DNA from: Candidatus Omnitrophota bacterium
GTDB taxonomy: Bacteria > Omnitrophota > Gorgyraeia > Zapsychrales > Zapsychraceae
Reading direction: 5' to 3'
NCBI GenBank assembly: GCA_021108075.1
Contig: JAIORP010000150.1
Location: 3,396-67,395 of the forward strand
DNA length: 64,000 nucleotides
The translations under genes were made by a program, and so were the position numbers. Positions 1 to 64,000 of the stretch are shown in pieces. The notes under the pieces are model-generated. The model was not told the origin of the DNA. It saw only the letters and a list, made by a program, of their open reading frames with translations, and did not search any database. The number at the start of each line of letters is the position of its first letter. Positions within the stretch are counted from its first letter, which is position 1.

Positions 1-102
1 TCTTTGCAACGAAGCGAGATAAGTTATTAGGGGTATAATGAATCCCATTTATTTTTCGATCTATCTTTGAAAAACGAATATCAGCTAATACTTCAACCAT
101 TT
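1..102 (-). CDS. Partial gene running off the window start. Its N-terminus resembles a gamma-class N6-adenine DNA methyltransferase.
   Basis: Reverse-strand ATG at 102 gives MVEVLADIRFSKIDRKINGIHYTPNNLSRFVAK. The GxxYTPxxxxxF pattern resembles the TaqI/Eco57I-type MTase N-terminal motif. Only 33 aa are visible. Confidence 0.3.
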
Positions 103-763
103 AAAACTCTCCTCAATTAAGATATTATAACGAAATGATATATGAACTGCCAATTCAATCAAGAGAAAGATCCCAAAAATGTGATGATTAAATTATATTA
201 AATTATTGTGAGCAAATTGATTGTACTTTTATGGGGATTGCTTTCTTTATACCACACATATGAATGGTTTGTCAAGAATTTTGCTATCATAATGTTATCG
301 CAACATTAAAAACCCATAACCTGAACAACAACAAGTTTCATAAATCACTTAATTACAACATATTACATCTATAATATACAATGCGATAATCTCCCGACCT
401 TCAGGCTGTAAACCTGAAATTAATCAACAATGCGTGTAATTACGGCGCATGATCATGCCATATTTGCACATGTTCATCCGTTATTATTGGCTTTAAAGGC
501 CCTCTATAACAGCTATCAGCCTTAATCATTTCTTTAACCAAAGAAAAATCCTGCCTATTACAATAGATAAATCTAGAAAAAAAAACTACTTGCATACGAT
601 TTAAATCATTAAACCATTCCCTTGCCATCTCCACGGCTTCTCTCATTTGTTATCAACATAGACCCACGTATGATCATATAAAAGAACGTCAATTTAAATT
701 TGTTCCCCTTTGGGGAATTAATGTTAAATTTATTTATCGGGCTTTTTTCTACTTTTTTCGTCT

Positions 764-1411
764 CTACTTTTTCTCCAACTCCACCCAATCCACCCAGAAT
801 AAGCCTTTGCCCTGACCGGAAATACTTATTTGAATCGAAACCGTGCCGTCGGGGACCGTGAAGGTCTTCTCGACGGTTTGCCAGGTATCATATCGCGCCA
901 TATCAGCCTGTTGTTTAACCTGGTTCCAGGAAATCACATTCCGGCCCTGATCACGGGCGATGGTGCCCAGCCACAGGCGCGCCTCCCCCTCAGGCAAAAC
1001 CCGCACGCGCGCTTTATACGTAAAGACATCACCCGCCCGCACAATGACCGCTTTTTTAGGACGGATCGAATAATCTTTCACGCTGCGGCTTTTCAAAAAA
1101 TGATACACCGGTCGCTCACCGGCAATACGCGCGAAACCGCCTTCCACCAGGCCCTGCTCCCGGCTCCATGGATCATACCACTCCAGCGCGTTCAAGAAGG
1201 GCCAATTAAAGTCATAGCGCAACACTGTTCCCGGTTTGCCCGGCTTAACCATAATCGGCAGTTCGCGCTGCATAAACTTTAGCGGCAAATACCGGCTTAA
1301 ACTATACCTGCGGGAAAAATTAATGCCCAAAAAACATTTGTACCAGTAGGCAAGAAATCCAATAACCAGGATGATAAAGATCAGTTTCATCATTTTGTGT
1401 CTCATATTCAA
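764..1411 (-). CDS. Hypothetical N-terminally membrane-anchored protein
   Basis: 215-aa ORF with one N-terminal TM helix (LIFIILVIGFLAYWY). I recognise no motif. Confidence 0.45.
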   Translation of the reverse strand: MNMRHKMMKLIFIILVIGFLAYWYKCFLGINFSRRYSLSRYLPLKFMQRELPIMVKPGKPGTVLRYDFNWPFLNALEWYDPWSREQGLVEGGFARIAGERPVYHFLKSRSVKDYSIRPKKAVIVRAGDVFTYKARVRVLPEGEARLWLGTIARDQGRNVISWNQVKQQADMARYDTWQTVEKTFTVPDGTVSIQISISGQGKGLFWVDWVELEKK

Positions 1412-1462
1412 AACTTTATTATTCTAAGAGGCTGTACGAAAATAAAATTTTTGTTCAGCCTT

Positions 1463-2004
1463 CTACACTAATTGTGACAAAAAGGTTTGAACGGGAACAA
1501 TTACCGGACGCTGTAAAGCAAAACAATCATTGTCGACATAGTCCATATCAAAAACAACCTGAAAAGCGTGCTGGGGATGAATGGTCTTATAATAATACTG
1601 CAAGGCCTGTGTGAGCCCGCTTTTTTGTGAAGATTTCACTTCCACAATGATCCAGGGCGCATTATTTTTTGTTATCAAAAAATCAACTTCCCGCCTGGAT
1701 TTATCCCGTAAAAACCACAAACGATAATCCCCTGATCCGCTGTCCTGCCAAAAATGAACGGCTTTCATCAGATGAACAGCGACAAAATTTTCGTGCTTCG
1801 CGCCCTGATCAGAAATAAGTGACCAATCCCAGGAAGGCACAAAAACCGTTCAGTTCTTTGCCCGGCCATCAGGCTCACTGTTGTTTTGCCCGACTGGCGA
1901 GGCCCGGACACAAACAGCATTTGCCGATTGGACTTAAAATAATTTTCAATTACCTTCGTGTACATCCTTGGGATAGGATCCGTCATACTGGCCTCCTTTA
2001 CCAT
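1463..2004 (-). pseudogene. Decayed AAA_14/DUF4143-family ATPase, paralog of the two downstream genes. It is split into two overlapping frames.
   Basis: ORF 1768..2004 carries the Walker A motif (SGPRQSGKTT). ORF 1463..1840 carries the C-terminal DUF4143-like part (REVDF, IIVEVK). The frames overlap at 1768..1840 and the whole is much shorter than the intact 390-410-aa paralogs. Confidence 0.55.
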
Positions 2005-2150
2005 CTTCCGTCATACGACCAATACAGCACATGTCGTAAAACAGTCAAGACCAATTTACGACAGATACAAAAATAGACGCAATTCCCAAACTCCACTCTT
2101 TGCTGTCCAGCGCGAACTTATTGAAACTAAAATAAAATTGTTATCCACGA

Positions 2151-2217
2151 AAAAGTAGGGACGGTTGCATTTAATCACGCCTAAAGCGCGAATTAAATAC
2201 AACCGTCCCTATTTTTT
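2151..2217. repeat. REP-like palindrome family B (AAAAGTAGGGACGGTTG ... CAACCGTCCCTATTTTTT) overlapping the stop of the ATPase gene
   Basis: Inverted arms at 2151-2167 and 2200-2217. The distal arm encodes the last six codons of the 2193..3431 gene. Confidence 0.5.
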
Positions 2218-3431
2218 AAATATAAATTCTTAACAGACGCGAAGGAATAAATATGAATGCCTTCCCGGACGAACGAGCTGGATCCGCCATAAACCACACT
2301 TTTAGATAAAACATGCTTTGGATTTATTCGCTCTAAATAATTAAGCCCCTTAAACCAATCTCTGTTTATTGTTTGACCCGCCTTAATTTCAATCCCCATT
2401 AAATCCCGCGCTTTTTCGATAATGAGGTCCACTTCATTACCAGCATTATCTCTAAAAAAGTATAACGGAGCGCCGCGGCCATCCGCCCAATAATGCTTGA
2501 GGGCTTCCATAATAACAAAATTCTCAAACAGCCCACCCAACAAGGGATCGCGGCCGACTTGTTTAGCTTCTTCAATTCCCAACAAATAACAGGCCATACC
2601 CACATCCGTGAAATATAGTTTGGGAGATTTAATAACGCGCTTATTAAAATTCCGATAATAGGCCGGAAGTAGATAGACAATATAACTTGCTTCCAGAATC
2701 GAAATCCATTCCCGAACCGTTGTGTGCGAAAGGCCAATATCATTGCCCAGGCTTGACATATTCAAAACTTGCCCAACCCGTCCAGCGCATAATTTTAAAA
2801 ACTTTTGAAAAGATGAAAGATTTTTGATATTCACAATTTCCCGAACATCACGCTGGACATAGCTTTCCAGATAATTACGCATGGCCTCGGTTGGATTCAG
2901 TTTCTGGTCGTAAATTCGGGGATAAAAACCGGTATAGAGCACCTGGTCTAAAGAAAATTTCTTAAGTCGCGGACGGATTTCTTCAACAGTAAAAGGTAAT
3001 AATTTCAACAGATCAACTCGCCCGGCAAGCGATTGTTGAACCGTCTTCAAAAGAAGAATATTCTGACTGCCGGTTAGAATATACATCCCGTTCTTTTTCT
3101 TTGAGTCTACTATGCCTTGTAAATAAGATAAAAGATGCGGCGGGCTACGCTGTATTTCATCAAACACCGCGCCTTCGGGATAGAGATCAAGAAAACCACG
3201 GGGGTCACGCTCAGCAAATTCCCGATGATCAGGGTTTTCGAAAGAAACATACGGTTTGTCAGGGAACACCGCGCGACATAATGTGGTTTTACCAGACTGA
3301 CGCGGGCCGGTTAACAATACAACTGGATATTGCTTCGCCCCCTGCCTTAACTTTTTTTCTAAAAGGCGTTTGATCATGGTTAAATCATAACATGTTTCTT
3401 GCAAATTGCAAGTTGCATCTTCATAAAACAT
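2193..3431 (-). CDS. AAA+ ATPase of the AAA_14/DUF4143 (COG1373-like) family
   Basis: Walker A LTGPRQSGKTTL, Walker B-like ILTGS, C-terminal NEVDLIIE block. Its C-terminal codons form one arm of the palindrome at 2151..2217. Confidence 0.75.
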   Translation of the reverse strand: MFYEDATCNLQETCYDLTMIKRLLEKKLRQGAKQYPVVLLTGPRQSGKTTLCRAVFPDKPYVSFENPDHREFAERDPRGFLDLYPEGAVFDEIQRSPPHLLSYLQGIVDSKKKNGMYILTGSQNILLLKTVQQSLAGRVDLLKLLPFTVEEIRPRLKKFSLDQVLYTGFYPRIYDQKLNPTEAMRNYLESYVQRDVREIVNIKNLSSFQKFLKLCAGRVGQVLNMSSLGNDIGLSHTTVREWISILEASYIVYLLPAYYRNFNKRVIKSPKLYFTDVGMACYLLGIEEAKQVGRDPLLGGLFENFVIMEALKHYWADGRGAPLYFFRDNAGNEVDLIIEKARDLMGIEIKAGQTINRDWFKGLNYLERINPKHVLSKSVVYGGSSSFVREGIHIYSFASVKNLYLKNRDGCI

Positions 3432-3539
3432 AAAAGGTATAAACGACAGGCTTAGAACAAATGAGCTATTATCCCTCTTTAACCTCCAACTGTCCTTACT
3501 TTTCTTGTCCCTTCTTTTCTCCGACTATTCTGCAACGAA

Positions 3540-4718
3540 ATGCATAATAGACTTGACTATTCCGCAATGCAATGCTATATTTTCAACATGAACAGATATT
3601 TAAACAAACATATCATCAACGATCTAAAGAAAAAAATGGTCTTTATTACCGGGCCACGCCAGGTTGGGAAAACATACCTGGCTAAAGCCATCGCGGAAAA
3701 ATTTTCCTCCTCCGTCTATTTAAATTACGATGATATCGACCATGCCCGAATGATTCGTAAGCGGCAATGGCCCACAGCCAGCCCTCTTATTATTTTTGAC
3801 GAACTGCATAAAATGAAAAACTGGAAAAACTACCTCAAAGGAACGTTTGACACCCGTCCGGCAAACCAACAATATCTGATAACCGGCAGCGCCCGGCTGG
3901 ACACATTCCGCCAGACAGGCGATTCTTTGGCCGGCCGGTATTATCACTACCGCCTTAATCCTTTTTCTGTCCGTGAACTGAAATCCCCGAATGAAACCCC
4001 TTATGATATCCTTTCCCGTCTGATCACCCTGGGGGGCTTCCCTGAACCCTACCTGTCAGGAACACCGGTCGAAGCCAACCGCTGGCGTCAGCAGTACTTT
4101 ACCGGTATCGTCCGGGAAGATATTTTAGATTTCAGCCGTATCCAGGAGGTACGGGCCATCCGTCTTTTGGTTGACATGTTGCGCAAAAGAGTTGGAGCGC
4201 CGTTATCCTTCAGCTCCTTAGCCCGGGACCTGCAGATCGCGCCCAATACCGTTAAAAAATATATCGCGATTTTGGAAAGCCTTTATATCGTTTTCCTGAT
4301 CCGCCCCTACCACCGCGATGTTGCAAGGGCGATCCTTAAAGGACCAAAAATCTATTTTTATGACTGTGGATATGTTAACCGCGATGAAGGTTCCCGGTTT
4401 GAGAACGCGGTCGCTGTCAGCCTGCTGAAACACGCGCAGTACCTTCAGGATGTCGAAGCTCAGAATATCAGCCTCCATTATATCCGGACCAAAGAAGGGC
4501 GCGAACTGGACTTTGTCCTCACGCTCGACGGCCAGGCCCGTCAAGGGATCGAGGTCAAACTCTCTGATGACCATATCGCCCCGCCATTAGCCTATTTCAA
4601 GAAAAAACTCCCTGAAATGGAGATGCTCCAGCTTGTCCACAACCTCCGGCAGGAAAAAGATGTGGATGGGATTTCGGTCCGCCATGCCGGCGAGTGGCTC
4701 GCAAACCTTGACGCGTGA
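3540..4718 (+). CDS. AAA+ ATPase of the AAA_14/DUF4143 family (third paralog). The true start is probably the internal Met at about 3588.
   Basis: ITGPRQVGKTYL Walker A, YLITGSA, RELDFVL. About 35% identity by eye to the 2193..3431 product. Confidence 0.75.
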   Translation: MHNRLDYSAMQCYIFNMNRYLNKHIINDLKKKMVFITGPRQVGKTYLAKAIAEKFSSSVYLNYDDIDHARMIRKRQWPTASPLIIFDELHKMKNWKNYLKGTFDTRPANQQYLITGSARLDTFRQTGDSLAGRYYHYRLNPFSVRELKSPNETPYDILSRLITLGGFPEPYLSGTPVEANRWRQQYFTGIVREDILDFSRIQEVRAIRLLVDMLRKRVGAPLSFSSLARDLQIAPNTVKKYIAILESLYIVFLIRPYHRDVARAILKGPKIYFYDCGYVNRDEGSRFENAVAVSLLKHAQYLQDVEAQNISLHYIRTKEGRELDFVLTLDGQARQGIEVKLSDDHIAPPLAYFKKKLPEMEMLQLVHNLRQEKDVDGISVRHAGEWLANLDA

Positions 4719-4768
4719 AGTGGTGAAGCTTTGAAATACACCATGTATAATTTCACGTTGGGCCGCGG

Positions 4769-5179
4769 TTGGCCAAAATTTTGTTATGGCTCAAAAAAAA
4801 TAAGCGCGGCCATTTACCGAAATCGCCGAGGAATCAGGCCATTCAGTATACGTTGAACATACGCGAGAGATTAACCCGTTACACCAAAGACGGCCGGCTG
4901 CCGATTGACAATAATCTAGAGGAAAATGCCATCCGACCAATTGCTCTGGGTCGCAAAAACTGGATGTTTTTAGGCAGGGAGAATGGCGGGCATGCGGCAG
5001 CGATCCTCATGACCTTTTGCGCGACCTGCCGCAAACTCAAAATCAACACCTGGGAATATCTCAAAGACATCCTACAAAGAATCAACACCCACCCGATGTC
5101 AAAAATAGATGAACTCCTCCCCGACCGCTGGCAGGAGCTTCGTCAGCAACAGCTTGATTATACCAAATCCAATAAATAA
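4769..5179 (+). CDS. IS66-family transposase C-terminal fragment, non-functional
   Basis: 136 aa, 95% identical to the C-terminus of the 6389..7105 product. The DDE core is missing. Confidence 0.7.
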   Translation: MAKILLWLKKNKRGHLPKSPRNQAIQYTLNIRERLTRYTKDGRLPIDNNLEENAIRPIALGRKNWMFLGRENGGHAAAILMTFCATCRKLKINTWEYLKDILQRINTHPMSKIDELLPDRWQELRQQQLDYTKSNK

Positions 5180-5184
5180 TTCAT

Positions 5185-5268
5185 CTGATTTCTCATTGCT
5201 ATTTGCGTAAAAGCGTTCGCAAAAAACGATGAAAAATTTGGGCAATTATTTAATGGAATTGGTATTAT
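5185..5268. repeat. MITE family A copy, inserted inside IS66 remnant copy 1
   Basis: Ends with the TIR CAATTATTTAATGGAATTGGTATTAT. The interior matches the inverted interior of the 40629..40772 copy (TTTTGCGAAYGCTTTTACGCAAATAGC). Confidence 0.6.
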
Positions 5269-5363
5269 AACAAATAATAATCTTCTGATACAGATGGGTT
5301 GCTCTGACGCTTACCATTTTCCTGTTAAAAAACAGCTTGAAGCTATAGAAAAGCATCATAAAT

Positions 5364-5657
5364 CTAAACAAGCTGAATTTTCAACTTCTTCCCTAAAGCA
5401 ATTGCAGCTTTCTCTAAAGTTAAAAGAGTAACGGATCTATTCTCAGGATCAAGCAATCGATCTAACTGCATACGACTTTTCATATGCATACGTTCTGTCA
5501 TTTCCTTTTTAGTTATCTTCTCTTTTTTCATTGCTGCTTCAATCTGAAATGCAATAACTCTCTTTGCCGCTACTGCCTGAGATTCTTCTAAAATACCTTC
5601 GTCCTTTAAAAAATCATCAAAATTACTTCCAATATTTTTATTTTTCTTAATCATCAT
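5364..5657 (-). CDS. XRE-family HTH antitoxin (HigA-like)
   Basis: 97 aa, downstream of and overlapping the toxin-like gene by 4 bp. Helix-turn-helix region KKEKITKKEMTERMHMKSRMQLDRL. Confidence 0.55.
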   Translation of the reverse strand: MMIKKNKNIGSNFDDFLKDEGILEESQAVAAKRVIAFQIEAAMKKEKITKKEMTERMHMKSRMQLDRLLDPENRSVTLLTLEKAAIALGKKLKIQLV

Positions 5658-6040
5658 TTACCGCCCTTAAGTTCCTTCATTCGGCTTCTGGCCGTATCTA
5701 AATCTTGTTTTGGTATCTTCCGGGTCTTCTTAATAAATCCGTGCAATAAAACAATATACTCATCAGTCATTGTAAATATTACCCTTGAAATTTTATTTTC
5801 TAATTTCGTCCTTACCTCCCAAAGTCCTGCTTCTAATTTTTCCACTAAAGGCATTCCTGATGGCCAACCAAATTGAACTGTCTTAATATCCTCGCCAATA
5901 ATTTTCTTTTCTTTTTTCGTCAATGATACTAACCATTCTCTAACAGGCTCATTGCCTGCCTCTGTCATATAAAATAATACTGGTAAAGGTCTATCTGGTT
6001 TCATCTGATTAAAGTGTACCATAATTGGTACTTTTGTCAA
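5654..6040 (-). CDS. RelE/ParE-superfamily toxin (HigB/Gp49-like, DUF891-type)
   Basis: 128 aa. A GLWEVRT motif plus the typical toxin-first, antitoxin-second order of HigBA pairs. It sits between two IS66 remnants. Confidence 0.6.
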   Translation of the reverse strand: MTKVPIMVHFNQMKPDRPLPVLFYMTEAGNEPVREWLVSLTKKEKKIIGEDIKTVQFGWPSGMPLVEKLEAGLWEVRTKLENKISRVIFTMTDEYIVLLHGFIKKTRKIPKQDLDTARSRMKELKGGK

Positions 6041-6398
6041 ATTGATAAAATTTGAATTTCCTTAATAAATTGATTACATCATAATAATTTTGAAATTATA
6101 TTGACATTTCTCAAACAATATTAAATTTCCTCGTCAAAAAACTTCCCGGACCAAACGTTAAACGCGCCGTGAAGAGCTCCCCGATCCGGACACAAAAAGA
6201 ACAAACTCAAAAGTCGTAAGTGAAACTCTCCCATACCATTACAGATACTTCCCAAAAACCAAAACTCCATTTCAAGGCCAAAAACCAAAATTTGTCCCAA
6301 AAAACATAGTCGTTTCCAAAAAAGCAATGAAACATTATCTGCATCTTGAGGCTTACGAAAACCCAATACAAAAAACACTGGAATATATTTGAAAGACA

Positions 6399-7142
6399 CC
6401 ATGTATAATTTCACGTTGGGCCGCGGGCGTGAAGGGCCGGTGGAATTTTTCAAAGGATACAAAGGGAATTTTGTATCTGACGCGTATGGAGGATATGAAG
6501 AATTATTTCGGGTAGAGGATATTACAAGTATATCGTGCCGGACACACGCGCGGCGGTATTTCAAAAAGGCGCAGGACACGAGTCCGAAGGCGGCGACGGA
6601 GGTCTTGACGCTTATCGCGTGGCTGTATAAAATCGAGAAAAAGATTAAAATGGATAATCCGGATATCCGTCGGAAGGTCAGAAAAAAAGAATCCCGTCCG
6701 CGGTTGGCCAAAATTTTGTTATGGCTCAAAAAAAATAAGCGCGGCCATTTACCGAAATCGCCGAGGAATCAGGCCATTCAGTATACGTTGAACATACGCG
6801 AGAGATTAACCCGTTACACCAAAGACGGCCGGCTGCCGATTGACAATAATCTAGAGGAAAATGCCATCCGACCAATTGCTCTGGGTCGCAAAAACTGGAT
6901 GTTTTTAGGCAGTGAGAATGGCGGGCATGCGGTAGCGATCCTCATGACCTTTCGCGCGACCTGCCGCAAACTCAAAATCAACACCTGGGAATATCTCAAA
7001 GACGTCCTGCAAAGAATCAACACCCATCCGATGTCAAAGATCGACGAACTCCTCCCCGACCGCTGGCAGGAGCTTCATCAGCAACAGCTTGATTATACCA
7101 AATAATAATCTTCTGATACAGATGGGTTGCTCTGACGCTTAC
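6399..7142 (+). mobile_element. IS66-family remnant, copy 2, with a 5'-truncated transposase and an intact right inverted repeat
   Basis: CDS 6389..7105 (238 aa) corresponds to about the C-terminal half of an IS66 TnpC, including the DDE-region motif DNNLEENAIRPIALGRKNWMFLGS. No tnpA, tnpB or N-terminal half lies upstream. The terminal inverted repeat ends at 7142. Confidence 0.75.
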
Positions 7143-7156
7143 ATAAAATTCATCTA

Positions 7157-7237
7157 ATACCAATTCCATTAAATAATGACCAGAACCAATTCTGCTTTTC
7201 AGAATTGAAATAGAACAATTCATTAATGAATTTGTAT
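7157..7237. repeat. MITE family A copy, complete, with TIRs and a central hairpin
   Basis: Left TIR ATACCAATTCCATTAAATAATG, central palindrome CAATTCTGCTTTTCAGAATTG, right TIR CATTAATGAATTTGTAT. Confidence 0.6.
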
Positions 7238-7264
7238 AAATAACAGCTTAATGTTATTATATTT

Positions 7265-7519
7265 GGCTCTTTAAAGTTTTAAGTGGGTAAATGTGGATAA
7301 TTATACTTAACGGATTGTCCTTTTGGCTTGCAGACCGGGTCATAGTGGATATTTAATTTCCAAAAGAGATTCCTGTCTCCGCTTCGCTCCACAGGAATGA
7401 CAAAAACGGAGTGTCATTCCTGCGCAGGCAGGAATCTCAGATACAAAAAAAATTTAATTACCAAATTCATAATTTATATTAATTATTAATTTTTACCCAC
7501 TCAAAAGTCTAAAGAGCCT
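7265..7519. repeat. About 255-bp structured element bounded by imperfect 27-bp inverted repeats. It contains four alternating copies of the 8-mer GATTCCTG/CAGGAATC.
   Basis: Terminal repeat GGCTCTTTAAAGTTTTAAGTGGGTAAA at 7265-7291 against TTTACCCACTCAAAAGTCTAAAGAGCC at 7493-7519. The interior reads AGATTCCTG..CAGGAATGAC..GTCATTCCTG..CAGGAATCT. Confidence 0.5.
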
Positions 7520-7554
7520 TATATTTTAATACCACTTGCCCTTATCCGTGCCTG

Positions 7555-8292
7555 TTAATCCGTGTCCCTCCCCGCCACAACGGGCGGGCGTGTCTCACCG
7601 AAAATCAAAGCCTTCTTTTCCTCATCCAGTTTATCATACATATCCCGCGTAAAATCGATGATCAGCTCGCGGGCCCGCGCTTCAGACTCATCGTCATATT
7701 TGACCCGGTCCACATAATCCACACGGAATAAAAAACCGCTCTTTGACTGCTTCAACAGACCGGACAGCATCTGATCGAGCTTGATCCAGAAGGTCTCATG
7801 ATATTGCTTCTTGTCGATCGTCAGCCAGTAAGCGACAAACTTATCACGCTCAACCGTGGTATCCGGCAGGCCCTTAATAAACAAATACTTCATCATGATC
7901 ACCCGGCCGTCCTTCAACTCAACTTTAATCGGCTCCAGAAAATCGATTTCATTGCCCCCGGCGCGATGGCAATTTTCCGGAAAATGAAACGTAAAATTCT
8001 TACGCAGGTCACTGCCATATTCCAGAATCAAATTAACAAAAGACTTATCATGCTTATAAAACGTGCGGATCATCAATTCATTGATCGCCTGCCAGCGGAT
8101 ATCTTCAAATCCGGACGTATCCCGCGTGATACTCCGCCAGCCCCATAATTTTTCCGGAACAAATGTGTTCAAATGGATTTTTTCTCCGGGCGCGCTTTTC
8201 CGCGGCGGATTCAGATAGACAAAAAAGGCCGCCCCGATCATGATGATGGACAATATCAAATCCCTTTTATTTATTCTTGATTTACTTATCAT
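7555..8292 (-). CDS. EpsI-family exosortase-associated protein
   Basis: 245 aa with an N-terminal TM helix. It lies immediately downstream of the exosortase gene and overlaps it by 11 bp. Size and position are typical of EpsI. Confidence 0.55.
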   Translation of the reverse strand: MISKSRINKRDLILSIIMIGAAFFVYLNPPRKSAPGEKIHLNTFVPEKLWGWRSITRDTSGFEDIRWQAINELMIRTFYKHDKSFVNLILEYGSDLRKNFTFHFPENCHRAGGNEIDFLEPIKVELKDGRVIMMKYLFIKGLPDTTVERDKFVAYWLTIDKKQYHETFWIKLDQMLSGLLKQSKSGFLFRVDYVDRVKYDDESEARARELIIDFTRDMYDKLDEEKKALIFGETRPPVVAGRDTD

Positions 8293-9157
8293 TCTTTTTC
8301 TTTTTACCCATTAAGTGATACATCACATCCACAAGCCACATCAGGCCTAAAACCGTAATCACAAACAGCACTAAACCGGACGCTTCATGAAAGAAACCTT
8401 CGGCAAACTCATGCCCGAAATAATACGAGAAGACACCGGTCAAAGATATCCGGAATATATTGGCAAAGACTGCCAATGGCACGATGCAGCTAAAAACGAA
8501 CCATTTCTTTTTCAGGGAAAGGTCCTGAAAATACACGTACACCGCGCCCAGGCTTAACAGGGTAACAATTGAACGAAAGCCGCTGCAGGCGTCGGCAATA
8601 AGCAATTCATGGTCTTTCACCTTTAAAATGACGCCTCTCAAATCAACCGGCAATTGCAGCAATTGCAGCACCTTAAAACTCGCGAACGCGCTGATATTCT
8701 TAAGCGGCATGGTGATCGTGTCAATAACCAACCCCGGAGGCGGGATCATGAAAAACAGATAGGCCAATGGAAAAATTATTCGTTTAAAGGATTCTTTGGT
8801 GAACCGCAGGCGAAAGATGGCCCACATCATGATGACGAAAGAAGCGGCTTCGAGGAACATGAATTCGTTTAAAGTTGAGAATAAAAAAATGAAAATGGCT
8901 AGAATAAACAGCGCTATCCCTGAGGCGTTAACCCCGTCGTACCGCTTCAATTGATCTCTTTTCAACCAGATGATAATAATAGAAATCGGAACGATGAAAT
9001 AGGAATGGGTGTAGTCGGCTGTAGGCCATCCCAGAAAACTGAGACGGTAAAATGTTTTGGCGAACATCAATATCATTGAAGCACATATCAGCCAGTCGGA
9101 TAACCGGAATGAAACAAAAGTATCCTTTATACCAACAAAAAATTTCTTATCTAACAT
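8282..9157 (-). CDS. Exosortase (EpsH/Xrt family transpeptidase)
   Basis: Polytopic membrane protein with the catalytic Cys motif ADACSGFRS, the Arg motif NIFRISLTG and a conserved His block FGHEFAEGFFHE. Confidence 0.75.
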   Translation of the reverse strand: MLDKKFFVGIKDTFVSFRLSDWLICASMILMFAKTFYRLSFLGWPTADYTHSYFIVPISIIIIWLKRDQLKRYDGVNASGIALFILAIFIFLFSTLNEFMFLEAASFVIMMWAIFRLRFTKESFKRIIFPLAYLFFMIPPPGLVIDTITMPLKNISAFASFKVLQLLQLPVDLRGVILKVKDHELLIADACSGFRSIVTLLSLGAVYVYFQDLSLKKKWFVFSCIVPLAVFANIFRISLTGVFSYYFGHEFAEGFFHEASGLVLFVITVLGLMWLVDVMYHLMGKKKKNDK

Positions 9158-9301
9158 TTCAAAATCACCATAAAATCTTTCTTATATTAATAAAAGTAAT
9201 CCTTAAGATTATATGTATATCACATTTAACACTAAAATGCACAAAAAAAATTATCCCTGCTCTGATAAATATTTTAAGTCATCTTATGGTATAATGCCGT
9301 C

Positions 9302-11725
9302 ATGAAAAAACAAAAACACCAACATATCCTATCCTGTTTCCTGGCTGTTTTCATGCTCCTTAGCATAATATCCAACCCCCGGTTATCGGCGGAAGACAAC
9401 GCGGAGGAATGGTACCCCTTCTATTTCGAGAACGAACTCGATGAAAACTCTCCTTTAAATATCGGCAAGCTCGTGCTCGACGCCCCGGCCGGGAAACATG
9501 GTTTTGTTAAAGCCGTCGGCGACCATTTTGAATTTGAAGACGGCACTCCGGCCCGGTTCTGGGGGACGAATCTGTCTATGTCCGCCTGCTTCCCTTCCAA
9601 GAAAGACGCTGTCAGCATTGCCGATCGACTGGCCTTTTTTGGGTTCAACGCCGTGCGCCTGCACCACATGGATTTCGCTTTTGAACCGATCGGAATCTTC
9701 AAAGATACCAGCCCGGCGTACAAAAATAAACAACTTAAAGACACTCAAACACTCAGCGAAAAACAACTCGACCGGCTCGACTATCTGATATACCAATTAA
9801 AAAAAAGAGGTATCTATGTCAATATCAATCTTCTTGTTTCCCGTCATTTTACAGAGGCAGACGGAGTGCCCGATGCCAAAACTCTAGGACGCGGGGCTAA
9901 AGCCGTTTCTTTATTCGATCCCAAATTAATCGAGTTACAAAAAAAATACGCCCTGGACCTGTTAACACACTATAACCCCTACACAAAACTGAAATACAAC
10001 AAAGATCCGGTGATCACTTTTGTTGAAATCACAAATGAAAACTCCCTGATGCATTACTGGATGCAAGACAGGTTAAATAGCGATACAGGCCCTTGGAAAA
10101 ACAAGTTATCAGACTATTACCTGGAAGCACTCGACCAGCTTTGGAACAGTTGGTTAGAAAAAAAACACGGATCGGTCAGAAACATCAAAGCCGTCTGGGA
10201 AAATCCCGTCCTTCCAACGTCGCCCCCCTCTTCCACTGAAAACATCCTCCATTCCGACTGGATCGCTGAGAAACATCGTGGAGCAGAAGCTAAAATATCA
10301 AGTTCCGACAATACCTTCTTTATCAACAACATCAAAACGACAAAGACAACCTGGCATTTGCAATTTAAAAACACAAATTTTCCTCTCGTCAAAGACCAAA
10401 TATACAAAATCTCTTTCTGGGCAAAATCTGAAAAAAACAGGCCCCTGACGCTGATCATCATGAAAAACGATGCGCCGTATGACAATTTAGGACTGACAAA
10501 AAAAATAACATTAGAACCGGACTGGAACGACTTCACTTTTTACTTCCGCGCGACCGAGACATACGCTAAGAGCAGAGCAACATTTATCCTAGATAACAAC
10601 ACAACGCCTCTTTTCATTAAAGATATCGTTCTTGCCCCAACCCAACCCCTCGGACTGCAACCAGAAGAACGGCAATCATCCCAGTTCACTTTTACCAGGC
10701 CAACATATTCAAATTTGCCGTTTTATACATCCCAAAGGGCAAAAGACATAAAAGAGTTTTATAAAGCAACACAAAAACAATGCTTAACAGATATGAGATC
10801 ATTCTTAAAAAATCATTGTCGGATCAAAATACCCATAACTGGAATTGGAGGGATCAGGGCGAACGAAGATATAACAACACTAACTGAGACTGATTATATC
10901 GATATCCATGGCTACTGGGACCATCCTTCCTTCCCTAACAAAAAATGGGACATTCAAAATTTTCGTGTGCATAATAAATCCATCTCAACATCACCGAAAC
11001 TAGGCCTTATCTCTGCATTCACCGAACACCAATCAGCCATTAAAAAATTACTGACCTCAAATGCCAAACCGATCACGATATCCGAATGGAACCACTGTTA
11101 TCCCAATCAATACGCGTACGAAACCCCAGTCCTACTGGCCCACTTCGCCCGGAAAAATAATTGGGCCGCCCTTTTTCAATTTGATTTCACTCACCGAAAA
11201 AACTCCCGGCTGGATGAAAAAAAAATCAAGTCTTTCTTCGACATATACGCCAACACCCAGCAATTGATCCTCAATTCAGTCGCCAGCCTGATCTATCATA
11301 AACACAGCGAAACCGCCGAACTTGAAATCGACACGTCTTTCTATAATTATGTCCGTCCCGGCATGAGAATCCTGTGCGGAAATATGAACGGCAAAAAAAT
11401 TCATTTTAAACATCTTGTTATTCAAACATCCGGTATAGGCATCCTGGGCGTCATTGATATCGATGAAAACAGAACGATCCTATTCGCTTTAAGTAAGATT
11501 AGAAACAAAGACAGTCGGTGGGTAGATAACTTATACTCCTGGGGAAATCCTCCGGCACAACTGGAAAAAATGTCAATCACAATTAAAGGGGAAACAGACG
11601 CCTTCTCTATTTATCCTATTGATCGAAAAGGGAAAAAAACCAAACCTGTCAGGCAATCGGGAACAATAACGATAGATACAAACGAGTATCAAACACCGGT
11701 TTATTTGCTTGAAAAATCAAAATAA
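9302..11725 (+). CDS. Secreted clan GH-A (GH5-like TIM-barrel) glycoside hydrolase with a large C-terminal extension
   Basis: Signal peptide. An AVRLHHMDF block. The acid/base motif VEITNENSL is typical of clan GH-A. Confidence 0.5.
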   Translation: MKKQKHQHILSCFLAVFMLLSIISNPRLSAEDNAEEWYPFYFENELDENSPLNIGKLVLDAPAGKHGFVKAVGDHFEFEDGTPARFWGTNLSMSACFPSKKDAVSIADRLAFFGFNAVRLHHMDFAFEPIGIFKDTSPAYKNKQLKDTQTLSEKQLDRLDYLIYQLKKRGIYVNINLLVSRHFTEADGVPDAKTLGRGAKAVSLFDPKLIELQKKYALDLLTHYNPYTKLKYNKDPVITFVEITNENSLMHYWMQDRLNSDTGPWKNKLSDYYLEALDQLWNSWLEKKHGSVRNIKAVWENPVLPTSPPSSTENILHSDWIAEKHRGAEAKISSSDNTFFINNIKTTKTTWHLQFKNTNFPLVKDQIYKISFWAKSEKNRPLTLIIMKNDAPYDNLGLTKKITLEPDWNDFTFYFRATETYAKSRATFILDNNTTPLFIKDIVLAPTQPLGLQPEERQSSQFTFTRPTYSNLPFYTSQRAKDIKEFYKATQKQCLTDMRSFLKNHCRIKIPITGIGGIRANEDITTLTETDYIDIHGYWDHPSFPNKKWDIQNFRVHNKSISTSPKLGLISAFTEHQSAIKKLLTSNAKPITISEWNHCYPNQYAYETPVLLAHFARKNNWAALFQFDFTHRKNSRLDEKKIKSFFDIYANTQQLILNSVASLIYHKHSETAELEIDTSFYNYVRPGMRILCGNMNGKKIHFKHLVIQTSGIGILGVIDIDENRTILFALSKIRNKDSRWVDNLYSWGNPPAQLEKMSITIKGETDAFSIYPIDRKGKKTKPVRQSGTITIDTNEYQTPVYLLEKSK

Positions 11726-12544
11726 TCATGTTCTTATATCCCTACGAACCGGAAAATTCTTAATTCGAAAATTTTGTAACAGGAAATACCAAAGAAACAA
11801 AAGATTAAGAACCGTATAGCGATACCACAATCTTTTGAAATCCTTACTGAATAACCGGTAAAGCCATTCCAGACCCATTTTACTGATCCATTTCGGAGCC
11901 CGCTTGACACGACCGCCAAAAAAATCAAAAATAGCCCCCGAAGGAACAAAAACCGCGCCCCTGATCTTCTCTATATGCGCGTCAATCCAATAATCCTGTT
12001 TAGGGGTCCCCAGGCCAACACAGATAATATCAGGTTTTAAACGATTGATTTCTTCACAAATTCGCTGATCCTCATTTTCAGTTAAAGCCTTAAAAGGCGG
12101 GGACTTATGTCCCAATATTTTTATATACGGGTAATCACGCTCCAGGTTTTCTTTCATTCTTCTTACAACATCCGGATGTCCGCCGTATAAATAAAAAGTA
12201 TAATTTTTCTCTTCAGCCTTCTCTGCCAATTTAATTAAGACACTTGACGCGTCAAACTGATCAACCTTCCGCCGCATAAACAGGCGCATCCAATAAACGA
12301 ACGGCCTCCCATCCGGACTGATTAAATCGGCTTTACTATAAATTCCTTTTAACCGGTCATTTGTCAAGGCCGACATAATACAGTAAGTATTGATAACGGC
12401 TATATGGTGTGACCTGCGGGCCTTATCTTCAATCCACCCGTCTACCAGCGCGTAAAGGTCATCATATGTAACCGCTTCAATACCGATGCCGAGAAAATTG
12501 TGTTGTTCAAACCTTTCTCTATTCTTATTTTTTATTAACTTCAA
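11726..12544 (-). CDS. WecB/TagA/CpsF-family glycosyltransferase (GT26)
   Basis: 272 aa with the GT26 hallmark blocks YLYGGHPDVV, KPDIICVGLGTPKQDYW and RAPKWISKMGLEWLYRL. Confidence 0.7.
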   Translation of the reverse strand: MKLIKNKNRERFEQHNFLGIGIEAVTYDDLYALVDGWIEDKARRSHHIAVINTYCIMSALTNDRLKGIYSKADLISPDGRPFVYWMRLFMRRKVDQFDASSVLIKLAEKAEEKNYTFYLYGGHPDVVRRMKENLERDYPYIKILGHKSPPFKALTENEDQRICEEINRLKPDIICVGLGTPKQDYWIDAHIEKIRGAVFVPSGAIFDFFGGRVKRAPKWISKMGLEWLYRLFSKDFKRLWYRYTVLNLLFLWYFLLQNFRIKNFPVRRDIRT

Positions 12545-13520
12545 TTCTTTTATTTATCCAATCGTATAATTTTTTAATACCATCTTCCAGCTTAACCCGC
12601 GGTTCCCACCCTAAAACCCGCTTTGCTTTTGAAAAATCCGCGCGGCGCCCTTTATCTCCTTCCGGTTTGGTTGTATCAAATTGAATAGGGATATCCTTAC
12701 CGGATAACCGGACGATTGTTTCAGCCAATTGCTTGATCGAAACACAAACCCCGGGGCCGATCTGAATAATACCCTGCCCATACCCTTTTTCAAATGCCAG
12801 GAATAACGCGTTAACAATATCATCAACATGGACAAAAGCTCTTCCCTGACTGCCTGTACCCCAGACGATAAGCGGTTCTCCTGATGAGGTGATAACCTTA
12901 CGGATTAAAGACGGGATGACCTGGCTCCGCGCTTCATCATAATCACACGGAGAACCGTAAACATTATGGAAAACCAAAACTGAAACCGGTATGCCTCGTT
13001 CTTTTTCCATCAACAAAGATTCATATTCCCCCATCAACTTACTCCAGCCATAACCTGATTCGGGGTTGGCAGGGTATTGATCTTCTTCTTTTAACGGCCG
13101 GGCATCAACACCTGTCTGGAGTTGATACGGAAAACTGCATGCCGTACCGACATATAAAAAACCTTTAACAGGATGTTTTCTGACTGAGGAAATAATATTT
13201 GAATTAATCAGCATATTTTGACGGAATATACTGCCCTGGTTATTAAAAACATACCCTATCCCCGCGACAATATCAGCTAAATGCACGATATAATCGACTT
13301 CCTGAACAATACCGTCACAAGAGTCTATGACAGACATATCGATTTCATGAAAGTCTTTCTCCATATCAATAACAGGGGCGCCGGAATCGTCTAACAGATA
13401 TTCTTTCTTACCCCGCCATAAATTATCAACAACCTTGACATGATGCCCTGTTTTAACCAAACGCTTAACAAAATTTGAGCCGATCATTCCCGCGCCACCG
13501 GTAACTAATACTTTTTTCAT
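12525..13520 (-). CDS. NAD-dependent sugar epimerase/dehydratase (extended SDR)
   Basis: N-terminal Rossmann motif VLVTGGAGMIGSN and the catalytic YxxxK motif YGWSK. Confidence 0.75.
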   Translation of the reverse strand: MKKVLVTGGAGMIGSNFVKRLVKTGHHVKVVDNLWRGKKEYLLDDSGAPVIDMEKDFHEIDMSVIDSCDGIVQEVDYIVHLADIVAGIGYVFNNQGSIFRQNMLINSNIISSVRKHPVKGFLYVGTACSFPYQLQTGVDARPLKEEDQYPANPESGYGWSKLMGEYESLLMEKERGIPVSVLVFHNVYGSPCDYDEARSQVIPSLIRKVITSSGEPLIVWGTGSQGRAFVHVDDIVNALFLAFEKGYGQGIIQIGPGVCVSIKQLAETIVRLSGKDIPIQFDTTKPEGDKGRRADFSKAKRVLGWEPRVKLEDGIKKLYDWINKRIEVNKK

Positions 13521-13525
13521 TACTT

Positions 13526-14599
13526 CTATTCCTCCTGACTGATACTTTGATATATTCCAACTAATTTACTGACGATCAGATCACTGTCAAACTTATCAGC
13601 GACTATTTGCAAACTTTTTGCGCCCATACGTTCTCTTAAAGCGCGATCTTCACATAACTGCTTTAAAGCCTGATACATACCATCAATGTCACCGGGTTTA
13701 AATAAAAAACCGTTTTCGCCATGCATCACCATTTCAGGGATGCCGGCAACATCGGTCGATATGATCGGATATCCATGCGCCATGGCTTCCAAAATCGACA
13801 TAGGCATTTGTTCGTTATAGGACGGTAAAATCAAAATATTTGATTTTATTAATAATTCTTCCTTCTGCTCTTTTGCACACCAACCGGTAATCGTAACAAG
13901 TTCGTCTAAACCTTCCTCTGCTACGAATTTCTTAAAAATATCTACATCACCGTCACCAGCTAAAATAAAATAAATATTCTTCTCAAGAAAAAATTCTTTA
14001 TGAACTTTTATGCACTCGAACAAATCATATGTGCCTTTACGTTTTCCTAACCTGCCAAGAAATAAAACATGAATGGGATAATGATTTCGTATATTTTTTT
14101 CACAGGCCTTAATGGGATTATACAGAGTTATCACATTTTCACATTGGGCAAAAGACTTAATAATATGTTTCCATCGATCCGACAGAACTAGTATTATGTC
14201 CGCCCGGAGGAACATGAACTTCGTTAGAGCTTGATGAACCTTTGTTTTATGCATAAACTCTTCGAAATCTGACCCATGCAAATGAACAATTGTTTTTCGC
14301 CTGAACAGTTTAGAAATGATGAACAAAATAAATTTTCGGACAAAACTTCCATCCTGCGAGACATGCAGATGAATAATCGGTGATTCTATTTTTAACAAAA
14401 CGAATAAAAAACAAAAAAACGTTCTTACGAAAACACCGGCCTTCAAAAGCTTCGTTCCATCCCGATGACTGGGGATAAAAGTCAAGGACACTTTCCGGTC
14501 CAGGTCGGACCTTAAATACTCATTAACAACAGATGAAATCCCGCCCTGAACATCCAGATCAGGGCTGATCATGATAATTTTTGGAGTGTTTATTGTCAT
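13526..14599 (-). CDS. Glycosyltransferase family 4
   Basis: C-terminal GT4 motif EQMPMSILEAMAHGYPIISTDVAGIPE. Confidence 0.7.
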   Translation of the reverse strand: MTINTPKIIMISPDLDVQGGISSVVNEYLRSDLDRKVSLTFIPSHRDGTKLLKAGVFVRTFFCFLFVLLKIESPIIHLHVSQDGSFVRKFILFIISKLFRRKTIVHLHGSDFEEFMHKTKVHQALTKFMFLRADIILVLSDRWKHIIKSFAQCENVITLYNPIKACEKNIRNHYPIHVLFLGRLGKRKGTYDLFECIKVHKEFFLEKNIYFILAGDGDVDIFKKFVAEEGLDELVTITGWCAKEQKEELLIKSNILILPSYNEQMPMSILEAMAHGYPIISTDVAGIPEMVMHGENGFLFKPGDIDGMYQALKQLCEDRALRERMGAKSLQIVADKFDSDLIVSKLVGIYQSISQEE

Positions 14600-14614
14600 G
14601 CATTAAAAAATTAT

Positions 14615-15523
14615 TTACTTATCAGGCTTTTGATAAACTAATGTTAATATCGTGCACGCTAAGTCTTCTTTAGAGTATCTTGCGTACTGCTCGTCAATAT
14701 CTAAATTATCAATTGTGCATGTTTCTGTTATCTTTTCCTTTAAAATAAAGCCTTGCTGGTTAAAAATACTTAGCCAATCAGATACTTGCAGTCGATTAAA
14801 ATACTGAACTACATTCTCATACTTCTTAAGCCATGTTTCATCAGAATATCTTATATAATTCTTGGGTGAAACTCGTGTATCATAATGCGCCAAGTGATCA
14901 TCTATTCCAATTTGATGTATAAGAAAACCTCCCGGCTTTAAAAGCCGATACATATTGCTTACTAAATGCTCCACGTTTTCCGAGGATACGTGCTCAAGCA
15001 CATGAAAACTAAAGATACATTTAAGTGATTCATCATCAAAGGCACCTAAATTCCCACTTGTATCAATAACATATTCCAAATTTAACTTCACATATAATTC
15101 TTCGAAATTCTCACATAAGGAAATTTGATGAAAAATTTCGTTTGATGCAGGGTAAGACTTTTTTTGTCCAGTCAACGCTTTCTCAAGCCTTTTAAAATTA
15201 ACCTGTAGCGCTTTAAATTGACGGTTATCCCAAACATCCATCATAGAAATTCTCATAGAAGCGTCATAATATATACGTAAAAAAATTGAAAACCAGTGCA
15301 TCCATCCCGTGCCTAACTCTAAAACCTTATCGTCTGGAAGGATGACATCATACTTTTGGCACAAGTTTAAAAGCAAGAACCCTCTTTCCCGATAAATTTC
15401 AATATCTGTTTTCTTTCTCTTTTCCTGGCCAAACAGATTACCTATTTGTCGATAAAACATCCTTGTCGTAGAATTCAATGAAAAAAACTTCAAAACTTTA
15501 GCTACAAAATAATACTTCAGCAT
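14615..15523 (-). CDS. Class I SAM-dependent methyltransferase
   Basis: Motif I-like LELGTGWMH and a post-II block LLKPGGFLI. Confidence 0.55.
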   Translation of the reverse strand: MLKYYFVAKVLKFFSLNSTTRMFYRQIGNLFGQEKRKKTDIEIYRERGFLLLNLCQKYDVILPDDKVLELGTGWMHWFSIFLRIYYDASMRISMMDVWDNRQFKALQVNFKRLEKALTGQKKSYPASNEIFHQISLCENFEELYVKLNLEYVIDTSGNLGAFDDESLKCIFSFHVLEHVSSENVEHLVSNMYRLLKPGGFLIHQIGIDDHLAHYDTRVSPKNYIRYSDETWLKKYENVVQYFNRLQVSDWLSIFNQQGFILKEKITETCTIDNLDIDEQYARYSKEDLACTILTLVYQKPDK

Positions 15524-15628
15524 TAACCTTTTCCTTTTTGAAAATTCCTTAAAATTTACTTTTCACCAGCATTAAAATTCAACTAAAAGGGTTTATCACC
15601 ATAACAATGATCAAGAACATTATAAGTT

Positions 15629-16051
15629 TCATCTTTGAATTATCCTCGCGGGAACTCCAACAGCAGTTGAGTTGATCGGTACATCTGTAATAACAACGGC
15701 ATTAGCGCCAATATTGACATTATCACCAAGCGTGATATTTCCTAAAACTTTTGCACCTGCACCTATAATCACATTATTGCCAATTATAGGCGCCCCTGGG
15801 CCAACCCTACCACCGATTGTCACATGTTGATTTATTTGAACGTTATTCCCAATAACACTCTCTTTATGGATGACGATGCCCATACCCATATGAGCAAGAT
15901 GAACATTCTGCCCAATTTTTGTCTCATAAGGGATAAAACAACAAAATGCGAAGCGTAATAATTGTTGAATGATAAAAGGAATCAAAGGAATGTGCCAACT
16001 ATAAAATTTATTCGATAAACGCCAAATATAATATGGCAAATTTGCAGTCAT
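15629..16051 (-). CDS. Hexapeptide-repeat (left-handed beta-helix) acetyltransferase
   Basis: Repeated [LIV]GxxxxI hexads (IGNNVQINQHVTIGGRVGPGAPIIGNNVIIGAGAKVLGNITLGDNVNIGANAVV). Confidence 0.7.
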   Translation of the reverse strand: MTANLPYYIWRLSNKFYSWHIPLIPFIIQQLLRFAFCCFIPYETKIGQNVHLAHMGMGIVIHKESVIGNNVQINQHVTIGGRVGPGAPIIGNNVIIGAGAKVLGNITLGDNVNIGANAVVITDVPINSTAVGVPARIIQR

Positions 16052-16065
16052 ATAAAAATCCTTTC

Positions 16066-17160
16066 TTACCTTAGCCCTTTATAAACTTTAATTGTTGAAT
16101 CTGCTATCTTGTTCCAATCCAACTTAGTCTGAGCAACACAATACGCATTGTCTCCATATTTTTTACAGGTTTCTTCGTTTAATAGTAATTTAGAAATCGC
16201 TTCAGCTAATAATTTCTCATCCTTCACAGGGACGATGTATCCTGTTTTCCCGTCTTCCAAAATTTCACTTATACTTCCGGCATCTGTTGCGACCACTGGT
16301 TTGCCAAAACCAAAGGCAAGGGGCAAAATCCCACTCTGAGTAGCACTAACATATGGCAGGACAACAATATCAGAATTCTCGAACAAAGTGGCGACCTGAG
16401 AACTTAAAATATAATCATCTATTATCTCGAATTTATTTTTATCCTTTATCAAATTCATATAATAATCTAAAGTCCCAGAAAAATTACCTGCGATACAAAT
16501 TTTATATCTAGAAAACTTTTTAGAGATATAGGGTTCGGCCTTTATCAAATACTCCAATCCCTTATTTGGTCTAATACTCCCAAAGAATAAAATTCGCTTA
16601 TAATTCACAGTCCCAATCAGTTCTTGCCCGTCTGGGCGAATCATCCTTTTATAAAAAGAAAATTCTCCGTGCGGAATGACATGTACATCCTTTTCATTTA
16701 AAGAATAGCGTGAAACTAAGTCTGTTTTCATCTTTTCACCATGTACAATAAAACTTGAAGAATGTTTAATATTCCATTTCTGACTTAAATCCCTATATGT
16801 TCTATTACTTATCCCGTAATGCTGATATGGATCATGCACAGTGAAGACCAACGGAATATCTCGAAATAACCAACGGTACATTGCGAACCAAATATTTCCA
16901 ATCTGTATATGAATGACATCATAAGAACTAAATTCTCGCATTATAGCGTAATAGCTCCAAATATTACGAACATCCCTAATCCGATAATGAGTTATTGCTC
17001 GCTTCTCAATAGAGGGATTCAACACTTTTAAAATAGTTGGATCGCCTCTTTCTACAAATATACCGTCATAAAAAAAAGATACCTGACACTTCCTAGAAAG
17101 CGCATTAGCTAAACATAGAGAATATTCAATTGGACCTGAAAATAGTGCGACTTTTATCAT
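16066..17160 (-). CDS. Glycosyltransferase family 4
   Basis: GT-B fold with the C-terminal block SATQSGILPLAFGFGKPVVATDAGSISEILEDGKTG. Confidence 0.65.
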   Translation of the reverse strand: MIKVALFSGPIEYSLCLANALSRKCQVSFFYDGIFVERGDPTILKVLNPSIEKRAITHYRIRDVRNIWSYYAIMREFSSYDVIHIQIGNIWFAMYRWLFRDIPLVFTVHDPYQHYGISNRTYRDLSQKWNIKHSSSFIVHGEKMKTDLVSRYSLNEKDVHVIPHGEFSFYKRMIRPDGQELIGTVNYKRILFFGSIRPNKGLEYLIKAEPYISKKFSRYKICIAGNFSGTLDYYMNLIKDKNKFEIIDDYILSSQVATLFENSDIVVLPYVSATQSGILPLAFGFGKPVVATDAGSISEILEDGKTGYIVPVKDEKLLAEAISKLLLNEETCKKYGDNAYCVAQTKLDWNKIADSTIKVYKGLR

Positions 17161-17732
17161 GATAAAAAAGGAAAATGTTTAATTATGTATGTTAGCTTTG
17201 ATTTTCTTTCCCCAATTTTTTTAGCAGGAATTCCACCTACTATTGTCATTGGAGCAACATTTCGCGTTACAACAGCATTTGAGGCTACAACAGCCCCTTT
17301 CCCAATTTTTACTCCAGGCAAAATAGTAACTCTTGAACTTATCCAAACATAATCTTCGATGATGACATCTCCACTTTTTGTATCATGAAAATCTGAATTA
17401 AGGTCGTGCTCTAAAGTAAAAATATTAGTTTCTCTCGCGATATCAACATTATCACCAATACAAATGCGTCCTATTCTACCATCTAATAAACAATAGGAAT
17501 TTATTACCGAGTTGTTTCCAATAACAATTTGATTCTTTTTTAAGGATCGATTCAATATTTCAACATTTGTCAATATGTTAGAGTCGTTTCCTATATTTAC
17601 ATATAATCGTATCAATGGCATTCTAATACAAGCAAAAGGGATACGATTAATCAGTTTATTAAATATATACATGCGTAATGCTTGAATGAACATATATAGT
17701 TGTTTTAATATATAAATTTTTTTTAATTCCAT
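17157..17732 (-). CDS. Hexapeptide-repeat O-acyltransferase (maltose/galactoside acetyltransferase-like)
   Basis: LbH repeats ISSRVTILPGVKIGKGAVVASNAVV. Confidence 0.65.
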   Translation of the reverse strand: MELKKIYILKQLYMFIQALRMYIFNKLINRIPFACIRMPLIRLYVNIGNDSNILTNVEILNRSLKKNQIVIGNNSVINSYCLLDGRIGRICIGDNVDIARETNIFTLEHDLNSDFHDTKSGDVIIEDYVWISSRVTILPGVKIGKGAVVASNAVVTRNVAPMTIVGGIPAKKIGERKSKLTYIIKHFPFLS

Positions 17733-17745
17733 GATAAGCTTTAAA

Positions 17746-18645
17746 TTACTGTTTTATGATTTTATGTTTGAAATATCCGCCTACGTAGTAAAACATTCTT
17801 TTCATAATATTCATATAAGCCCACAATGAATTGCAGTGACGTTTATAAAACTTAAATTCGATTATTACATTCTGGGGAGATTTTATGTCAAAAAGAGTTT
17901 TTATTAACTGGACAAAACTCCCGTTATGCAATTTTCCCGTATTTGATTCATCATTCCATATTTTTAACATTGGAAAAGCTAACAATTTAAATCCACTCTC
18001 TCCTGCCCGTAAGGTGAAATCACTATCTCCATGATATTGAGGAAAGTTTTTATTATCAAAAAAACCAATTTTCCTAAAGACAGAACTAGGAATTAATGTC
18101 CCCATTCCACCAGACCAATCTGCATCCACAATATTATGATATTTCTCTGAATCTACCTGATTAAATCCTGTTAATTTCTTCATTCCTTTTCTTTTGTCAA
18201 ACAAACAGCCCATATTGAAGATTACATTAGGTCGATCTAAATAATAAATTTTTGATAATACAATAATATTATTTTTTAAAGATTTTATTATTATATACAA
18301 TTCCTTAAAATAATTAACTGCTGGTTTAGTGTCATGATTCCATAGCAAAATATAATCACAAGAATAATTATTCAGTGCATATTTGACACCTACATTTACT
18401 GCTCCCGACCACCAAAGATTCCCATCCCCTTTTAAAACAACTATATTCGGATAATTATCTTTGAACCAGTCAGCAGTTCCATCAGTCGAGCCATCATCAA
18501 CAAAAATAATCTTAATATCATCTTTGTGCCCAGAAAAATTAATGGATGCGATAAGATATTTCATATATTTCTTAATACAACTTAAACCATTATGCACAGG
18601 GCAAATTATTGATATCACGATGACCTCATAGTTGATTCTTAGCAT
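17746..18645 (-). CDS. Glycosyltransferase family 2
   Basis: GT-A motifs IIFVDDGSTDGT and DxD region. Confidence 0.7.
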   Translation of the reverse strand: MLRINYEVIVISIICPVHNGLSCIKKYMKYLIASINFSGHKDDIKIIFVDDGSTDGTADWFKDNYPNIVVLKGDGNLWWSGAVNVGVKYALNNYSCDYILLWNHDTKPAVNYFKELYIIIKSLKNNIIVLSKIYYLDRPNVIFNMGCLFDKRKGMKKLTGFNQVDSEKYHNIVDADWSGGMGTLIPSSVFRKIGFFDNKNFPQYHGDSDFTLRAGESGFKLLAFPMLKIWNDESNTGKLHNGSFVQLIKTLFDIKSPQNVIIEFKFYKRHCNSLWAYMNIMKRMFYYVGGYFKHKIIKQ

Positions 18646-18755
18646 TGTCCATAATAAACAAGGCCGTTTTATAAACTTTAATTATTTAGGAATATATGTT
18701 TTTCTTGATTATAAAAAAGCGAACTGCTGATATCTTTTTTGTTCATTATCTTTCT

Positions 18756-19967
18756 TTATTTTGTTATTTCATAGTTTCCTGGATGCAAAAGAAAACCAAT
18801 AATTGATATTGGAAATACTATTTGAATAATGCCACCACTAAAATTATATGAATGTCCCCAAAATGCAGGAACAACACACCAAAATATTGCAATGTTGATA
18901 ATTAATCTTGGCCTAGCGCAAGAATATTTCCAATAATTACGTATTATTACTGCATAAAATATTATAAATAGAATCAAACTTACTATCCCCGAATGAAGAG
19001 CCAATGATAAAAATGCAGAGTGTGGATCTTGTATTGTGCGTTCAAAAAGACCTGTTGAGATGTCTGATTTTAAAAAGTTTTCATTGCCATAACCAATCCA
19101 AGGTTTTTTTAGTATTCCCGTTATTGCTAATTTCCAAATTTCTAATCTATATAAGAAATCATTCATGAGTTTTTCTGTTAAGTCATTATTAAATTTGTAA
19201 TTAATAAAATAAAATAATACTAATGAATTAATCAATAGGAAAAGGTGTATCAGAATATTTTTAATATGCCAATTTATATTTTTGTAGCTTGGAAATATTA
19301 TCAAAAACGCACATAGAATTGTTGGAATTAAGACACTTCTACAATCAGTAAAAATTACAAATAACAACATTAATGCGGATAACAAGAAATACGTATATTT
19401 TTCTTTTTTTGTCCTGCTTATAGTTGCTCCAATTAAAGATAAAAGCATATTCATGCCACAAAGCATTGCAGTGTTTGCTGCTGGAAAAGCGCCACCTAAG
19501 CGCGATGAAAAATCATTATGATTGAGATGTATTAAAGGCGTACTCCCTCCTCTATATAAATGTAATAGTACGCATGCAAATGTTATAGTAGTGATTGTCA
19601 TAGTAAATATCGAAAAGGCTTTTTTTAATTCTAAACTATGCAACAGCGATACTGAAAACAAAACTATTCCAAAACTAAAAAATATTGCAATAAAATTTTT
19701 CAAAGATAAAAAAATATTAGGTCGTAAAAAAGAGATTATAAACAAATTAAATAGAATTAAAAAAATGATTAATTTATTTGGCATGTTAATTTTTAAATGC
19801 TTTAACAAAATTAAAAAAACAATTAATTCTAAAGCTGTTATGCCCAAATAAAAAATTCCATTACTTCCAGGATATGCAACAATAACCATTCCTTTACCCC
19901 AATTCCCAAAATTAAAAGCAATAAGCCATATAGTAACAAAGAATATAATTGATATTTTTTTTTGCAT
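18756..19967 (-). CDS. Wzy-type O-antigen/EPS polymerase or ligase-like polytopic membrane protein
   Basis: 403 aa, about 10 TM helices with a large loop. It sits between a GT2 and Wzx in a polysaccharide cluster. Confidence 0.5.
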   Translation of the reverse strand: MQKKISIIFFVTIWLIAFNFGNWGKGMVIVAYPGSNGIFYLGITALELIVFLILLKHLKINMPNKLIIFLILFNLFIISFLRPNIFLSLKNFIAIFFSFGIVLFSVSLLHSLELKKAFSIFTMTITTITFACVLLHLYRGGSTPLIHLNHNDFSSRLGGAFPAANTAMLCGMNMLLSLIGATISRTKKEKYTYFLLSALMLLFVIFTDCRSVLIPTILCAFLIIFPSYKNINWHIKNILIHLFLLINSLVLFYFINYKFNNDLTEKLMNDFLYRLEIWKLAITGILKKPWIGYGNENFLKSDISTGLFERTIQDPHSAFLSLALHSGIVSLILFIIFYAVIIRNYWKYSCARPRLIINIAIFWCVVPAFWGHSYNFSGGIIQIVFPISIIGFLLHPGNYEITK

Positions 19968-20073
19968 TTATTAAAGTCTTTTTAAAATAATTTAAATTTT
20001 ATAAAACATTTTCCTCGCATACCACTTTGTTTCATACAAAGCCTTATTTATTTAAATTAAAATCATAAATAAA

Positions 20074-21468
20074 TCAATAATCTGAATTAATTACATAATT
20101 TTTTCCTGTCATATTATTTCTAGTAAATTTATACATATAAAATAATATTTTTAACCAAATTGCACTGATTATCAAACCTATACAGTTAATTAGTGTCACT
20201 CTAGTCAAAGTTAAGGGAAAATTTGATAATATAAAAAACAAAATTATTCCAAAATTAAGAACTAATCTAACCCATTTTTCACTCGCACTATAGAGCACTT
20301 TTCCAATTCCTATAAACATATAGTGATCTGGGACAGCTAATGCATTAAAAAACCATCCTATTGCTAATATTTTTAAAATTATAGATATTTGAATATTAAA
20401 TTCTTCACCAAGCCATATACTTAAAATTTGGTTAGAAAATACAAAAAGAAATAAAAATATAGGTATTGCACAAAAAAATATAAGTTTCATACATTTTGCA
20501 TGTACCTGTAAAACAGATTGCTTTGAACCAACATTGGTCTTATTGACATTACTAATTTTTGGTATAATAGATTCTAATCCTTTAACAAATAAACCTCTTA
20601 CAGCAAATATAACTTGAGTAGCAATTTGATAATATGCAACTTCTGAAAGACCAACATATCTTGCAATTATAATTTTGTTAAACGGAATTACCAGCATATT
20701 GGCAATGCTACCCGTCATAAATACACCGCCAAATTTTATTAACTCTTTACATTTAGCAATATTAAACAAAAAAGGATAAAAAATTATAATTGAGAAGTGT
20801 TTAAATAGGATGTAAACACTTACACTAAAAGCAAAAATATAAAACATAATATGAGACAAATATAATCCCCATACGCCGTATCCAGAAACCAACAATATCA
20901 CAGCAATCATAATTTGAAGAATTCTGCAAATTAAATAGATATAGTTCGCTATATCCATCCTTCCAACACCTGCTAGTACACCTTTAATAAGATTCAGGTA
21001 AAAACAAAAAATTGACAAAACACCAACACCTAAAATTAAGGATGAACTACTGTCTAAAAGAACTGATTGAATTTTTAAAAAAGCAGCAATATTTTTATTA
21101 AACACCATTAACAATCCTAAAATAAGTATGGTAGGAATTAATAATAAATATATCGCAGTTGTAATATATTTAGATATATTCAAAATATCTTTCTTAGCAT
21201 ATTCACCTGCAACACTTCTCATAATAGCAGTACCCATTCCCATTTCACCTAATAAACCATATGTCAATATCACAGATAATGTTACCCATACACCATATAA
21301 TTCAACACCCAAATATTTTAAATATATTGGATAAGATATTAATGTTACTAAAATATTTAATCCAGAAAAAATAGCTCCTGATAATACATTTTTCTTTAAT
21401 TGCGATAAATCATTATATTTATTTGTTAATTTCGATAACAATTTCACAAAAGAATCTAACCTATACAT
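20074..21468 (-). CDS. Wzx-type oligosaccharide flippase (MOP superfamily)
   Basis: 464 aa, about 12-14 TM helices, position within the polysaccharide cluster. Confidence 0.65.
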   Translation of the reverse strand: MYRLDSFVKLLSKLTNKYNDLSQLKKNVLSGAIFSGLNILVTLISYPIYLKYLGVELYGVWVTLSVILTYGLLGEMGMGTAIMRSVAGEYAKKDILNISKYITTAIYLLLIPTILILGLLMVFNKNIAAFLKIQSVLLDSSSSLILGVGVLSIFCFYLNLIKGVLAGVGRMDIANYIYLICRILQIMIAVILLVSGYGVWGLYLSHIMFYIFAFSVSVYILFKHFSIIIFYPFLFNIAKCKELIKFGGVFMTGSIANMLVIPFNKIIIARYVGLSEVAYYQIATQVIFAVRGLFVKGLESIIPKISNVNKTNVGSKQSVLQVHAKCMKLIFFCAIPIFLFLFVFSNQILSIWLGEEFNIQISIILKILAIGWFFNALAVPDHYMFIGIGKVLYSASEKWVRLVLNFGIILFFILSNFPLTLTRVTLINCIGLIISAIWLKILFYMYKFTRNNMTGKNYVINSDY

Positions 21469-21513
21469 TTGTTAACTTCCGTTATAAATATTCACCATAT
21501 ACCACTTATTTTG

Positions 21514-22527
21514 CTATTTATATCCAAATCTTTCATTCAACTGACCTGCACTCTTGTTAAATAACAATAAATCGTGGTCACTGAAACTTGTGGTCCATAT
21601 CTCTTCAGAAGGTTGAATTGATTTAGCATTTATTCTGGATGCATTACCACCAACCATATGATGAGTTTTTTTAGTTAAATCAAGCATACTGTCTTCCCAT
21701 TCCACCCCTAAATAATTACTTATATTATTAAATGTACTTTTGGGGTCTTTGCAAAAGTCTTCATGTTTAATTAGACAATAATTATCTCTTTTAAAAACAT
21801 CTAACAATAATTTTATTTTCTTGTTTACTTTCTTCCATTGAAAAACAGCGCTTTTAAAGTCAATTTTTACCTGACTCTTAAAGGTAGCGCACTTTTCTTT
21901 TTTTGAATCATTTTCTTTTTTTAAAAGCCGATATTCTCTTTTTAATATAGAATTCACCGTGGCTCGACCATCTCTTACCAAAAAAATATGCTTACATTCA
22001 ATTTCAGCTTTTAACAGTTTCTCCAGAAACAACGCCCTAATTACATCCTTTGAAGAATCGATAAGAATATTTTCTTGGACTTTATCAAATACTTTTCTGT
22101 ACAAAAATATATTATTCTGCATAGCTTCTTTTATTCTTCTGAATACAAACGGAAAATTTCCTGAATAATATAATAAAAAATCTATAAGCTTTAACCATCG
22201 AATAAAAGCCGATCCTTTTCCAATTTTGCAGTTTGTCGAAAAAGCATCCGGATTTCTTAGTAAATCAGTTTGAAACTCTTGATTAATGTGTCGCATCATC
22301 TTTGACCAAAATGGACATTCTTGTTGTCCTACACCACAACTACAGATAGAATTTTTTATAAACTCCTCAGTAAAATGATTAATTTCACCTAAAGAAAAAC
22401 AATCTGAATGTGAGCCTAAAAATTTATCCAAGACAGTCGATCCACTACGCCCAACACTTAGAATAAATATAATTTTCTTTTTCATTTTTTCATCCTTTTG
22501 AGCAACATGACAACCTATAACTACCAA
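21514..22527 (-). CDS. Sulfotransferase-family protein
   Basis: The PAPS 5'-phosphosulfate-binding motif FILSVGRSGSTVL near the N-terminus. Confidence 0.6.
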   Translation of the reverse strand: MVVIGCHVAQKDEKMKKKIIFILSVGRSGSTVLDKFLGSHSDCFSLGEINHFTEEFIKNSICSCGVGQQECPFWSKMMRHINQEFQTDLLRNPDAFSTNCKIGKGSAFIRWLKLIDFLLYYSGNFPFVFRRIKEAMQNNIFLYRKVFDKVQENILIDSSKDVIRALFLEKLLKAEIECKHIFLVRDGRATVNSILKREYRLLKKENDSKKEKCATFKSQVKIDFKSAVFQWKKVNKKIKLLLDVFKRDNYCLIKHEDFCKDPKSTFNNISNYLGVEWEDSMLDLTKKTHHMVGGNASRINAKSIQPSEEIWTTSFSDHDLLLFNKSAGQLNERFGYK

Positions 22528-23474
22528 TCCATGTCGTTATAAAATTTACATGCTAACGGTTCTGTTAGCATTCTAATTTGTTTAATTTCATTCAAATTAA
22601 GTAATTTTTTCCATCTTTTTATGTTTTCTTGACTATTTCTTTTTAAAACATGAGGACGATTATTTACTGGATCAGACGGATTGTCAATATTTGTAAATCT
22701 TTTTATAATTATCTCGATTTTTTTTGTAAAAACTAAATTCAATTTATCATAAAGATACTGAAATTTTTCTACTGGAAAATTAGAAATATCTTCATGACGA
22801 ATACCAATCATATTTGGATTCCGGTCTAAATACGCAAATAAAACTGAGTAAATACAATTCCATAACAAAGCGCCTTCTTCAATAATTGATAATTTATTAA
22901 AATCAATATTTAAATCAATACGCTCGCCTAAAAAATCGTCCATCAACTCTTTTTGTTTAATAAATTCTTGAAAATCAAATTTATAATTTAATCTCTTTAT
23001 GCTTCCGATAAAAGCTACAGGATGACGAATTATAATAACCGTGTCCATATTTAATTTTTTGTGCATCCATTCAGCAGAAAAACAAGCTATGGGATCTTTT
23101 ATCAATAATCTTGTAACCCAAGGTTTATATTTCAAAAGCCTGTATTTTCTTATTTTTTTGTCACCAAATATATTCCTTGCTATTGTTTTCAACATAAGCT
23201 CTTGTTTGTTTTTAGAGCTTAACTTCCATGGTTCTTTATATTTTGCCTTACCATTCAAAACATTTTTTAAAATATAATGGTATTTTTTTTCAAGCAATCC
23301 ACCATTTTTGATATAAGGATTCCATACATCCACACCCTCAACCCCCAAAACTTTATTGAAAGGTTCGAAAATATAACCAACATTAGGCGATAATGCTAAC
23401 ATTTTTCCAACAAAAGTAGTTCCACTTCTATGAGAACCTGTTACTAAAATCGTATTTTTCTTTTTATTTTGCAT
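22521..23474 (-). CDS. Sulfotransferase-family protein (second paralog)
   Basis: N-terminal ILVTGSHRSGTTFV motif. Confidence 0.6.
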   Translation of the reverse strand: MQNKKKNTILVTGSHRSGTTFVGKMLALSPNVGYIFEPFNKVLGVEGVDVWNPYIKNGGLLEKKYHYILKNVLNGKAKYKEPWKLSSKNKQELMLKTIARNIFGDKKIRKYRLLKYKPWVTRLLIKDPIACFSAEWMHKKLNMDTVIIIRHPVAFIGSIKRLNYKFDFQEFIKQKELMDDFLGERIDLNIDFNKLSIIEEGALLWNCIYSVLFAYLDRNPNMIGIRHEDISNFPVEKFQYLYDKLNLVFTKKIEIIIKRFTNIDNPSDPVNNRPHVLKRNSQENIKRWKKLLNLNEIKQIRMLTEPLACKFYNDMDW

Positions 23475-23517
23475 ATCCTGTCACAATTTATAAAAAAATA
23501 AAAATAATAGCACTCTT

Positions 23518-23958
23518 TTACCTTGCTAAAAACCATTCGTTCACTAAAACATCTTTATTATAATCAAGTTGATTATTAGTCTTCGTATTCACAACTCTCG
23601 CCCCTACCTCCTCTACGATCGCGTGCCCAGCAGCAGTGTCCCACTCCATCGTAGGAGCAAATCTTGGAGAAGCATCAGCTTTGCCTTCGGCTACAAGGCA
23701 TAATTTTAGCGAACTTCCGGCTGATAGCACTTCTACTTTGCCGTGGATTTTCTTTTGCTCTTCAATATATTCTTCTGTTTCTTTTGACATATGTGAACGA
23801 CTGCCTATGATTGTAAATGATTCTCTTTTAATATCTAATGGCAATCTTGAAGCTTTTTTGAGTAGATACCCACGGGCGTGCCCGTGGCACTTAATTAATT
23901 TTTGTGCGAGCTTACGCTCGTCGCCCTCTGGGCGAAGGTTGCATTCACCCACGGGCAT
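23518..23958 (-). pseudogene. CysQ-like 3'(2'),5'-bisphosphate nucleotidase remnant with only the C-terminal half. Its 5' end is replaced by a palindromic insertion.
   Basis: C-terminal inositol-monophosphatase-family motifs (LKLCLVAEGKAD, WDTAAG) are present. The N-terminal metal-binding half (DPIDGT) is absent. The first 30 codons are read from the palindromic element at 23869..23966. Confidence 0.5.
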
Positions 23959-23966
23959 GCCCGTGG
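23869..23966. repeat. Small palindromic insertion element: two near-identical 19-bp palindromes flanking a hairpin-rich core
   Basis: CCCACGGGCGTGCCCGTGG at 23869-23887 and CCCACGGGCATGCCCGTGG at 23948-23966. Internal hairpins GCGAGCTTACGCTCG and CGCCCTCTGGGCG. Confidence 0.5.
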
Positions 23967-24050
23967 ATCTCTGCTAGCTTTTAGATTGCATTGAATTTAT
24001 TAGTAATAAATGCGAATATATTGCTATTGATGAATGAGAAGCTAAAAGAC

Positions 24051-25070
24051 TCAATCAATATGCCCCATCACCACACACATCCCCCACGCCAACCCGAAGG
24101 ATATCATCGGCGCGATGATCCATACGGTAAAGATCTTCAGGACCGCGGATTTTTGCATGATTTCGTTAAATCCGTATTTATACACGCCCAGTCCCAGTAT
24201 CGCGCCCACGTTCAATTGCGCCAGGGCGGTCGGGATGCCTTTATAAAGCGACGCCAGTATTAATAAACTCCCGGTCACGCTCGAGATGGCCAGCGCGCCG
24301 ATCGGGCCGAACTCGACGATCTGTTTGCCGGTCGTCTCCAGCACCCTTGCCCCGAAGATCGAACTGCCTAAAGCGAAACACGGGGCGATGATAAACGTGG
24401 CCAGTATCATACAAATAACATACAAATGTGAACTTTCAGTGACGCTGAATTGATTAACCAGCAAACCATGCACAGGGCCGGCCGCGTTGGCCACATTGTT
24501 GGCGCCGATCGCGAAGGCCACGAAACAGGACGAGGCGATCACGCTGAAGCGCAGCACCGGATGCAAAGCCAATTCCTTAAAATTAACCAGATTCCTGGCC
24601 TTCAGCGGCTTATAAATAAACTTTCCCAGCAGAAGCGTCAGGCAAAACGAAATCACCGGCAGAATAAACCAGCTGGGGATGATCAAAAAAACCAGTTTTT
24701 CCATTTGAATGCTGCCGTGAAAAGCGGCGACCGCTACCAGGGCGAACACGGTCGACTGGCTGGTCGACTGCGGCACTTTTAACAGATTGGCAAAAAGAAT
24801 GGACAAAGAGATCGAGAACAGAATGATCGTGGTGATCTTTAAGGTCATATAGCTTTCCGGCAGGACGCCTTTGCCGATGGTCGCGGTCACATCCTTGCCG
24901 GCCATGATCGCACCCAATAAGACAAAAAACCCGAACAGACCCGGGATCAAATCCTTGCGGATGATATTGGCCCCGTAGGACGATGAGAACGCGGCTGACG
25001 TCCCGCTCCCGCCCATATTGATGGCCAGAAACATCGCCGCCAGCAGTGGTAATAGGATGATGGAAAACAT
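24051..25070 (-). CDS. PiT-family inorganic anion permease (phosphate/sulfate; CysP-like candidate)
   Basis: Duplicated PiT signature NMGGSGTSAAFSSSYGA near the N-terminus and FAIGANNVANAAGPV in the second half. Polytopic. Confidence 0.65.
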   Translation of the reverse strand: MFSIILLPLLAAMFLAINMGGSGTSAAFSSSYGANIIRKDLIPGLFGFFVLLGAIMAGKDVTATIGKGVLPESYMTLKITTIILFSISLSILFANLLKVPQSTSQSTVFALVAVAAFHGSIQMEKLVFLIIPSWFILPVISFCLTLLLGKFIYKPLKARNLVNFKELALHPVLRFSVIASSCFVAFAIGANNVANAAGPVHGLLVNQFSVTESSHLYVICMILATFIIAPCFALGSSIFGARVLETTGKQIVEFGPIGALAISSVTGSLLILASLYKGIPTALAQLNVGAILGLGVYKYGFNEIMQKSAVLKIFTVWIIAPMISFGLAWGMCVVMGHID

Positions 25071-25476
25071 AGTTTAAGTTATAAAAAAGTTAAAAGTAAA
25101 AAGAATTAAAATTCGGTTAAACACACTGAATTCCTGTCATACCCATTCGATCAAATAATGACCGGACGGGTACACAAAGTCAAACCTCAAAAAGCAAAGC
25201 GTGACTGACAGATGAATGATCTCTCCAACGCGCGCTTTAAACGACGGACCTGACATGCTCCCGCGACACAACCGGAATGATCACCTCCGACCCGCTCCCC
25301 AACGTTACCAAGCATAAAGCCTTTATTCCCATACACTAAGAACTCAGAGCATAAAATATATTTATATAGTAATATTATAGATATATATTAATAAATAATA
25401 GGTATTATAATAATAACAACAAATGTATCATACCTGATTGATTTGTCAAGGATTAATGCGGGGAAAGCAGGGCTGA

Positions 25477-25530
25477 AAAGTAGGGACGGATGGTACTTTT
25501 TTAAAAAAAGTACCATCCGTCCCTACTTTT
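25477..25530. repeat. REP-like palindrome family B copy: a perfect 25-bp-stem hairpin flanked by A/T runs, a bidirectional terminator candidate
   Basis: AAAAGTAGGGACGGATGGTACTTTTTTT/AAAAAAAGTACCATCCGTCCCTACTTTT. Confidence 0.55.
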
Positions 25531-25669
25531 ACTTGTAAACTTTCTGAACCTTACCGTCCCGCCAGACGTAAAGCGGGCGACCGGCTTTTTGATGTTCCGC
25601 GACAACGCGTTTAACCGCCTCCTTCATGGCTGCTTCGGCTTTATCTAAAATCGTCATTCGTTTGCGCAT
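25529..25669 (-). CDS. Candidate 47-aa small protein downstream of the zeta-toxin-like gene (possible cognate partner)
   Basis: Reverse-strand ATG at 25669 gives MRKRMTILDKAEAAMKEAVKRVVAEHQKAGRPLYVWRDGKVQKVYK. It overlaps the toxin gene end by 16 nt. It is below the ORF-track size cut-off. Confidence 0.25.
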   Translation of the reverse strand: MRKRMTILDKAEAAMKEAVKRVVAEHQKAGRPLYVWRDGKVQKVYK

Positions 25670-26256
25670 AAGTTAATCCCCACGTTTTTTGTGATCGCCA
25701 CAAATAATGGCTGATTCAATATTTCCATATGTGCGTTTTGTTGCCTGGCAATGATTCGGGGCGTTGTTTCAGCATTATCAAATAAAATCCATCTATCGGC
25801 CAATAAACGATATTCTTTGAAGAAATTCGCTATACTTCGCCTGTAACGCCGCTTCACATCGTTTACCGGCACATGATGTCCGCCCTGCGCCACACGGTCC
25901 TTAACCCGCGAAATAGCAAGTGCGGAACCCGGTATCCATAAAAAAAACATGTTTAACCGGTAATCTTTTTCTTTTAACATCTTGAAATATTTCAGATACG
26001 TTACTCCTGACATCGTTGTTTCAAAACCAAAATCAATACCTTCATTTGAATATTCTTTAATCTGCTCTAAAACAAGTTTCCCGGATTTAATCGCGACTTG
26101 CCCGGGAGAGAAGGGGGATAAACCCGCGGCTATGAGATCAGCATTTATAAATCTAACGCATTTAGCGTATTCAGGTAAAAACGTTTTCGCGAAAGTGGTC
26201 TTACCCGATCCATTGGGCCCGGCGATGATATAGACATTTTTCTTCTTCATTGTCAT
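25654..26256 (-). CDS. Zeta-toxin-family P-loop kinase (AAA-like ATPase)
   Basis: Walker A IIAGPNGSGKTTFAKTF. About 200 aa with a zeta-toxin-like layout. Confidence 0.6.
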   Translation of the reverse strand: MTMKKKNVYIIAGPNGSGKTTFAKTFLPEYAKCVRFINADLIAAGLSPFSPGQVAIKSGKLVLEQIKEYSNEGIDFGFETTMSGVTYLKYFKMLKEKDYRLNMFFLWIPGSALAISRVKDRVAQGGHHVPVNDVKRRYRRSIANFFKEYRLLADRWILFDNAETTPRIIARQQNAHMEILNQPLFVAITKNVGINLCANE

Positions 26257-26309
26257 TGATTATATCATTTGTTCCGGATAAAACAAGACAGGACGACAAA
26301 AAAGGGATA

Positions 26310-26366
26310 AAAAAGTGAGGACGGTTGGTACTTTTTAAAAAAGTACCAACCGTCCCTACTTTTTCC
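26310..26366. repeat. REP-like palindrome family B copy between the zeta-toxin and AbiE genes
   Basis: AAAAAGTGAGGACGGTTGGTACTTTTT/AAAAAAGTACCAACCGTCCCTACTTTTT. Confidence 0.55.
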
Positions 26367-26376
26367 TCTCCTAATT

Positions 26377-27081
26377 TTAATGCCCTTTGTTTATCAAACC
26401 TTCCTTAAATAATTTCAAATAAAACAAAATTTCATCCTTCATCTTTTCCCTCATCGAATCCTTGGAAGGTTCCGTTAAAAGCTCCCCTAACCCTTGCAAA
26501 ATGTAAGTATTATTAACCTGATTGACTCTGTGAACGCATCGATCAATATAATCTTTTGTTGCCATCCCTGTTCTCTTTTCTAACAAATTCAGATTGCAAT
26601 CCCATCTGTTCTTAATAAAAAAAATAATATCGTATAAATCTCTATTTGCCAGTGATTTCCGGTCTAACAGGGCGGCCATTTTATGCGCGAACATATCTTC
26701 TTGTTTCATGACCAAAACGGGGATGCCGAGATAGTCTTTGACTTCGTAGCTGTCTTCGAACATTCTGGTAGAAATCTCAATTTTTAGATTCCGGGTTTCA
26801 CGCTCATACGACAAAAGAAAAAAGAGTGTGTTTTGTTTCTGACTGGCTTCCTTCAACTCCCCATGGGCTGAAACGATGTTCTTGATCTTTTCAAAAACAA
26901 AAGTCTTCTTATTTGAATCAAGCAAATTGAAATCCAAATCGACGGAAAACCGGGTTAGTTGATAAAAAAAATAAACGGCTGTCCCACCCTTGAATCCCAA
27001 AAGTGAGGATATTTCTATATCCGAATAGATATCTTTCAAAATTTGAATTAAAATAACTCTATGTTTATTAATATTTAACAT
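26377..27081 (-). CDS. AbiEii/AbiGii-family nucleotidyltransferase toxin (DUF1814), pair 1
   Basis: N-terminal GGTAVYFFYQLTRFSVDLDF block characteristic of AbiEii. It overlaps the upstream AbiEi-like gene by 7 bp. Confidence 0.65.
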   Translation of the reverse strand: MLNINKHRVILIQILKDIYSDIEISSLLGFKGGTAVYFFYQLTRFSVDLDFNLLDSNKKTFVFEKIKNIVSAHGELKEASQKQNTLFFLLSYERETRNLKIEISTRMFEDSYEVKDYLGIPVLVMKQEDMFAHKMAALLDRKSLANRDLYDIIFFIKNRWDCNLNLLEKRTGMATKDYIDRCVHRVNQVNNTYILQGLGELLTEPSKDSMREKMKDEILFYLKLFKEGLINKGH

Positions 27082-27653
27082 AAATTCAAAAGCGCGCTCA
27101 CTTTCTTATTTAACGTATGGCTCTGATAAACGGGTAATAACATTTTAACGTCTTGAATCTTTAATGACCCCGGGTTATCAAAATGATAATTCTTATAAAG
27201 ATACAAAGTATCTAAGAACGCTCTTTCCTTTGTTGCCATGGGGACATGATCAGAAATGATGATCCCCCTATTGTTGTAAAGCGCTTCATTCTTAATTTTC
27301 CGCATAACGATACAGTGACGGCAAATTTCTATCGTTCTACTGATATAGCTAACCGCGTATATACACGTGTCATGTTGAAAAATAATCCCTTCCCGTTGTA
27401 GCACCGTTTCCAGACTGATATAGGCAGGCGAATAAATTTTCGCGGCTAATTCAAGCGCGTTATAATCTGGTTTCGCGTAAACACCCTTACGCAAAGCCCG
27501 CAGTTTCCCGGTTTTGACATAATAATGAATTTTTGATTTTAAGGCATCGGCATTGGTTTCATTCATTATTAACGCGATATCCTTAAAAGAAAATACAGTT
27601 TTTGAATTTTTATAAATCTCGAAAATAAAATCTTTTTTCATTATATGATCCAC
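27075..27653 (-). CDS. AbiEi-family antitoxin/transcriptional regulator, pair 1
   Basis: N-terminal winged-HTH region with the LRKGVY motif. Positioned 5' of AbiEii. Confidence 0.6.
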   Translation of the reverse strand: MDHIMKKDFIFEIYKNSKTVFSFKDIALIMNETNADALKSKIHYYVKTGKLRALRKGVYAKPDYNALELAAKIYSPAYISLETVLQREGIIFQHDTCIYAVSYISRTIEICRHCIVMRKIKNEALYNNRGIIISDHVPMATKERAFLDTLYLYKNYHFDNPGSLKIQDVKMLLPVYQSHTLNKKVSALLNLC

Positions 27654-27706
27654 AGGTAATAATTATTCTTACCTATAGATTACCATATTTATTAAAAGTG
27701 TCAAAT

Positions 27707-27744
27707 AAAAAAGTACCAACCGTCCCTACTTTTCCCTACTTTTC
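27707..27744. repeat. REP-like palindrome family B half-copy with a duplicated CCCTACTTTT
   Basis: AAAAAAGTACCAACCGTCCCTACTTTTCCCTACTTTTC between the two AbiE pairs. No partner arm was found. Confidence 0.4.
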
Positions 27745-28560
27745 TGTTGGCCACGATTGAAAATATGTCACAACCAACTGTTTGATCGCTAATTGTTCGA
27801 AAACATTGAGTTCATGCTTGTCCTCAATAAACCGTTCAACATCCTTTCTCACAAAATCAAAATCTTGCCGCGCCACAACGTCCAACAGATGGTCTTTGAA
27901 GTTCTGCCGGTCAATCGGTAAAGACGTCCCTTGAGTTTGAACAATGGCATTATTAAGCAATTCAAAATTGGGCTTAATTTTTTTGGTTAAATACCAGACA
28001 AAATCATACCAGTCCCGCCCTTTGGTATATGTTCTAAAAAAACAAGCATGCAACTTCCCCGCGAAAAGCGAAGGCAAATCATAGTGAACAACATTAAACA
28101 TGAACTGTTTGTTTAAAATTGTTGTTAACGTTTCCCAACCTTGTGGAGGATTTGTGTCCGCCTCCCATTTAATGGAAATATTTTGAGAAACCAACGGAGA
28201 CAGACCCAACTCCTTAAGCAAACCCGGAAATTTCAACATCATCGAATCCACATTATTCGTTGATTTCAACTTTGTTTGACACTCCAGTCCATTCAATCTG
28301 AATTCTTTGACAATTTGCTCAGAGATGTCTTCAAAGGCATATCCACCCTGACCGGTCAATGAAAAATCAAGGTCCTCTGAAAACCGCCTCAAATTATACA
28401 GCAGCCGCAAAGCTGTTCCGCCCAGGAACGCGACTTGATGAAACATTTTCTTTTGACTCATAATTCGTAAACAAAGCATCTGCAAAAACTCTCTGGTCAC
28501 ATTCATTTTATCGCTGCTAGACATACGTTCGGTGAATTGCTGTTTGATCACATCAATCAT
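27736..28560 (-). CDS. AbiEii/AbiGii-family nucleotidyltransferase toxin, pair 2
   Basis: AFLGGTALRLLYNLRRFSEDLDF block. It overlaps the upstream gene by 4 bp. Confidence 0.65.
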   Translation of the reverse strand: MIDVIKQQFTERMSSSDKMNVTREFLQMLCLRIMSQKKMFHQVAFLGGTALRLLYNLRRFSEDLDFSLTGQGGYAFEDISEQIVKEFRLNGLECQTKLKSTNNVDSMMLKFPGLLKELGLSPLVSQNISIKWEADTNPPQGWETLTTILNKQFMFNVVHYDLPSLFAGKLHACFFRTYTKGRDWYDFVWYLTKKIKPNFELLNNAIVQTQGTSLPIDRQNFKDHLLDVVARQDFDFVRKDVERFIEDKHELNVFEQLAIKQLVVTYFQSWPTEK

Positions 28561-29192
28561 GATTCCCCCTCATTGATCATTAAGCAAACGTTATGAACCA
28601 CTTTCATCAGTTTCTTACTATGAAAAATTCTCCCGAACATCATCATTTTTTCTTTGCTTAACTCATCCAGGTTTTGCAAACGATAAGAACGTTCCAGCTG
28701 AGGGCGCGCGTCTTTTTGAATCTCGCCTGAACGCAAATATAAAAAATCAACAAGCGCTTTTTCAGGTTCCGCCATCAAAAAACCCGCTTCAAAAGGCCCC
28801 ATTTTTATAAATCCTCGAAAGGCCTCAGGCTTGATACGCTGATAAACAAATGTTCCAAGATCATTTTGAATTTTCATTGTTTTCCGGGTCGTAATTGACG
28901 TGATGTCTTTCGTTTCTTCCGGAATCAATCCATAAAAACTTAAAGCGTATTCCAGACTAACATATGAAGGTTCAAACAAATAATTAGCGATATAAGCAAC
29001 ATCAGGAGACACCTTTCTATCCCGCTCATTTAAAAGATAGACCCCTCTTTTCAAACGAATGATTAAATCGTCCTTTACCCACCGGTTAAGTTGATTGCGG
29101 TTGTTCTGGAGTTCATTCTTCCCAGAGTCAATATACTTGCTAAAAATAAGCGGATATTTCTGATAGTTTCTCTTAAAATCACTAAATTTCAT
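28557..29192 (-). CDS. AbiEi-family antitoxin, pair 2
   Basis: RLKRGVY motif and a domain layout like 27075..27653. Confidence 0.6.
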   Translation of the reverse strand: MKFSDFKRNYQKYPLIFSKYIDSGKNELQNNRNQLNRWVKDDLIIRLKRGVYLLNERDRKVSPDVAYIANYLFEPSYVSLEYALSFYGLIPEETKDITSITTRKTMKIQNDLGTFVYQRIKPEAFRGFIKMGPFEAGFLMAEPEKALVDFLYLRSGEIQKDARPQLERSYRLQNLDELSKEKMMMFGRIFHSKKLMKVVHNVCLMINEGES

Positions 29193-29368
29193 CCCGGCGT
29201 TCTCCGTTTCTTTAAATAATCATATTTGATTACTTACGGAAACAGTATAACATTATTATAAAAATTAATCAATATCAAGAAAATTCGTCCCGCATCAATT
29301 TTTGTTAGCGGAACTCATGACTTTTTATTCCCACATCCGTAGGATTATTTGTTATAATTATCTCTGTT

Positions 29369-30241
29369 ATGAATAGAGACCTGACTTTTGAATCTATCCT
29401 TAAACGTGATAATAACTGGACACTCTTTAAAGAGCTTTACAAAAATCGACTTTCTAAAAATGTCATCCACGAAGTTGAGAAAATGCTTAATTGCTGTAGC
29501 AAAGACTGCGGCTTCGCCACTTTCATTTGCCCCCATTGCGGCCAAACTAAAACCTTTCCTTTCAGCTGTAAAAGCAAGCTCTGTTCTCGTTGCGGAAAAA
29601 AACATACCGACATTTGGGCACATACACTCTCTGAGAAACTACTCAACTGTGATCACCGACACATCATCCTGACTATCTCTGATAAACTCTGGAATTTCTT
29701 CATTAATCGTCCCGATAGACAGAAACTCCTTTTGGACTCTGCCGCTAAAATCATTAATGAAATCTTCTCACTCAAACAAAAACTAACCCTCGGCATAATT
29801 CTTGTTCTCCACCCTTTTGGCGATGATCTAAAATCTAACTTTCATGTCCATGCCTTAGTCTCCTGCGGTGGTCTTAACGCTAAACGTAGCCAATTCATTG
29901 ATGTTAATTTTATCCCTTACGATAAACTCAGGAATAAGTGGCAATATCTTATCCTGACCGCCCTTCGTGATCTCTACGCACATGACGAACATTCTCTCAA
30001 CCCTACCATCAATTGGTGTTTCAAATATCTCAAAAATGGCTTCTGCGTCTTTGCTGACTCCATCGTCAAAGGCTCAAAAAAACATGTCCTTCGTTACATC
30101 GCTCGATATACTCGGCATCCTCCTATCTCTACTCGGCGCATCACCAATTACGACGGCTCCTATGTCACCCAACGGAAAATCTTCAGTCCTGCATCATTGC
30201 AAAACTTCCTTATGCCGCCTTTTACCGGCCTGATACATTGA
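29369..30241 (+). mobile_element. IS91-family (HUH, Y2) transposase gene, probably C-terminally truncated
   Basis: N-terminal zinc-binding domain with CxxC pairs (CPHCGQ, CSRCGKKH), the HUH-like HVHALVSCGG block and the YxxxY region LRYIARYTRHPPIS. 290 aa is shorter than the typical 380-400 aa. Confidence 0.65.
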
Positions 30242-30283
30242 ATAAATTCTTAATCCTTTAAACCCCCGAGCCACGACCTACAA

Positions 30284-30868
30284 TTACCGATTTTCCATCG
30301 CTTTTTTATCAATCTCGCTTTTAAACATGTTGTAATGGCGCTTGATACGTTCAACATAATCCCGATCTTTAATCAAAACATCTTTTACAAGCTCAAGAAT
30401 TTCCGGCGCATGATGGGACTGCGGACTGCCAAGATTAAGGGAAGGCCCTTTAATCTCGGCAACCATATGAGGGTCATCATCTTTATACCACTTTCGATAA
30501 AAATCTGTCGACTCCCATCCATAACACACGACCGCCTCTACATTGTGTCGCGGCGCAGATGTCACATAGAAAAATACCCGCCTGCAATCACAATTGCGTT
30601 CACGGCAATACATTTCGTGAAAAACATATATTCCCTCTGGCAAACTAGAATGTTCGCCATCCATGATTGTGATATTGCGGGTTTCTTTCTCGGCAATTTC
30701 AGGAAAACGGGCACCGAACAATTCATAACCCCAGTCGTCACCTGTCGAATATTCATCCGCCCCGGCATTACTCGATCTCCGCCCTTCTTCAGGCAAACAA
30801 CATTTCTTGTACTTCTTCCCGCTGCCACAATGGCAGGGATCATTTCTGCCAATATTTCCCATCCTCAT
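30284..30868 (-). CDS. SEC-C motif protein, Cys-rich, function unknown
   Basis: N-terminal SEC-C metal-binding motif NDPCHCGSGKKYKKCC plus further Cys pairs (CRERNCDC). Confidence 0.45.
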   Translation of the reverse strand: MRMGNIGRNDPCHCGSGKKYKKCCLPEEGRRSSNAGADEYSTGDDWGYELFGARFPEIAEKETRNITIMDGEHSSLPEGIYVFHEMYCRERNCDCRRVFFYVTSAPRHNVEAVVCYGWESTDFYRKWYKDDDPHMVAEIKGPSLNLGSPQSHHAPEILELVKDVLIKDRDYVERIKRHYNMFKSEIDKKAMENR

Positions 30869-30891
30869 CCTCCGAAAATTCCGCGAATCAA

Positions 30892-31326
30892 TTATTGTTG
30901 TCTTAATTTACTGTTCCAGTATTCATTGTAGGCTTCATAACCCTTCTTGGTAGTCAGGAATTTCATATGTTGTTCAGCATTCAGCTTGTAGGCTGACATA
31001 CTTTTTACTCCCATCCTTCTCGCCTTTTGCATTCTATGATTGCCATCGATCAGATTATATCGCCCCGGTGATATCTCTGCCATTATCACAGGCCGCGAGA
31101 CATCAACGTTATCTACATGAGACTCATCAAGAGAAGAAAAATCCTTGAAGAAATCCTCTACCGCAACCGTCTCAAGTGTAATATCAGCAGGATTTTTCTG
31201 AATATATTCAATCATCTTTGTAATATTAAACTCGAAAATGCCATTTGGAAAAAGCTCATCTCCATTATCAACCGGGCAAGGGGTAAAATTTTTATCAATA
31301 CTGAATTTATTTGCCATCTTATCCAA
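30892..31326 (-). CDS. ParB/sulfiredoxin-superfamily (DGQHR-like) nuclease-domain protein
   Basis: The IDGNHR motif matches the DGQHR/ParB-N catalytic signature. 144 aa. Confidence 0.4.
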   Translation of the reverse strand: MDKMANKFSIDKNFTPCPVDNGDELFPNGIFEFNITKMIEYIQKNPADITLETVAVEDFFKDFSSLDESHVDNVDVSRPVIMAEISPGRYNLIDGNHRMQKARRMGVKSMSAYKLNAEQHMKFLTTKKGYEAYNEYWNSKLRQQ

Positions 31327-31395
31327 AAAACATTATGCTGTTGATTGTGCCACAGCTTGTGGCACTTTTAGTCAATCTCTTTCCAAAATTGCCGC

Positions 31396-31635
31396 TCATT
31401 CCAAATCAGGAATGTCTTCACGAGAAAGCAAGAGCCGGATTGACCGTGCCTTTCCTGGCGTTTGCTCGATGAATCCGATTTTGATTAAAGACTGTATCAT
31501 CCTCTGCACAGCACCCCATTCCATTTTGAAATATCGCTCCATATCAACGCGTGCAGGAGGAACTCCATGAATCTTCTCATAATAATAAATAAACGCAAGA
31601 TACTGCCCTTGCTTTTGCGTGAAACATTTTCTCAT
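31396..31635 (-). CDS. Small hypothetical protein (possible winged-helix)
   Basis: 79 aa. Third gene of a contiguous minus-strand operon. GFIEQTPGKARSIRL resembles a wing/recognition helix. Confidence 0.3.
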   Translation of the reverse strand: MRKCFTQKQGQYLAFIYYYEKIHGVPPARVDMERYFKMEWGAVQRMIQSLIKIGFIEQTPGKARSIRLLLSREDIPDLE

Positions 31636-31648
31636 TATTTACAGCCCC

Positions 31649-31894
31649 TTAATTTCCATAAACCTCAGATTCTTCATCTGTTTGTATATCTATGTATTCC
31701 CACATTTCATTCTGATGAAGCCACACAGGATCAGCATTATTACGGACAAATTCATCAACAGGTATGCCATCAATCGTCTCCAGACGTTTAACTCGTTTTT
31801 GTTTCCCATTAATGAAAATAGTCATGTATTTCTTTTGCCGTTCCTTTTTTATTTGCTTCTCCTCAGTCATCAACTTTTGTTTAAGATTTCCCAT
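31649..31894 (-). CDS. Small hypothetical protein
   Basis: 81 aa, tightly spaced within the operon. Confidence 0.25.
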   Translation of the reverse strand: MGNLKQKLMTEEKQIKKERQKKYMTIFINGKQKRVKRLETIDGIPVDEFVRNNADPVWLHQNEMWEYIDIQTDEESEVYGN

Positions 31895-31897
31895 TAT

Positions 31898-32173
31898 TTA
31901 TTCCTTAATCTTTTCCGACTTGCCATACCTTTTATCCATATAATCCGTCATTTCCTGAATCACTGCCTGACCGTCTATCTGGTCAGAATTCGGCTCATAA
32001 GAAAAACACAAAAAAACATCCTCATCCTGATCATTCCTGTTTAGATTACAAAGAATTTCCTGTTTAGGATCAACATCCTTTTTACAGGTCGCACACAAGC
32101 TGGGCTTCGGCACTATGCCCGGATTAAATGGCGTGCCATCATCATTAAAATACCCATGCATTTCTTCACTCAT
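31898..32173 (-). CDS. Small hypothetical protein
   Basis: 91 aa. Its start overlaps the stop of the helicase gene by 4 bp. Confidence 0.3.
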   Translation of the reverse strand: MSEEMHGYFNDDGTPFNPGIVPKPSLCATCKKDVDPKQEILCNLNRNDQDEDVFLCFSYEPNSDQIDGQAVIQEMTDYMDKRYGKSEKIKE

Positions 32174-34260
32174 TCTTTTCCTCCAATGGTTTCATTGACG
32201 GAACAACCCATCGCCTTATATGTCTTTAACCGCCTTTGATACATGCTGGCCAAAACCGGGACTTTATGATCGACGTAATCATAAATTCGAACCTCACTTT
32301 TTCCATGATACTCCCGATGTAACCGGCCAGAATATTGGACAATCTTTCCTTTGAAAGAAATTGGCATTGTTAGAAACAAAGTATCCAAACGAGAATCATC
32401 AAATCCTTCTCCAATATAAGCCCCCGTTGCTAATAAAGCCTTTCGATGACCATTGGAGTCATCTTTAAACTCCTCCAATATTTCTTTTCTTTTTTTGGCC
32501 TTCAGACCGCCGTGGAAGATAGCCAAATGATCAATATGATTCTTAAGAGCTTCCGCTAGAAATTCAAGATGATTTTTTCGTTCCGTGAGAATAATTGGAA
32601 ATCGCCCATCTTCGATCGCCTTAAGAATATCTGCTATGATCATTTGATTCCTCTGGCTATTCTCAACTAACTTCGGCCAGACTTCATGAATCTTAGAGTC
32701 CTCAGTCCACTTACAGGTAAATTCAGTACTGCGTGACACAACTAAAAATTCGGAAATATGCTGATTAACGTCCTTCTGCCTAATTCTGGCAACAACCGGA
32801 CCGCATTGCATGTGAATAATGGGTTGGTGACCATCACGTCTATAAGGTGTTGCTGTTAATCCAAGCACATATTTTGACTTTGATTGCATCATAACTCGTT
32901 CAAAGGAAACTGCCCCAATGTGATGACATTCATCAACAATAATAAAACCATATTCTGCAATCCGATCATCAACAACGCCCTTGCGTTCCATACTTTGGAT
33001 CATCGCAATATCAATAACGCCAAAAGACTTGTCTTTCCCCGATCCGATTTGCCCTATCTCTTTAACATCAATTCCCAAAAAAGCGGCTATTTGTAATCTC
33101 CATTGCTCCATCAACGGTTTTCTGTGAACAAGGACAAGAACATTAGTTTTCCGTTTCGCTATCATATGAATAGCAAGGACCGTTTTCCCAACGCCAGGTG
33201 GAGCTACTAAAATACCAACATCCTTCTTATTCAATTTTCTTGCGGCTTTTTTCTGCTCATCCGTTAGAGTGCCCACAAAATTAAATTTTTTCTTCTTCCC
33301 AAAAAATTTCTTATCATCGACATCCACGTCAATACCATATTCTTCTAAGATAGAATAAACATCATCCAGACACCCTCGTGGTAAAGCTAAATAATCATCA
33401 ACTATTTCAGAACAGCATATAATCCTTGGTGTCGCATGTGTGGAAAACCGCATACTCTGACGCCGGTAAAATTCCGGGTTATGAAACGCAGCCAAACGTT
33501 TTAGTTGATTTAATAAAACAGCTGGCACATCGTTGGTATTGATATAAATACAATTGGCAATAACCAAATTCAATGAATCCGGAAGATCAGATATTTTCGC
33601 TTTGTATTGTGTTTTACTTGAGGGAAGCCTCATCCAAGGGGAATCTTTCTCATCTTGAGGGCTATTTCTAATACCTTCCATTTGGCTCTGTTCAGATGAA
33701 CCTTTGGTGATTATTTCAATTTCACGATACGACATTTTTCTTATTGATGCCAGAAACTGCCATTGATTCTCGCAAGGATTACCTTTATCATCAATAAACA
33801 CACTATTGTCACATCTTCTGGCCTGCCTTTGCAACGGCAGGGCAATCAGATTGCCAAACCCACCTTTCGGCAATGTGTCCTGATTCGGAAATAGACGATC
33901 ATAGCTTTTCATATCAAGTTGATAATAATTAGACATTGTCTTTGTAAGTAGCATACTTCCGAGCTTTCTTGCCATAGAAGCAGGGATTTCATCATTAAAA
34001 AAGATCCAGGCATGAGCTCCATTGCCAGACTGCGACCTTTCAATAGCAACCGGAACATTCTGAGCATCACATGTGTTTTTAAAGGCCATAACATCATTCA
34101 TCCATTCTTCTTTATCAAAGTCAGCAGCAAGGAAAAAACAATGTTCATTTGTCAACATCGGATAGACGCCAATAACACATTGTCCTTCCAGATGATTAAT
34201 CATAACTTCTTCACTTACGGGGACAAATTCGCGGCTGGGGAACAACATGAAAAGAATCAT
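32170..34260 (-). CDS. AEP-type primase-polymerase domain fused to an SF2 DEAD/DEAH-like helicase
   Basis: N-terminal AEP motif I (FLAADFDKEE) and motif III (SGNGAHAWIFF). The helicase part has Walker A VAPPGVGKT, the DEcH box IIVDECHHIG, motif III GLTATPYRRDG and motif VI QYSGRLHR. Confidence 0.6.
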   Translation of the reverse strand: MILFMLFPSREFVPVSEEVMINHLEGQCVIGVYPMLTNEHCFFLAADFDKEEWMNDVMAFKNTCDAQNVPVAIERSQSGNGAHAWIFFNDEIPASMARKLGSMLLTKTMSNYYQLDMKSYDRLFPNQDTLPKGGFGNLIALPLQRQARRCDNSVFIDDKGNPCENQWQFLASIRKMSYREIEIITKGSSEQSQMEGIRNSPQDEKDSPWMRLPSSKTQYKAKISDLPDSLNLVIANCIYINTNDVPAVLLNQLKRLAAFHNPEFYRRQSMRFSTHATPRIICCSEIVDDYLALPRGCLDDVYSILEEYGIDVDVDDKKFFGKKKKFNFVGTLTDEQKKAARKLNKKDVGILVAPPGVGKTVLAIHMIAKRKTNVLVLVHRKPLMEQWRLQIAAFLGIDVKEIGQIGSGKDKSFGVIDIAMIQSMERKGVVDDRIAEYGFIIVDECHHIGAVSFERVMMQSKSKYVLGLTATPYRRDGHQPIIHMQCGPVVARIRQKDVNQHISEFLVVSRSTEFTCKWTEDSKIHEVWPKLVENSQRNQMIIADILKAIEDGRFPIILTERKNHLEFLAEALKNHIDHLAIFHGGLKAKKRKEILEEFKDDSNGHRKALLATGAYIGEGFDDSRLDTLFLTMPISFKGKIVQYSGRLHREYHGKSEVRIYDYVDHKVPVLASMYQRRLKTYKAMGCSVNETIGGKE

Positions 34261-34373
34261 CAGTGGGCGAGTTATTTAATTCAAATAATAATTTTTCTTT
34301 GAGTTCACTAAGAATTCCTATTTGTGATTCAACATTCTTTAGTTTCTCTAAAACTTTTTTTCGTGACTGCGAC

Positions 34374-35067
34374 TTATGCATCGATTAAAATTTCCCAATG
34401 TCCACCCTTATCGGGTCCCACACGTTTTATCACTTCCTTTTTCCTTAAACTTTCAATATGTTTTTGAACGGCTGAAGGGTTAATTTTAAGTTTCTCTGAT
34501 AACTCTTTCCTTGATATATCAAGCTTTTGCTGAATGAACCTAACAACCTCACTTTGACGCTCCGTTAACTCTGACCACCTTTTCTGACCACCTTCTGACC
34601 ACCTTCTGACCACCTTTTTCACCCCCCTTTTCTACCCCCCTGGCTTTTAACCCCATTCTCTCCTCATAACTCTGCTTCTGAAGATCAGGACGGACAAACG
34701 TCACGGTGAACCAGTTCTCGTCGGCTTCAATCTTCGAGGCTGGCAGACGGTAATCCTTCATAGACTGCTTAATACGCAGGATACCGGAGCCCGCCTTTTC
34801 AACAAGATCCATTCTCTGTAATAGGCCAAAAAGCAGAACATTGCGAGGCATACTTTTTTTACCCAAATCGGACATCCTCATTCCAGACACCAGACCGCCA
34901 GGGCTGACAAACTCAACTCGGTCGGAATAAATATACACCTGAATATTTCCTGTCAGAAAATAATTACGGTGCCCCATCGCATTCAAAAGAGCCTCACGAA
35001 GAGCATCTTCAGGTAACTCTAAAACCTCTTCTCTCGGACCGCCTTTGATGATGTATTCCGTATTCAA
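34374..35067 (-). pseudogene. RecG-C-terminal-like HATPase_c_4 + winged-HTH regulator. It is frameshifted inside an 11-bp tandem repeat and truncated at the 5' end by the IS3 element.
   Basis: ORF 34549..35067 holds the HATPase_c_4-like core. ORF 34374..34622 holds the C-terminal wHTH. The two frames meet in the repeat tract (CTGACCACCTT)x4 at 34562-34610, which encodes (K)VVRRWSE in both frames. The expected N-terminal AlbA_2-like domain is absent; the IS3 element ends 40 bp upstream. Confidence 0.5.
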
Positions 35068-35106
35068 TTTGGACTTAATACAATACTTCCCTTGTCAAGA
35101 CCAAAG

Positions 35107-36196
35107 TTAAGGCAATTTAAGGTGGGGGCTTTTTGGGGGCGAAAATTTAAGCCCCGAGTAAACTTCCCACGGTGTTTGATATTCCAGAGACTGATGTAAA
35201 CGATCGGTGTTGTAAAAATTAAAAAAATCTTTCAATCCGTGTTTCACGTCAGTTATTGTACGATATTCATGAACATAAATGTTATCATATTTCACCGTTC
35301 GCCACAGCCGCTCAATAAAAATATTGTCAAAAACTCGTCCACGGCCATCCATACTGATTCGGATATTGTTCGATAACAATTTTTGAGTGAATTCGTTTGA
35401 CGTAAACTGAACGCCCTGATCCGAATTAAATATGCCCGGACGCCCGTAATCAAAAGCTTCTTCAACACATTCCACGCAAAAATCAGCTTCCAGCGTATTG
35501 CTCAGACGCCATGACAGAACATAACGGCTGTACCAGTCCATAACAGCCACCAGATAACAAAATCCTTTCGCAAGCTGAATGTACGTGATATCAGTGCACC
35601 AGACCTGATTCGCCCGAACAATGTCCAATCCCTTTAACAAATATGGATATATCCGATGCTCTGGATGTCTCTTGCTTAACTTTGGCTTCGGATAGATCGC
35701 CAAAAGATTCATCGTGCGCATCAATCGGCGAACAAGCTTCTCACCGACTTTGTATCCAAGTCGACGTAAATTCTGCATCATCTTAAACACCCCGCAGGCT
35801 TCCTTCATGAATCGCAGATCAATCTCTTTGCGTAATTGATCCTCAGACTCAATGTTTTTCTGGCGATGTTGATAATACAAATTCGAACGGTTAAATCCTA
35901 ATAATTCACATTGCCGTCGGATACTAATATCCGGGTTATCCTTCTCAATGAACAGGTATCGCTGATCCCGGCTTATAATCCGAGATTTTTTTTAACCAGG
36001 CATTCTCAACCTGCATTCGCCCGATCTCTTTGTACAAATTGTCTATTTTCCGTTCCGCATCCGGCTCACGCTCATTTTTTCGGATGAAAATATTGGAAAT
36101 ATTTTCTTTCAACTGCTTTTTCCATTTGGTAATCATATTGCTGTGGACTTTATATTCAGAACTGATCTCTGCAATCCATCTCGCGGCTCGATACAT
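35107..36196 (-). mobile_element. IS3-family insertion sequence (orfA/orfB with an A-run frameshift site)
   Basis: OrfB 35107..35880 has an rve DDE integrase core (WCTDITYI..., DQG..., E in RLWRTVKYD). OrfA 35945..36196 has an HTH and leucine zipper. The A8 slippery run at 35985-35992 on the minus strand lies between them. The OrfA N-terminus looks about 20 aa short, so the element may be slightly degenerate. Confidence 0.8.
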
Positions 36197-36504
36197 TTTT
36201 TCAACGATAGAATCATGCCTTCTCTTATATTAACTAAATGTGAACAAATCTTTGGTTGCCAAATTGGAAAGAAATTTTCGTTTTATTATTAATATAACTA
36301 AAAATATACATATTACTAAATTAATATACATGATTATCAACAACAACAAATGTATAAAAAAATAGACACACCGTTGGGGTGGGTTGTCCTAGTATGTCCT
36401 GGGTTGGGAGGGGTATAAAAGCGTTTTTAAAAAACGTATATTACTAATGTGTTATTCCTCAATGGTTTAAGATGTTGTGAAAAAAGTTCGCCTTTTTGGC
36501 GGTT

Positions 36505-36520
36505 TGGCACGTTATTTGCT
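36505..36520 (+). promoter_or_regulatory. Sigma-54 (-24/-12) promoter upstream of the sugar-transferase/PEP-CTERM genes
   Basis: TGGCACG-TTAT-TTGCT has exact GG-N10-GC spacing. It lies 39 bp upstream of the 36559 start codon. A sigma-54-dependent regulator is encoded at 47516..48913. Confidence 0.5.
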
Positions 36521-36558
36521 TATAGTAAAGTAAGAATTTAAATTAAAAAACGCTTTCT

Positions 36559-37407
36559 ATGAAAAAAATGAAATATATTAAAAAGATACAGCTAACATTA
36601 ATTATTCTTGGATTCGCAATTCTTTCGATTTCAACCATGGCTTTGGCATCAATTCCAATCATTGAGCCAGAGAATGCGGAATTGACATTAAATATCCAGG
36701 ATGAAGAAATCATTCCTACTAATTTGCCGCAGGAAAAGAAGACCAAGGCTCCAGAGCCTGCAACCATCTTTTTGTTTGGCAGTGGTTTTATTGGCATGGT
36801 CATGAGTTTTGTCCGTAAGACCTATGCCGCAATTAAAAAGGTCTTAGATTTTATTTTTTCTGTTTTTCTTTTCATCGCCATCTCACCGCTCATGCTTTTA
36901 CTCGCGTTGCTTGTTAAACTGACATCACGAGGTTCGGTTATTTACTCACAGATTCGAGTGGGTAAAGATGGTAAATTATTCAAAATATTTAAGTTTCGTT
37001 CCATGAAAGTCGATGCCGAAAAGAATTCCGGTCCGGTTTGGGCTGCTGAAAATGATAACCGATTAACCCCTGTTGGTGGCTTTTTGCGCAAATCACATCT
37101 TGATGAATTGCCACAGTTATTTAATGTTTTAAGGGGAGAGATGAGCATCATTGGTCCACGTCCGGAAAGACCAAAGTTTGTTGATGAATTTAAGCAAGCT
37201 ATACCTGATTATGAAAAAAGATTAAGAGTTCAACCAGGCATTACAGGATTAGCTCAAGTTTGGCATCGATATGACGAAACCATGGACGATGTTAAGAAAA
37301 AATTAAAATACGACCTTTTATATATCAAAAAGATGTGCTTGTGGGCTGATTTTAACATTATGCTGCGCACCGTTCGAGTTGTCATTACGGGCGAAGGAGC
37401 CAGATAA
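36559..37407 (+). CDS. Priming sugar transferase (Bac_transf/WbaP C-terminal type) with an in-frame N-terminal signal peptide plus PEP-CTERM-like unit
   Basis: Residues 93-282 hold the Bac_transf domain (LDFIFSVFLFIAISPLMLLLALLVKLTSRGSVIYSQIRVGKDGKLFKIFKFRSM ... IIGPRPERP). Residues 1-92 hold a signal peptide, a linker, then APEPATIFLFGSGFIGMVMSFVRK (PEP motif, TM helix, basic tail). Confidence 0.75.
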   Translation: MKKMKYIKKIQLTLIILGFAILSISTMALASIPIIEPENAELTLNIQDEEIIPTNLPQEKKTKAPEPATIFLFGSGFIGMVMSFVRKTYAAIKKVLDFIFSVFLFIAISPLMLLLALLVKLTSRGSVIYSQIRVGKDGKLFKIFKFRSMKVDAEKNSGPVWAAENDNRLTPVGGFLRKSHLDELPQLFNVLRGEMSIIGPRPERPKFVDEFKQAIPDYEKRLRVQPGITGLAQVWHRYDETMDDVKKKLKYDLLYIKKMCLWADFNIMLRTVRVVITGEGAR

Positions 37408-37519
37408 TCAGAGCAAGCTTTTATATTACAAGTCCTAAACGTAAATAAGCAGTAGGGCATAACATAGATGAAATCAATTTCAAAACATATTTTAATAACA
37501 AGAAAAGGAGGGTAACAGA

Positions 37520-38365
37520 ATGAAAAAATTGCTGATTACAGCTATTATTCTGACCTTTGGCATCGTACCATCAGCACACGCTTTTTCTTTAGGCGGGTAC
37601 ACAGGCTCAGTTACGTTTGACTTTATAAACTACGATGTAGGTACTACTTACAATGCAAATACAAACATCGTTAACGGAGCTGACGGTCAGGGTGACAGTT
37701 ACGGTATTATAAAGAATTTTACAATTATTGATCCTAACACAGCGCAACCATTGTGGCAATCATCCGCTAATGAATCGATTGAAGGTGTGTTTTATGGTAT
37801 CGATGACAACAACGTGAGCATCAACCCTGATTATAGTGGAACAATTGATTCAATTGGTGGTTTCTTAGATCTATATCTATCGACTTCTAATTTGAATCCT
37901 GTTGGCGGTACTGCGCCTGCCGTTCCATTAGCCGACTTGAATAATCCATATGCCGCGGGTACAGATCCATGGAATGCCAGTGACGGAACGCTTTTCTTAA
38001 GATTAGCATTCGTTCCCGGCGCTTCAATCGTTGATCCAACATCAACATATCATCAAACTATTGATTCTATGGCGAATCCTGTTCGTGGTGAAGGTAGTGG
38101 TTATTTAATGGTTGTTGGTGGTCAATATGCTTCAATGTTTGATTCAAACCAATTTGATAGCTTTTCTTCTGGTGCGGATTTCTACTTCTCAAATGATTTT
38201 GACGCGAGAGGATTAACACCGGCACAAATTGCAGCAGGTTGGTTAGTTTTTAGTGATGGTAAAGCATTAGGTTATGCTGTTCCAGAACCAGCTACTATGG
38301 CTCTTTTGGGTAGTGGTTTATTCGGTTTAGTTGGTGCTGCCATTAGAAAGAAAAAATTAGCTTAA
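37520..38365 (+). CDS. PEP-CTERM sorting-domain protein (secreted exosortase substrate)
   Basis: Signal peptide. A Gly/Asn/Ser/Thr-rich body. The C-terminal sequence VPEPATMALLGSGLFGLVGAAIRKKKLA is a canonical PEP-CTERM. A strong RBS AAAGGAGGG precedes the gene. Confidence 0.85.
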   Translation: MKKLLITAIILTFGIVPSAHAFSLGGYTGSVTFDFINYDVGTTYNANTNIVNGADGQGDSYGIIKNFTIIDPNTAQPLWQSSANESIEGVFYGIDDNNVSINPDYSGTIDSIGGFLDLYLSTSNLNPVGGTAPAVPLADLNNPYAAGTDPWNASDGTLFLRLAFVPGASIVDPTSTYHQTIDSMANPVRGEGSGYLMVVGGQYASMFDSNQFDSFSSGADFYFSNDFDARGLTPAQIAAGWLVFSDGKALGYAVPEPATMALLGSGLFGLVGAAIRKKKLA

Positions 38366-38393
38366 TTATTCTCGGATAATTGAGTTTATGATA

Positions 38394-38431
38394 AAAGACA
38401 TAGGATCTTTTTGATCCTATGTCTTTTTTTG
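38394..38431 (+). terminator. Rho-independent terminator after the PEP-CTERM gene
   Basis: A perfect 14-bp stem AAAGACATAGGATC/GATCCTATGTCTTT with a 5-nt loop, followed by T7. Confidence 0.6.
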
Positions 38432-38445
38432 TGCGGTTACCTTTA

Positions 38446-38528
38446 TACCAAATCCATTAATGAATTGCTTTATCTTAATTCTGAAAAGCAGAATTGGTTT
38501 TGGTCATTATTTGATGGAATTGGTATTA
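38446..38528. repeat. MITE family A copy, complete, 83 bp
   Basis: ATACCAAATCCATTAATGAATTG ... central hairpin CAATTCTGAAAAGCAGAATTG ... CATTATTTGATGGAATTGGTATTAT. Confidence 0.6.
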
Positions 38529-38869
38529 TTAGCCTGTTCGTTGATCACCGATATAAATGAGCTGTCAGAGCCCCGTAAAGGAACGAACGGACCTCGCTAC
38601 AATAAACTCTTCTCCCACTTTTTTTCGGGGCTGGGATAAAATGCTTTCTCCCCAATATTATAGATGAAGGAACCTACTACTTCGACTACATTGAAATTAC
38701 CTTTTGATAATTTCAATTTCGCTCAGCATTTATACTGAGCCATTAAAATTGCAACCCGCAATTTTAATGTTGTCGAAGTACTACAACCATCGGGGTATTT
38801 ATGTGAAGAATGAGGTGCGCAAATATTTATGGCTCAAGCCTTTGCGTCTCTGCAGGAAAACAAATGCTA

Positions 38870-40333
38870 TCAGATATATTTGAATTTGCGTTCGTAATCC
38901 AATTCCATTCCATATGGAAAGTCTTGATAGTGGAAGATTTTAATCGGGATGTCCATTTCAATGTAACGTAATAAGGCATGCGCGATTTTTATTTTAAATT
39001 CCCAGGTTAACTTGATATTCTTTTTTAATTGAATTTCAATGAGAGGTTTATCCCGCTTTTGACTGAGGCGGAAATTACCTGTTGTGCTTATGGCCACCTC
39101 AAAGTCTGTAAAAAGACCTTCAGATATTTGCTGGGGGTAAATCCTTTTGCCGTTGAAGAGCAAATAATCATCTTTACCGTACATGATGACCAGCGGGGAT
39201 TTAAATGGAGGCAGGAGATGATTTCTATCAAAATCTTTAAGGATTTTGTTTAGTTCTGAATAAGGGATGATGTGGCCTTTATCTTTGGTGTTGTAGCGGA
39301 TCAAGGGGAGTCGTAAGGCTGAGGTTAAGCTCGTGATAATGATGTCTTGATTTTTTTCTTCCAGGAAGAATGCTTGGGGGAAATAATTAAAGAACATGGG
39401 GATGTACGGATACCGGTCATAAAGCAGGTGTTCTTTTAAGGACGGGTTTTGTAGCGTGAGCTGCCTGAGCCGAACGGTCTCCGGGCTTTCAAAAAACAGA
39501 TTTAATCCGAACTCTGAAATGCCCATAGACGAAAAGATCGAGCCATTATGTCGGTTGTGTTGATTGATTTCAAGGATGTTTGTTAGATGCGTACGGAGTT
39601 TTTCCGGTAAGTACGCGCCACCTACGATAATATGGATTTTGAGTTTGCCCAATGGGATGTTTTTTTTAAGGGCCGCTTCAAGTGCGTTTTTGATGAAATA
39701 GTTGTCACCGATAATAATAATTTGTGAGAATTTTGACGCCAGTGTTTGCAATATGTATAGCAAGGAATCAATGCGGGGCCCGGTCTCGACAACAGCCGCT
39801 GTATCGATCATCGGGAGTTTGACCGATTGTGATAGACAGTTGATGATCAGTGAGGATTCATCAAGAATGTTAAAATAATAATCAAGGATAACTTCAATGA
39901 ATTGATTGTTTTTTTTGATTTCTTTTGGGGTGCTGATCCCAAAAGAAAACGTTCCTGTCGATCCAGATGAGAGCAAGATGGATTGAATATGATTTTGATT
40001 GGCTTTTAAAAAGATGTTTTCATTGACGCTTTCTTCGGAATGGAAGATAGAGTGTTTATCAATGACCGGCACTGAAGATTTGAACGCGGCAATATCATCA
40101 ATGTTCTTACCTGAAACATTTTTGGATTGTAAATAATTTTGATAAAGTTCAACATTCTCCGCGGCACGTTTAAATACTTTTAAGGCTTTTTGTTGGGATC
40201 TCGCGATCACCTCATAGGGGGCCATATCCTGGCAACTATGGATCACGTAATTGTATTTTGATTTTTTTATCTTATTTTTTAATGAAAGCATGATCCCTCC
40301 ATTCGCTATACCTTTTTGTTCATATGATACCAC
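38870..40333 (-). CDS. Adenylate-forming enzyme of the phenylacetate-CoA ligase (PaaK/CapK/F390-synthetase) family
   Basis: AMP-binding P-loop LSSGSTGTFSFG and a PaaK-like length of 487 aa. Such genes are common in capsule/EPS loci. Confidence 0.55.
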   Translation of the reverse strand: MVSYEQKGIANGGIMLSLKNKIKKSKYNYVIHSCQDMAPYEVIARSQQKALKVFKRAAENVELYQNYLQSKNVSGKNIDDIAAFKSSVPVIDKHSIFHSEESVNENIFLKANQNHIQSILLSSGSTGTFSFGISTPKEIKKNNQFIEVILDYYFNILDESSLIINCLSQSVKLPMIDTAAVVETGPRIDSLLYILQTLASKFSQIIIIGDNYFIKNALEAALKKNIPLGKLKIHIIVGGAYLPEKLRTHLTNILEINQHNRHNGSIFSSMGISEFGLNLFFESPETVRLRQLTLQNPSLKEHLLYDRYPYIPMFFNYFPQAFFLEEKNQDIIITSLTSALRLPLIRYNTKDKGHIIPYSELNKILKDFDRNHLLPPFKSPLVIMYGKDDYLLFNGKRIYPQQISEGLFTDFEVAISTTGNFRLSQKRDKPLIEIQLKKNIKLTWEFKIKIAHALLRYIEMDIPIKIFHYQDFPYGMELDYERKFKYI

Positions 40334-40628
40334 GCGTCCCCTATTTATTTATAATATTATATATAAAATATAGGGACACAACAATTTTTTCTTTATGTTT
40401 TTTGCGATCGTGTTGCGAAGTGTGAGTTTGTCTGGCAGGTCTTGATGCATCATTATTATGTTATACCGATCACTAAATTAACTATAATAATAAAATTAAT
40501 ACATATAGAACTTAATAGTTTTAGGGTCATGTCCTCGAGTGAAATTCCCTATCTTCTTGATTGACAGTTATTTTGAGGTATGTTAACATATTTTCACATT
40601 TATTGTTGGTCGATGAATTTCGGGGAAT

Positions 40629-40772
40629 ATACCAATTCCATTAAATAATTGCCAAAAAATTCTCATCGGTTTTTGCGAATGCTTTTACGCAAATAGCGAG
40701 GAGAAATCAGAAGAATTATTTATTGGATTTGGTCTCGCTATTTGTTCAATTATTTAACGCAATTGGTATTAT
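40629..40772. repeat. MITE family A copy, 144 bp, full TIR pair. It ends 3 bp before the acyltransferase ATG.
   Basis: Left TIR ATACCAATTCCATTAAATAATTG at 40629-40651. Right TIR CAATTATTTAACGCAATTGGTATTAT at 40747-40772. Confidence 0.6.
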
Positions 40773-40774
40773 CT

Positions 40775-41458
40775 ATGGAAACATTCACATTTCAGAAAGT
40801 TGATTTTGACGATAAAGAGTTGATGCAGCAAATATACCAGTTGCGTTTTCGGGTGTATTGCTATGAATGTGGCTTTATTAACGAAGCGGATTATCCTGAT
40901 CAAATTGAACGTGATGAATACGACCCGCAATCCGTGCATTTTGCCGCATTGAATGAACATCAAGAAGTGATTGGAACGATGCGTCTTATTTTAAATGGCG
41001 ATCTGTTCATGCCATTGGAACATCATTGCAAAGATATCCGTATTGATCAAGGTGATGTCCCCCGCGATAAAATAGCCGAGATCTCACGCCTGGTCATCAG
41101 CAAGGACTTAAGAAGACGTAAAAAGGATGAGCTTTATTATGAGCCGCAAGTCTCAGATGAATCGGTCAAGAACAAGGAAAACCATGTTTTTTTACGACGA
41201 GCGAAGCCGATGGCCTTTGGTCTCTATCGTGAAGTTTACCGTGAAAGCTTAATGCGGGATATTATTCATTGGTATGCCTTAATGGAAAAAAGTTTGTGGC
41301 TACTGCTGCATATTCATGGCTTTACGTTTGACGCTGTTGGCGCAGAAGTCGATGTGTATGGTCCTGTTAAGCCTTACTTGGGGCGTGTTGATAAAATAAA
41401 AGAAGAGGTTAAGAAGAAGTTTCCAGGATTTTTTGACTACTTTGCTGAAGGTGCGTAG
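40775..41458 (+). CDS. PEP-CTERM/exosortase-system-associated N-acyltransferase (FeeM/autoinducer-synthase-like GNAT; N-acyl amino acid synthase family)
   Basis: METFTFQKVDFDD...LRFRVYCYECGFINE...GTMRLILNG...EISRLVISKD is the hallmark layout of the exosortase-associated acyltransferase family. I chose the ATG at 40775; the track's TTG start at 40742 lies inside the MITE. Confidence 0.65.
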   Translation: METFTFQKVDFDDKELMQQIYQLRFRVYCYECGFINEADYPDQIERDEYDPQSVHFAALNEHQEVIGTMRLILNGDLFMPLEHHCKDIRIDQGDVPRDKIAEISRLVISKDLRRRKKDELYYEPQVSDESVKNKENHVFLRRAKPMAFGLYREVYRESLMRDIIHWYALMEKSLWLLLHIHGFTFDAVGAEVDVYGPVKPYLGRVDKIKEEVKKKFPGFFDYFAEGA

Positions 41459-41508
41459 GTTTATTTTTTCGTTTTTCTCGAGGAAGAATTAAACTTGTTT
41501 GGGCAAAA

Positions 41509-44286
41509 ATGACATTCTTTAGAAGAATGCGGCCGGTTATGAAAATAGAAACGATTGTCTCCAATATTTATTCTGCCTTCACGCAAGTGGCTGGTACGTA
41601 TCCAACCACTCCAGCAATTTTGTTTAAAGACGACCATCGCTGGCAATCCATATCTTACCGGGAGCTTCATGGGCGAAGCAAAAAATTTGCGCAGTATTTA
41701 AAGAATCATTATGATATCAAGCCTGGTGATAAAGTTGGCGTCATGCTGGATAACCAATCCCAATATGCCGAGCAATTCTTTGGAACAATCGCTGCGTCCG
41801 GTGTTATTGTTGCCTTAGATGTCCAATACCCTAATCAGCAAGTCCGTGATATTTTAATGCATGCCGAGGCGAAGTTCTTAATCACTTCCTGTGACCATTA
41901 TCAGCGCGTAAGAAATGAATTGCCCCATCACCTTAAGGTGATACTTATCGATGATAAAGAGACCTGCCGTAAGGTCGCGGCTGAACCGGACAAAGACGTT
42001 TCGATGTCACATCCGGCGACGAGCACGTCATTAGCTGTTTTGTTTTATACTTCAGGGACAACGGAAGACCCGAAGGGTGTCATGTTGTCGCATGCTAATT
42101 TGCTGTCGAACATTGGGGCTATTGAAACGATAAAGATTGTCAAACACAATGATGTCGTGATTTCCATGTTGCCGCTTCATCATGCCTATGCGTTGACCAC
42201 GACGCTTTTAACTCCGCTATTGGTTGGCGCAACAGTCGCTTATCCTTCAGAAATTAATTCCGTGGAACTTCTCGCAACAATGCGGGATACACGCGCGAAT
42301 ATTTTTGTCGGAGTTCCGCAGGTTTTTTCTTTGATCTACCGCTCCGTGAATGATAAATTGGCCAAAGTTAAGGGTGCTAAAAAATTGTTGATTTCCGTAT
42401 TAGGAGGGCTGTTTTATCTTTTACGAAAATACACGGGGATTAATTTGAGCCGTTTGCTTTTTGCCGAAATGCATAAAACTTTTGGTAAAAGTTTGCGCTT
42501 CATGGTCTCCGGCGGCGCGAAGTTAGATAAGGAAGTAGGGTTAGGATTTTACCGTTGGGGATTTACTATTTTGGAAGGTTATGGTTTGACGGAAACGTCA
42601 CCCGTCGCTTCGTTTAACCTGCCGTCCAAATTTAAGATCGGTTCGGTTGGAACACCTCTGCCGAATGTGCAAATTGAGATACATCATCCGAATGAAGAGG
42701 GGATCGGCGAGGTCGCGATAAAAGGTCCGAATGTCATGCAGGGTTATTATCAAGCTGAAGAAAAAACCAAAGAGGTTATTCGGGACGGTTGGTTTTTTAG
42801 CGGAGATTTAGGCTATATTGACCAGGACGGATATGTTTTCTTAACCGGGCGGAAAAAGGAGATGATTGTATTAAGTTCAGGTAAAAATATTTATCCTGAA
42901 GAAGTGGAACACGCGTATATGAAGAGTCCGTATATTAAAGAGGTGGGCGTGCTGCAGGTCAAAGGCTCTGGCGTACTTGAGCATGTTGATCAACTTGTCG
43001 CGCTCATTGTGCCGTATGATGATTACTTTAAAGTGAAGAACGAGGGGAATTTACGTGACCGGCTTACATATGAAATTGATACGGTTTCTGCCGGTTTGCC
43101 AAGTTATAAGGCGATTAAGGGTTTTGTTGTATCCTCTGAACCTTTGCCGCGGACGCGTTTGGGTAAGTTGATGCGATATAAATTGTTTGGGGTTTATGAT
43201 AATCTTCAAAAGAAGCAACGTCCCCGGAGGGATCCAGAATCCACATCTTTAACCGGCCGTGGTGAGACTGCGGGCGCGGAATCGGCACTGGTTCAGGCTG
43301 CTTTGCTGTATTTAGAAGAAACGCTGAATAAGAAAGTTCACATGAATGATCATTTAGAATTGGATCTGGGGCTTGATTCATTAGGGCGCATCGAGATCCT
43401 TTTGGGGTTGCAGGGTAAATTGAATCTTGAGTTGGATGATGATGCGTCCATGAATTTTTACATGTGCAATACGGTCCAGGAGTTAGCGGATAAACTACAG
43501 AAGATCGTGCCGAATGGTTCCGCTGATCATGCATCAAATGATACGGATACGATTGGCCCGCAAGAGACCTGGTCGATGATGTTAACTGAAGAAGTGCCGC
43601 AAGAGATAAGGGCGCGTATTAAGTTTGAACAGAATATTTTTTCTAAGGCTTTTGCCCTCATGCTTGTTTTGCTGATTAAGTTGACGTTTAAATTGTTTTT
43701 TAGGTTGAAAGTTGAAGGCCGCGAAAATTTATCAGATGATAAACCTTTTATCATTTGTCCGAATCATTCCAGTTATTTGGATGCGTTGATCCTGATCGCC
43801 GCATTACCGTTAAAGATATTGTTTAAAACTTATTTTTTAGGTCTGAAAGAAGTACTGGATGAGATTTTTTTGGGGTCGTTCTTCACGGTGCTGCATATCA
43901 TCCCGATTGAAAGGAATTATGGGTTAGTGAATTCTTTAAAACTTTGTGCTTATGTCGTGAAGAATCAACGGTTGTTATGTTTTTTTCCTGAGGGCGAGCG
44001 TTCAGTCGATGGGGAGGTTAAGGCCTTCAAGAAAGGGATTGGTATTTTAATGCGTGAAATGTCTTCAGCGGTTGTGCCCGCGCATATTGCCGGGGCATTT
44101 GAAGCCTGGCCGAGGTATCGTAAATGGCCTCGATTTGTTCCGATTGAAATTAGATTTGGTGAAATGATTAAGCCGGATGAGATCGAGACAGCCTCGGACG
44201 AGGGTCGAGACGCTTATGACGTTATTGCTCAGCATATCCGCCTTGCCGTCATGGCATTGGCCGATGGCGGCAAGGCGAAAGCCTAA
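41509..44286 (+). CDS. Tri-domain protein: fatty acyl-AMP/CoA ligase, acyl-carrier (phosphopantetheine) domain and PlsC-type lysophospholipid acyltransferase
   Basis: AMP-binding motifs (YTSGTTEDPKG, GYGLTETS, GDLGYIDQDGY, GRKKEMI). A carrier-protein serine motif LDLGLDSLGRIE. A C-terminal LPLAT motif ICPNHSSYLDALI (HxxxxD) and FPEGERS. Confidence 0.75.
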   Translation: MTFFRRMRPVMKIETIVSNIYSAFTQVAGTYPTTPAILFKDDHRWQSISYRELHGRSKKFAQYLKNHYDIKPGDKVGVMLDNQSQYAEQFFGTIAASGVIVALDVQYPNQQVRDILMHAEAKFLITSCDHYQRVRNELPHHLKVILIDDKETCRKVAAEPDKDVSMSHPATSTSLAVLFYTSGTTEDPKGVMLSHANLLSNIGAIETIKIVKHNDVVISMLPLHHAYALTTTLLTPLLVGATVAYPSEINSVELLATMRDTRANIFVGVPQVFSLIYRSVNDKLAKVKGAKKLLISVLGGLFYLLRKYTGINLSRLLFAEMHKTFGKSLRFMVSGGAKLDKEVGLGFYRWGFTILEGYGLTETSPVASFNLPSKFKIGSVGTPLPNVQIEIHHPNEEGIGEVAIKGPNVMQGYYQAEEKTKEVIRDGWFFSGDLGYIDQDGYVFLTGRKKEMIVLSSGKNIYPEEVEHAYMKSPYIKEVGVLQVKGSGVLEHVDQLVALIVPYDDYFKVKNEGNLRDRLTYEIDTVSAGLPSYKAIKGFVVSSEPLPRTRLGKLMRYKLFGVYDNLQKKQRPRRDPESTSLTGRGETAGAESALVQAALLYLEETLNKKVHMNDHLELDLGLDSLGRIEILLGLQGKLNLELDDDASMNFYMCNTVQELADKLQKIVPNGSADHASNDTDTIGPQETWSMMLTEEVPQEIRARIKFEQNIFSKAFALMLVLLIKLTFKLFFRLKVEGRENLSDDKPFIICPNHSSYLDALILIAALPLKILFKTYFLGLKEVLDEIFLGSFFTVLHIIPIERNYGLVNSLKLCAYVVKNQRLLCFFPEGERSVDGEVKAFKKGIGILMREMSSAVVPAHIAGAFEAWPRYRKWPRFVPIEIRFGEMIKPDEIETASDEGRDAYDVIAQHIRLAVMALADGGKAKA

Positions 44287-44321
44287 TCCTTGATTGTATG
44301 AAAGAAAATCAAGGATTAGGG
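44284..44321 (+). terminator. Strong hairpin after the ligase gene, with no T-run (possible terminator or RNA processing site)
   Basis: 12-bp stem TAATCCTTGATT/AATCAAGGATTA. Confidence 0.35.
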
Positions 44322-44361
44322 GCAATCTGTTCTAAATTATTGAAAATAGTAGTTTTAACTC

Positions 44362-44393
44362 GTTGACACCATTTTGCATGTGTGTTAATATAC
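44362..44393 (+). promoter_or_regulatory. Sigma-70-type promoter for the 44441 gene
   Basis: TTGACA-N17-TAATAT. Confidence 0.4.
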
Positions 44394-44440
44394 AAATTAT
44401 TATTATTATTATTTAAATATATACTAAATAGGTAGGTTGC

Positions 44441-45319
44441 ATGAAGAAAAAAAAGTCATCCAATAAGCGTTTAATCCCTGTTTTACGTACAGCTTTGTTC
44501 TCCGTGTTTTCGCATAAAGAAATTTTCTGTCCCTTCCTGATTGTTGCCCTCGTTCAAGTTTTGTTCATCAGTGTTCTTTGTTTCTTGCCGCGGTATCCCC
44601 TGGTTAATTTCTTTGGTCCCATGATAGAGAAATTGCATGGTGACTTGTATTCGCATTATCCTTATTATTTAGAAGTTATGCCTAAGATTTTTCAAAAAAT
44701 TCAATATGGTGTTTTTATTCTTCTGAGCAGTTTAATGATCGGGTTTGCGATTAAAAATATTGCGGACTTAAATCAAGATATTGAAGTGAACCCGGGTAAA
44801 AATTTTCTTTATGCCCTTTCCCGATATGTTCATTTGCTGATGGGAAGTGTTATCCTTTTTACGATTTTCTTTTATGGCATGAGGCCCTTAGTTGGTATTC
44901 TTGTTGCCCGCGCGACAGAAATCCGGTCAACCTCGGGTCTATTTTACTATCTGAAAATGATTGTCCTCAGAGGGGCTTCGTTCTACATGTTGTTTCTGGG
45001 TGTTGTGACCACATCTGTTTTCGGCTTTTTGTATCCTTTGATTATTCTTGAAAAAAAGAATGTCTTTGTTGCTTTTTTTATAAACTTAAAGCGTATGTGG
45101 GGATCCTACTGGTTCGTTTTTTTTGTTGTTTTAACACCGTCCATTCTTTATGTGCCCCTTCTTCTGATACGTAATAATGTGACTGAGGTTGCGACAACCA
45201 TATTGCCTGAAATTCGGATTATTATGCTGTTTGCTAGCGTTATCCTGATATTCCTTATTGATTCAATTATATATACATCAATAACAACCTATTATTTATT
45301 AAAGAAAGAAAATTTATGA
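44441..45319 (+). CDS. Hypothetical polytopic membrane protein
   Basis: 292 aa, about 7 TM helices, no recognised motif. Confidence 0.4.
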   Translation: MKKKKSSNKRLIPVLRTALFSVFSHKEIFCPFLIVALVQVLFISVLCFLPRYPLVNFFGPMIEKLHGDLYSHYPYYLEVMPKIFQKIQYGVFILLSSLMIGFAIKNIADLNQDIEVNPGKNFLYALSRYVHLLMGSVILFTIFFYGMRPLVGILVARATEIRSTSGLFYYLKMIVLRGASFYMLFLGVVTTSVFGFLYPLIILEKKNVFVAFFINLKRMWGSYWFVFFVVLTPSILYVPLLLIRNNVTEVATTILPEIRIIMLFASVILIFLIDSIIYTSITTYYLLKKENL

Positions 45320-46218
45320 AAAAGACTATTTTATTTCTTATTATTTTGATTATCGGTGTGTATGTTTCTTTGAGTTTTTTGGCGAAAAATGATGATTATG
45401 CCATCGAAAAAATACTGTGGGGGCTGAATAATGAAATCATTGACCTCGCCAAAGACCCTAAAGCTGTGCCGCCGGATCAATTTGACAGTGTGATCGAACG
45501 TTGCCGGAAAGTCATTGCTGAATATCCCGATTCAAAGATTATTTTGAAGCCATATCTTGATGTGGCACGCCTATACACGCTTAAGGAGGATTATGCGACA
45601 TCCCGCATTGAGTATGCCAGAGCGATTGATAATTTTGAGGAGAATCACGAAGTTGTCGCCGGCATTATGTCATCAATTGGCAGGACTTATGAAATGGAAG
45701 AGAATTGGAAATCTGCCAATGAGGTCTATCAAAGAATAATAAAAGATTATTCCGGTACGCGTGTAGGTTTGAATATGCCACTTTATATTGCGTATCATTA
45801 TCGTCAATTAAACGATTACACCCATACTGTCGAGTCATTTCAAGCTGCCATCAACCATTATCGTTCATTAATAAATAAACATCCTGATACCCTTCTGGCG
45901 TTTAGATCTTACAACAATTTAGCCAGGACGTACCTTGATCAGATGCGTTGGGAAGATGGTTTAAAGGTCTATGGGGAGATATTAACTGTGTATGCCGTAC
46001 CTAAAAAGATACCAGCACAGCGTGCCCAAAATATTATAAAAACGATGAATACCATTTCAGCTGCTAAATTAAAAAATTTTAATATCGTGACTGAAATTTT
46101 TAATCAAATTATGATTGAAAATCCTGATCATGAAATGACAAAATATTTGAATATCCTTGTTCAATCCTTGGGTGAACTAGAAAAAAAAGCTGCTGAGGCT
46201 GCAAGTAAAAAGAAATGA
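45316..46218 (+). CDS. Signal-anchored TPR-like helical-repeat protein, function unknown
   Basis: N-terminal TM helix, then repeated roughly 34-aa Tyr/Ala-rich helical units. It overlaps its neighbours by 4 bp and so is co-transcribed with the kinase. Confidence 0.4.
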   Translation: MKKTILFLIILIIGVYVSLSFLAKNDDYAIEKILWGLNNEIIDLAKDPKAVPPDQFDSVIERCRKVIAEYPDSKIILKPYLDVARLYTLKEDYATSRIEYARAIDNFEENHEVVAGIMSSIGRTYEMEENWKSANEVYQRIIKDYSGTRVGLNMPLYIAYHYRQLNDYTHTVESFQAAINHYRSLINKHPDTLLAFRSYNNLARTYLDQMRWEDGLKVYGEILTVYAVPKKIPAQRAQNIIKTMNTISAAKLKNFNIVTEIFNQIMIENPDHEMTKYLNILVQSLGELEKKAAEAASKKK

Positions 46219-47510
46219 ATTCTTCAGATGATAACACAATATTTCAAGGGATTACCCAAATCTCTCTTTTTAGCCAGATTAGCGACATTTGTGCTGCCGT
46301 TAATGTTGTCACTTCAGAAGAAGAGCTTCTTCAGGTATCTTTACACAAAACAGTGGAACTGTTTCAAGCCACCCGTGGTTCAATTTTTATCTTAAATGAA
46401 GCGAGCAATAACCTTGTCCTTAAAGTCGCTGAAGGAATGGAACGAGAAGAAGAAGAACAGATGGTTAAAAAGATGGGGGAAGGTATCGTCGGTGTCGTTG
46501 CCCTGTCCAAGAAACCCATTTTTGTGACCGACATCGCAAAAGATGAACGATTTGAAAATTTTAAATCAAGAAGCAGTTATACGACACCTTCATTTATTTG
46601 TTCGCCCTTAATGGTGAAAGATTCGTTAATCGGGGTGATTAATATTGCTGACAAGGAAGGGGGACAACTATTCAAGAAACATGAAATGATGTTGCTTGAT
46701 TTTTTGTCTAGTCAGATCGCCCTTAATTTTAGACGGACAATTCTTTATCAAGACTTTAATAAAGTATTGCAAGAGACTATAAACTTAAAAGATAAGCTTG
46801 GTCAAAGCGACCAGGAAGCAGAACATTTAAAGAAACAGATATCCATTCAGGAAAAGTTTGCCTCTATTGGTAAACTAGCCGGTGGAATAGCGCATGAATT
46901 CAATAATCCATTGGATGGAGTGATGCGCTACACAAACTTATGTTTAGATCACATCAAAGATGATGAAGTCGTTCGTGGGTATTTATTAGAAATTAAACAT
47001 GGATTAAACCGGATGGCAAACATTGTCAAGAATCTTCTGGCCTGTTCCCGCAACGTTGCTGTTCAGAGTGAGAAAATAGATTTTAATCTAGCATTAGAAA
47101 GATCGCTCAGCAGCATTGATCCTGAATGCATGAAAAATAATATTTCGGTCGTAAAAGAAATTCAGGAAAATATGCTCTCCATCAAGAATTTCGGGCTAGA
47201 ACGAATCATTATCAACCTTATTCGCAACGCGATTGATGCGATGAAATCAGGGGGGAAAATTATTATTTCAGCATGGCAAAATCAAAACACGTTAAAATTT
47301 TCTGTCTCGGATCAGGGCTCGGGCATCGCGTATGACAATATTGATAAAATATTTGATCCGTTTTTTACAACCAAAGACATTGATAAGGGTTGCGGGTTAG
47401 GGTTGACGGTCGTCGGTGAGATCGTTAAGGCATACGATGGCAAGATCGATGTCGAAAGTCAACCTGAAAAAGGAACGACATTTACTATTACCTTGCCTTA
47501 TAAGGATTAA
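46215..47510 (+). CDS. Cytoplasmic GAF-domain sensor histidine kinase (PrsK-like partner of the sigma-54 regulator)
   Basis: GAF domain, then the H-box HEFNNPL, then the HATPase_c N/G boxes (NLIRNAIDAM, DQGSGI, GLGL). Confidence 0.75.
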   Translation: MNSSDDNTIFQGITQISLFSQISDICAAVNVVTSEEELLQVSLHKTVELFQATRGSIFILNEASNNLVLKVAEGMEREEEEQMVKKMGEGIVGVVALSKKPIFVTDIAKDERFENFKSRSSYTTPSFICSPLMVKDSLIGVINIADKEGGQLFKKHEMMLLDFLSSQIALNFRRTILYQDFNKVLQETINLKDKLGQSDQEAEHLKKQISIQEKFASIGKLAGGIAHEFNNPLDGVMRYTNLCLDHIKDDEVVRGYLLEIKHGLNRMANIVKNLLACSRNVAVQSEKIDFNLALERSLSSIDPECMKNNISVVKEIQENMLSIKNFGLERIIINLIRNAIDAMKSGGKIIISAWQNQNTLKFSVSDQGSGIAYDNIDKIFDPFFTTKDIDKGCGLGLTVVGEIVKAYDGKIDVESQPEKGTTFTITLPYKD

Positions 47511-47515
47511 CAGCT

Positions 47516-48913
47516 ATGACAATGTCTAAGAAAGATGTCAGCATATTAATCGTTGATGATGAACCACTCATTCGTGAGTCTTTATATGAGATCCTTCGGA
47601 TTGATGGATATTGTGTCCAAATGGCATCCACCGCCGAGGAAGCTTTGCAAACATTGGAAAGAGGGAAAATTGATATTATCGTCACTGATTTTAAACTTCC
47701 TAAAATGAGTGGGATGGAGTTGTTGGAGCAAATTAAAACAGCAGACAGTTCAGTCGATATTATTATGATGACAGGGTATGGCTCGATAGAGATGGCGGTC
47801 GACGCCATGAAAAAAGGAGCCTACGACTACATTACTAAGCCCATTAATGATAGCGAAATAAAAATTATTATTAATAAAATTGTTGAGAAGAAAAAAATTC
47901 TTCGAGAGAATCAGACCCTTAAGGAAATTATTGCTAAAGAACATCCTGTCTCTTTTGGCGGGATGATTGGCGCGAGTGAGAGCATGCGGCAAGTTTACAA
48001 TATTATCGAGTCTGTCGCAAGCACAAACGCCACGATCTTAGTTTCCGGTGAAAGTGGAACGGGTAAGGGCCTCGTTGCCAGGGCGATTCATGACAATGAT
48101 AAATACCGTAAGGACAGACCGTTTGTAGAAATAAGTTGTGGGGCCCTCTCAGAAACTTTGTTGGAAAGCGAATTGTTCGGACACATGAAGGGGGCCTTTA
48201 CCGGCGCGATTAAAGATAAGGAAGGCCGTTTTGAATACGCGCGCAGTGGAACTATTTTTTTAGATGAAATTGATGCGTTTTCTCCTAATTTGCAGGTCAA
48301 ATTGTTGAGGGTTTTGCAGGACGGCATCTTCGAACGCGTTGGGGATAATATCACCCGCAAAGCAGATGCCCGTATTATTGTCGCAACAAACCAATTTTTA
48401 CCCGATTTAGTTGAAGAGGGCGCGTTCCGTGAAGACTTATATTACCGCATCAATGTCATTGCCATTCGTATGCCTCCCTTGCGACAAAGAAAAGATGATA
48501 TTGAATCGTTGGTCTCACACTTTATTAAAAAGTATAGTTCCGCAAACAATAAAAAGGTTCTTAACCTGTCTGAACAAGTTCTGGGTTTGTTTAAGCAGTA
48601 CAATTGGCCAGGTAATATCCGTGAATTAGAGAACGCCATTGAGGGGGCTGTTATCATGGCAAAGACGGAAGTTGTCAATAAGTGGGATATTCCCCACCTG
48701 TCCAAGTTTAAAAGCCTTGGGAAAAAACCATCAGATGATAAAAACTTAAAAAAAGTCGTTGAACAACCAGAGCGAGATCACATCGTTTCAATATTAGAAG
48801 AGTGTGATTGGAACCGTAGCAAAGCCGCCACAGCTTTAGGTATTAATCGAACAACATTGTATAACAAAATGAAAAAATACGGTATAACCGAAAAAAGATC
48901 GAGGGGCTTATGA
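47516..48913 (+). CDS. Sigma-54-dependent response regulator (NtrC family; PrsR-like)
   Basis: REC domain (DDE...D in DFKLPKMSG). AAA+ sigma-54 activator domain with GESGTGKG, the GAFTGA motif and ESELFGH. C-terminal Fis-type HTH ALGINRTTLYNKMKKYGI. Confidence 0.85.
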   Translation: MTMSKKDVSILIVDDEPLIRESLYEILRIDGYCVQMASTAEEALQTLERGKIDIIVTDFKLPKMSGMELLEQIKTADSSVDIIMMTGYGSIEMAVDAMKKGAYDYITKPINDSEIKIIINKIVEKKKILRENQTLKEIIAKEHPVSFGGMIGASESMRQVYNIIESVASTNATILVSGESGTGKGLVARAIHDNDKYRKDRPFVEISCGALSETLLESELFGHMKGAFTGAIKDKEGRFEYARSGTIFLDEIDAFSPNLQVKLLRVLQDGIFERVGDNITRKADARIIVATNQFLPDLVEEGAFREDLYYRINVIAIRMPPLRQRKDDIESLVSHFIKKYSSANNKKVLNLSEQVLGLFKQYNWPGNIRELENAIEGAVIMAKTEVVNKWDIPHLSKFKSLGKKPSDDKNLKKVVEQPERDHIVSILEECDWNRSKAATALGINRTTLYNKMKKYGITEKRSRGL

Positions 48914-49920
48914 AACCCGAAAGAAGACGATCCTTGATACAAGAAATTGTTCAGAAAGATAAGTATCTAAGCCGAATTATGTCTCACCTGATTGATGTTT
49001 TGCGTGTGTATATGTTCATCGTTGATCAAGATGGAAAAATTCTTTGGGAGTCAGACCATAAAAGGTATGGCGCTACTTTTTTATTAGACCATATTTTAGG
49101 CTGCCATATTCAGTCTGAGCACACGACCTCTATGAAGCATTTTCACCGCCGGGGCCATTATTTCGAATGTGGCAATCATCTTTTTGTCCATTGTTTTTCA
49201 ATTCCAATTTTTTATGATACCGCGGATCCGATTGGATATATCATTATCGGTCCAGTTGTTTTAAATAAGCGGCTTAGTAATGAGGAGTACCGAAAAATTG
49301 CCGACCAACATGGAATTCCGGCGCAACAATTCATTGATACCGTTAGTGAAATTAAAGTTGTGTCAAATTTAATGATGAATTCTATTCTCGATCTTATCAA
49401 GGAAATCACGGAAGATAATATCAAGAATTTTGTTAAAACTCTTCCTTCGATGGAAGGCATGATGCCCTCCCCGGGGAGCGCATCTGGTTCGGCTTCAGCG
49501 ATTTCAGCGCAGGAGTTGCTTGAACATGTTCTGGCTGTTGCCTTGCAAATGACAAATGCTGAATGCGGTTCCATCATGTTGATCGACTCCAAACGAAAGG
49601 AGTTGGAGGTTCGTGCGATCAAAGGCGTTGATCTTCAGGACCTTCCGCAGATGAAAGTCAAATTGGGCGAGGGGCTTGCAGGCTTAGTCGCGCAAGAAAA
49701 GAACCCGATCTTGATTTCAGAGGATCAAACGGATGAAAGAATCGCGCATTTATTAAAACGCCCGGAGATTAAAAAATCATTTATTATGCCGCTGTGTGTT
49801 AAGGATCAATTGCTGGGAGTTTTAAACCTCCATAGTAAGCGCAGCAAGAATGTCATCAAGAAAAAGAGCATCGAGTTTTTACCATATTTGGCGAATTTAT
49901 TGTCACCGATATTGAATTGA
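48910..49920 (+). CDS. GAF-domain protein (C-terminal GAF; N-terminal PocR-like sensory region?)
   Basis: C-terminal GAF-like block LQMTNAECGSIMLIDSKRKELEV...GEGLAGLV. It overlaps the regulator gene by 4 bp. Confidence 0.45.
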   Translation: MKPERRRSLIQEIVQKDKYLSRIMSHLIDVLRVYMFIVDQDGKILWESDHKRYGATFLLDHILGCHIQSEHTTSMKHFHRRGHYFECGNHLFVHCFSIPIFYDTADPIGYIIIGPVVLNKRLSNEEYRKIADQHGIPAQQFIDTVSEIKVVSNLMMNSILDLIKEITEDNIKNFVKTLPSMEGMMPSPGSASGSASAISAQELLEHVLAVALQMTNAECGSIMLIDSKRKELEVRAIKGVDLQDLPQMKVKLGEGLAGLVAQEKNPILISEDQTDERIAHLLKRPEIKKSFIMPLCVKDQLLGVLNLHSKRSKNVIKKKSIEFLPYLANLLSPILN

Positions 49921-49967
49921 CGGTGTCGTGTTAAGCAATGTCGAGGAAGAAATCAAAGAGGTGATCT

Positions 49968-50741
49968 ATGTCTAAAAGAATTTTAGTCGTGGATGATGAG
50001 AAGGATGTTTCCTATGTCATGGAAAAAAAATTAACGCGAGTTGGATATTCTGTCGCATTAGCCAATGATGGTCAGACGGCTTTAAATATGGCTAAGAGGG
50101 GCGGTATTGACTTGATCATCACAGACATCATCATGCCGGTGATGGACGGATATACTTTTTACAAAGAATTAAAAAATTGTGCAGCGACAAAAGATATTCC
50201 TGTCATTGTTGTTACCGGTCGAGTCGGAATGGAAGATTCTTTGAACGCTGTGGGTGTTGATAGGGTTTTAAAGAAACCATTTGATATCGATGATGATCTG
50301 GTTGACATGGTCAGCGATTTAATCCGGTTATCAAAGAAGTCTAAAAAACAAAAAAAAGCATTGGTCTATTCTAAGTATAGTAAAATTTCCCAGGAAATGT
50401 CTTTGTTGCTGGAACAACGAGGGGTTAAGGTATCAAAAGCTTTTGATGGTGCGGACTTTTTGGCTAAATCGTTAACCTTTGTCCCTAACTTGGTCCTCCT
50501 GGATATTCTTATTGAAGATATTTCTTGTCCTGAGTTGATCAGGGCGATGAAATGTTTCTTTAGGCTGCGCGACGTCGACATTGTTTTGTTTACTTTTTTT
50601 ACGGAAGATATGTTGGGCGATGTTGACACGATTGAACAGTTAAAGGAAAGTAAGGACCGTTGTTTAGAATCCGGGGCAACGAAATATATCGGCCGTTTTA
50701 GCCGGGCTAATTTTATCGGGAATGTTGAGCCCTTTTTGTGA
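49968..50741 (+). CDS. Stand-alone tandem receiver (REC-REC) protein; the second REC is degenerate
   Basis: First REC has VVDDE, DLIITDIIMPVMDG and K in VLKKPF. The second half repeats the fold with weakened conserved residues. Confidence 0.55.
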   Translation: MSKRILVVDDEKDVSYVMEKKLTRVGYSVALANDGQTALNMAKRGGIDLIITDIIMPVMDGYTFYKELKNCAATKDIPVIVVTGRVGMEDSLNAVGVDRVLKKPFDIDDDLVDMVSDLIRLSKKSKKQKKALVYSKYSKISQEMSLLLEQRGVKVSKAFDGADFLAKSLTFVPNLVLLDILIEDISCPELIRAMKCFFRLRDVDIVLFTFFTEDMLGDVDTIEQLKESKDRCLESGATKYIGRFSRANFIGNVEPFL

Positions 50742-50989
50742 TCGTTCGTTCTCAGAGGAATTTTTGGGGGATTCTTCAAGTTTTTTTAATAAAAATTTTC
50801 TGCCGTTCTGTCAATCCTAAATGATTGAAAAACAACATGTTGTGTCTCTATCCAATAGGACAACTCTTATCCTGTGCTTTGAGATGTTTGCTTTTTTTTT
50901 AAAAATATACAATACTATAACTATATATACTTATTATTCTATATCTATATAATTTTATTAAAATTATACATTGGTATAATTACAAAGAC

Positions 50990-51064
50990 CGATTCTGCTT
51001 TTCTCGACGCTATGGCAAGAATATCAGAATTGAAATAGAACAATTCATTAATGGATTTGGTATT
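50990..51064. repeat. MITE family A partial copy (right half with a 22-bp internal insert), ending 2 bp before the giant-gene ATG
   Basis: GATTCTGCTTTTC[TCGACGCTATGGCAAGAATATC]AGAATTGAAATAGAACAATTCATTAATGGATTTGGTATTAAAT matches 7185-7237. The insert matches, in inverse orientation, the insert in copy 60192..60298. Confidence 0.55.
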
Positions 51065-51066
51065 AA

Positions 51067-54000
51067 ATGGTGAACATGAAACGAAAAAGAATGTTTTTTG
51101 GAATGAATTGCCTGGTGCTTGCGGTTTTCATTTTTATGTCAACCCTGTCGAATTTTGTTTGCGCGCAAGGGATGTTTGTCGGCCGTCTCCCGCAACCGGG
51201 GCAGATGGTCTTTTTGAGTCCAGCGTTCAATCCTTTGGTCATCAAAGGGATCAAACTATACCCGCAAGAACCCTTGCGTTTTGATTTTATTATTGATGTT
51301 GGTGATTCGTCCACCCAGGAAGCCCCTCTGCGGGAAGCTTCTGCTAAGGCCATTAAATATTTCTTAGCGGCCCTGACGGTCCCTGAAGATGACTTATGGG
51401 TGAATCTTTCACCCTTTGAGAAAGATAGGATTATTCCAGATGATTTTGGCGTGACGGAAATGGGGCGGGACCTCTTAGCGCAGGATTACCTGTTAAAACA
51501 AATCACGGCATCCTTAATGTATCCGGAGGAAGAATTGGGCCGGAAATTCTGGGAGACGGTTTACCGGAAAGCGTATGACCAGTATGGCACAACGGATATT
51601 TTTATTGGAACATTTAACAAAGTTTGGATTTTGCCCGATCATGCGGAGGTGTTTGAGAATGGCGATTCCGCTTTAATTGTGGATTGCCGTTTGAGGGTCT
51701 TGACAGAATTTGATTATAAGGCGGAAGCCGAGCAGAGAGAAATTTCAACCCAGGATCAGAGTTTAAAAACCGATCATTTGAACAAATGGGGGCAGCGGAA
51801 TTCTTCATTAACCTCGGAAATCGTGCGAGAGATTATCATTCCGGAATTAGAAAAAGAGGTCAATGAAGGTCAGAATTTCGCAGACTTACGTCAGATTTAC
51901 CATTCCCTTATTCTTGCGACGTGGCTAAAGCAGCGTCTGAAAAATAGTGTGATGTCGAAGTTGTACATCAATCAGAACAAGACTGCGGGTGTAAACGTGG
52001 ATGATCCTGAAATTAAAGAGAAAATTTATCAGCAGTATTTAGCCGCCTACCGTAAAGGGGTTTATAACTATATCAAAGAGGATTATGATCCTTATATTCA
52101 GGATGTTGTGCCGCGGAAATATTTTTCTGGTGGAATGGATCTCGCCATGTTGGGTCAGGAAACGAATCAGATTTTGAAGATCGTTAAAAAATTGGATTGG
52201 TCCAAGCATGCCCAGCGTTTCACGAATTTGGTTATGACCGGCGTCATCTTAACCGTTGCGGGCACGTCTGCTGCTGATGTCGGCAATGTCAATCTGAATG
52301 CCATCAATCCCCCGGCCGGGATTGTCCAGCAAGGGGAACGTTTTGTTGCTGTGTCTTCTAATGTTCACTCCGATCCCTACAATGTTCCCGCCAAATGGAA
52401 ATCATTTGTCTTTGCGCCCCCATCAGGAGCAACATTAGACCTCTCGGGTTATCGGTATCTAAACGTAAGAGTTGGTGCGGGCGCGGGCAATGTGATTGTT
52501 GAATTAACGGATCTTTTGCAGGCTGAGCGGCAGCGTTTATTGGAACACAAAGGGGTCTATGACCGGAAACGGGCTTTAAGCCCGGTCTATATTGTCGGGC
52601 AAGGCGAGGATTTTATTTCGATTGATCTTGATGAAATTAAACAAAGCGACCCCCAGATTGACCTCTCAAAAATTATTCAAGTCAGCGTTAATGCCGGTGA
52701 GTATTTTTACTTTGACAAAATTAATTCTCGCGATGCGAATCTGCAGCTTTCCGGTGGTTTGTCTCTTTCTTCCACTCCGAAAATTCAGTCTAAGGCCGAA
52801 GACTTAAATGCTTTCCGTCAATTTTATGCAGCCAAACAACAAGAAAAAGAAGCCTTGAACGAGCGTTACAGAACAGAACCCCTTGTTTTACCACAAGGCG
52901 TATTAACCGGTGAGGCACAGTCTTTGCTCGGCGGGGAGTTTTCTGACCGTATTCAAGCGTTGGACAATGTCAGCGCCATTATAACAGATAAAAAGCATCC
53001 GAATTATGCCTCTGCCATCAAATTATTGCGGTACCACATGTTTAACCCTTTTCAAAACACAAATATTCGGCGGCACATTCATTACTTATTAAAAGACCGC
53101 GCTCAGGAGCAGGTCGATGAATATCTATTAGATGATTATGTCACGCATGGTTATCGTGTGACCGAACCGGTTGTTGTCCAGGTGCCGTATATCAAGACAA
53201 CACAGACAGGCACGACCTATCAATATGATGGCTGGGATGGCCAGAGTGAAAAAGCCCGCTTCACCGATAAAGGCACACAATACGGGGTTGAAGGGATTAT
53301 TACCGGTCCTGAAACGGTTGAACGTGTCTTGGATAAAAAAGTATTAGAACGTTTAGCGCATTGGTCGATCATTATGAATATTGATCCGATGACCATTACC
53401 TTTCCGACGATTTATACCGAGTCACTGCTTGGCGCCCACCCGGAGTTAACATACAATATTATGACGATCCATCAGCAGGATATTCACAGCATGCTGTCTG
53501 ACCGGGAGAAACAGTTACGGCAAGATCTTTTGGCAATGTTTGCCGAAGGTTCTTTTGATGAAAAGTTAGATGAAATTATCATCACCGGATTAATCATTAT
53601 GCAGCGCGGGTTTAACGTTTTTGCCAATTCTGACGCTGACTTGAGTAAGCGTCTTCAGGGCTATAATGGATATGGAACATATCCATGGGAACCATGGAAA
53701 GGTACCAATATGGCTAAAGAGCCTGTCATCGGCCGTCGCGCCGTCAAGGTCGGCGAGTTCATCAAGGACGGAATATTAAAGGATATTAGTGCGGCCGTCG
53801 CAAAAGAGCTGAAGATTGACCTTCCGCTTCTTCCTCATAATTTACAAGGGGTCCGGATCGGGATTTCCCATGTCCGGCAAAGTCCTGTTGTCAAGAATTT
53901 GGTCGACGAGAAAAAGATCGATCAGGCGGTTGATGCCGACATGGCCATGCTGTCTCTCCCTCAGTATTTAAATATCGGCCGTTATAAATGGGCCATGCGC

Positions 54001-57000
54001 AAATCAGGGTATAAGCAGGCGCAGGATTTGATCGAAGCCGCGCTGAACCGGGGAGATTTATTAGGGCGGACCACCGACGGGTTGAATAAAATCATGTCTA
54101 TCCCTGGAATGCCCGGGTATTCTCTGCAGGTCCCTGAGTTGTCAGAATTTGAGGAACGTTTGCAAACTGTTCAGGACCCATTTCCAAACAGAAATTTTGG
54201 CCAGGCGATTGCCCGCTATGGAAATTTTTTCATTCTGAAACGGCAAGCCGGGTTTGTCGGGGGTGTTCCTGCTTGGTCGGAGGCGACATTCGAAGAAAAG
54301 GATCGCGTCTTCGAACAATATTTAGATGCAACGGCAACCATGCCACAGACGGCCTACAATGATTTAGCTGCATCGATTCAAACCGTCGATCGTTCGGGTT
54401 TTCGTTTTGATCCGAATCCAAATAATATCCTTGTTGATCGTGCCCGGGATAAATTTAATATTGTTGATATTAAAGTGAAGAACCTGGAACACACGGCCTC
54501 TGTGGCCGAGATGATCACCGCGCTAACCGCCCTGAGATATTCTGAAGGGCCGTACAGCCGTGGCCGTGCGGAAAACGCGGGTTTGTTTAAAACAATTATG
54601 CGGCGTTCTTTTCTGGCTGCCATAGATGGGAACATTCTTTATCCTCCCACTGATCGTTATGCGACTTCGACCTTGCGTTCAGTTTTTAAGCAGGCCGGCA
54701 TTGAAAACCGTTGGGACGAGTTTCAAAGCGCGTACGCGCGGTTATATGAACGTGAGGCCGCGAAGGATGATTGGCTGGAATTGTTTAACCGTGTTTTTGG
54801 TGAGTCAATAGGTTCTCTCGTCGACCAGAATGTTTCACCGGACATCTCGCCTTATATGTTAACCCGGAAACCAGAGGGCATTGTCTTAGCTGATGATAAA
54901 AATTTGGATGAAAAATTTGCGCGATACATTGAACGCGATCAGGTGTTAAGCCAATATGCACATTTAGCGCAGTTATTTTTACAGGATACCGATGAGATGC
55001 GCAGGATTAAGGCGGCGCTATTAACCAATCCGCATTGGCGGCCCGTATTCATGCAGGCTTTACCCTCCCAGGCGACCAGTGAGATTATCCCATTGAACCG
55101 GTTTGATTCCATCCGTGATTTAGGTGGAATGGAATTATTGGAATCGCACCGGGTGTTTTCTTTTGGTCAATCGCAGGTGAGCCTGGAGTTCGCGGACGCC
55201 AGGTCCCGGACTTATCTCGAACAACAAGAAGCAGGGATGAATGATTCGGACCTTGTTGAGAATGAATTTAAGATAATCGTTGGATTAGCCGACCGGTACT
55301 CCGAGAAGACACTCGATTTTTATAAAGTGGCACATGGCCGCCGGGTGTTCTTTCCGTTAGCGGATGGTTTCTTTTTAAGCCTGAAGGGCATAGGGCAACT
55401 GGTCCAGAGAGAGCAGTCGCCCTATTTTTATGATCAAAAGACGGATTCTTTAAGGGGGCTTGCCATTGAGGCCGTCCTTCCTCAGTATTTGAAGTCTGCC
55501 GACCTGCAAGATATCAGCCTGTATCCGGAGTCGTTGGCATATATGTATGTCTACCGGGTCCCAAATGGTCAAGGGGCATTAGAATCCTTTGAGGCCATGA
55601 CACCCCAACGCAGCGATCTTCAACAAAGTCTGGTCTATTTTGAAAAAACCATTCATCCGGACCGTTTATTGAAATTGTCCCAAATGGGGGATCATGATCC
55701 GGACCTGCAAAAGATCGCCTGGCAAATATCACAAAACCTGATACAAAGCGGTCATTTGTCAAAAGACACCTTATTGACACCCCGGCAGCTGTTTTCGCAA
55801 ATTTTTGAAAATATGTTTAGGCGCTTGGCTTTAGATCAAAATGCGGGGATCTCGTATGCCGTTGTGCATGCCCAGGATATTACCTTCACAGGTTCTTTTG
55901 AGGATAAAGAAGAACGTCAGCCGATTAACCATTTAGGCGGGGCAGCCGTGCTTCCGGTTATGGAGAGAGTCGTTAAAGAAAAGAATATTTTTGAGAATTT
56001 TGACAGTCAAATGAAGATTTTTCTCCAGGTCGCATCATATTTAGGAACTGAGCGACCGGGTCTGGTTACGGATTTTGACGCGTTTCTTAAAGGCGCGCTT
56101 GAAATATATTTCACGACGGTTAATGACGGTATTTTATCCTTCTGGGTTAGAGAGTCGTCAGGGGAATTCTCCCGGGCTTTACCGGGCATCGCCCGGCGGT
56201 TTGAAGACGACCCGTTGCCGGGCTTATTTAATGTTTCCCGTGTTGAGCAGATGGAACAAAGATTGAAAAGCATGGTCATGGCGGAGTGGGTCCGCCGTCT
56301 GGACGCGATGCCTGAAATGGTGACTGATCAGGAGGTGATGCTGACAGGTGGATTCACAGATTTATTAGAATTTGATCCTCAAAATATTTCAACGGTTCAA
56401 ATGAATGGACGAACAAAGGTGTCCTCCTCATTGACCCCGGACGCATTATCACAAGCACTGCGGGCCCCATATTATCAGGTTGAGCGAAACATTCAAGATA
56501 ACATTATCCTTGGACGCGTTACGTCTCCCGCTGATCTGGGCTGGGGATTTTTTAACACGTCCATAAGGGATTTTAGTGAAAGCATTGATGTTGACGTCAT
56601 GGCCGGAGTGCTGTCGTATATTAGTAAAGTCCGAAAAGATGTGGCGCCGGATGAAGAGATTGTTATTGTCGATTGGGGCACGGGCGAAGGGAATGTGCTC
56701 AATGATGTCGCGGCAGAACTGGAAGCGCGGGGCATGACAAATGTCAGACTGATCGGGTTTGCCAATGTCCTGTCGCAACAATGGGGCAGGGCCCACTCGA
56801 ACGTGGAATTTATCTTCGATGACGGACGAAATTTTTTTCACCATTTCAAAGACACAAAAGTTGACATCATGTTGAGCAACATGGGGCTTGTTCATCTGCA
56901 GAATGATTTTGTGCCGTTTTTATTTGAAACGAGAAACCTGATGAAACCCGGGGGGATCATTATCGCCGATAGTGCCGTGGTAGCTAAAGATGATACTTTT

Positions 57001-60000
57001 GAGGAGTTATTTGGCTTGTTTTTTAATTTGATCAAGAATGAACGGGTCTCTGAGGGAACGACCACTTTAGTCTTGCAGAAAGTTATACCGGCGGATAATA
57101 CACAGCAGCCATCCATGCCGGCCATCAAAGAAGAGCCCTGGTTGCTCAATCAGTTCAGTGATCATGGTCGATTATCTTTTCAAGATGCCCAAGAACAATT
57201 GCGGCAATTTGTCGCGTCATCTTTAGCCGGTCCTTACATAGCCGCTTTTCGAAATGACAGCCGTGTGTGGGCGGATCAGAAAGTCGTGGCCCTGCTGAGG
57301 GAGCTGCATGGCCAGGGCCCGGATTATATGATACAAACTCCAATACAGTCTTATCGTAAGGGTGATCTGACAGAACAAACCGGTTTTGATTTGTTGTCGC
57401 TTTCAACTCCTGAGAGGCAAGAAGTTTTTATCGACATCATTGATCAACGTTTAGGTGTTGGCCCGGCTACGCTTGACCGTGCCATGCTTCATCGGCAGCG
57501 GGAGGATTTGCGTTTTCACGCGGATACGATTACGAATGTTCTTTTAGAGGGTCATGTCAAAGTGTCGACGACAGTTATTGAAGAAGATATGGCCAGGGTG
57601 TTAAGGCATCCTTACTATCTGATGGAACACAACGAAGACACCGGCGAGATCAAAGGGCGCTTTACGTCACCCCAATATGAAAATTATAGTTTTTTTGAAA
57701 CGGATATCGGAACGATTTCTCATCGGTTTGATGTGGATGTGATCGAGGGTGTCATGAGTTACATCGATATGGTCCGTAGCAATATCGGTTCTGAGCGGGA
57801 GATTGTCATTCTTGATTGGGGCGCTGGCGAGGGAGAAATGCTGAATCATTTAGCCGGATTGATCGAAGATGAGGGCATACGAAATGTTAAGTTGATCGGA
57901 TTTGCGAATATTTTCAGTCAAGATTGGGCCCGGGTGCATCCGAATGTTGAATTCATTTTTGATGACGCGCAGAATTTGTTTAAACATTTTAAAGACCGTA
58001 AAATTGATATGGTATTCAGCCATATGGGAATGACGCATGTTAATCCGACCGCGATGGCGGATTACCTGCACGGGATGGGCGATATCATGCAGCCCGGAGG
58101 GCTGCTGGTGATGGATTATTCCCGTCGGATTCATTGGCGGACGATCGCAAAAGGTATCTTGCCCGCCACGTTACAGTCCTTGCGCAATGAGCGGGTGAGT
58201 TGGTTGGATTCTGTGCTGGTCGCCCAGCGCGTGATCTCGGACGATGCCCCCCAAAGCGAGAATATGAAGAGCCTGCGGAAGCAGCCATGGCTTTATCATG
58301 AGTTGAGTTTTGAGGACATAATGTCCTATGCGGAAGCTGAAGCGCAAATTTCTGAATATCTTAAAACGCCTGATTCGCAACCCCTTCAAGATGTATTTAA
58401 GAGCATACTAGACAGTTTGACCATTGATATTGCGATTGGTTTGATAAGGGAGTTGGATGGTAAAGACGCCCGCTATATGTTCGATACCCCGGAAGATAGT
58501 TACGCGAAATCCCGACTTACGGATCAAAGAGATATGCGTTCATCTCAAATGAATGCCCCGGGCGCGCATGAATTGTTCGCCCTGGCTGTTAAAGAACGAA
58601 GTGAAGATTCTGATCACTATCTTGACTTAGCGATGATGCCCACCGATAAAGCCAAGATCATTCTGCGCGTTAGAGACTTTGCGCGGGAAGTGGATTATCT
58701 TGATGAATTAAAAGACCGATTTGATTTTAGCCAGGTTGATCGAAGCGATGTGAGGTTGAATAAACCCGATCAGCTGATGCGGGATTTGAATGCCTTTATT
58801 AAGCGTCAAGCGCGGGCACACCGTCAGATTTATTCCATGATGCAGGATATGGTTATCGCTGAAATGGAGCCGTTTCTTTATGACCGGAAGGATAACCCTG
58901 ATGGTGTCACGCGTGCAGCATTAGGCGAAGAACTGGATATTCATCCATCATCTATTTATTCCATCATGAATCGAAAATTTGTGCCATCAGCTGAATTGCT
59001 CGGTAAGCTGGGGAACGAGTTGGGTTTCTCGACGGTTTCTATATCTGAATTACGGGTCCGTTTAAGAAGTTTAGAGATGATGATGAAAGATGCGACAAGG
59101 CTTCAGGGCCTGGTCCTCAATCTTGTGCGTGACATGTATGGCTTCCGGTCGTTCTCGCAAATGTCACAAGCGATCAATGACATTCGACAAACGAAAGGTA
59201 AGTCAGCGATTAATCGTGGCACGATGGCCCGAATGGCCGGTGGAACGTATCGTGTCAGCCAGGACATGTTAGGGAGTTTGTCTCAGGATATAGGGGAATA
59301 TGTGGCCGGCCAATCTTTGGATGAAGAGAATGTTTTTGTTGTCCGCTCGCAGTATTCACAACTGCTTAAAAGATGGGCTGTCCAGGATGAGATTGGGAAA
59401 TTGATCCGCCGGTCGCGGGAAAGGCAGAATATCATTCAAGAAGACATGGCGAACCGTCTGGGAATATCTGTGCCGCAATACCGGGGTTTTGAGACGGGGA
59501 TGCAACCCATTTCGCAACAGTACCTGGATATTTTGTATGAGGAACTGCATGCCCATGAGAATGGATTGGCGGATAGGATTTCTGCCTGGAAACAAGAAAT
59601 AGAGGATCAGGAATTGATTTTTATTCAAGCTCAAGAGAAGGCCTCGGCAAATTTAGGGCCAACCCGTCGATCGAAAAATGTTTCTCAAGAGCAGCTTTAT
59701 CAGCGTACGGGTATTTCTGATGCAAAGATTCGGTTGATTGAGAACGGTTCCGAAACGATGGATCCGTATCAAACGTTCGCCTTTGCCAGGGGACTTAGCG
59801 TAACGCCAGCACGACTATGGCCTGAAGAAGACCTGATCCAGGTCGCATTTGACCAGGCCTCGTTAACACGGCCTGACATCGCCACGGATAACCTTGGTGG
59901 TATTGATTTCAGGCCGGAACAATTGAATATTGAAACAAAGGGCGAGGTTTTCGATTTTGAACCGAACGCGATTATCGGTGATGTTGAAAATTTTACCGGG

Positions 60001-60099
60001 TTTACTCCCATCATCATGCAGATTACTCCCATTACGAATTTACCGCTTATCCTTGGCGCGAAAGACGTGATTCAAGAGGACGGTTTGTCTTCATCTTAA
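51067..60099 (+). CDS. Giant 3010-aa signal-anchored multidomain protein of unknown function, with a kinase-like motif, two methyltransferase-like modules and four XRE-type HTH repeats
   Basis: Uninterrupted ORF. N-terminus KRKRMFFGMNCLVLAVFIFMSTLSNFVCAQG is a signal or signal-anchor. FRFDPNPNNILVD...NIVDIK at about aa 1112 resembles a kinase HxDxxxxN..D(F/I)G core. Two repeated roughly 380-aa modules each carry SAM-MTase motifs (IVIVDWGTGEG, IVILDWGAGEG, post-motif II LMKPGGIII and IMQPGGLLV). The C-terminal 400 aa hold four XRE-like HTH units. Confidence 0.7.
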   Translation: MVNMKRKRMFFGMNCLVLAVFIFMSTLSNFVCAQGMFVGRLPQPGQMVFLSPAFNPLVIKGIKLYPQEPLRFDFIIDVGDSSTQEAPLREASAKAIKYFLAALTVPEDDLWVNLSPFEKDRIIPDDFGVTEMGRDLLAQDYLLKQITASLMYPEEELGRKFWETVYRKAYDQYGTTDIFIGTFNKVWILPDHAEVFENGDSALIVDCRLRVLTEFDYKAEAEQREISTQDQSLKTDHLNKWGQRNSSLTSEIVREIIIPELEKEVNEGQNFADLRQIYHSLILATWLKQRLKNSVMSKLYINQNKTAGVNVDDPEIKEKIYQQYLAAYRKGVYNYIKEDYDPYIQDVVPRKYFSGGMDLAMLGQETNQILKIVKKLDWSKHAQRFTNLVMTGVILTVAGTSAADVGNVNLNAINPPAGIVQQGERFVAVSSNVHSDPYNVPAKWKSFVFAPPSGATLDLSGYRYLNVRVGAGAGNVIVELTDLLQAERQRLLEHKGVYDRKRALSPVYIVGQGEDFISIDLDEIKQSDPQIDLSKIIQVSVNAGEYFYFDKINSRDANLQLSGGLSLSSTPKIQSKAEDLNAFRQFYAAKQQEKEALNERYRTEPLVLPQGVLTGEAQSLLGGEFSDRIQALDNVSAIITDKKHPNYASAIKLLRYHMFNPFQNTNIRRHIHYLLKDRAQEQVDEYLLDDYVTHGYRVTEPVVVQVPYIKTTQTGTTYQYDGWDGQSEKARFTDKGTQYGVEGIITGPETVERVLDKKVLERLAHWSIIMNIDPMTITFPTIYTESLLGAHPELTYNIMTIHQQDIHSMLSDREKQLRQDLLAMFAEGSFDEKLDEIIITGLIIMQRGFNVFANSDADLSKRLQGYNGYGTYPWEPWKGTNMAKEPVIGRRAVKVGEFIKDGILKDISAAVAKELKIDLPLLPHNLQGVRIGISHVRQSPVVKNLVDEKKIDQAVDADMAMLSLPQYLNIGRYKWAMRKSGYKQAQDLIEAALNRGDLLGRTTDGLNKIMSIPGMPGYSLQVPELSEFEERLQTVQDPFPNRNFGQAIARYGNFFILKRQAGFVGGVPAWSEATFEEKDRVFEQYLDATATMPQTAYNDLAASIQTVDRSGFRFDPNPNNILVDRARDKFNIVDIKVKNLEHTASVAEMITALTALRYSEGPYSRGRAENAGLFKTIMRRSFLAAIDGNILYPPTDRYATSTLRSVFKQAGIENRWDEFQSAYARLYEREAAKDDWLELFNRVFGESIGSLVDQNVSPDISPYMLTRKPEGIVLADDKNLDEKFARYIERDQVLSQYAHLAQLFLQDTDEMRRIKAALLTNPHWRPVFMQALPSQATSEIIPLNRFDSIRDLGGMELLESHRVFSFGQSQVSLEFADARSRTYLEQQEAGMNDSDLVENEFKIIVGLADRYSEKTLDFYKVAHGRRVFFPLADGFFLSLKGIGQLVQREQSPYFYDQKTDSLRGLAIEAVLPQYLKSADLQDISLYPESLAYMYVYRVPNGQGALESFEAMTPQRSDLQQSLVYFEKTIHPDRLLKLSQMGDHDPDLQKIAWQISQNLIQSGHLSKDTLLTPRQLFSQIFENMFRRLALDQNAGISYAVVHAQDITFTGSFEDKEERQPINHLGGAAVLPVMERVVKEKNIFENFDSQMKIFLQVASYLGTERPGLVTDFDAFLKGALEIYFTTVNDGILSFWVRESSGEFSRALPGIARRFEDDPLPGLFNVSRVEQMEQRLKSMVMAEWVRRLDAMPEMVTDQEVMLTGGFTDLLEFDPQNISTVQMNGRTKVSSSLTPDALSQALRAPYYQVERNIQDNIILGRVTSPADLGWGFFNTSIRDFSESIDVDVMAGVLSYISKVRKDVAPDEEIVIVDWGTGEGNVLNDVAAELEARGMTNVRLIGFANVLSQQWGRAHSNVEFIFDDGRNFFHHFKDTKVDIMLSNMGLVHLQNDFVPFLFETRNLMKPGGIIIADSAVVAKDDTFEELFGLFFNLIKNERVSEGTTTLVLQKVIPADNTQQPSMPAIKEEPWLLNQFSDHGRLSFQDAQEQLRQFVASSLAGPYIAAFRNDSRVWADQKVVALLRELHGQGPDYMIQTPIQSYRKGDLTEQTGFDLLSLSTPERQEVFIDIIDQRLGVGPATLDRAMLHRQREDLRFHADTITNVLLEGHVKVSTTVIEEDMARVLRHPYYLMEHNEDTGEIKGRFTSPQYENYSFFETDIGTISHRFDVDVIEGVMSYIDMVRSNIGSEREIVILDWGAGEGEMLNHLAGLIEDEGIRNVKLIGFANIFSQDWARVHPNVEFIFDDAQNLFKHFKDRKIDMVFSHMGMTHVNPTAMADYLHGMGDIMQPGGLLVMDYSRRIHWRTIAKGILPATLQSLRNERVSWLDSVLVAQRVISDDAPQSENMKSLRKQPWLYHELSFEDIMSYAEAEAQISEYLKTPDSQPLQDVFKSILDSLTIDIAIGLIRELDGKDARYMFDTPEDSYAKSRLTDQRDMRSSQMNAPGAHELFALAVKERSEDSDHYLDLAMMPTDKAKIILRVRDFAREVDYLDELKDRFDFSQVDRSDVRLNKPDQLMRDLNAFIKRQARAHRQIYSMMQDMVIAEMEPFLYDRKDNPDGVTRAALGEELDIHPSSIYSIMNRKFVPSAELLGKLGNELGFSTVSISELRVRLRSLEMMMKDATRLQGLVLNLVRDMYGFRSFSQMSQAINDIRQTKGKSAINRGTMARMAGGTYRVSQDMLGSLSQDIGEYVAGQSLDEENVFVVRSQYSQLLKRWAVQDEIGKLIRRSRERQNIIQEDMANRLGISVPQYRGFETGMQPISQQYLDILYEELHAHENGLADRISAWKQEIEDQELIFIQAQEKASANLGPTRRSKNVSQEQLYQRTGISDAKIRLIENGSETMDPYQTFAFARGLSVTPARLWPEEDLIQVAFDQASLTRPDIATDNLGGIDFRPEQLNIETKGEVFDFEPNAIIGDVENFTGFTPIIMQITPITNLPLILGAKDVIQEDGLSSS

Positions 60100-60164
60100 A
60101 GAATTCGTGCGTAAATAAAGTCATCAAAACTAATTGATTTTTTGTCTTCTCAATCATCATTTTT

Positions 60165-61523
60165 TTGTGGAGGAATGTTATCATGAAAGTCACACCAAAT
60201 CCATTAACAAATTGTTCTATCTTAATTCTGATATTCTCGCTAAATCGTCGAGAAAAGCAGAATTGGTGTTGGTCATTATTTAATGGAATTGGTATTATTT
60301 GTTCCGTTATATTTGGTGTTATCCTTTTATTGAATGGCGCGTCGCCTGTGGATGCGGCCGTTGTAAAGGTCGAGAAAACCGATATCGGATGGCAATTGCT
60401 CGTTGATGGACAGCCGTTTATCATTAAAGGCGTTTGTTACACGCCGGTCAAAGTTGGTGAGGACCCCGAAGACTTGACGATGCGAGACTGGATGATTGTC
60501 GATGATAATAATGACGGGATAATCGATAGCGCTTATCAAAGTTGGGTGGATTATGACCGCAATAACAAGAAGGATTCAGATGAACCAGCTGTCGGGGATT
60601 TTAAATTGATCAAGGACATGGGGGCAAACACCATCCGGCTTTATCATCATTCTTCATCCAATCCAAAAATTCAAAGTCTCAGTCGAAATAATCCTTTGTT
60701 TGATCATGCGCCAAACAAGAAGCTGTTGCGTGACTTGCATCAGAAATATGGTTTATGGTTTGCGATGGGTGATTTTTTGGGCGCGCACACAATCGGGTCT
60801 GGCGCGACGTGGGAAAAGGGAACGGATTATACCGATCCGGTTCAACGCAAGAATATGATGCGTAGTGTGGAAGACCTGATTAATACTTTTAAAGATGAAC
60901 CCTATGTGCTGTTTTGGACCATTGGAAACGAAAATAACCGGGCGGATATGAGCCGGACAAATGCTCAATTCCACCCGGAAGAATACGCGAAGTTTGTGAA
61001 TGAGGTCGCCAAACGGATTCATGAATTGGACCCGAATCATCCGGTTGCGCTGATCAATGGCGAAACAACGATGCTGGACATGTACCGCCGCTACGCCCCG
61101 GCTGTTGACATCATCGGCATCAATACGTATTTTTATTTCCCTGGAGGATTCGGCAGCTTATGGCGGGATATAGACAAGTTGTATGACAAGCCTGTTTTTG
61201 TCGAATATAAAAATGCTCATCCAACCATTCAGGGCGGGTCTCTTGATGAGATCATTGATTATCGGTTACATGTTGAAAGCTGGCGTGATATTATCCGTCA
61301 TACCGCGGGGAAAAGCCAGCCGGGGAACGCCATCGGAGGTTTTAAGTTTCAATGGTTGGATACTTGGTGGACAGATTGGGACCCGGCTTTTCAGAACTTA
61401 GCCAAAGACGGGTGGCACGGAGAGTATCACGGCATAGCCTCACAGGGCGACGGTCATAATAGTTTGTTTATCCGTCAGTTGCGGCATGTGTACTACGCTT
61501 ATCAAGAAATCTGGAAAGATTAA
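60165..61523 (+). CDS. Secreted clan GH-A glycoside hydrolase (GH5/GH2-like TIM barrel). Its start codon is uncertain because the 5' end contains a MITE copy.
   Basis: Signal-like LLLNGASPVDAAV, NTIRLYHH, the acid/base motif FWTIGNENN and a later Glu in VFVEYKN. Confidence 0.5.
   Translation: MWRNVIMKVTPNPLTNCSILILIFSLNRREKQNWCWSLFNGIGIICSVIFGVILLLNGASPVDAAVVKVEKTDIGWQLLVDGQPFIIKGVCYTPVKVGEDPEDLTMRDWMIVDDNNDGIIDSAYQSWVDYDRNNKKDSDEPAVGDFKLIKDMGANTIRLYHHSSSNPKIQSLSRNNPLFDHAPNKKLLRDLHQKYGLWFAMGDFLGAHTIGSGATWEKGTDYTDPVQRKNMMRSVEDLINTFKDEPYVLFWTIGNENNRADMSRTNAQFHPEEYAKFVNEVAKRIHELDPNHPVALINGETTMLDMYRRYAPAVDIIGINTYFYFPGGFGSLWRDIDKLYDKPVFVEYKNAHPTIQGGSLDEIIDYRLHVESWRDIIRHTAGKSQPGNAIGGFKFQWLDTWWTDWDPAFQNLAKDGWHGEYHGIASQGDGHNSLFIRQLRHVYYAYQEIWKD
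60192..60298. repeat. MITE family A copy, 107 bp with internal insert, lying inside the annotated 5' end of the hydrolase ORF
   Basis: ACACCAAATCCATTAACAAATTG...TCTGATATTCTCGCTAAATCGTCGAGAAAAGCAGAATTGGTGTTGGTCATTATTTAATGGAATTGGTATTAT. Confidence 0.55.
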
Positions 61524-61555
61524 TTTTATTCATGTGTTTGATATAGAAAGAAACC

Positions 61556-64000
61556 GATGAATCAATTTTTTCTTTTGTTAAAAAATAGACATTTGAACGT
61601 TATCGTGCTAGGAGCCATGATCTGTATATATCCGAGCGCGGGCAACGTTGAGGCGGCAAAGGATATTCAGGGTTACCGGATTTTTTCCAGTCCTTCTTCA
61701 GACCCCCAGGTGTATGATCAAGACATCCGCATCGCTAAACGAATACTGCGGGAAGCTGAAAAGAATTTTTTTGATGACATTCGAATTGCTCCAGCCATGA
61801 TTAATTTGGCCCTTTTGTATGAAAAAGGCGGCCATATCGAATTAGCATTACCCCATTATGAGAATGCCCTAACAATTTTAGAAAATCAAGAAGGGTATAA
61901 AAGCCCTCAAGTCCTTGATTTGTCGGACCGCGTTGCCCGCATTTATAAGATGATGGGGCGGATTGCCCAGGCCATGAAATTGTCCTATGACATGCAGTAT
62001 GAATACGAACAAGATTTGGCATTGGCCCAGGAAATATTAGTCAAACAAGAAAAGAATTTAGGCGTGGAGCACCATAAGGTTGTTCGCCTGTTTGAGCTTG
62101 TTGGTTCCTTTCACCGGACAACCGGAAAGGTGCAGGAAGCCATCAAATTGTATGAAAAGGTTTATCAGAGTGTGCTAAGCAAATATGGTGAAACACATCC
62201 GCGCCTGGCACTGATCGCCGAACAATTGGGTTATTTATATCGGCGGGTGGATAACTATCCCAAGGCGCGTGAGACATGGCACCAGGCCTTAAAGGTTTGG
62301 GAAAAACATTTAGGTGCAAATAGTCCTAAGGTGGCTGAGGCGTTGATAAATTTGAGCTATATATTTATTGATTTTAAACAAAATATGGTCGCGGCCGCAT
62401 TATCCCGAAAAGCCCAGGAAATTCATCGAGAAACGTTAAAGAACATTTTATCATTCGGTTCTGAGGAACAGCGTCTGGATCATATGGAAACCGTTGATCC
62501 CTATTCTTTGCCAGCGACCTTGAATGACACGCCGGCGCTTGTTCAGGCGATCTTTGATCATAAAGGCATTGTGTTAGATTCGATTATCGAAGACATTCAG
62601 CTCACACGGCAAGCCCGGGGAGAAAAAAATACCCGTTTGTTAAAAAGCCGTTCACAAAAGAAAAAGAAGCTGATGAAATTATATTGGGACTTGTCATTAG
62701 ATATGACCCGCGAAGATCGTTATAAGAAAGAACAGCGAAAGAACCGTTTGAAATATGAAATCAAGGAAATAGAGCAGCAAATGACGCAGCACATGCGCTT
62801 TGGCCAATCCCGCGGAAATTATAATGTCGATATGCAAAAGATCCAGGAAGCTCTGCCGGACGATTCCACCTTGATTGATTTTATCCGTTATAATCATTAT
62901 TTGGGCCATTATAAGTTTGAGAAACGCTATGGCGCAGTGGTGATTGGTCCAGAAGGCCCTCCCCGGTGGGTGCCTCTGGGGCAGGCTTCTGTTATCGATG
63001 CGGCAATCAAACGCTATCAGGTGGTTGTGCGCCAGGATAATTATTTCGACAATTTAACGGCTGTGTTATTGAACGGTCTATATGGAATGATTTGGGAACC
63101 ATTGGAAACGAGTTTAACCCAGAGGACCCGTCGCGTGATTATCAGTGCCGCGGGATCACTGAATTATTTGTCCTTCGCGACATTGCTAACGCCCAACGAC
63201 AGGTTTCTGGCCCAGAAATACCGTATCTATTACGTTCCCTATAGCCGGGATATCCTGAAGAAGACACCGGTTGGACAGAAAAAGGATATTTTTATTTTTG
63301 CGGACCCGGCCTTTGCCAGGGATACTGAAAGAAAGGGTGTCCCTTTTTATCCTTTGCCTGGATCAAGGGATGAAGCGCAATCCATCGATAAGATCGCCAG
63401 GAACAATCAATACGCTTCACGGTTATATCTTCAGGACCAGGCGAGTGAGGCCTCGTTAAATTCTTTAAGTTCTCCGCGCATCCTGCACCTCGCAACGCAT
63501 GGTTTTTTTCAAAAGAATGGGAACAATATCTTAAAAGGGGTTGATCGGGAAAATCTTTTTTTGCTAGATTCCGATCGGAGTGGCGCGATGCCCACATTTT
63601 TTCAATCCTTGAAAAATCCGATGCAAACCAGTGGTCTCGCTTTGGTGGGCGCGCAGGATAGTGTGGACATTATCGCTGGAGAGTCTATTCCCCTGACAGC
63701 AAATGATGGTATTGTCACAGCCGAAGAAATCAGCCTGCTGGACCTTCAGCGGACGTGGCTGGTTGTCTTATCTGTTTGCGATAGCGGTCTGGTCGATATT
63801 GTCTCCGGGGACGAGTTTATGGGATTAAGGCGGGGATTTATGCAGGCCGGAGCGCAGAACGTTATGCTGAGCCTCTGGCGCGTCGATGACCGTGTGACGC
63901 CGCGGTTTATGAAAGATTATTATGCGCGTTTGTTTAAGATGCAAAGTCCGGCCCGGTCATTGTCCTTCACCCAGCGTTCCTGGCTGGTTCAACTCCGTAA
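61556..64000 (+). CDS. TPR-repeat plus CHAT-domain (caspase-like peptidase) protein. It is 3'-partial and runs off the window, so it is absent from the ORF track.
   Basis: My own translation from the ATG at 61556 is open to 64000. It shows a signal or TM N-terminus and TPR-like repeats (ALLYEKGGHIELALPHYENAL, GYLYRRVDNYPKARETWHQALKVW). It then shows the CHAT catalytic dyad context RILHLATHGFF and VVLSVCDSGL. Confidence 0.6.

Follow-up and report, generated by a model that had tools for sequence, protein, structure and literature searches.

A six-gene primase-helicase cluster in an Omnitrophota genome is probably a mosaic of separately mobile modules

Six tightly spaced minus-strand ORFs, headed by a primase-helicase gene, lie within a 64,000-nucleotide stretch of a Candidatus Omnitrophota contig (hereafter the window). 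We consider this cluster to be probably a mosaic of at least three unrelated and independently mobile modules, assembled between IS3 and IS91 remnants in a variable island of TA/defence type. Its largest ORF is the downstream part of an approximately 800-aa gene with an internal deletion and a frameshift, and its last two genes form a separately transferred block of approximately 1 kb. The features of the locus, in window coordinates, are:

29369–30241, plus strand: truncated IS91-family (Y2) transposase gene, bounding the cluster on the strand opposite to the six ORFs
30284–30868, minus strand: ORF 6, SEC-C protein, 194 aa
30892–31326, minus strand: ORF 5, ParB/Srx fold, 144 aa, probable ATG start at 31317
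31347–31365, no strand assigned: hairpin with an 8-bp stem, between the 79-aa and ParB-like genes
31396–31635, minus strand: ORF 4, LexA-type winged helix, 79 aa
31649–31894, minus strand: ORF 3, orphan, 81 aa
31898–32173, minus strand: ORF 2, Cys-containing, 91 aa
32170–34260, minus strand: ORF 1, primase-helicase, 696 aa
34211–34381, minus strand: orphaned primase-helicase 5′ end, 56-aa ORF (tblastn and DNA alignment)
34225–34250, minus strand: deletion junction in the primase-helicase gene (DNA alignment against locus L006)
34374–35079, minus strand: remnant of an AlbA_2/HATPase_c_4/wHTH gene (Pfam and comparison with locus L001)
35107–36196, minus strand: IS3-family element, with orfB (rve) at 35107–35880 and an orfA remnant at 35945–36196

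Locus layout and island context

Read from the 696-aa ORF towards the SEC-C gene, the first two ORFs overlap by 4 nt, the 91-aa gene starting across the helicase stop, and gaps of 3, 13, 69 and 23 nt follow. The tight spacing and the overlap suggest that the six genes are co-transcribed. All six ORFs of the original prediction are present; the single transcription unit that it had assigned to them is a reading of this close spacing, and promoter and terminator scans of the cluster gave no signal above chance level. The hairpin occupies the sole sizeable intergenic gap, just upstream of a module boundary.

Both predicted IS flanks were found. The IS91 fragment matches Zn_Tnp_IS91 (1.2e-20) and Y2_Tnp (1.1e-17, model positions 1–133 of 183), and the IS3 orfB matches Pfam rve (2.5e-22), rve_3 and HTH_21. 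A related locus, L003, holds an IS3 element with HTH_Tnp_1 and rve, and its sequence and that of the window part at 36166, within the element. Two AbiEi/AbiEii pairs and a zeta toxin complete the mobile-element and defence hot spot that had been proposed for the window, in which no integrase, tRNA, att site or flanking direct repeats, and no cas genes or CRISPR array, were found.

Upstream of the cluster lies the AlbA_2/HATPase_c_4/wHTH remnant (HATPase_c_4, 8e-23; HTH_24, 6e-8), which lost its N-terminal ~239 aa at IS3 and carries a frameshift in an 11-nt tandem repeat (34570–34616). It is 86% identical to residues 240–406 of a 465-aa gene in L001 that overlaps the primase-helicase relative P0002 by 8 nt. 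In L006 and L009 a homologue stands upstream of the primase-helicase, in L008 and L050 one lies nearby, and among the closest primase-helicase relatives the gene is conserved as the upstream neighbour. The remnant is absent from the original prediction.

The damaged primase-helicase gene

The 696-aa ORF joins a truncated AEP primase-polymerase of the CAPP_A/AEP-TOTE type (Pfam AEP-TOTE, E = 4e-72) to an XPB/Rad25-like SF2 helicase (ResIII, DEAD and Helicase_C), and keeps the DxD, sGxGxHxW, Walker A, DEcH and motif VI signatures. It also matches PADLOC PrimPol (Cas-associated; 8e-69) and NCBIfam PrimPol_Msp (2e-20), with NF045503 on the helicase half (NCBIfam, 8e-20), and in the PDB XPB (6p4f, 1e-17) and CAPP (7nqd, 2e-9). 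Pfam thereby upholds the AEP and SF2 helicase calls made from the letters, as it does the SEC-C call; the fused protein has both predicted domains, but its gene is not intact. The relatives P0002, P0003 and P0004 (88, 85 and 82% identity) are 799–812 aa long, and 115 of the 120 best homologues measure 789–1074 aa.

The missing 5′ end is the 56-aa ORF, whose first ~42 codons correspond to the N-terminal coiled coil of intact homologues and which aligns by tblastn with residues 1–57 of P0002, as well as with P0003 and P0004. Residues 1–57 and 125–808 of P0002 fall in different frames of the window (tblastn): relative to L006, ~194 nt are absent from the DNA alignment, a length that is not a multiple of 3 and so changes the frame, and ~67 residues (~58–124 of P0002) are gone. 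The AEP-TOTE model is accordingly covered at positions 1–230 in P0002 and P0003 but only 53–228 in the window ORF, which scores 243 bits against 327 in intact relatives. The lost segment includes the near-invariant L75, F80, G82, R83, D85, W91, G97, G100 and Y101, together with the near-invariant C105, C114, C121 and C124 of a Cys4 segment. Contigs from three or more samples carry the same deleted allele, which excludes an assembly error. No stop codon interrupts the 696-aa ORF, and omega on its branch (~0.06–0.08) equals that of intact relatives, so the deletion is either of recent date or has left a protein on which selection continues to act. The AEP part of the window copy is most likely inactive; its helicase part may still be produced.

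The closest described architecture is the CAPP-Helicase of CAPP_A type, published along with non-CRISPR homologues that sit typically in MGEs and TEs and among which AEP plus helicase is the commonest architecture there (Zabrady et al. 2021, PMC8211822). The window ORF shares its same-clade AEP catalytic domain with a helicase domain after it, but it stands in a window free of cas genes and CRISPR arrays, scores 72.8 against an NCBIfam equivalog cut-off of 200 and lacks the N-terminal domain segment. Its AEP domain is likewise a strong Pfam match to PF22548 AEP-TOTE, named for the TPR, OB, TBP, Effector conflict systems (Aravind, Iyer & Burroughs 2022, as cited in bioRxiv 10.1101/2025.09.15.676423); however, no TPR-OB or TBP genes were found in the window, in L003 over the annotated ±10 kb or among the recurrent neighbours at 80 primase-helicase loci. 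XPB/Rad25 and XPBII SF2 helicases are the closest solved relatives of the C-terminal half, but the match is domain-level only, far under the equivalog cut-off, and the window helicase is fused to an AEP and has neither a Bax1-type nuclease partner nor a TFIIH context. Classical MGE primase-helicases (pRN1 ORF904, P4 alpha, D5-like) are mobile-DNA-associated single polypeptides that combine an AEP or Toprim primase with an SF3 helicase. The window fusion resembles them as a primase plus helicase tied to mobile DNA but carries a monomeric-type SF2 (XPB-like) helicase instead of a hexameric SF3/DnaB one, and no full-length fusion of its type was found in 50,697 phage records or IMG/VR.

Distribution of the component genes

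The SF2 helicase fusion, originally thought unusual, is a widespread, already-described family and not a rare one, in print as the CAPP-Helicase type (PMC8211822). A protein search gave at least 8000 matches to the AEP::XPB-like SF2 fusion; species-representative genomes contain at least 590 fusion loci, and the full-length fusion is present in 98 plasmid records. The seven plasmids examined are all conjugative, and on them the fusion travels as cargo, a lone gene surrounded by TA modules, T4SS genes and transposons, in no case found beside a typed replicon or rep genes. Nor are homologues consistently placed beside integrase genes: recombinases lie within 4 kb in just 8 of 80 genomic loci, where the recurrent neighbours are AAA_14/DUF4143 (12 loci), AbiEii/AbiEi, AlbA_2/HATPase_c_4 and Fic. 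Pfam places the family in conflict systems, in line with the suggestion that the primase-helicase may be a defence gene; we found no experimental characterisation of this Pfam conflict-system family in the literature.

That the six genes constitute one system, as first proposed, is contradicted by their distribution. In 91 primase-helicase contexts (a limited sample, 80 of the 590 or more loci hit, at no more than 61% identity except for the three close relatives) and 81 ParB-like contexts, searched with tblastn and profile HMMs, four of the five partners never or almost never accompany the primase-helicase: the 91-aa gene occurs in 1/91 contexts (only L006), and the 81-aa, 79-aa and ParB-like genes each in 0/91. 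Conversely, the primase-helicase appears in 0/81 ParB-like contexts, so the suggested co-occurrence of the fusion with a DGNHR protein was seen in neither set. The SEC-C core was detected in 4/91 primase-helicase contexts (L008, L030, L033 and L331), at differing positions and distances, and six independent contexts of the core comprise one with a primase-helicase, one with a ParB-like gene, one with AlbA_2 and three in which it is solo.

Alone among the neighbours, the small, Cys-containing 91-aa protein recurs with a close relative: a homologue at 76% identity directly follows P0003, the primase-helicase of L006. Its family (228 representatives at E ≤ 1e-3) has a ~60-aa domain, present either on its own or on the C-terminal side of UPF0158/DUF6933. 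The 81-aa protein has no match in Pfam, NCBIfam, PADLOC or the PDB, and its gene is absent from 170+ related loci and viral contigs. The 79-aa protein is a stand-alone LexA-type winged helix (Pfam LexA_DNA_bind, 4e-6; LexA structure 8s7g, 4e-5; phrog_3502, 1.4e-8) whose gene was not found beside homologues of the other cluster genes, co-occurrence of both these proteins being judged from the primase-helicase and ParB-like contexts, with no homologues of either retrieved. PADLOC returned no match for the 91-, 81- and 79-aa and ParB-like proteins, and for the SEC-C protein only matches at the level of the SEC-C motif.

The 144-aa protein carries an IDGNHR motif and a weak Pfam ParB_N match, and its predicted structure (AF2 pLDDT 89.5) has a ParB/Srx fold, with Noc, ParB-CDP, PadC, SbnI and sulfiredoxin as best Foldseek matches. 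The earlier DGQHR/ParB-like assignment thus holds for the fold, but among the NCBIfam models neither DGQHR nor DndB gave a match at E ≤ 0.1. Like the ParB/Srx superfamily (ParB/Noc CTP-binding N-domain, SbnI, sulfiredoxin, PadC) it combines this predicted fold with a DGNHR-type nucleotide-binding motif, but it consists of the N-domain and a short helical tail, without a DNA-binding HTH or dimerisation domain, and its gene is stand-alone, with no parA or parS context. Its ~900 homologues (57–87% identity) are each about 140 aa long, and no fixed neighbour was found in 80 loci. The 194-aa protein (AF2 pLDDT 82.8) has an N-terminal SEC-C zinc motif (Pfam E = 2.5e-9) and a ~140-aa conserved core with invariant C88, C93, C95 and H178 and a CDCRRV motif, the core giving no PDB fold or sequence match. 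The two genes form one 1049-nt block with 84% nucleotide identity to L328, another contig with different flanks, where homology runs from the start codon of the ParB-like gene to just past the SEC-C stop; in L329 the SEC-C gene alone (82% identity) stands behind a different gene.

Origin of the cluster

The probable mosaic would combine three parts. Module A would be the wreck of an AlbA_2/HATPase_c_4/wHTH gene plus an ~800-aa primase-polymerase::XPB-like helicase, intact in close relatives and joined in one sub-lineage by the 91-aa Cys protein as third gene. In the window, its first gene is cut by IS3 and frameshifted, and its second has lost ~67 codons out of frame, a deletion that strips the N-terminal strand and Cys4 segment from the AEP domain and leaves a 56-aa stub and the 696-aa ORF. 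Module B would consist of two orphans, the 81-aa and LexA-type wHTH proteins, and module C of the ParB/Srx-fold and SEC-C-core proteins, which move as their own 1-kb block. Several observations speak against a mosaic: the spacing suggests co-transcription, and co-transcribed genes can gain joint function; the 696-aa ORF is uninterrupted and its omega is as low as in intact relatives; and the SEC-C core lies near the primase-helicase in four other contexts, above random placement.

Another reading, that the cluster served a now decayed integrative element, satellite or plasmid for its replication or maintenance, we regard as unlikely; the primase-helicase would then be the replicase, accompanied by a regulator of wHTH type and a ParB-like protein for partition. 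Fusions of an AEP primase with a helicase are classical mobile-element replicases, and the IS flanks, the conjugative plasmids, the 8/80 loci with nearby recombinases and the typical MGE and TE setting of the published non-CRISPR homologues fit such a module; yet the window lacks an integrase, a tRNA, an att site and flanking direct repeats, phage and viral collections lack the full-length fusion, plasmid copies are solo cargo away from the typed replicon, the ~140-aa ParB-like protein has no HTH/dimerisation domain and stands alone elsewhere, and the helicase is not of the hexameric replicative type. Quite unlikely, too, is a real two-gene link in which the SEC-C-core protein, loosely linked to the primase-helicase family, would serve it as regulator or partner and the other genes would be hitch-hikers. 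Five independent co-occurrences, the window included, and the position of the core directly downstream of the primase-helicase in L030 and L033 are set against a position and orientation that vary (2 kb upstream, adjacent, across RecQ, across four genes), a pairing confined to 4/91 primase-helicase and 1/6 SEC-C contexts, and SEC-C genes paired also with AlbA_2, PRiA4_ORF3 and ParB-like genes.

A genuine lineage-specific anti-phage system of all six genes, in which the helicase, whether or not its AEP part is active, would act with the Cys-rich 91-aa, wHTH, ParB/Srx NTP-binding and SEC-C zinc proteins, appears very unlikely. The absence of three partners from every primase-helicase context, and of the primase-helicase from every ParB-like one, tells against it, as do the separate transfer of the ParB-like and SEC-C pair, the mostly solo SEC-C core, a central enzyme without its near-invariant segment and the nearly blank PADLOC result; operon-like spacing, retention of the 91-aa gene with the helicase in L006, the four further SEC-C contexts, the TA/defence island location and purifying selection on the 696-aa ORF count in its favour.

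By analogy with CAPP enzymes, for which priming and extension have been shown biochemically, the AEP of the intact enzyme would prime and extend DNA on a strand exposed by its XPB-like SF2 motor, which would open or track along DNA with ATP. The intact enzyme may be a single-gene accessory of islands and conjugative plasmids acting on incoming or foreign DNA, in immunity or in the establishment or repair of a mobile element. The window cluster itself is probably a mosaic accretion in a TA/defence island, and not a new system.

A truncated primase–helicase at the head of six genes

All six minus-strand ORFs named in the original prediction are present, and domain annotation recovered both the IS91-type and the IS3-type flanks; that description was largely correct but missed the truncation of the large gene. 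The features of the cluster and its flanks are as follows.

Cluster and flanking features in the window
29369–30241, strand opposite to the cluster: IS91-type Y2 transposase gene, truncated (domain annotation)
30284–30868, minus: 194-aa ORF with an N-terminal SEC-C zinc motif (SEC-C, 2.5e-9)
30892–31326, minus: 144-aa ORF, ParB-like (weak ParB_N and SbnI matches)
31396–31635, minus: 79-aa ORF, LexA-type winged helix (profile and LexA structure matches)
31649–31894, minus: 81-aa ORF (ORF call, no profile match)
31898–32173, minus: 91-aa ORF (ORF call; ~60-aa Cys domain)
32170–34260, minus: 696-aa ORF, AEP-TOTE and SF2 helicase (Pfam)
34211–34381, minus: 56-aa stub ORF, orphaned 5′ end of the primase–helicase, in a frame different from that of the 696-aa ORF
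34374–35079, minus: 3′ part of an AlbA_2/HATPase_c_4/wHTH gene (86% identity to the gene in contig L001, residues 240–406)
35107–36196: IS3-type element (domain annotation)

Counted in gene order from the 696-aa ORF, the junctions are a 4-nt overlap followed by gaps of 3, 13, 69 and 23 nt. Promoter-like and terminator-like sites do not exceed their frequency in shuffled sequence, so that spacing is what makes co-transcription of the six genes plausible. An Rfam search returned no structured RNAs at 24–37 kb of the window. An integron cassette array was ruled out because attC sites would not fit into the intergenic gaps (3–69 nt) and the cluster contains no repeated sites.

The 696-aa protein matches Pfam AEP-TOTE (PF22548, E=4e-72), followed by ResIII/DEAD/Helicase_C. 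As predicted, its AEP domain carries DxD (ADFDK) and sGxGxHxW (SGNGAHAW) motifs, and the corresponding alignment columns, D164/D166 and G196/G198/H200/W202, are invariant across homologs. The DEcH-box SF2 helicase foreseen at the same time is borne out by motifs I (APPGVGKT), II (DECHH), III (TATPYR) and VI (QYSGRLHR) and by Pfam matches to both RecA-like domains (ResIII 3e-26, Helicase_C 1.6e-8); XPB/Rad25-type structures match this part at 1e-17 in a PDB sequence search.

The closest intact relatives, P0002, P0003 and P0004 (88, 85 and 82% identity), are 799–812 aa long, and 115 of the 120 best homologs measure 789–1074 aa. By tblastn, the 56-aa stub matches the first ~40–57 residues of these three relatives, and residues 1–57 and 125–808 of P0002 fall in two different window frames. 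DNA alignment with L006, the contig encoding P0003, shows ~194 nt absent from the window, a length that is not a multiple of 3. The AEP-TOTE domain of the window ORF is incomplete, covering model positions 53–228 (243 bits) with positions 1–52 gone, against 1–230 (327 bits) in both P0002 and P0003; the lost segment holds a nearly invariant LFRGRxDVY...W...GxxGY signature and four cysteines (a Cys4 cluster). Contigs of three or more samples carry the same allele, and the deletion is therefore real rather than an assembly error. Over the remaining 690 codons the window branch has an omega of ~0.06–0.08, like that of intact relatives, so the deletion is either recent or tolerated. Since this dN/dS test for pseudogene decay detected no relaxation, the missing conserved segment is the one observation from which we infer that AEP activity has been lost in the window protein, in which the helicase may persist.

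Damage extends to the upstream gene. In L001, the contig encoding P0002, this gene is intact (465 aa) and overlaps P0002 by 8 nt; AlbA_2/HATPase_c_4 homologs also lie upstream of the primase–helicase in L006 and L009 and nearby in L008 and L050. In the window the IS3 element stands in place of its first ~239 codons, and the remnant is frameshifted inside an 11-nt tandem repeat at 34570–34616 (TCTGACCACCT, 4.1 copies) in the linker. In the AlbA_2 homolog of L008 the linker is also repetitive (EGLV) at the equivalent site, which looks slippage-prone. A 134–135-aa protein resembling sigma-70 region 2 adjoins the pair of AlbA_2 (or Fic) and primase–helicase genes in the closest relatives (L001 8080–8484; L002 584–971; L008 7993–8400); the window lacks its gene, a loss that may have come with the IS3 insertion.

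Small genes of probably separate origin

Profile searches of Pfam, NCBIfam and PADLOC returned no match for the 91-aa and 81-aa proteins, and the 79-aa protein matches a LexA-type winged helix (4e-6 by profile search, 4e-5 to a LexA structure). The 91-aa protein belongs to a ~60-aa Cys-domain family with 228 representatives (E<=1e-3), which stand alone or are fused C-terminally to UPF0158 or DUF6933.

The 144-aa protein had been described as ParB/DGQHR-like. The first half of this label stood: its AlphaFold (AF2) model (pLDDT 89.5) has a predicted ParB/Srx N-domain fold, the top 30 Foldseek matches being almost all ParB/Noc/PadC/SbnI/Srx N-domains at probabilities of 0.9–1.0, and residues D94, G95, H97 and R98 of the nucleotide-binding (D)GxHR motif are invariant in the family alignment. 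The second half did not, as an NCBIfam scan at E<=0.1 gave SbnI, parB_part and SerK matches only and none to a DGQHR-domain or DndB model. The family is ~140 aa long, with ~900 matches at 57–87% identity. Whereas the ParB of ParABS has HTH and C-terminal dimerisation domains and parA and parS nearby, the window protein consists of the N-domain only (141–144 aa, no HTH), and 80 metagenomic loci of its family show no ParA and no fixed neighbour.

The Cys-rich SEC-C protein was correctly recognized, its SEC-C motif matching at 2.5e-9. It has a conserved ~140-aa core, with invariant C88, C93, C95 and H178 and a CDCRRV motif in the alignment, in a family where the SEC-C motif is N-terminal, C-terminal or absent; its model (pLDDT 82.8) resembles nothing in the PDB, whether in fold or in sequence. 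Six independent contexts of this core comprise one with the primase–helicase, one with the ParB-like gene, one with AlbA_2 and three solo. The ParB-like and SEC-C genes form one 1049-nt block that is 84% identical to L328, a locus with different flanks, the homology running from the ParB-like start codon to a point shortly beyond the SEC-C stop. In L329 the SEC-C gene is present by itself, at 82% identity, and lies behind an AlbA_2/HATPase_c_4 gene. In viral contigs the ParB-like, 79-, 81- and 91-aa proteins had zero matches, and the SEC-C match was confined to its 20-residue motif.

SEC-C-core genes are often preceded or followed by PRiA4_ORF3-domain, SWIM or TPR+SEC-C proteins (L328 6167–8594; L008 2353–3126; L033 4439–5878; L331 8150–8998), and UPF0158, the fusion partner of the 91-aa Cys domain, also occurs in the L331 island. 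These SEC-C-core, Cys-domain and associated genes make up a loose guild of small zinc-tailed proteins.

A widespread fusion family without a fixed partner

The AEP::XPB-helicase fusion is a common and already described architecture. A protein search with the primase–helicase gave at least 8000 candidates, and both domains are present in each of the best 120; a scan in which each species was represented by one genome yielded at least 590 fusion loci in many phyla. At least 80% of the fusion protein is carried by 98 of 72,556 plasmid records. The full-length fusion was found in none of 50,697 phage records, nor in IMG/VR, where helicase-domain matches alone appeared (at most 30% identity). The CAPP_A 'CAPP-Helicase' type was defined by Zabrady et al. 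2021 (PMC8211822), and among non-CRISPR homologues the helicase fusion is the most prevalent architecture, typically in mobile elements (PMC8211822). We found no experimental characterisation of the intact family in the literature.

Homology of the AEP part to CAPP_A is favoured by its matches to the PADLOC Cas-associated PrimPol at 8e-69 and to the CAPP structure 7nqd at 2e-9; its NCBIfam equivalog score, 72.8, lies well under the cut-off of 200. CAPP genes stand in operons with cas genes or a CRISPR array, whereas no cas domains were found in L003 (a near-identical contig) or the window neighbourhood and no repeat arrays in the window, which rules out a CRISPR association of the cluster. TOTE (TPR, OB, TBP, Effector) conflict systems, as described in bioRxiv 10.1101/2025.09.15.676423, which cites Aravind, Iyer & Burroughs 2022, have an adjacent TPR-OB (cold-shock) protein and an adjacent TBP-like gene; here the scanned ORFs, and L003 within ±10 kb, gave no TPR or CSD Pfam match, the window and L003 annotations hold no TBP-like gene, and neither gene is among the recurrent neighbours of the primase–helicase at 80 loci. 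PADLOC-DB v2 gave domain-level helicase/PrimPol matches for the large protein, SEC-C-motif matches for the 194-aa protein and nothing for the other four, with no multi-gene match to the components of any one curated anti-phage system.

By tblastn and profile HMMs we searched 91 primase–helicase contexts, which sample a fraction of the family: 80 genome loci, 7 plasmids, the L331 locus and the 3 close relatives from metagenomes. The 81-aa, 79-aa and ParB-like genes occur in 0 of the 91. The 91-aa gene occurs in one, directly 3′ of P0003 (85% identical) in L006, at 76% identity, and the SEC-C-core family in four (L008, L030, L033 and L331), where it lies ~2 kb upstream, adjacent downstream or with a RecQ gene between. 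The ParB-like gene, for its part, is never beside a primase–helicase at its 80 loci, so the pairing with a DGNHR protein envisaged in the original prediction is found from neither side. Unbiased clustering of neighbours at the 80 genome loci revealed no universal partner; recurrent neighbours are AAA_14/DUF4143 (12 loci), AbiEii/AbiEi, AlbA_2/HATPase_c_4 (5), Fic (3) and recombinases (8). Small ORFs adjoining the primase–helicase form no family, phmmer clustering having linked only the 91-aa pair of the window and L006. On seven conjugative plasmids (L334–L340; alpha- and beta-proteobacterial) the primase–helicase is a solo cargo gene among TA modules, T4SS genes, large ParB-N proteins, DUF1738, DUF736, recombinase trios and TniABQ transposons; the gene may belong to a plasmid accessory region or be carried by such elements.

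The island and the standing of the cluster

The DNA neighbouring the cluster encodes a zeta toxin and two AbiEi/AbiEii pairs. A near-perfect palindrome of 55 nt (AAAAGTAGGGACGGATGGTACTTTTTT / AAAAAAGTACCATCCGTCCCTACTTTT) recurs at 25476–25530, 26310–26364 and 27706–27737, in the stretches that separate the zeta-toxin cassette and the two AbiEii/AbiEi cassettes. Its half-sites match 5 times, where shuffled sequence gives an expectation of 0; the repeat may be a bidirectional terminator used in common, or a REP/MITE-like element that marks where cassettes meet. L003 (ENA ERZ26872899 NODE_88) is 99.96% identical to the window over 22170–36166 and then diverges, inside IS3 orfA (35945–36196), into AAA_14/DUF4143 and DUF1016-SNase genes where the window has a sugar transferase, which suggests an IS3-mediated rearrangement or a strain difference. 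At 17000–23000, G+C is 26–30% (about 40–47% elsewhere) and minus-strand ORFs are densely packed; the stretch adjoins the island and probably represents a surface-polysaccharide cluster gained by horizontal transfer. Outside the finding lie a plus-strand 3010-aa ORF (51067–60099) and a 281-aa protein (37520–38365) with a C-terminal PEP-CTERM-like sorting signal (VPEPATMALLGSGLFGLVGAAIRKKK).

The cluster is best read as a mosaic, assembled from three or more modules within a variable island of TA/defence type remodelled by IS3 and IS91. These would be a decayed AlbA_2/primase–helicase/91-aa unit, an orphan pair of the 81-aa and winged-helix proteins, and the ParB/Srx plus SEC-C block, packed co-directionally. 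A true six-gene system, as the tight packing might suggest, is highly improbable, being contradicted by the co-occurrence counts and by the boundaries of the ParB-like and SEC-C block; the proposed new multi-gene system finds no support here. A looser partnership of primase–helicase and SEC-C protein could be argued from their four shared contexts, yet the pairing looks like island-level co-occurrence and we consider it quite unlikely. The original prediction had also offered the replication module of a degraded integrative element. Plasmid carriage of the family may seem to favour a decayed replicon module, but the neighbourhood holds IS transposases and no integrase, no direct repeats of note flank the cluster as att sites, the 64 kb window has no tRNA gene as a target, the context is not that of a replication initiator and the helicase belongs to a non-replicative type, all of which make such an origin unlikely.

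In the intact enzyme, an XPB-like motor driven by ATP would lay bare single strands for priming and extension by the AEP domain, by analogy with CAPP biochemistry (PMC8211822). Both immunity against incoming DNA and the establishment or repair of mobile elements fit: absence from phages and solo placement beside TA/defence genes fit the former, and presence on conjugative plasmids fits element establishment. That the fusion, alone or paired with AlbA_2, is an immune or anti-plasmid enzyme that primes synthesis on invader DNA, with the zinc proteins (SEC-C-core and 91-aa Cys) as optional partners, is a tentative proposal to which we assign a rather low probability; were it true, the window would hold a decayed example of a real defence type.

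In sum, the locus combines a damaged copy from a known and widespread family with small genes unrelated to it. For this locus alone the significance is small: one candidate 'new six-gene defence system' is removed, since genes packed tightly and co-directionally in an island need not form a functional unit and the central gene is crippled. The family-level picture is the more useful. Of the conflict-associated enzymes for which no experimental test was found, the fusion is one of the more widespread, and it sits consistently solo in TA/defence islands and on conjugative plasmids. P0002 and P0003, with their upstream AlbA_2/HATPase_c_4 gene, would be better experimental subjects than the window copy.

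Follow-up and report, generated by a model that had tools for sequence, protein, structure and literature searches.

The gene that would start exopolysaccharide (EPS) synthesis in this stretch of Candidatus Omnitrophota DNA is, judged from its sequence, a PglC-like priming phosphoglycosyl transferase (PGT) with a complete PEP-CTERM tag ahead of the catalytic part. The fusion protein is genuine and evolutionarily fixed, and its retention in relatives, usually beside the exosortase that recognizes such tags, suggests that protein sorting may be physically linked to slime synthesis. The window was the whole stretch of 64,000 nucleotides, and all positions refer to it. The fusion gene and its parts were as follows.

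36559..37407, + strand: complete fusion gene (282 aa) for signal peptide, spacer, PEP-CTERM module and monotopic PGT.
36559..36648, + strand: predicted Sec-type signal peptide, residues 1–30 (n/h/c layout read from the sequence by inspection; predicted cleavage).
36649..36747, + strand: variable, net acidic, predicted periplasmic spacer of near-constant length, residues 31–63 (from pN/pS, PEP position and pLDDT).
36748..36819, + strand: PEP-CTERM module APEPATIFLFGSGFIGMVMSFVRK, residues 64–87, with PEP motif, glycine-rich transmembrane (TM) helix and basic end (from profiles, invariance and selection).
36820..36933, + strand: conserved TYA junction and re-entrant membrane helix of the PGT (KKVLDF...ISPL...), residues 88–125 (from invariant residues and alignment).
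36934..37404, + strand: predicted cytoplasmic catalytic domain of a monotopic PGT, residues 126–282 (from PF02397, Foldseek and D182-E183).

The reading frame was uninterrupted by a stop from the N-terminal module into the transferase. Across the ORF, L033, L034, and L035, which are independent assemblies of other samples, showed 0 mismatches to the window. A set of 120 homologs, 57–72% identical, came from Candidatus Omnitrophota wherever a label was present. More than 100 full-length homologs from many samples and sources had the same uninterrupted architecture, and a stop codon between the PEP-CTERM part and the transferase was found in none of the 120. The first-pass annotation had described an in-frame continuation into a standard Bac_transf domain, open to refutation by a stop or frameshift separating a small PEP-CTERM ORF from the transferase. 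This refutation fails, because the fusion is in frame, conserved across a large family and under purifying selection; a frameshift or missed stop is ruled out by the identical independent assemblies and the open frame of the homologs. Besides Omnitrophota MAGs, the matches listed included at least four MAGs with the label “uncultured Planctomycetales” and one, on a 13-kb contig, with the label “Lysobacterales”; the contig scan used one narrow peptide pattern, and this taxonomic spread is a lower bound. Both of the non-Omnitrophota labels are to be taken as putative.

The PEP-CTERM module was examined with profiles. With its gathering score at 20.7, PF07589 (PEP-CTERM, Pfam) gave 20.8 bits on the full-length sequence and 23.2 bits on residues 1–92 alone. 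TIGR02595, with its cutoff at 16, gave 16.6 and 18.9 bits, respectively; the single sequence passed both marginally. Across the family, PF07589 matched 89 of 90 members at E ≤ 0.01. P65, E66, P67, T69, and G74 were invariant in 30 homologs. The same fusion was found throughout the homolog search, with PEPx[T/S] kept in 118 of the 120 sequences and SEP in the other two, and the PEP-to-KFRxM distance was exactly 80 residues in 114 of 120. The pN/pS was 0.26 for the PEP module and 0.20 for the catalytic domain, with synonymous sites saturated, and all synonymous codons of P65, E66, and P67 were used across the homologs. Purifying selection on the PEP module is as strong as on the catalytic domain.

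Pro-Glu-Pro is followed by an 18-residue glycine-rich hydrophobic stretch and then by R86-K87 and K93-K94. This basic patch is weak, being RK with KK six residues on, versus the usual RRRK. The proposal that residues 1–92 form a miniature PEP-CTERM protein agreed with all sequence features: signal peptide, spacer, PEP, glycine-rich TM helix, and basic patch. The position is different from the extreme C-terminal one of PEP-CTERM proteins, as PEP lies 218 residues before the stop in every member, compared with only 23–27 residues in the neighboring true PEP-CTERM proteins. In each locus, a neighboring gene encodes a true C-terminal tail, and the module is similar to these tails. A six-frame motif scan of the window found only one other convincing PEP-CTERM module, at 38282, which is the true C-terminal tail of the gene that follows. 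The results suggested that the module of the fusion is a bona fide recognition element for the exosortase.

A sequencing or assembly error joining two genes, or a chance PEP motif in an ordinary extra TM helix, would also give such a gene. The marginal single-sequence profile scores and the IS element and assembly break just upstream would fit this explanation. However, the ORF is identical in three independent assemblies, the many homologs are uninterrupted and have fixed spacing, the codons of the PEP motif vary while the residues stay invariant, and PF07589 is matched by nearly all relatives. An artefact was given almost no weight and is effectively refuted already. The chance motif in particular is ruled out by invariance, codon-level selection, and family-wide profile matches.

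The signal peptide has a basic n-region (MKKMKYIKK), a hydrophobic core, and A-L-A as the A-x-A site ending at A30. A30 was conserved in at least 90% of homologs, with AWA as the family consensus at the site, and a helix was present at residues 2–30 in the AlphaFold2 model. By inspection, the n/h/c layout and the conserved A-x-A site place an N-terminal signal peptide on the same protein as the PEP module, with predicted cleavage after A30. The spacer had a pN/pS of about 0.75 and contained 7 acidic and 3 basic residues from S31 to A64. The PEP position had a median of 64 across 118 homologs, with common values of 59–68. Residues 36–70 had a pLDDT below 50 in the AlphaFold2 model, which is uninformative on spacer conformation. 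The short spacer of the Omnitrophota form is without obvious cargo function; therefore, cleavage there would free only a poorly conserved peptide.

The catalytic part is, on profile, motif, and fold comparison, an intact monotopic PGT of PglC-like type. Bac_transf (PF02397) scored 226 bits over residues 93–276. Foldseek matched PglC (8e37, E 3.7e-13) and WbaP (8t53, E 8e-11), and phmmer matched WbaP at 1.3e-34. The catalytic Asp-Glu dyad D182-E183 was invariant, as were Y89, K93, D97, and P110 in 30 homologs, and residues 88–125 aligned with the PglC start and with WbaP from residue 322 onward. The profile match, the re-entrant helix with S109-P110, the dyad, and the PglC fold are those of monotopic PGTs. 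The AlphaFold2 model supported the PGT core and the helices. It shows residues 69–122, which take in the junction and re-entrant stretch, as one long helix and gives no packing of the PEP helix against the re-entrant helix. The layout was compatible with the topology proposed in the first-pass annotation, with the PEP helix running out-to-in, followed by the re-entrant helix and a cytoplasmic catalytic domain.

Alignment to two sugar transferase families had also been suggested. TIGR03025 (EPS_sugtrans) scored 313.4 bits, above its cutoff of 295.55, with matched profile positions 191–445 only; the usual multi-helix N-terminal domain of this family is absent from the fusion protein. TIGR03013 (XrtA/PEP-CTERM system sugar transferase, EpsB_2) scored 273.1 bits, below its cutoff of 393.35, and membership in that family was rejected. 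The small monotopic PGT (monoPGT) class has no domains beyond the catalytic core, whereas 92 residues precede the core here.

Two conserved elements were found upstream of the start codon.

36505..36519, + strand: predicted promoter TGGCACGTTATTTGC of the sigma-54 (-24/-12) type, some 40 nt ahead of the start codon.
36547..36557, + strand: near-palindrome AAAACGCTTTC immediately ahead of the ATG, conserved within the 5' leader with consensus GAAAACGYTTTC.

The promoter element TGGCAC-N5-TTGC was the sole exact match in the window, with 0.07 expected by chance. An equivalent element was present 31–90 nt 5' of the predicted ATG in 14 of 15 related locus entries, L001–L015, which represent 14 distinct loci as L005 repeats L002 (13 of 14 distinct). 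The leader near-palindrome was present in the window and in L001, L002, L003, L007, L013, and L014. Promoter function is suggested by the match to the consensus. Because this conserved element precedes the start of the full-length ORF, the N-terminal extension would be within the transcript.

This bears on the reading that translation starts also or mainly at the internal Met80 or Met82, which would give an ordinary small PGT and leave the upstream part as a separate PEP-CTERM peptide or leader. M80 lies inside the helix and is kept by at least 90% of the family, while free PEP-CTERM tails have Leu there, and a product beginning MVMSFVRKTYAAIKKVLDF would resemble the PglC N-terminus. However, the two parts are unseparated by a stop in any of the 120 homologs, and a Shine-Dalgarno-like sequence was not evident before M80 in the window. 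The long-form relatives P0147, P0156, and P0158 have no Met at the equivalent position, the position of the promoter and leader favors the upstream ATG, and the M80 product would retain half a transmembrane helix. Two separate products were considered very improbable.

The gene neighborhood was compared with related loci. The relevant genes of the window were as follows.

35107..36196, − strand: IS3-type transposase ORFs (35945–36196 and 35107–35880), at the position held by exosortase-EpsI in relatives.
37520..38365, + strand: free-standing PEP-CTERM protein, 281 aa, with true C-terminal tail VPEPATMALLGSGLFGLVGAAIRKKKLA (PF07589 30.5 bits, TIGR02595 23.7 bits).
7555..9157, − strand: exosortase (8282–9157) and EpsI (7555–8292), the only such pair in the window, 27 kb away where a second glycosyltransferase cluster ends.
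45316..48913, + strand: regulatory genes for a TPR protein (45316–46218), a GAF histidine kinase (46215–47510), and a sigma-54-dependent response regulator (47516–48913).

In each related locus examined, a PEP-CTERM protein was encoded after the fusion. Genes for exosortase and EpsI directly before the fusion gene, and for a PEP-CTERM protein directly after it, all on one strand, were found in 12 of the 13 distinct related loci compared for this order. The exosortase lay 4–7 kb upstream of the fusion gene in L036 and L038, and two remote loci (L037 and L040) had none within about 10 kb of it. In the window, the syntenic exosortase is absent upstream, a gap that is explained by the IS3 element together with breaks in assembly; sequences of this strain in other assemblies stop within the element, at window positions 36091 and 35987. 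The assignment to IS3 was made from the two-ORF layout and the translations and is to be read as probable. A tblastn search of the window with the exosortase and EpsI proteins of four relatives found no exosortase or EpsI remnant near the fusion gene. The absence of the syntenic exosortase is a point beyond the view of the first-pass annotation.

The remaining exosortase of the window scored 170 bits with TIGR02602 (cutoff 105.55) and its EpsI 51.8 bits with TIGR02914 (cutoff 42.8). An exosortase in the genome, as expected for a PEP-CTERM protein, is thus present at 8282–9157; it was only 27–30% identical to the fusion-adjacent exosortases of the relatives. The response regulator scored 414.6 bits with TIGR02915 (PEP_resp_reg), below the cutoff of 502.6, and the histidine kinase scored 96 bits with TIGR02916 (PrsK). 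The same TPR, kinase, and regulator order was found in L002 and L004.

More distant relatives, including an Elusimicrobiota MAG, had the same PEP-to-PGT junction behind cargo domains of 130–265 aa. The PEP-to-KRxxD spacing of these long fusions was identical to that of the short form. The passenger of P0133 was a “choice-of-anchor N” domain (NF038141, 53.8 bits; cutoff 40). The passenger of P0147 was 47% identical (E 3e-64), and that of P0156 40% identical (E 2e-49), to a free-standing PEP-CTERM protein of 525 aa encoded in an Elusimicrobiota locus. Degenerate motifs with the helix kept were found in three remote relatives: PEA in P0163, QPA in P0166, and SPA in P0192. The concern that homologs might show an ordinary TM helix without PEP was therefore unfounded for the close family, but it retains some force for these few remote relatives.

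The best reading, held with moderate confidence, is that the PEP module anchors the priming PGT, docks it to the exosortase, and is probably cleaved by the exosortase. The Sec signal peptide would export the N-terminus, and the spacer of about 34 residues would stay periplasmic. The PEP-CTERM module would span the membrane from outside to inside, leaving its basic end cytoplasmic. Seven residues on, the re-entrant helix and catalytic domain of the PglC-like PGT would begin, and the enzyme would supply the exopolysaccharide encoded by the exosortase locus with its first lipid-linked sugar. Such a layout of module and enzyme would make the PEP-CTERM helix both a membrane anchor and a handle for the exosortase (and EpsI). 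The priming enzyme would be brought to the exosortase via this handle and most likely cut at PEP on the periplasmic face. The cut would free a short N-terminal peptide, or the cargo domain in longer relatives, and the transferase would stay anchored beside the sorting enzyme. Given docking and PEP cleavage, initiation and PEP-CTERM sorting would be coupled in space and stoichiometry. The whole unit would be transcribed from the sigma-54 promoter, presumably under the downstream PrsK/PrsR-like two-component system. The data show the fusion, its conservation and selection, its layout, its synteny with exosortase, and the promoter consensus; we infer signal-peptide cleavage, the docking, the cut at PEP, and any effect on enzyme activity. 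A coupling of exosortase cleavage to EPS initiation had been offered earlier as speculation; it is much strengthened, because 12 of 13 loci adjoin exosortase-EpsI and longer relatives carry bona fide cargo.

Alternatively, the PEP-CTERM-derived helix may be kept only as an anchor, or as a docking or regulatory element that is never cut, being a pseudo-substrate of exosortase/EpsI or having no interaction with them. The short spacer is poorly conserved and without a cargo-like domain, and M80 within the helix and R86, T88, and Y89 after it are fusion-specific and highly conserved, which suggests that the helix is adapted to the enzyme. The remote relatives with degenerate motifs also keep the helix. 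However, an anchor alone needs no invariant P-E-P-x-T, no cleavable-looking signal peptide, and no constant-length spacer, and the PEP motif is constrained as strongly as the catalytic domain. The true cargo domains of the longer relatives make sense only if released, and almost all members of the close family have the fusion gene beside exosortase-EpsI. An uncleaved helix was considered unlikely, though it is to be taken seriously. 

A stronger form of the cleavage and docking reading is doubtful, though conceivable. The exosortase would use the priming transferase as a substrate, and the PGT would be a functional “leaving group” parked there. EPS initiation would then be licensed by, localized to, or matched one-for-one to sorting, and the lipid-linked glycan of the PGT might be the exosortase's acceptor for PEP-CTERM proteins. 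If the transferase is an exosortase substrate, exosortase and polysaccharide synthesis would for the first time be linked directly at the molecular level.

The PEP-CTERM/exosortase sorting system is represented by TIGR02595 and PF07589, with TIGR02602 for the exosortase and TIGR02914 for EpsI (Haft et al. 2006, PMC1569441). The fusion shares with it the signal peptide, PEP, glycine-rich TM helix, and basic cytoplasmic patch, and an EPS locus with exosortase, EpsI, TPR, histidine-kinase, and sigma-54 response-regulator genes. It differs from PEP-CTERM proteins in that the module is not C-terminal, with 195 enzyme residues following, and in that the passenger of the Omnitrophota form is only about 34 variable residues. 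The discarded stub of a normal substrate corresponds to a functional enzyme in the fusion.

Published monoPGT classes are small, large, and bifunctional, with no N-terminal sorting-signal module described (PMC11626204). Small PglC-type monoPGTs (PF02397; PDB 8e37 and 8g1n) have the same Ser-Pro-broken re-entrant helix, Asp-Glu dyad, fold, and catalytic core of about 190 residues, and the fusion has no other catalytic domain. Unlike them, it has three further elements before the re-entrant helix: a signal peptide that looks cleavable, a spacer in the periplasm, and a true TM helix. Large priming transferases (TIGR03013 EpsB_2; TIGR03025/WbaP/WcaJ; PDB 8t53) share the role of initiating sugar-phosphate transferase in an exosortase-linked EPS cluster, whereas the fusion is without their four-helix N-terminal bundle and nucleotide-binding-like domain. 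Its exosortase link is written into the polypeptide, beyond gene neighborhood. By analogy with sortase, archaeosortase, and T9SS signals, which have a membrane-proximal motif, TM helix, and basic tail, a cut by a dedicated transpeptidase would be expected, with transfer of the N-terminal part to a surface acceptor. The C-terminal fragment in those systems is short and of no known function, whereas that of the fusion would be a glycan-priming enzyme.

The first-pass annotation knew of no earlier description of the fusion. No published description of a PEP-CTERM-PGT fusion was found in the literature on PEP-CTERM/exosortase, Omnitrophota, and monoPGT fusions and classification, in agreement with this. 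To our knowledge, PEP-CTERM/exosortase has since 2006 been tied to exopolysaccharide only by gene neighborhood and phylogenetic profiles. We know of no answer to what the substrate acceptor of the exosortase is, or to why the exosortase always travels with EPS genes. A conserved natural fusion would be “Rosetta-stone” evidence that sorting and polysaccharide initiation meet physically at the membrane. The fusion is also a simple testable substrate, being small with two taggable halves, and the cognate exosortase and EpsI are next door in relatives. The monotopic PGT superfamily gains an architecture outside the small, large, and bifunctional scheme, and the fusion shows that a PEP-CTERM module at an internal position can function, or at the least be maintained by selection.

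One further gene of the window recurred near the fusion gene.

44441..45319, + strand: conserved uncharacterized protein, 292 aa, without a match in the NCBIfam search.

The protein is probably membrane-embedded, because the N-terminus of a homolog is strongly hydrophobic. Of the 15 entries L001–L015, 11 had a gene for a homolog downstream of the fusion (10 of 14 distinct). Genes in L037 and L038 were like it in size and position.

The window ORF at 36559..37407 encoded a protein with a PEP-CTERM module ahead of a monotopic phosphoglycosyl transferase (PGT), as follows.

Layout of the fusion gene and its product
36559..37407 (+): fusion ORF, 282 residues
Residues 1-30: signal-peptide-like N-terminus, MKKMKYIKK-IQLTLIILGFAILSISTMALA, with an A-L-A end at residue 30
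Residues 31-63: net acidic stretch, 33 residues long
Residues 64-87 (window 36748-36819, +): PEP-CTERM module APEPATIFLFGSGFIGMVMSFVRK
Seven residues past the PEP module: KKVLDF... and the standard Bac_transf domain

On both PEP-CTERM models, residues 64-87 scored barely above the curated cutoff. PF07589 scored 20.8 bits on the fusion protein and 23.2 on residues 1-92 alone (cutoff 20.7); TIGR02595 scored 16.6 and 18.9 (cutoff 16). The signal-peptide-like N-terminus, linker, PEP motif and helix that the first-pass annotation had read in residues 1-92 were all present. The frame also ran uninterrupted into a standard Bac_transf domain, as claimed there, with 226 bits for PF02397 on residues 93-276. 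Of the exosortase-associated transferase models to which alignment had been proposed, TIGR03025 was passed by the whole protein (313.4 vs 295.55) and the TIGR03013 cutoff was missed (273 vs 393). When all six frames were scanned for the motif, the window gave just a single further convincing PEP-CTERM module: VPEPATMALLGSGLFGLVGAAIRKKKLA, the genuine C-terminal tail encoded by the next gene, to which the fused module was closely similar.

The AlphaFold2 model of the fusion protein (mean pLDDT 77.8) showed helices at 2-30 and 69-122, disorder at 36-70, and a compact core matching PglC (8e37, E 3.7e-13) and WbaP (8t53, E 8e-11). By phmmer, residues 83-281 aligned with WbaP 322-527 and residues 92-280 with PglC 10-189. 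Invariant residues included the Asp-Glu dyad (D182-E183) and P110, from the Ser-Pro that breaks the helix. Because of these matches and invariant residues, the fusion protein is assigned as a monotopic PGT core of the small type to which a sorting module has been added.

An identical protein had already been deposited from a Candidatus Omnitrophota MAG. Three other assemblies, from different samples, had 0 mismatches to the window over the ORF and its flanks, and all three ended inside an IS3 element just 5' of the gene. A search for homologues with the same fusion, suggested in the first-pass annotation, returned more than 100 relatives of about 282 aa with 57-72% identity across the full length. 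PEPx[T/S] was present in 118/120 homologues and SEP in the other two, and the distance from PEP to KFRxM was exactly 80 residues in 114/120. PF07589 was matched by 89/90 family members at E<=0.01. In a 30-sequence alignment, P65, E66, P67, T69 and G74 were invariant and a signal-peptidase-like A-W-A was kept, while the spacer sequence varied. Codon-level analysis showed saturated synonymous sites (pS about 0.75), with all Pro and Glu codons found at the PEP motif. The pN/pS was 0.26 for the PEP module, 0.20 for the catalytic domain, 0.39 for the re-entrant helix, 0.72 for the signal peptide and 0.75 for the spacer. Since the motif was conserved, its spacing fixed, synonymous sites saturated and pN/pS low, these sequence comparisons indicate that the PEP module is translated and selected as protein.

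The three identical assemblies, the homologues of the same architecture and the codon-level selection excluded an artefact.

The fusion breaks one defining feature of the PEP-CTERM/exosortase system, the C-terminal location, which Haft et al. (PMC1569441) describe as holding 'virtually without exception'. It also lies outside the small, large and bifunctional monoPGT classes of PMC11626204. Both components, the PEP-CTERM/exosortase system and monotopic PGTs, are already known. No description of a PEP-CTERM-PGT fusion was found in the literature searched, whose coverage of subscription journals was incomplete. The fusion may be listed uncommented in architecture tables, and the PF07589 and PF02397 pair is visible in the precomputed Pfam annotation of many homologues. 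With a conserved Rosetta-stone fusion, the long-standing exosortase-EPS question becomes directly testable.

TGGCAC-N5-TTGC had a single exact match in the window (0.07 expected by chance), at 36505-36519, about 40 nt 5' of the ATG. An equivalent sigma-54 -24/-12 element was found 31-90 nt before the predicted start in 14/15 related locus entries. Internal translation from Met80, a conserved residue, would leave out the PEP motif; it is unlikely, since the sigma-54 element sits 5' of the full-length start and the entire N-terminal extension is therefore within the predicted transcript. The element fits the downstream genes for a TPR protein, a GAF histidine kinase and a sigma-54-dependent response regulator. 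A layout of TPR, histidine kinase and sigma-54 regulator genes is described for PEP-CTERM loci by Haft et al. (PMC1569441). A conserved near-palindrome, GAAAACG(C/T)TTTC, lay between promoter and start codon (36547-36557) and recurred in the 5' leaders of loci L001, L002, L003, L007, L013 and L014; it may serve a regulator as its site or form a small hairpin.

The layout obeyed the positive-inside rule: the n-region was basic, as were residues past the helix, and the spacer, predicted periplasmic, was acidic (7 acidic against 3 basic residues). The out-to-in PEP helix of the first-pass annotation agreed with this rule, and the PEP motif is therefore placed on the periplasmic side of the membrane, which is where exosortase would act in the model of PMC1569441. 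In the best-supported reading, the PEP-CTERM helix would have a double role, as PGT membrane anchor and as a genuine recognition element for exosortase.

Searching 1.84 billion representatives with a profile built on the PEP-to-re-entrant-helix region gave 42 matches at E<=1e-10. About 50 of the top 150 matches had the PEP, helix and KRxxD junction. In the long forms P0162, P0209, P0158, P0133, P0147 and P0156, PEP came at residues 134-265. P0209, annotated as 'sugar transferase [Elusimicrobiota bacterium]', neighboured a 525-aa PEP-CTERM protein, TPR proteins, Wza and Wzc. P0147 and P0156 had passengers with 47% (E 3e-64) and 40% (E 2e-49) identity, respectively, to this free-standing 525-aa protein at the Elusimicrobiota locus. 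P0133 carried a complete 'choice-of-anchor N' domain before the PEP module (NF038141, 53.8 bits vs 40), and its locus contained an exosortase, EpsI and two PEP-CTERM proteins.

It is plausible that the helix is a non-cleaved anchor or pseudo-substrate, and a few remote relatives kept the helix with degenerate motifs (PEA, QPA, SPA). However, the long-form passengers are ordinary exosortase cargo, which argues for cleavage of the long forms. In the short Omnitrophota form, the spacer was constant in length but not in sequence, which argues that the key would be exosortase interaction with, or processing of, the enzyme side. With the helix as a recognition element, exosortase contact may recruit the PGT, license EPS initiation, or couple initiation stoichiometrically to sorting. 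PEP and the KR of the re-entrant helix were spaced by 28 residues in the window protein as well as in P0147, which points to a single ancestral PEP-PGT junction whose passengers are exchangeable.

The PGT domains of the long-form fusions P0133, P0147, P0156, P0158, P0209, P0162, P0142 and P0144 had in common a basic insertion (20-35 residues, e.g. ...NRRxxxxDRRK...) between RVG and K(F/L)R(T/S)M; the short form was without it. P0129 (L039:96-7598; NCBI GCA_020427265.1, JAGQOS010000182.1) appeared to be a PEP-CTERM 'polyprotein', as did P0160, P0184, P0199, P0200 and P0206. These were single ORFs of 1000-2500 aa with 4-10 units of roughly 220-420 aa. Internal units ended PEPST..LLGLGLVGLV.RRRR, followed by the Ala-rich signal-peptide-like stretch of the following unit; the final unit ended the protein. 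The passengers of P0129, which reads as one uninterrupted frame on its deposited contig, included Laminin_G_3 and F5_F8_type_C domains. The apparent polyproteins add a second type of PEP-CTERM module placed away from the C-terminus.

In four relatives with Pfam-annotated neighbours, the gene order was glycosyltransferases, Exosortase_EpsH, EpsI, fusion gene and PEP-CTERM protein. L002 and L004 continued on the same strand with an uncharacterised protein of about 288 aa, a TPR protein, a GAF kinase and a sigma-54 regulator. By tblastn, exosortase and EpsI were directly 5' of the fusion gene in 14/15 locus entries, or 12/13 distinct loci (L005 repeats L002, and the L006 pair is nearly 2 kb upstream). 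The sole exception, L010, had merely 2.3 kb of upstream sequence. In the closest relative (72% identity) the pair was 4 kb upstream. The features of the window were as follows.

Features of the window around the fusion gene
7555-8292 (-): EpsI, partner of the only exosortase
8282-9157 (-): only exosortase in the window, 27-30% identity to the relatives' syntenic exosortases
25654-35067: mobile/defence-type block beyond IS3, including two AbiEi-like antitoxins
29369-30241: IS91 transposase
32170-34260: primase-polymerase/helicase
35107-35880 and 35945-36196 (-): IS3-type transposase ORFs, at the relatives' exosortase-EpsI position
Within 38870-44286 (-): PaaK-like ORF, 487 aa
40742-41458: TIGR03694 'PEP-CTERM/exosortase system-associated acyltransferase', 188 bits
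41509-44286: AMP-binding and acyltransferase fusion, 925 aa
44441-45319 (L002:12480-13343): uncharacterised protein, about 288 aa, just 5' of the TPR gene

The IS3 ORFs adjoined the promoter region of the fusion gene on its upstream side, and short-read assemblies of the same strain stopped within this element, so the join to the upstream 36 kb is provisional. The window exosortase matched the generic exosortase model only and reached no named Xrt type (best XrtV, 178 vs 313 bits). With EpsI, this divergent exosortase closed a second EPS cluster at 7555-25070 (-), which held GT4 glycosyltransferases, a WecB/TagA/CpsF-family transferase, an epimerase and a MATE-family transporter, perhaps Wzx-like. 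Compared with other loci, the window had an insertion at 38870-44286, between the PEP-CTERM protein gene and the conserved 292-aa gene at 44441-45319. Its gene content suggests a module for N-acyl amino acids or for lipid modification, linked to the exosortase system.

The protein of about 288 aa had no Pfam or NCBIfam match. By tblastn, its homologues lay downstream of the fusion gene in 11/15 entries of L001-L015 (10/14 distinct). It is probably membrane-embedded, judging from the strongly hydrophobic N-terminus of the L002 homologue, and is a candidate for an unrecognised component of this PEP-CTERM system. Genes alike in size and position alone were seen at L037:13021-13863 (Elusimicrobiota locus) and L038:11589-12458.

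In many relatives, but not in the window, the region 3' of the fusion gene carried a second, small PEP-CTERM ORF (106 aa by gene call in L004) with the distinctive tail NPEPA(S/T)MLL.G.G.AAMAY..RK. Its sites were L002:12123, L004:11858-12178, L007:7916, L008:8011, L009:10679, L011:7604, L014:6927 and L015:7001. Downstream of the regulatory genes, the window carried a very large ORF of 3010 aa at 51067-60099 (+).

Follow-up and report, generated by a model that had tools for sequence, protein, structure and literature searches.

MITEs with 3-bp target-site duplications in an Omnitrophota genome, very probably dependent on an IS630-type transposase

Introduction

RUP of Streptococcus pneumoniae and Nezha of cyanobacteria are non-autonomous MITEs derived from IS630 and are thought to be mobilized by IS630-family transposases. 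The IS630, ISY100 and Tc1/mariner elements insert at TA and generate a 2-bp duplication (PMC2170065), although a precedent for a duplication other than TA exists in ISHsp2, a two-ORF IS630 member whose duplication is reported as TTAA (PMC3606827). Promoter activity, RNase III processing and in-frame insertion have all been recorded for known MITEs (PMC10969869). In the Correia elements the ends together with the duplicated target form outward sigma-70-like promoters, and the Rickettsia palindromic elements (RPE) are palindromic MITE-like repeats lying in frame within genes, without stop codons (PMC10969869).

The DNA analysed here is a 64-kb stretch (the window), assigned to a Candidatus Omnitrophota MAG by exact protein look-ups. 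It covers a polysaccharide locus of the PEP-CTERM/exosortase type, in which there are also GH2-like hydrolases, a 3010-aa gene, remnants of IS66 and a two-component set of the sigma-54 type. A preliminary description of this DNA had reported at least six copies of a short inverted-repeat element and had interpreted them either as a MITE with an insertion preference for gene 5' ends or as a co-opted regulatory cassette. A literature search found no paper that connects Omnitrophota to MITEs. Our analysis indicates that the repeats are very probably MITEs without a gene of their own, which depend on an IS630-type transposase and have spread recently in this genome. The IS630 assignment is based on the identity of the ends and on the TNA duplications of the partner elements themselves.

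Results

Copies, boundaries and ends

The family in the window consists of six copies and two fragments; the copies are 80–105 bp long (79 bp in copy 2) and have inverted ends. Counting fragments, there are eight in 64 kb. The features are as follows.

5161–5264, plus strand: copy 1, 104 bp, subfamily B, in the 3' end of an IS66 remnant; TTA at 5158–5160 and 5265–5267
6975–7142, plus strand: IS66 3' end without a MITE, the paralogous empty site for copy 1; reads GATTA, then TACCAAAT, at the junction
7158–7236, minus strand: copy 2, 79 bp, subfamily A, with a 22-bp internal deletion; TAA at 7155–7157 and 7237–7239
25140–25168, plus strand: isolated degraded end fragment, subfamily A (TACCCATTCGATCAAATAATGACCGG); 3 mismatches in the end scan
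38446–38525, plus strand: copy 3, 80 bp, subfamily A, deletion variant; TTA at 38443–38445 and 38526–38528
40630–40734, minus strand: copy 4, 105 bp, subfamily B, between divergent genes; 91% complementary to 5162–5239
40738–40768, plus strand: second, 5'-truncated copy (right end only) abutting copy 4; 2 mismatches in the end scan
50967–51062, minus strand: copy 5, 96 bp, subfamily A, long form, left end degraded; TTA at 50964–50966 and 51063–51065
60193–60294, plus strand: copy 6, 102 bp, subfamily A, long form, in a GH2-like gene; flanks TCA (60190–60192) and TTA (60295–60297)

All six copies of the preliminary description are present where it had placed them, but two of its starts had to be moved outward, from 5185 to 5161 (diverged left end) and from 50990 to 50967 (degraded left end). 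The end common to the copies is TACCAAWTCCATTAAWKAAT. When a 23-nt pattern of this end was searched with at most 3 mismatches, 11 matches were found in the window compared with 0.01 in shuffled sequence, bearing out the shared inverted terminal repeat; a 20-nt end scan of the window gave 13 matches, again at ≤3 mismatches. Matches with 4–5 mismatches were disregarded, their frequency in the window being at the level of the shuffles. The elements start with TACCAA(A/T)TCCATTAA and finish with its reverse complement, 20–23 nt being conserved on both sides, and a full MITE can therefore fold as a single long hairpin. At 79–105 bp the copies are below the ∼300 bp that bounds prokaryotic MITEs, and none contains an ORF.

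Repeat finding gave a pairwise identity of 86–91% over 78–86 nt between window copies: copy 2, of which the right end is one base short and which lies 15 bp beyond the IS66 end, is 91% complementary to 38449–38528, and copy 5 is 86% complementary to 60194–60279. Copy 3, on which the preliminary description was centred, has convergent genes on both sides and a hairpin of −26.3 kcal/mol (z = −5.3). In copy 4 the final base of the right end is mutated (GGTC) and the left flank is ATA. The truncated copy beside it is followed by TTA (40769–40771), TCT and the ATG at 40775 of a FeeM-like acyltransferase gene.

Two interior types, subfamilies A and B, are homologous end to end and are bridged by copies from other genomes. 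A 22-bp segment had previously been read as an insert, carried by two copies in opposite orientation. It is not an insert: in other genomes the standard form has 102–104 bp, and it is the 80-bp copies that have lost 22 bp internally, through a deletion common to both. Nor does its orientation differ, since it is the same relative to the element in both long copies, and those two elements lie on opposite strands. Judged from these alignments, the 102–104-bp form with the segment is the ancestral state. The central hairpin noted earlier (CAATTCTG-N5-CAGAATTG) exists but is confined to the two 80-bp copies.

The window also contains a second repeat family of near-perfect palindromes (25476–25530, 26310–26364, 27706–27734 and 2150–2217) with arms of 26–32 nt (AAAAGTAGGGACGG(A/T)TGGTACTTTTTT). 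They sit between consecutive minus-strand genes and resemble either bidirectional terminators or a further mobile palindrome of small size. A low-GC island (16000–24000; 27–32% GC compared with ∼40% elsewhere), a minus-strand block between exosortase-associated and PEP-CTERM genes, would fit horizontally acquired sugar-modifying genes.

Target-site duplications and empty sites

To count duplications, the element was defined as TACCAA...TTGGTA. Of 46 paired copies, taken from the window and from other genomes, 27 had identical 3-bp flanks, compared with 0–1 of 45 at control offsets; the duplicated triplets were TAA/TAA (16), TTA/TTA (10) and TCA/TCA (1). In the window the duplication is TTA at copies 1, 3 and 5 and TAA at copy 2, the latter being scored as a mismatch owing only to its one lost end base and reading TAA/TAA by eye. 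The TA or ATA duplication proposed as a candidate in the preliminary description was close, but the actual duplication is TTA or TAA. A perfect duplication is absent in 19 of the 46 copies, which is expected of old or mutated copies but is not proof of it. The ATA/TTA flanks of copy 4, together with its compound structure, count against the MITE reading.

A natural control is provided by IS66. The two IS66 3' ends of the window are 98–99% identical, and one is longer than the other by 107 bp, corresponding to the 104-bp element plus one 3-bp TTA. The claim that one copy lies inside an IS66 remnant is thus confirmed by the empty paralogue at 6975–7142. We considered three other definitions of the duplication and rejected each. 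A 2-bp TA duplication around an element CCAA...TTGG predicts an empty site other than that found in IS66, so that a TA-only model fails to regenerate it. A TA duplication combined with a 1-nt asymmetric end requires TAA and TTA to be linked perfectly to the orientation of the element; read by eye, this fits 12 cases and fails in 4, and TGA and TCA duplications exist. Finally, a 12-bp duplication (ATTATACCAAAT) at the IS66 site is seen at no other copy.

Beside copy 1, the IS66 target (5155–5170, compared with 7087–7105) reads TTA followed by TACCAAAT in the empty paralogue, matching the first 8 bases of the MITE. Adjacent MITE pairs in other genomes (L008, L011 and L022) share one duplication per pair. 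A preference for insertion beside an existing end was rejected, as the 46 copies include three adjacent pairs, by a rough estimate no more than chance. The end-like target and the shared duplications may reflect insertion beside an end-like sequence or a microhomology deletion. The partial IS66 transposase 3' ends themselves (4730–5314 and 6388–7142) have the same orientation, lie ∼1.7–1.9 kb apart and each finish with ...GACGCTTAC; they may be a tandem remnant or the result of a rearrangement.

Dispersal of the family

In a 78%-identical relative, 28.6 kb of syntenic sequence carries zero copies compared with four in the matching part of the window. The corresponding upstream region of the relative (L075) lacks a copy where the window has copy 5, and its glycoside hydrolase orthologue (L076) constitutes a second natural empty site, in which the element is missing and the Shine-Dalgarno sequence (GGAGGAA) and the ATG are conserved. 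Copies are also carried by other contigs of the source genome (L102–L104), and other contigs have a terminus within a copy; copies 4 and 5 contain break points of independent assemblies. The same 22-bp deletion is found at three loci: in the copies starting at 7158 and 38446 and in one on a further contig of this assembly (L104:50-169, with TAA/TAA flanks), indicating that the 80-bp form spread after the deletion had arisen. We conclude that the MITE family has recently been active in this Omnitrophota lineage. The preliminary description had named copies confined to this locus, without duplications, as the pattern that would speak against mobility; instead, the inverted ends, the 3-bp duplication, the empty sites, the copies on other contigs and the matching autonomous IS630-family elements described below bear out its MITE reading.

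Within its left end, the copy at L104:50-169 carries a palindromic mini-insert of ∼36 bp (GTGACTCTCC...GGAATTCAC) with TCCA on both sides, which may be a smaller nested element. Five contigs from the source genome and close relatives (L102–L106) contain (CG)CCTAGGAG(C/G)(T/C)TGTCCGAGAA within their last ∼70 nt, followed in four by CTAGTT. This sequence is absent from the window and is probably another multicopy repeat that breaks assemblies.

Partner insertion sequences

When one genome per species was scanned for the end pattern, paired ends 60–210 bp apart appeared in several lineages: an Omnitrophota MAG, a MAG labelled Planctomycetales, Bdellovibrio and Bdellovibrionales MAGs, and Paraglaciecola. 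The MITE interiors vary by lineage, and the A and B interiors are common only to the window, the other Omnitrophota MAG and the 'Planctomycetales'-labelled MAG. In the latter, a single MITE-like end (L049:3871-3895) lies in a 176-aa ORF and encodes ...ELINGIGII..., with the NGIGI that the end also yields in copy 6. The end pattern gave four single matches in viral contigs, three of them in one homologous coding-like stretch, and none is a MITE; MITE DNA gave no match when compared with plasmids.

On a Psychromonas contig (L009) no more than ∼25 bp separate the end TACCAATTCCATTAATTAATTGG from the stop codon of a DDE_3 gene with the signature ...PPYSPELNPIEQVWSW..., and relatives of the encoded protein all contain PF13358. 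Complete elements of 1,090–1,093 bp from marine metagenomes start with TACCAATTCCATTAA...TGATCTAAT, finish with TTAATGGAATTGGTA (also read as ...TTAATTAATGGAATTGGTA) and encode an HTH ORF and a DDE_3 ORF, which are probably joined by frameshifting. The MITE ends are identical over 15–19 nt to those of L009 and five further partner loci (L079, L080, L086, L088 and L092). On NF033545, the NCBIfam IS630 model (cut-off 100), a related Aeromonas transposase reaches 270 bits, and the ends TACCAATCAGATTAAAG delimit a related element on finished replicons of Aeromonas, Citrobacter and Enterobacter. Autonomous elements with matching ends were found in other genomes and metagenomes only; no transposase of the partner clade is present in the window or in the MAG loci fetched, L009 being the only match among 47 genome loci. 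A literature search for the end sequence found no publication.

All full-length ISs inspected (L051–L054, L064 and L079–L092) have TGATCTAAT at positions 21–29 from the left end. One MITE end reads TGCTCTATT where the IS left end has TGATCTAAT, and this MITE end probably derives from the IS left end.

The 3-bp TNA duplication departs from the 2-bp TA duplication that is canonical for IS630-type elements. It is shared by the partners. Six independent, finished partner insertions in Aeromonas, Citrobacter and Enterobacter (L051 and L097–L101) are flanked by TGA, TTA, TCA, TAA, TAA and TGA, all perfect; further plasmids show TAA (L052) and TTA (L053), and metagenomic partner copies TTA, TCA and TAA. 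Since the partner ISs have it too, the TNA duplication is a property of the clade and not evidence against an IS630 derivation. The target of the clade is TNA, which nearly always means TTA or TAA in the Omnitrophota and related MAGs with their AT-rich sequence. No publication describing a TNA duplication for this clade was found in a literature search that did not cover ISfinder. An IS630-family clade with a 3-bp TNA duplication (6/6 finished insertions) may be of interest to transposon specialists.

The 3-bp duplication would by itself suggest a Tourist-like MITE, mobilized by a transposase of the IS5 or PIF-Harbinger type, as a 3-bp TWA/TNA duplication is a hallmark of PIF/Harbinger and of the IS1031 group of IS5. 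This we regard as highly improbable, because the ends are identical over those 15–19 nt to complete IS630-family HTH and DDE_3 elements, which show TNA duplications themselves, and no IS5-type gene was found beside any matching end.

Position relative to genes

Gene context was analysed for the 46 copies from several genomes after rebuilding their empty sites, using a crude ORF caller, so that start distances are approximate. Only 7 of 46 copies lie inside ORFs, compared with 84% of all TTA/TAA sites (p = 3e-24). Among intergenic copies, 17 of 39 (44%) are ≤40 nt upstream of a predicted start, compared with 27% of intergenic TTA/TAA sites (p = 0.03), and 6 of 39 are at or beside a stop codon, compared with 6% of intergenic sites (p = 0.03). 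The insertion preference for gene 5' ends proposed earlier is therefore present as a weak trend, but it is accompanied by a similar excess at stop codons and by a strong depletion within genes. TAA stop codons and AT-rich leaders are tolerated targets, and copies are consequently concentrated there; the distribution is consistent with a TWA target, rich in AT, and with purifying selection acting on a compact genome.

In the window, copy 1 lies in IS66, and copy 2 occupies the stretch from IS66 to the end of a gene. Copy 3 is flanked by convergent and copy 4 by divergent genes, copy 5 is placed just 5' of the giant gene, and copy 6 falls in coding sequence. Three copies had been described as abutting start codons. 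Copies 4 and 5 are indeed near starts, although at other distances than reported: copy 5 ends 4 nt before the ATG of the 3010-aa gene at 51067, and the copy 4 complex ends 6 nt before the ATG at 40775. The third, copy 6, instead interrupts a coding sequence, 7 nt downstream of the first base of the ATG at 60183. Two automatic ORF starts, at 40742 (in the truncated copy beside copy 4) and 60165 (upstream of the authentic ATG at 60183), are TTG codons and are not trustworthy.

Copy 6 plus one duplication (102 + 3 = 105 bp) corresponds to 35 codons, in frame and without a stop, after codon 3 of the GH2-like gene. The N-terminus of the hydrolase reads MKV-(TPNPL...NGIG)-IICSVIFGVILLLNG, that of the nearest orthologue (P0128, 84% identity) MKIILSVVLS..., and the proteins are 446 and 411 aa long, respectively, the gap coinciding exactly with the element. 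Copy 6 is a 35-residue insert in the signal peptide of the hydrolase (60183–60297).

Hairpins, promoter-like ends and their possible functions

Intact copies fold as long hairpins (z −3.1 to −6.6), and we asked whether the repeat might be a structured RNA which, once transcribed, acts as a stabilizing hairpin, an RNase III target, a terminator or a small RNA. In an alignment of 30 copies, 89.7% of the cells are paired, and changes on both sides occur at 10 pairs compared with 4.7 in shuffles (0 of 500 shuffles reach the observed value); half of the central-helix pairs (5 of 10), which lie outside the ends bound by the transposase, are among them. Such compensatory changes in the central hairpin are not predicted by the simple decay of a selfish element and count against a pure-MITE reading. 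However, automatic RNAalifold on the same alignment recovered the outer 8 pairs only, so that the structure of a single member was used in the covariation test, which biases the test toward that structure, and related sequences may outdo shuffles without any structural constraint. Palindromy is moreover general among MITEs, copies are found in either orientation with respect to adjacent genes and also within an IS, the hairpin has no U-tract on its 3' side, and Rfam at gathering thresholds gave no match anywhere in the window. While the alignment hints at constraint on the hairpin, a function of the repeat as a structured RNA is distinctly unlikely.

The regulatory-cassette proposal, in which the ends are retained as outward promoters or as an operator for adjoining genes of the exopolysaccharide locus, draws on the sequence formed at the insertion junctions. 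End plus duplication gives TGGTATTAT or TGGTATAAn (TGGTATWAn), which resembles an extended −10, with TGGTCA or TTGGCA 17–18 bp upstream, and the junction hexamers TATTAT, TATAAA or TATAAT are present at 40 of 92 ends. The −10-like terminal repeat pointed out in the preliminary description is correct at the sequence level: ATTGGTATTAT, found at four ends, consists of the last bases of the element, the duplicated TTA and one flanking T. An outward TGnTATWAn at each end, completed by the duplication, could act as an extended −10 promoter, as do sigma-70-like promoters in Correia and other MITEs (PMC10969869), and the modest enrichment within 40 nt upstream of predicted starts (17/39 against 27%, p = 0.03) and the hairpin pairs maintained through compensatory changes point the same way. 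Yet neither end is favoured on the side of a nearby start (5 versus 6), and the final T of the hexamer is present, as a raw share, at only ∼30% of ends (TATTAT, TATAAT and TATCAT, 28/92). At copies 4 and 5 the −10-like hexamer is 2 nt from the ATG or abuts it, too near for a normal leader; copies 1–3 face gene ends or an IS, copy 6 lies within coding sequence, and the 78%-identical relative keeps the gene order without the copies. Beyond the extended −10-like junction, the cassette proposal thus found no positive support, and we consider it unlikely.

A more far-reaching reading makes the family more than a parasite: each insertion would be a portable outward promoter, the compensated hairpin would act on the transcript, and Omnitrophota would have rewired surface-polysaccharide and giant-protein genes by this means; separately, the partner clade would be an uncharacterized branch of IS630/Tc1/mariner with a 3-nt TNA stagger. 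Taken as a whole, this reading appears doubtful. For the biology of the locus, the MITEs are most likely incidental.

Discussion

Our data favour MITEs mobilized in trans, and a 3-nt staggered cut is inferred from the duplications. In the model that we propose, an IS630-clade transposase would bind both MITE ends and excise the element, which would then be joined to T-N-A with a 3-nt stagger, duplicating TTA or TAA; the target would nearly always be TTA or TAA owing to the AT-rich genome. Intragenic insertions would mostly be purged by selection, and surviving copies would accumulate in short AT-rich spacers, on stop codons and shortly 5' of start codons. Any effects on neighbouring genes would be side effects.

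A mobile-element family of recent activity is thereby defined for Omnitrophota, a phylum known almost only from metagenomes. The family accounts for the breaks that short-read assemblies of these genomes show at its sites, exposes gene calls that wrongly start in the element (40742 and 60165) and reveals a hydrolase signal peptide with a 35-residue transposon-derived insert. The element is of an ordinary kind with a few unusual details: the family itself is new, and IS630-derived MITEs were already known. Two by-products are of most interest, namely the TNA duplication across the clade and the signal peptide that carries an in-frame insertion.

The closest relatives of the family are two-ORF IS630 insertion sequences, which include ISVsa8/ISHsp2-like elements and an unnamed Aeromonas/Enterobacterales element in pKAM643_2, pKHM-1 and others. 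They have their terminal sequence in common with the MITEs, all starting with TACCAAT and the marine metagenomic members with TACCAATTCCATTAA; they also have the same TNA duplication and are the presumed source of transposase. The MITEs differ from them in their length of 80–105 bp, the lack of an ORF and an unrelated interior, in which the weak echo TGCTCTATT of the subterminal TGATCTAAT is the sole trace of the IS. RUP and Nezha have TA duplications as reported, other ends and other hosts, and are set apart here by description.

The Correia (NEMIS) elements of Neisseria resemble the window MITEs in their size of ∼100–150 bp, their ∼25-bp inverted ends, their mostly gene-adjacent positions and their long hairpins. 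The 26-bp Correia ends nevertheless differ in sequence from those of the window MITEs, the Correia duplication is TA and no transposase has been identified for them, so that the window family, with its other ends and duplication, does not belong to Correia/NEMIS. Promoter, IHF and RNase III activities are experimental in Correia; by analogy, promoter activity and RNase III processing are plausible for the window MITEs. REP/BIME elements, which are mobilized by a RAYT tyrosine transposase, are GC-rich palindromes of 20–40 bp with a GTAG/CGTC head and no target duplication, whereas the window elements are AT-rich, 80–105 bp long, start with TACC and have duplications, and hence are not REP/BIME. 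The in-frame position of copy 6 recalls the RPEs. What is the rule for RPEs is, however, one case in ∼46 here, most copies of the window family being intergenic.
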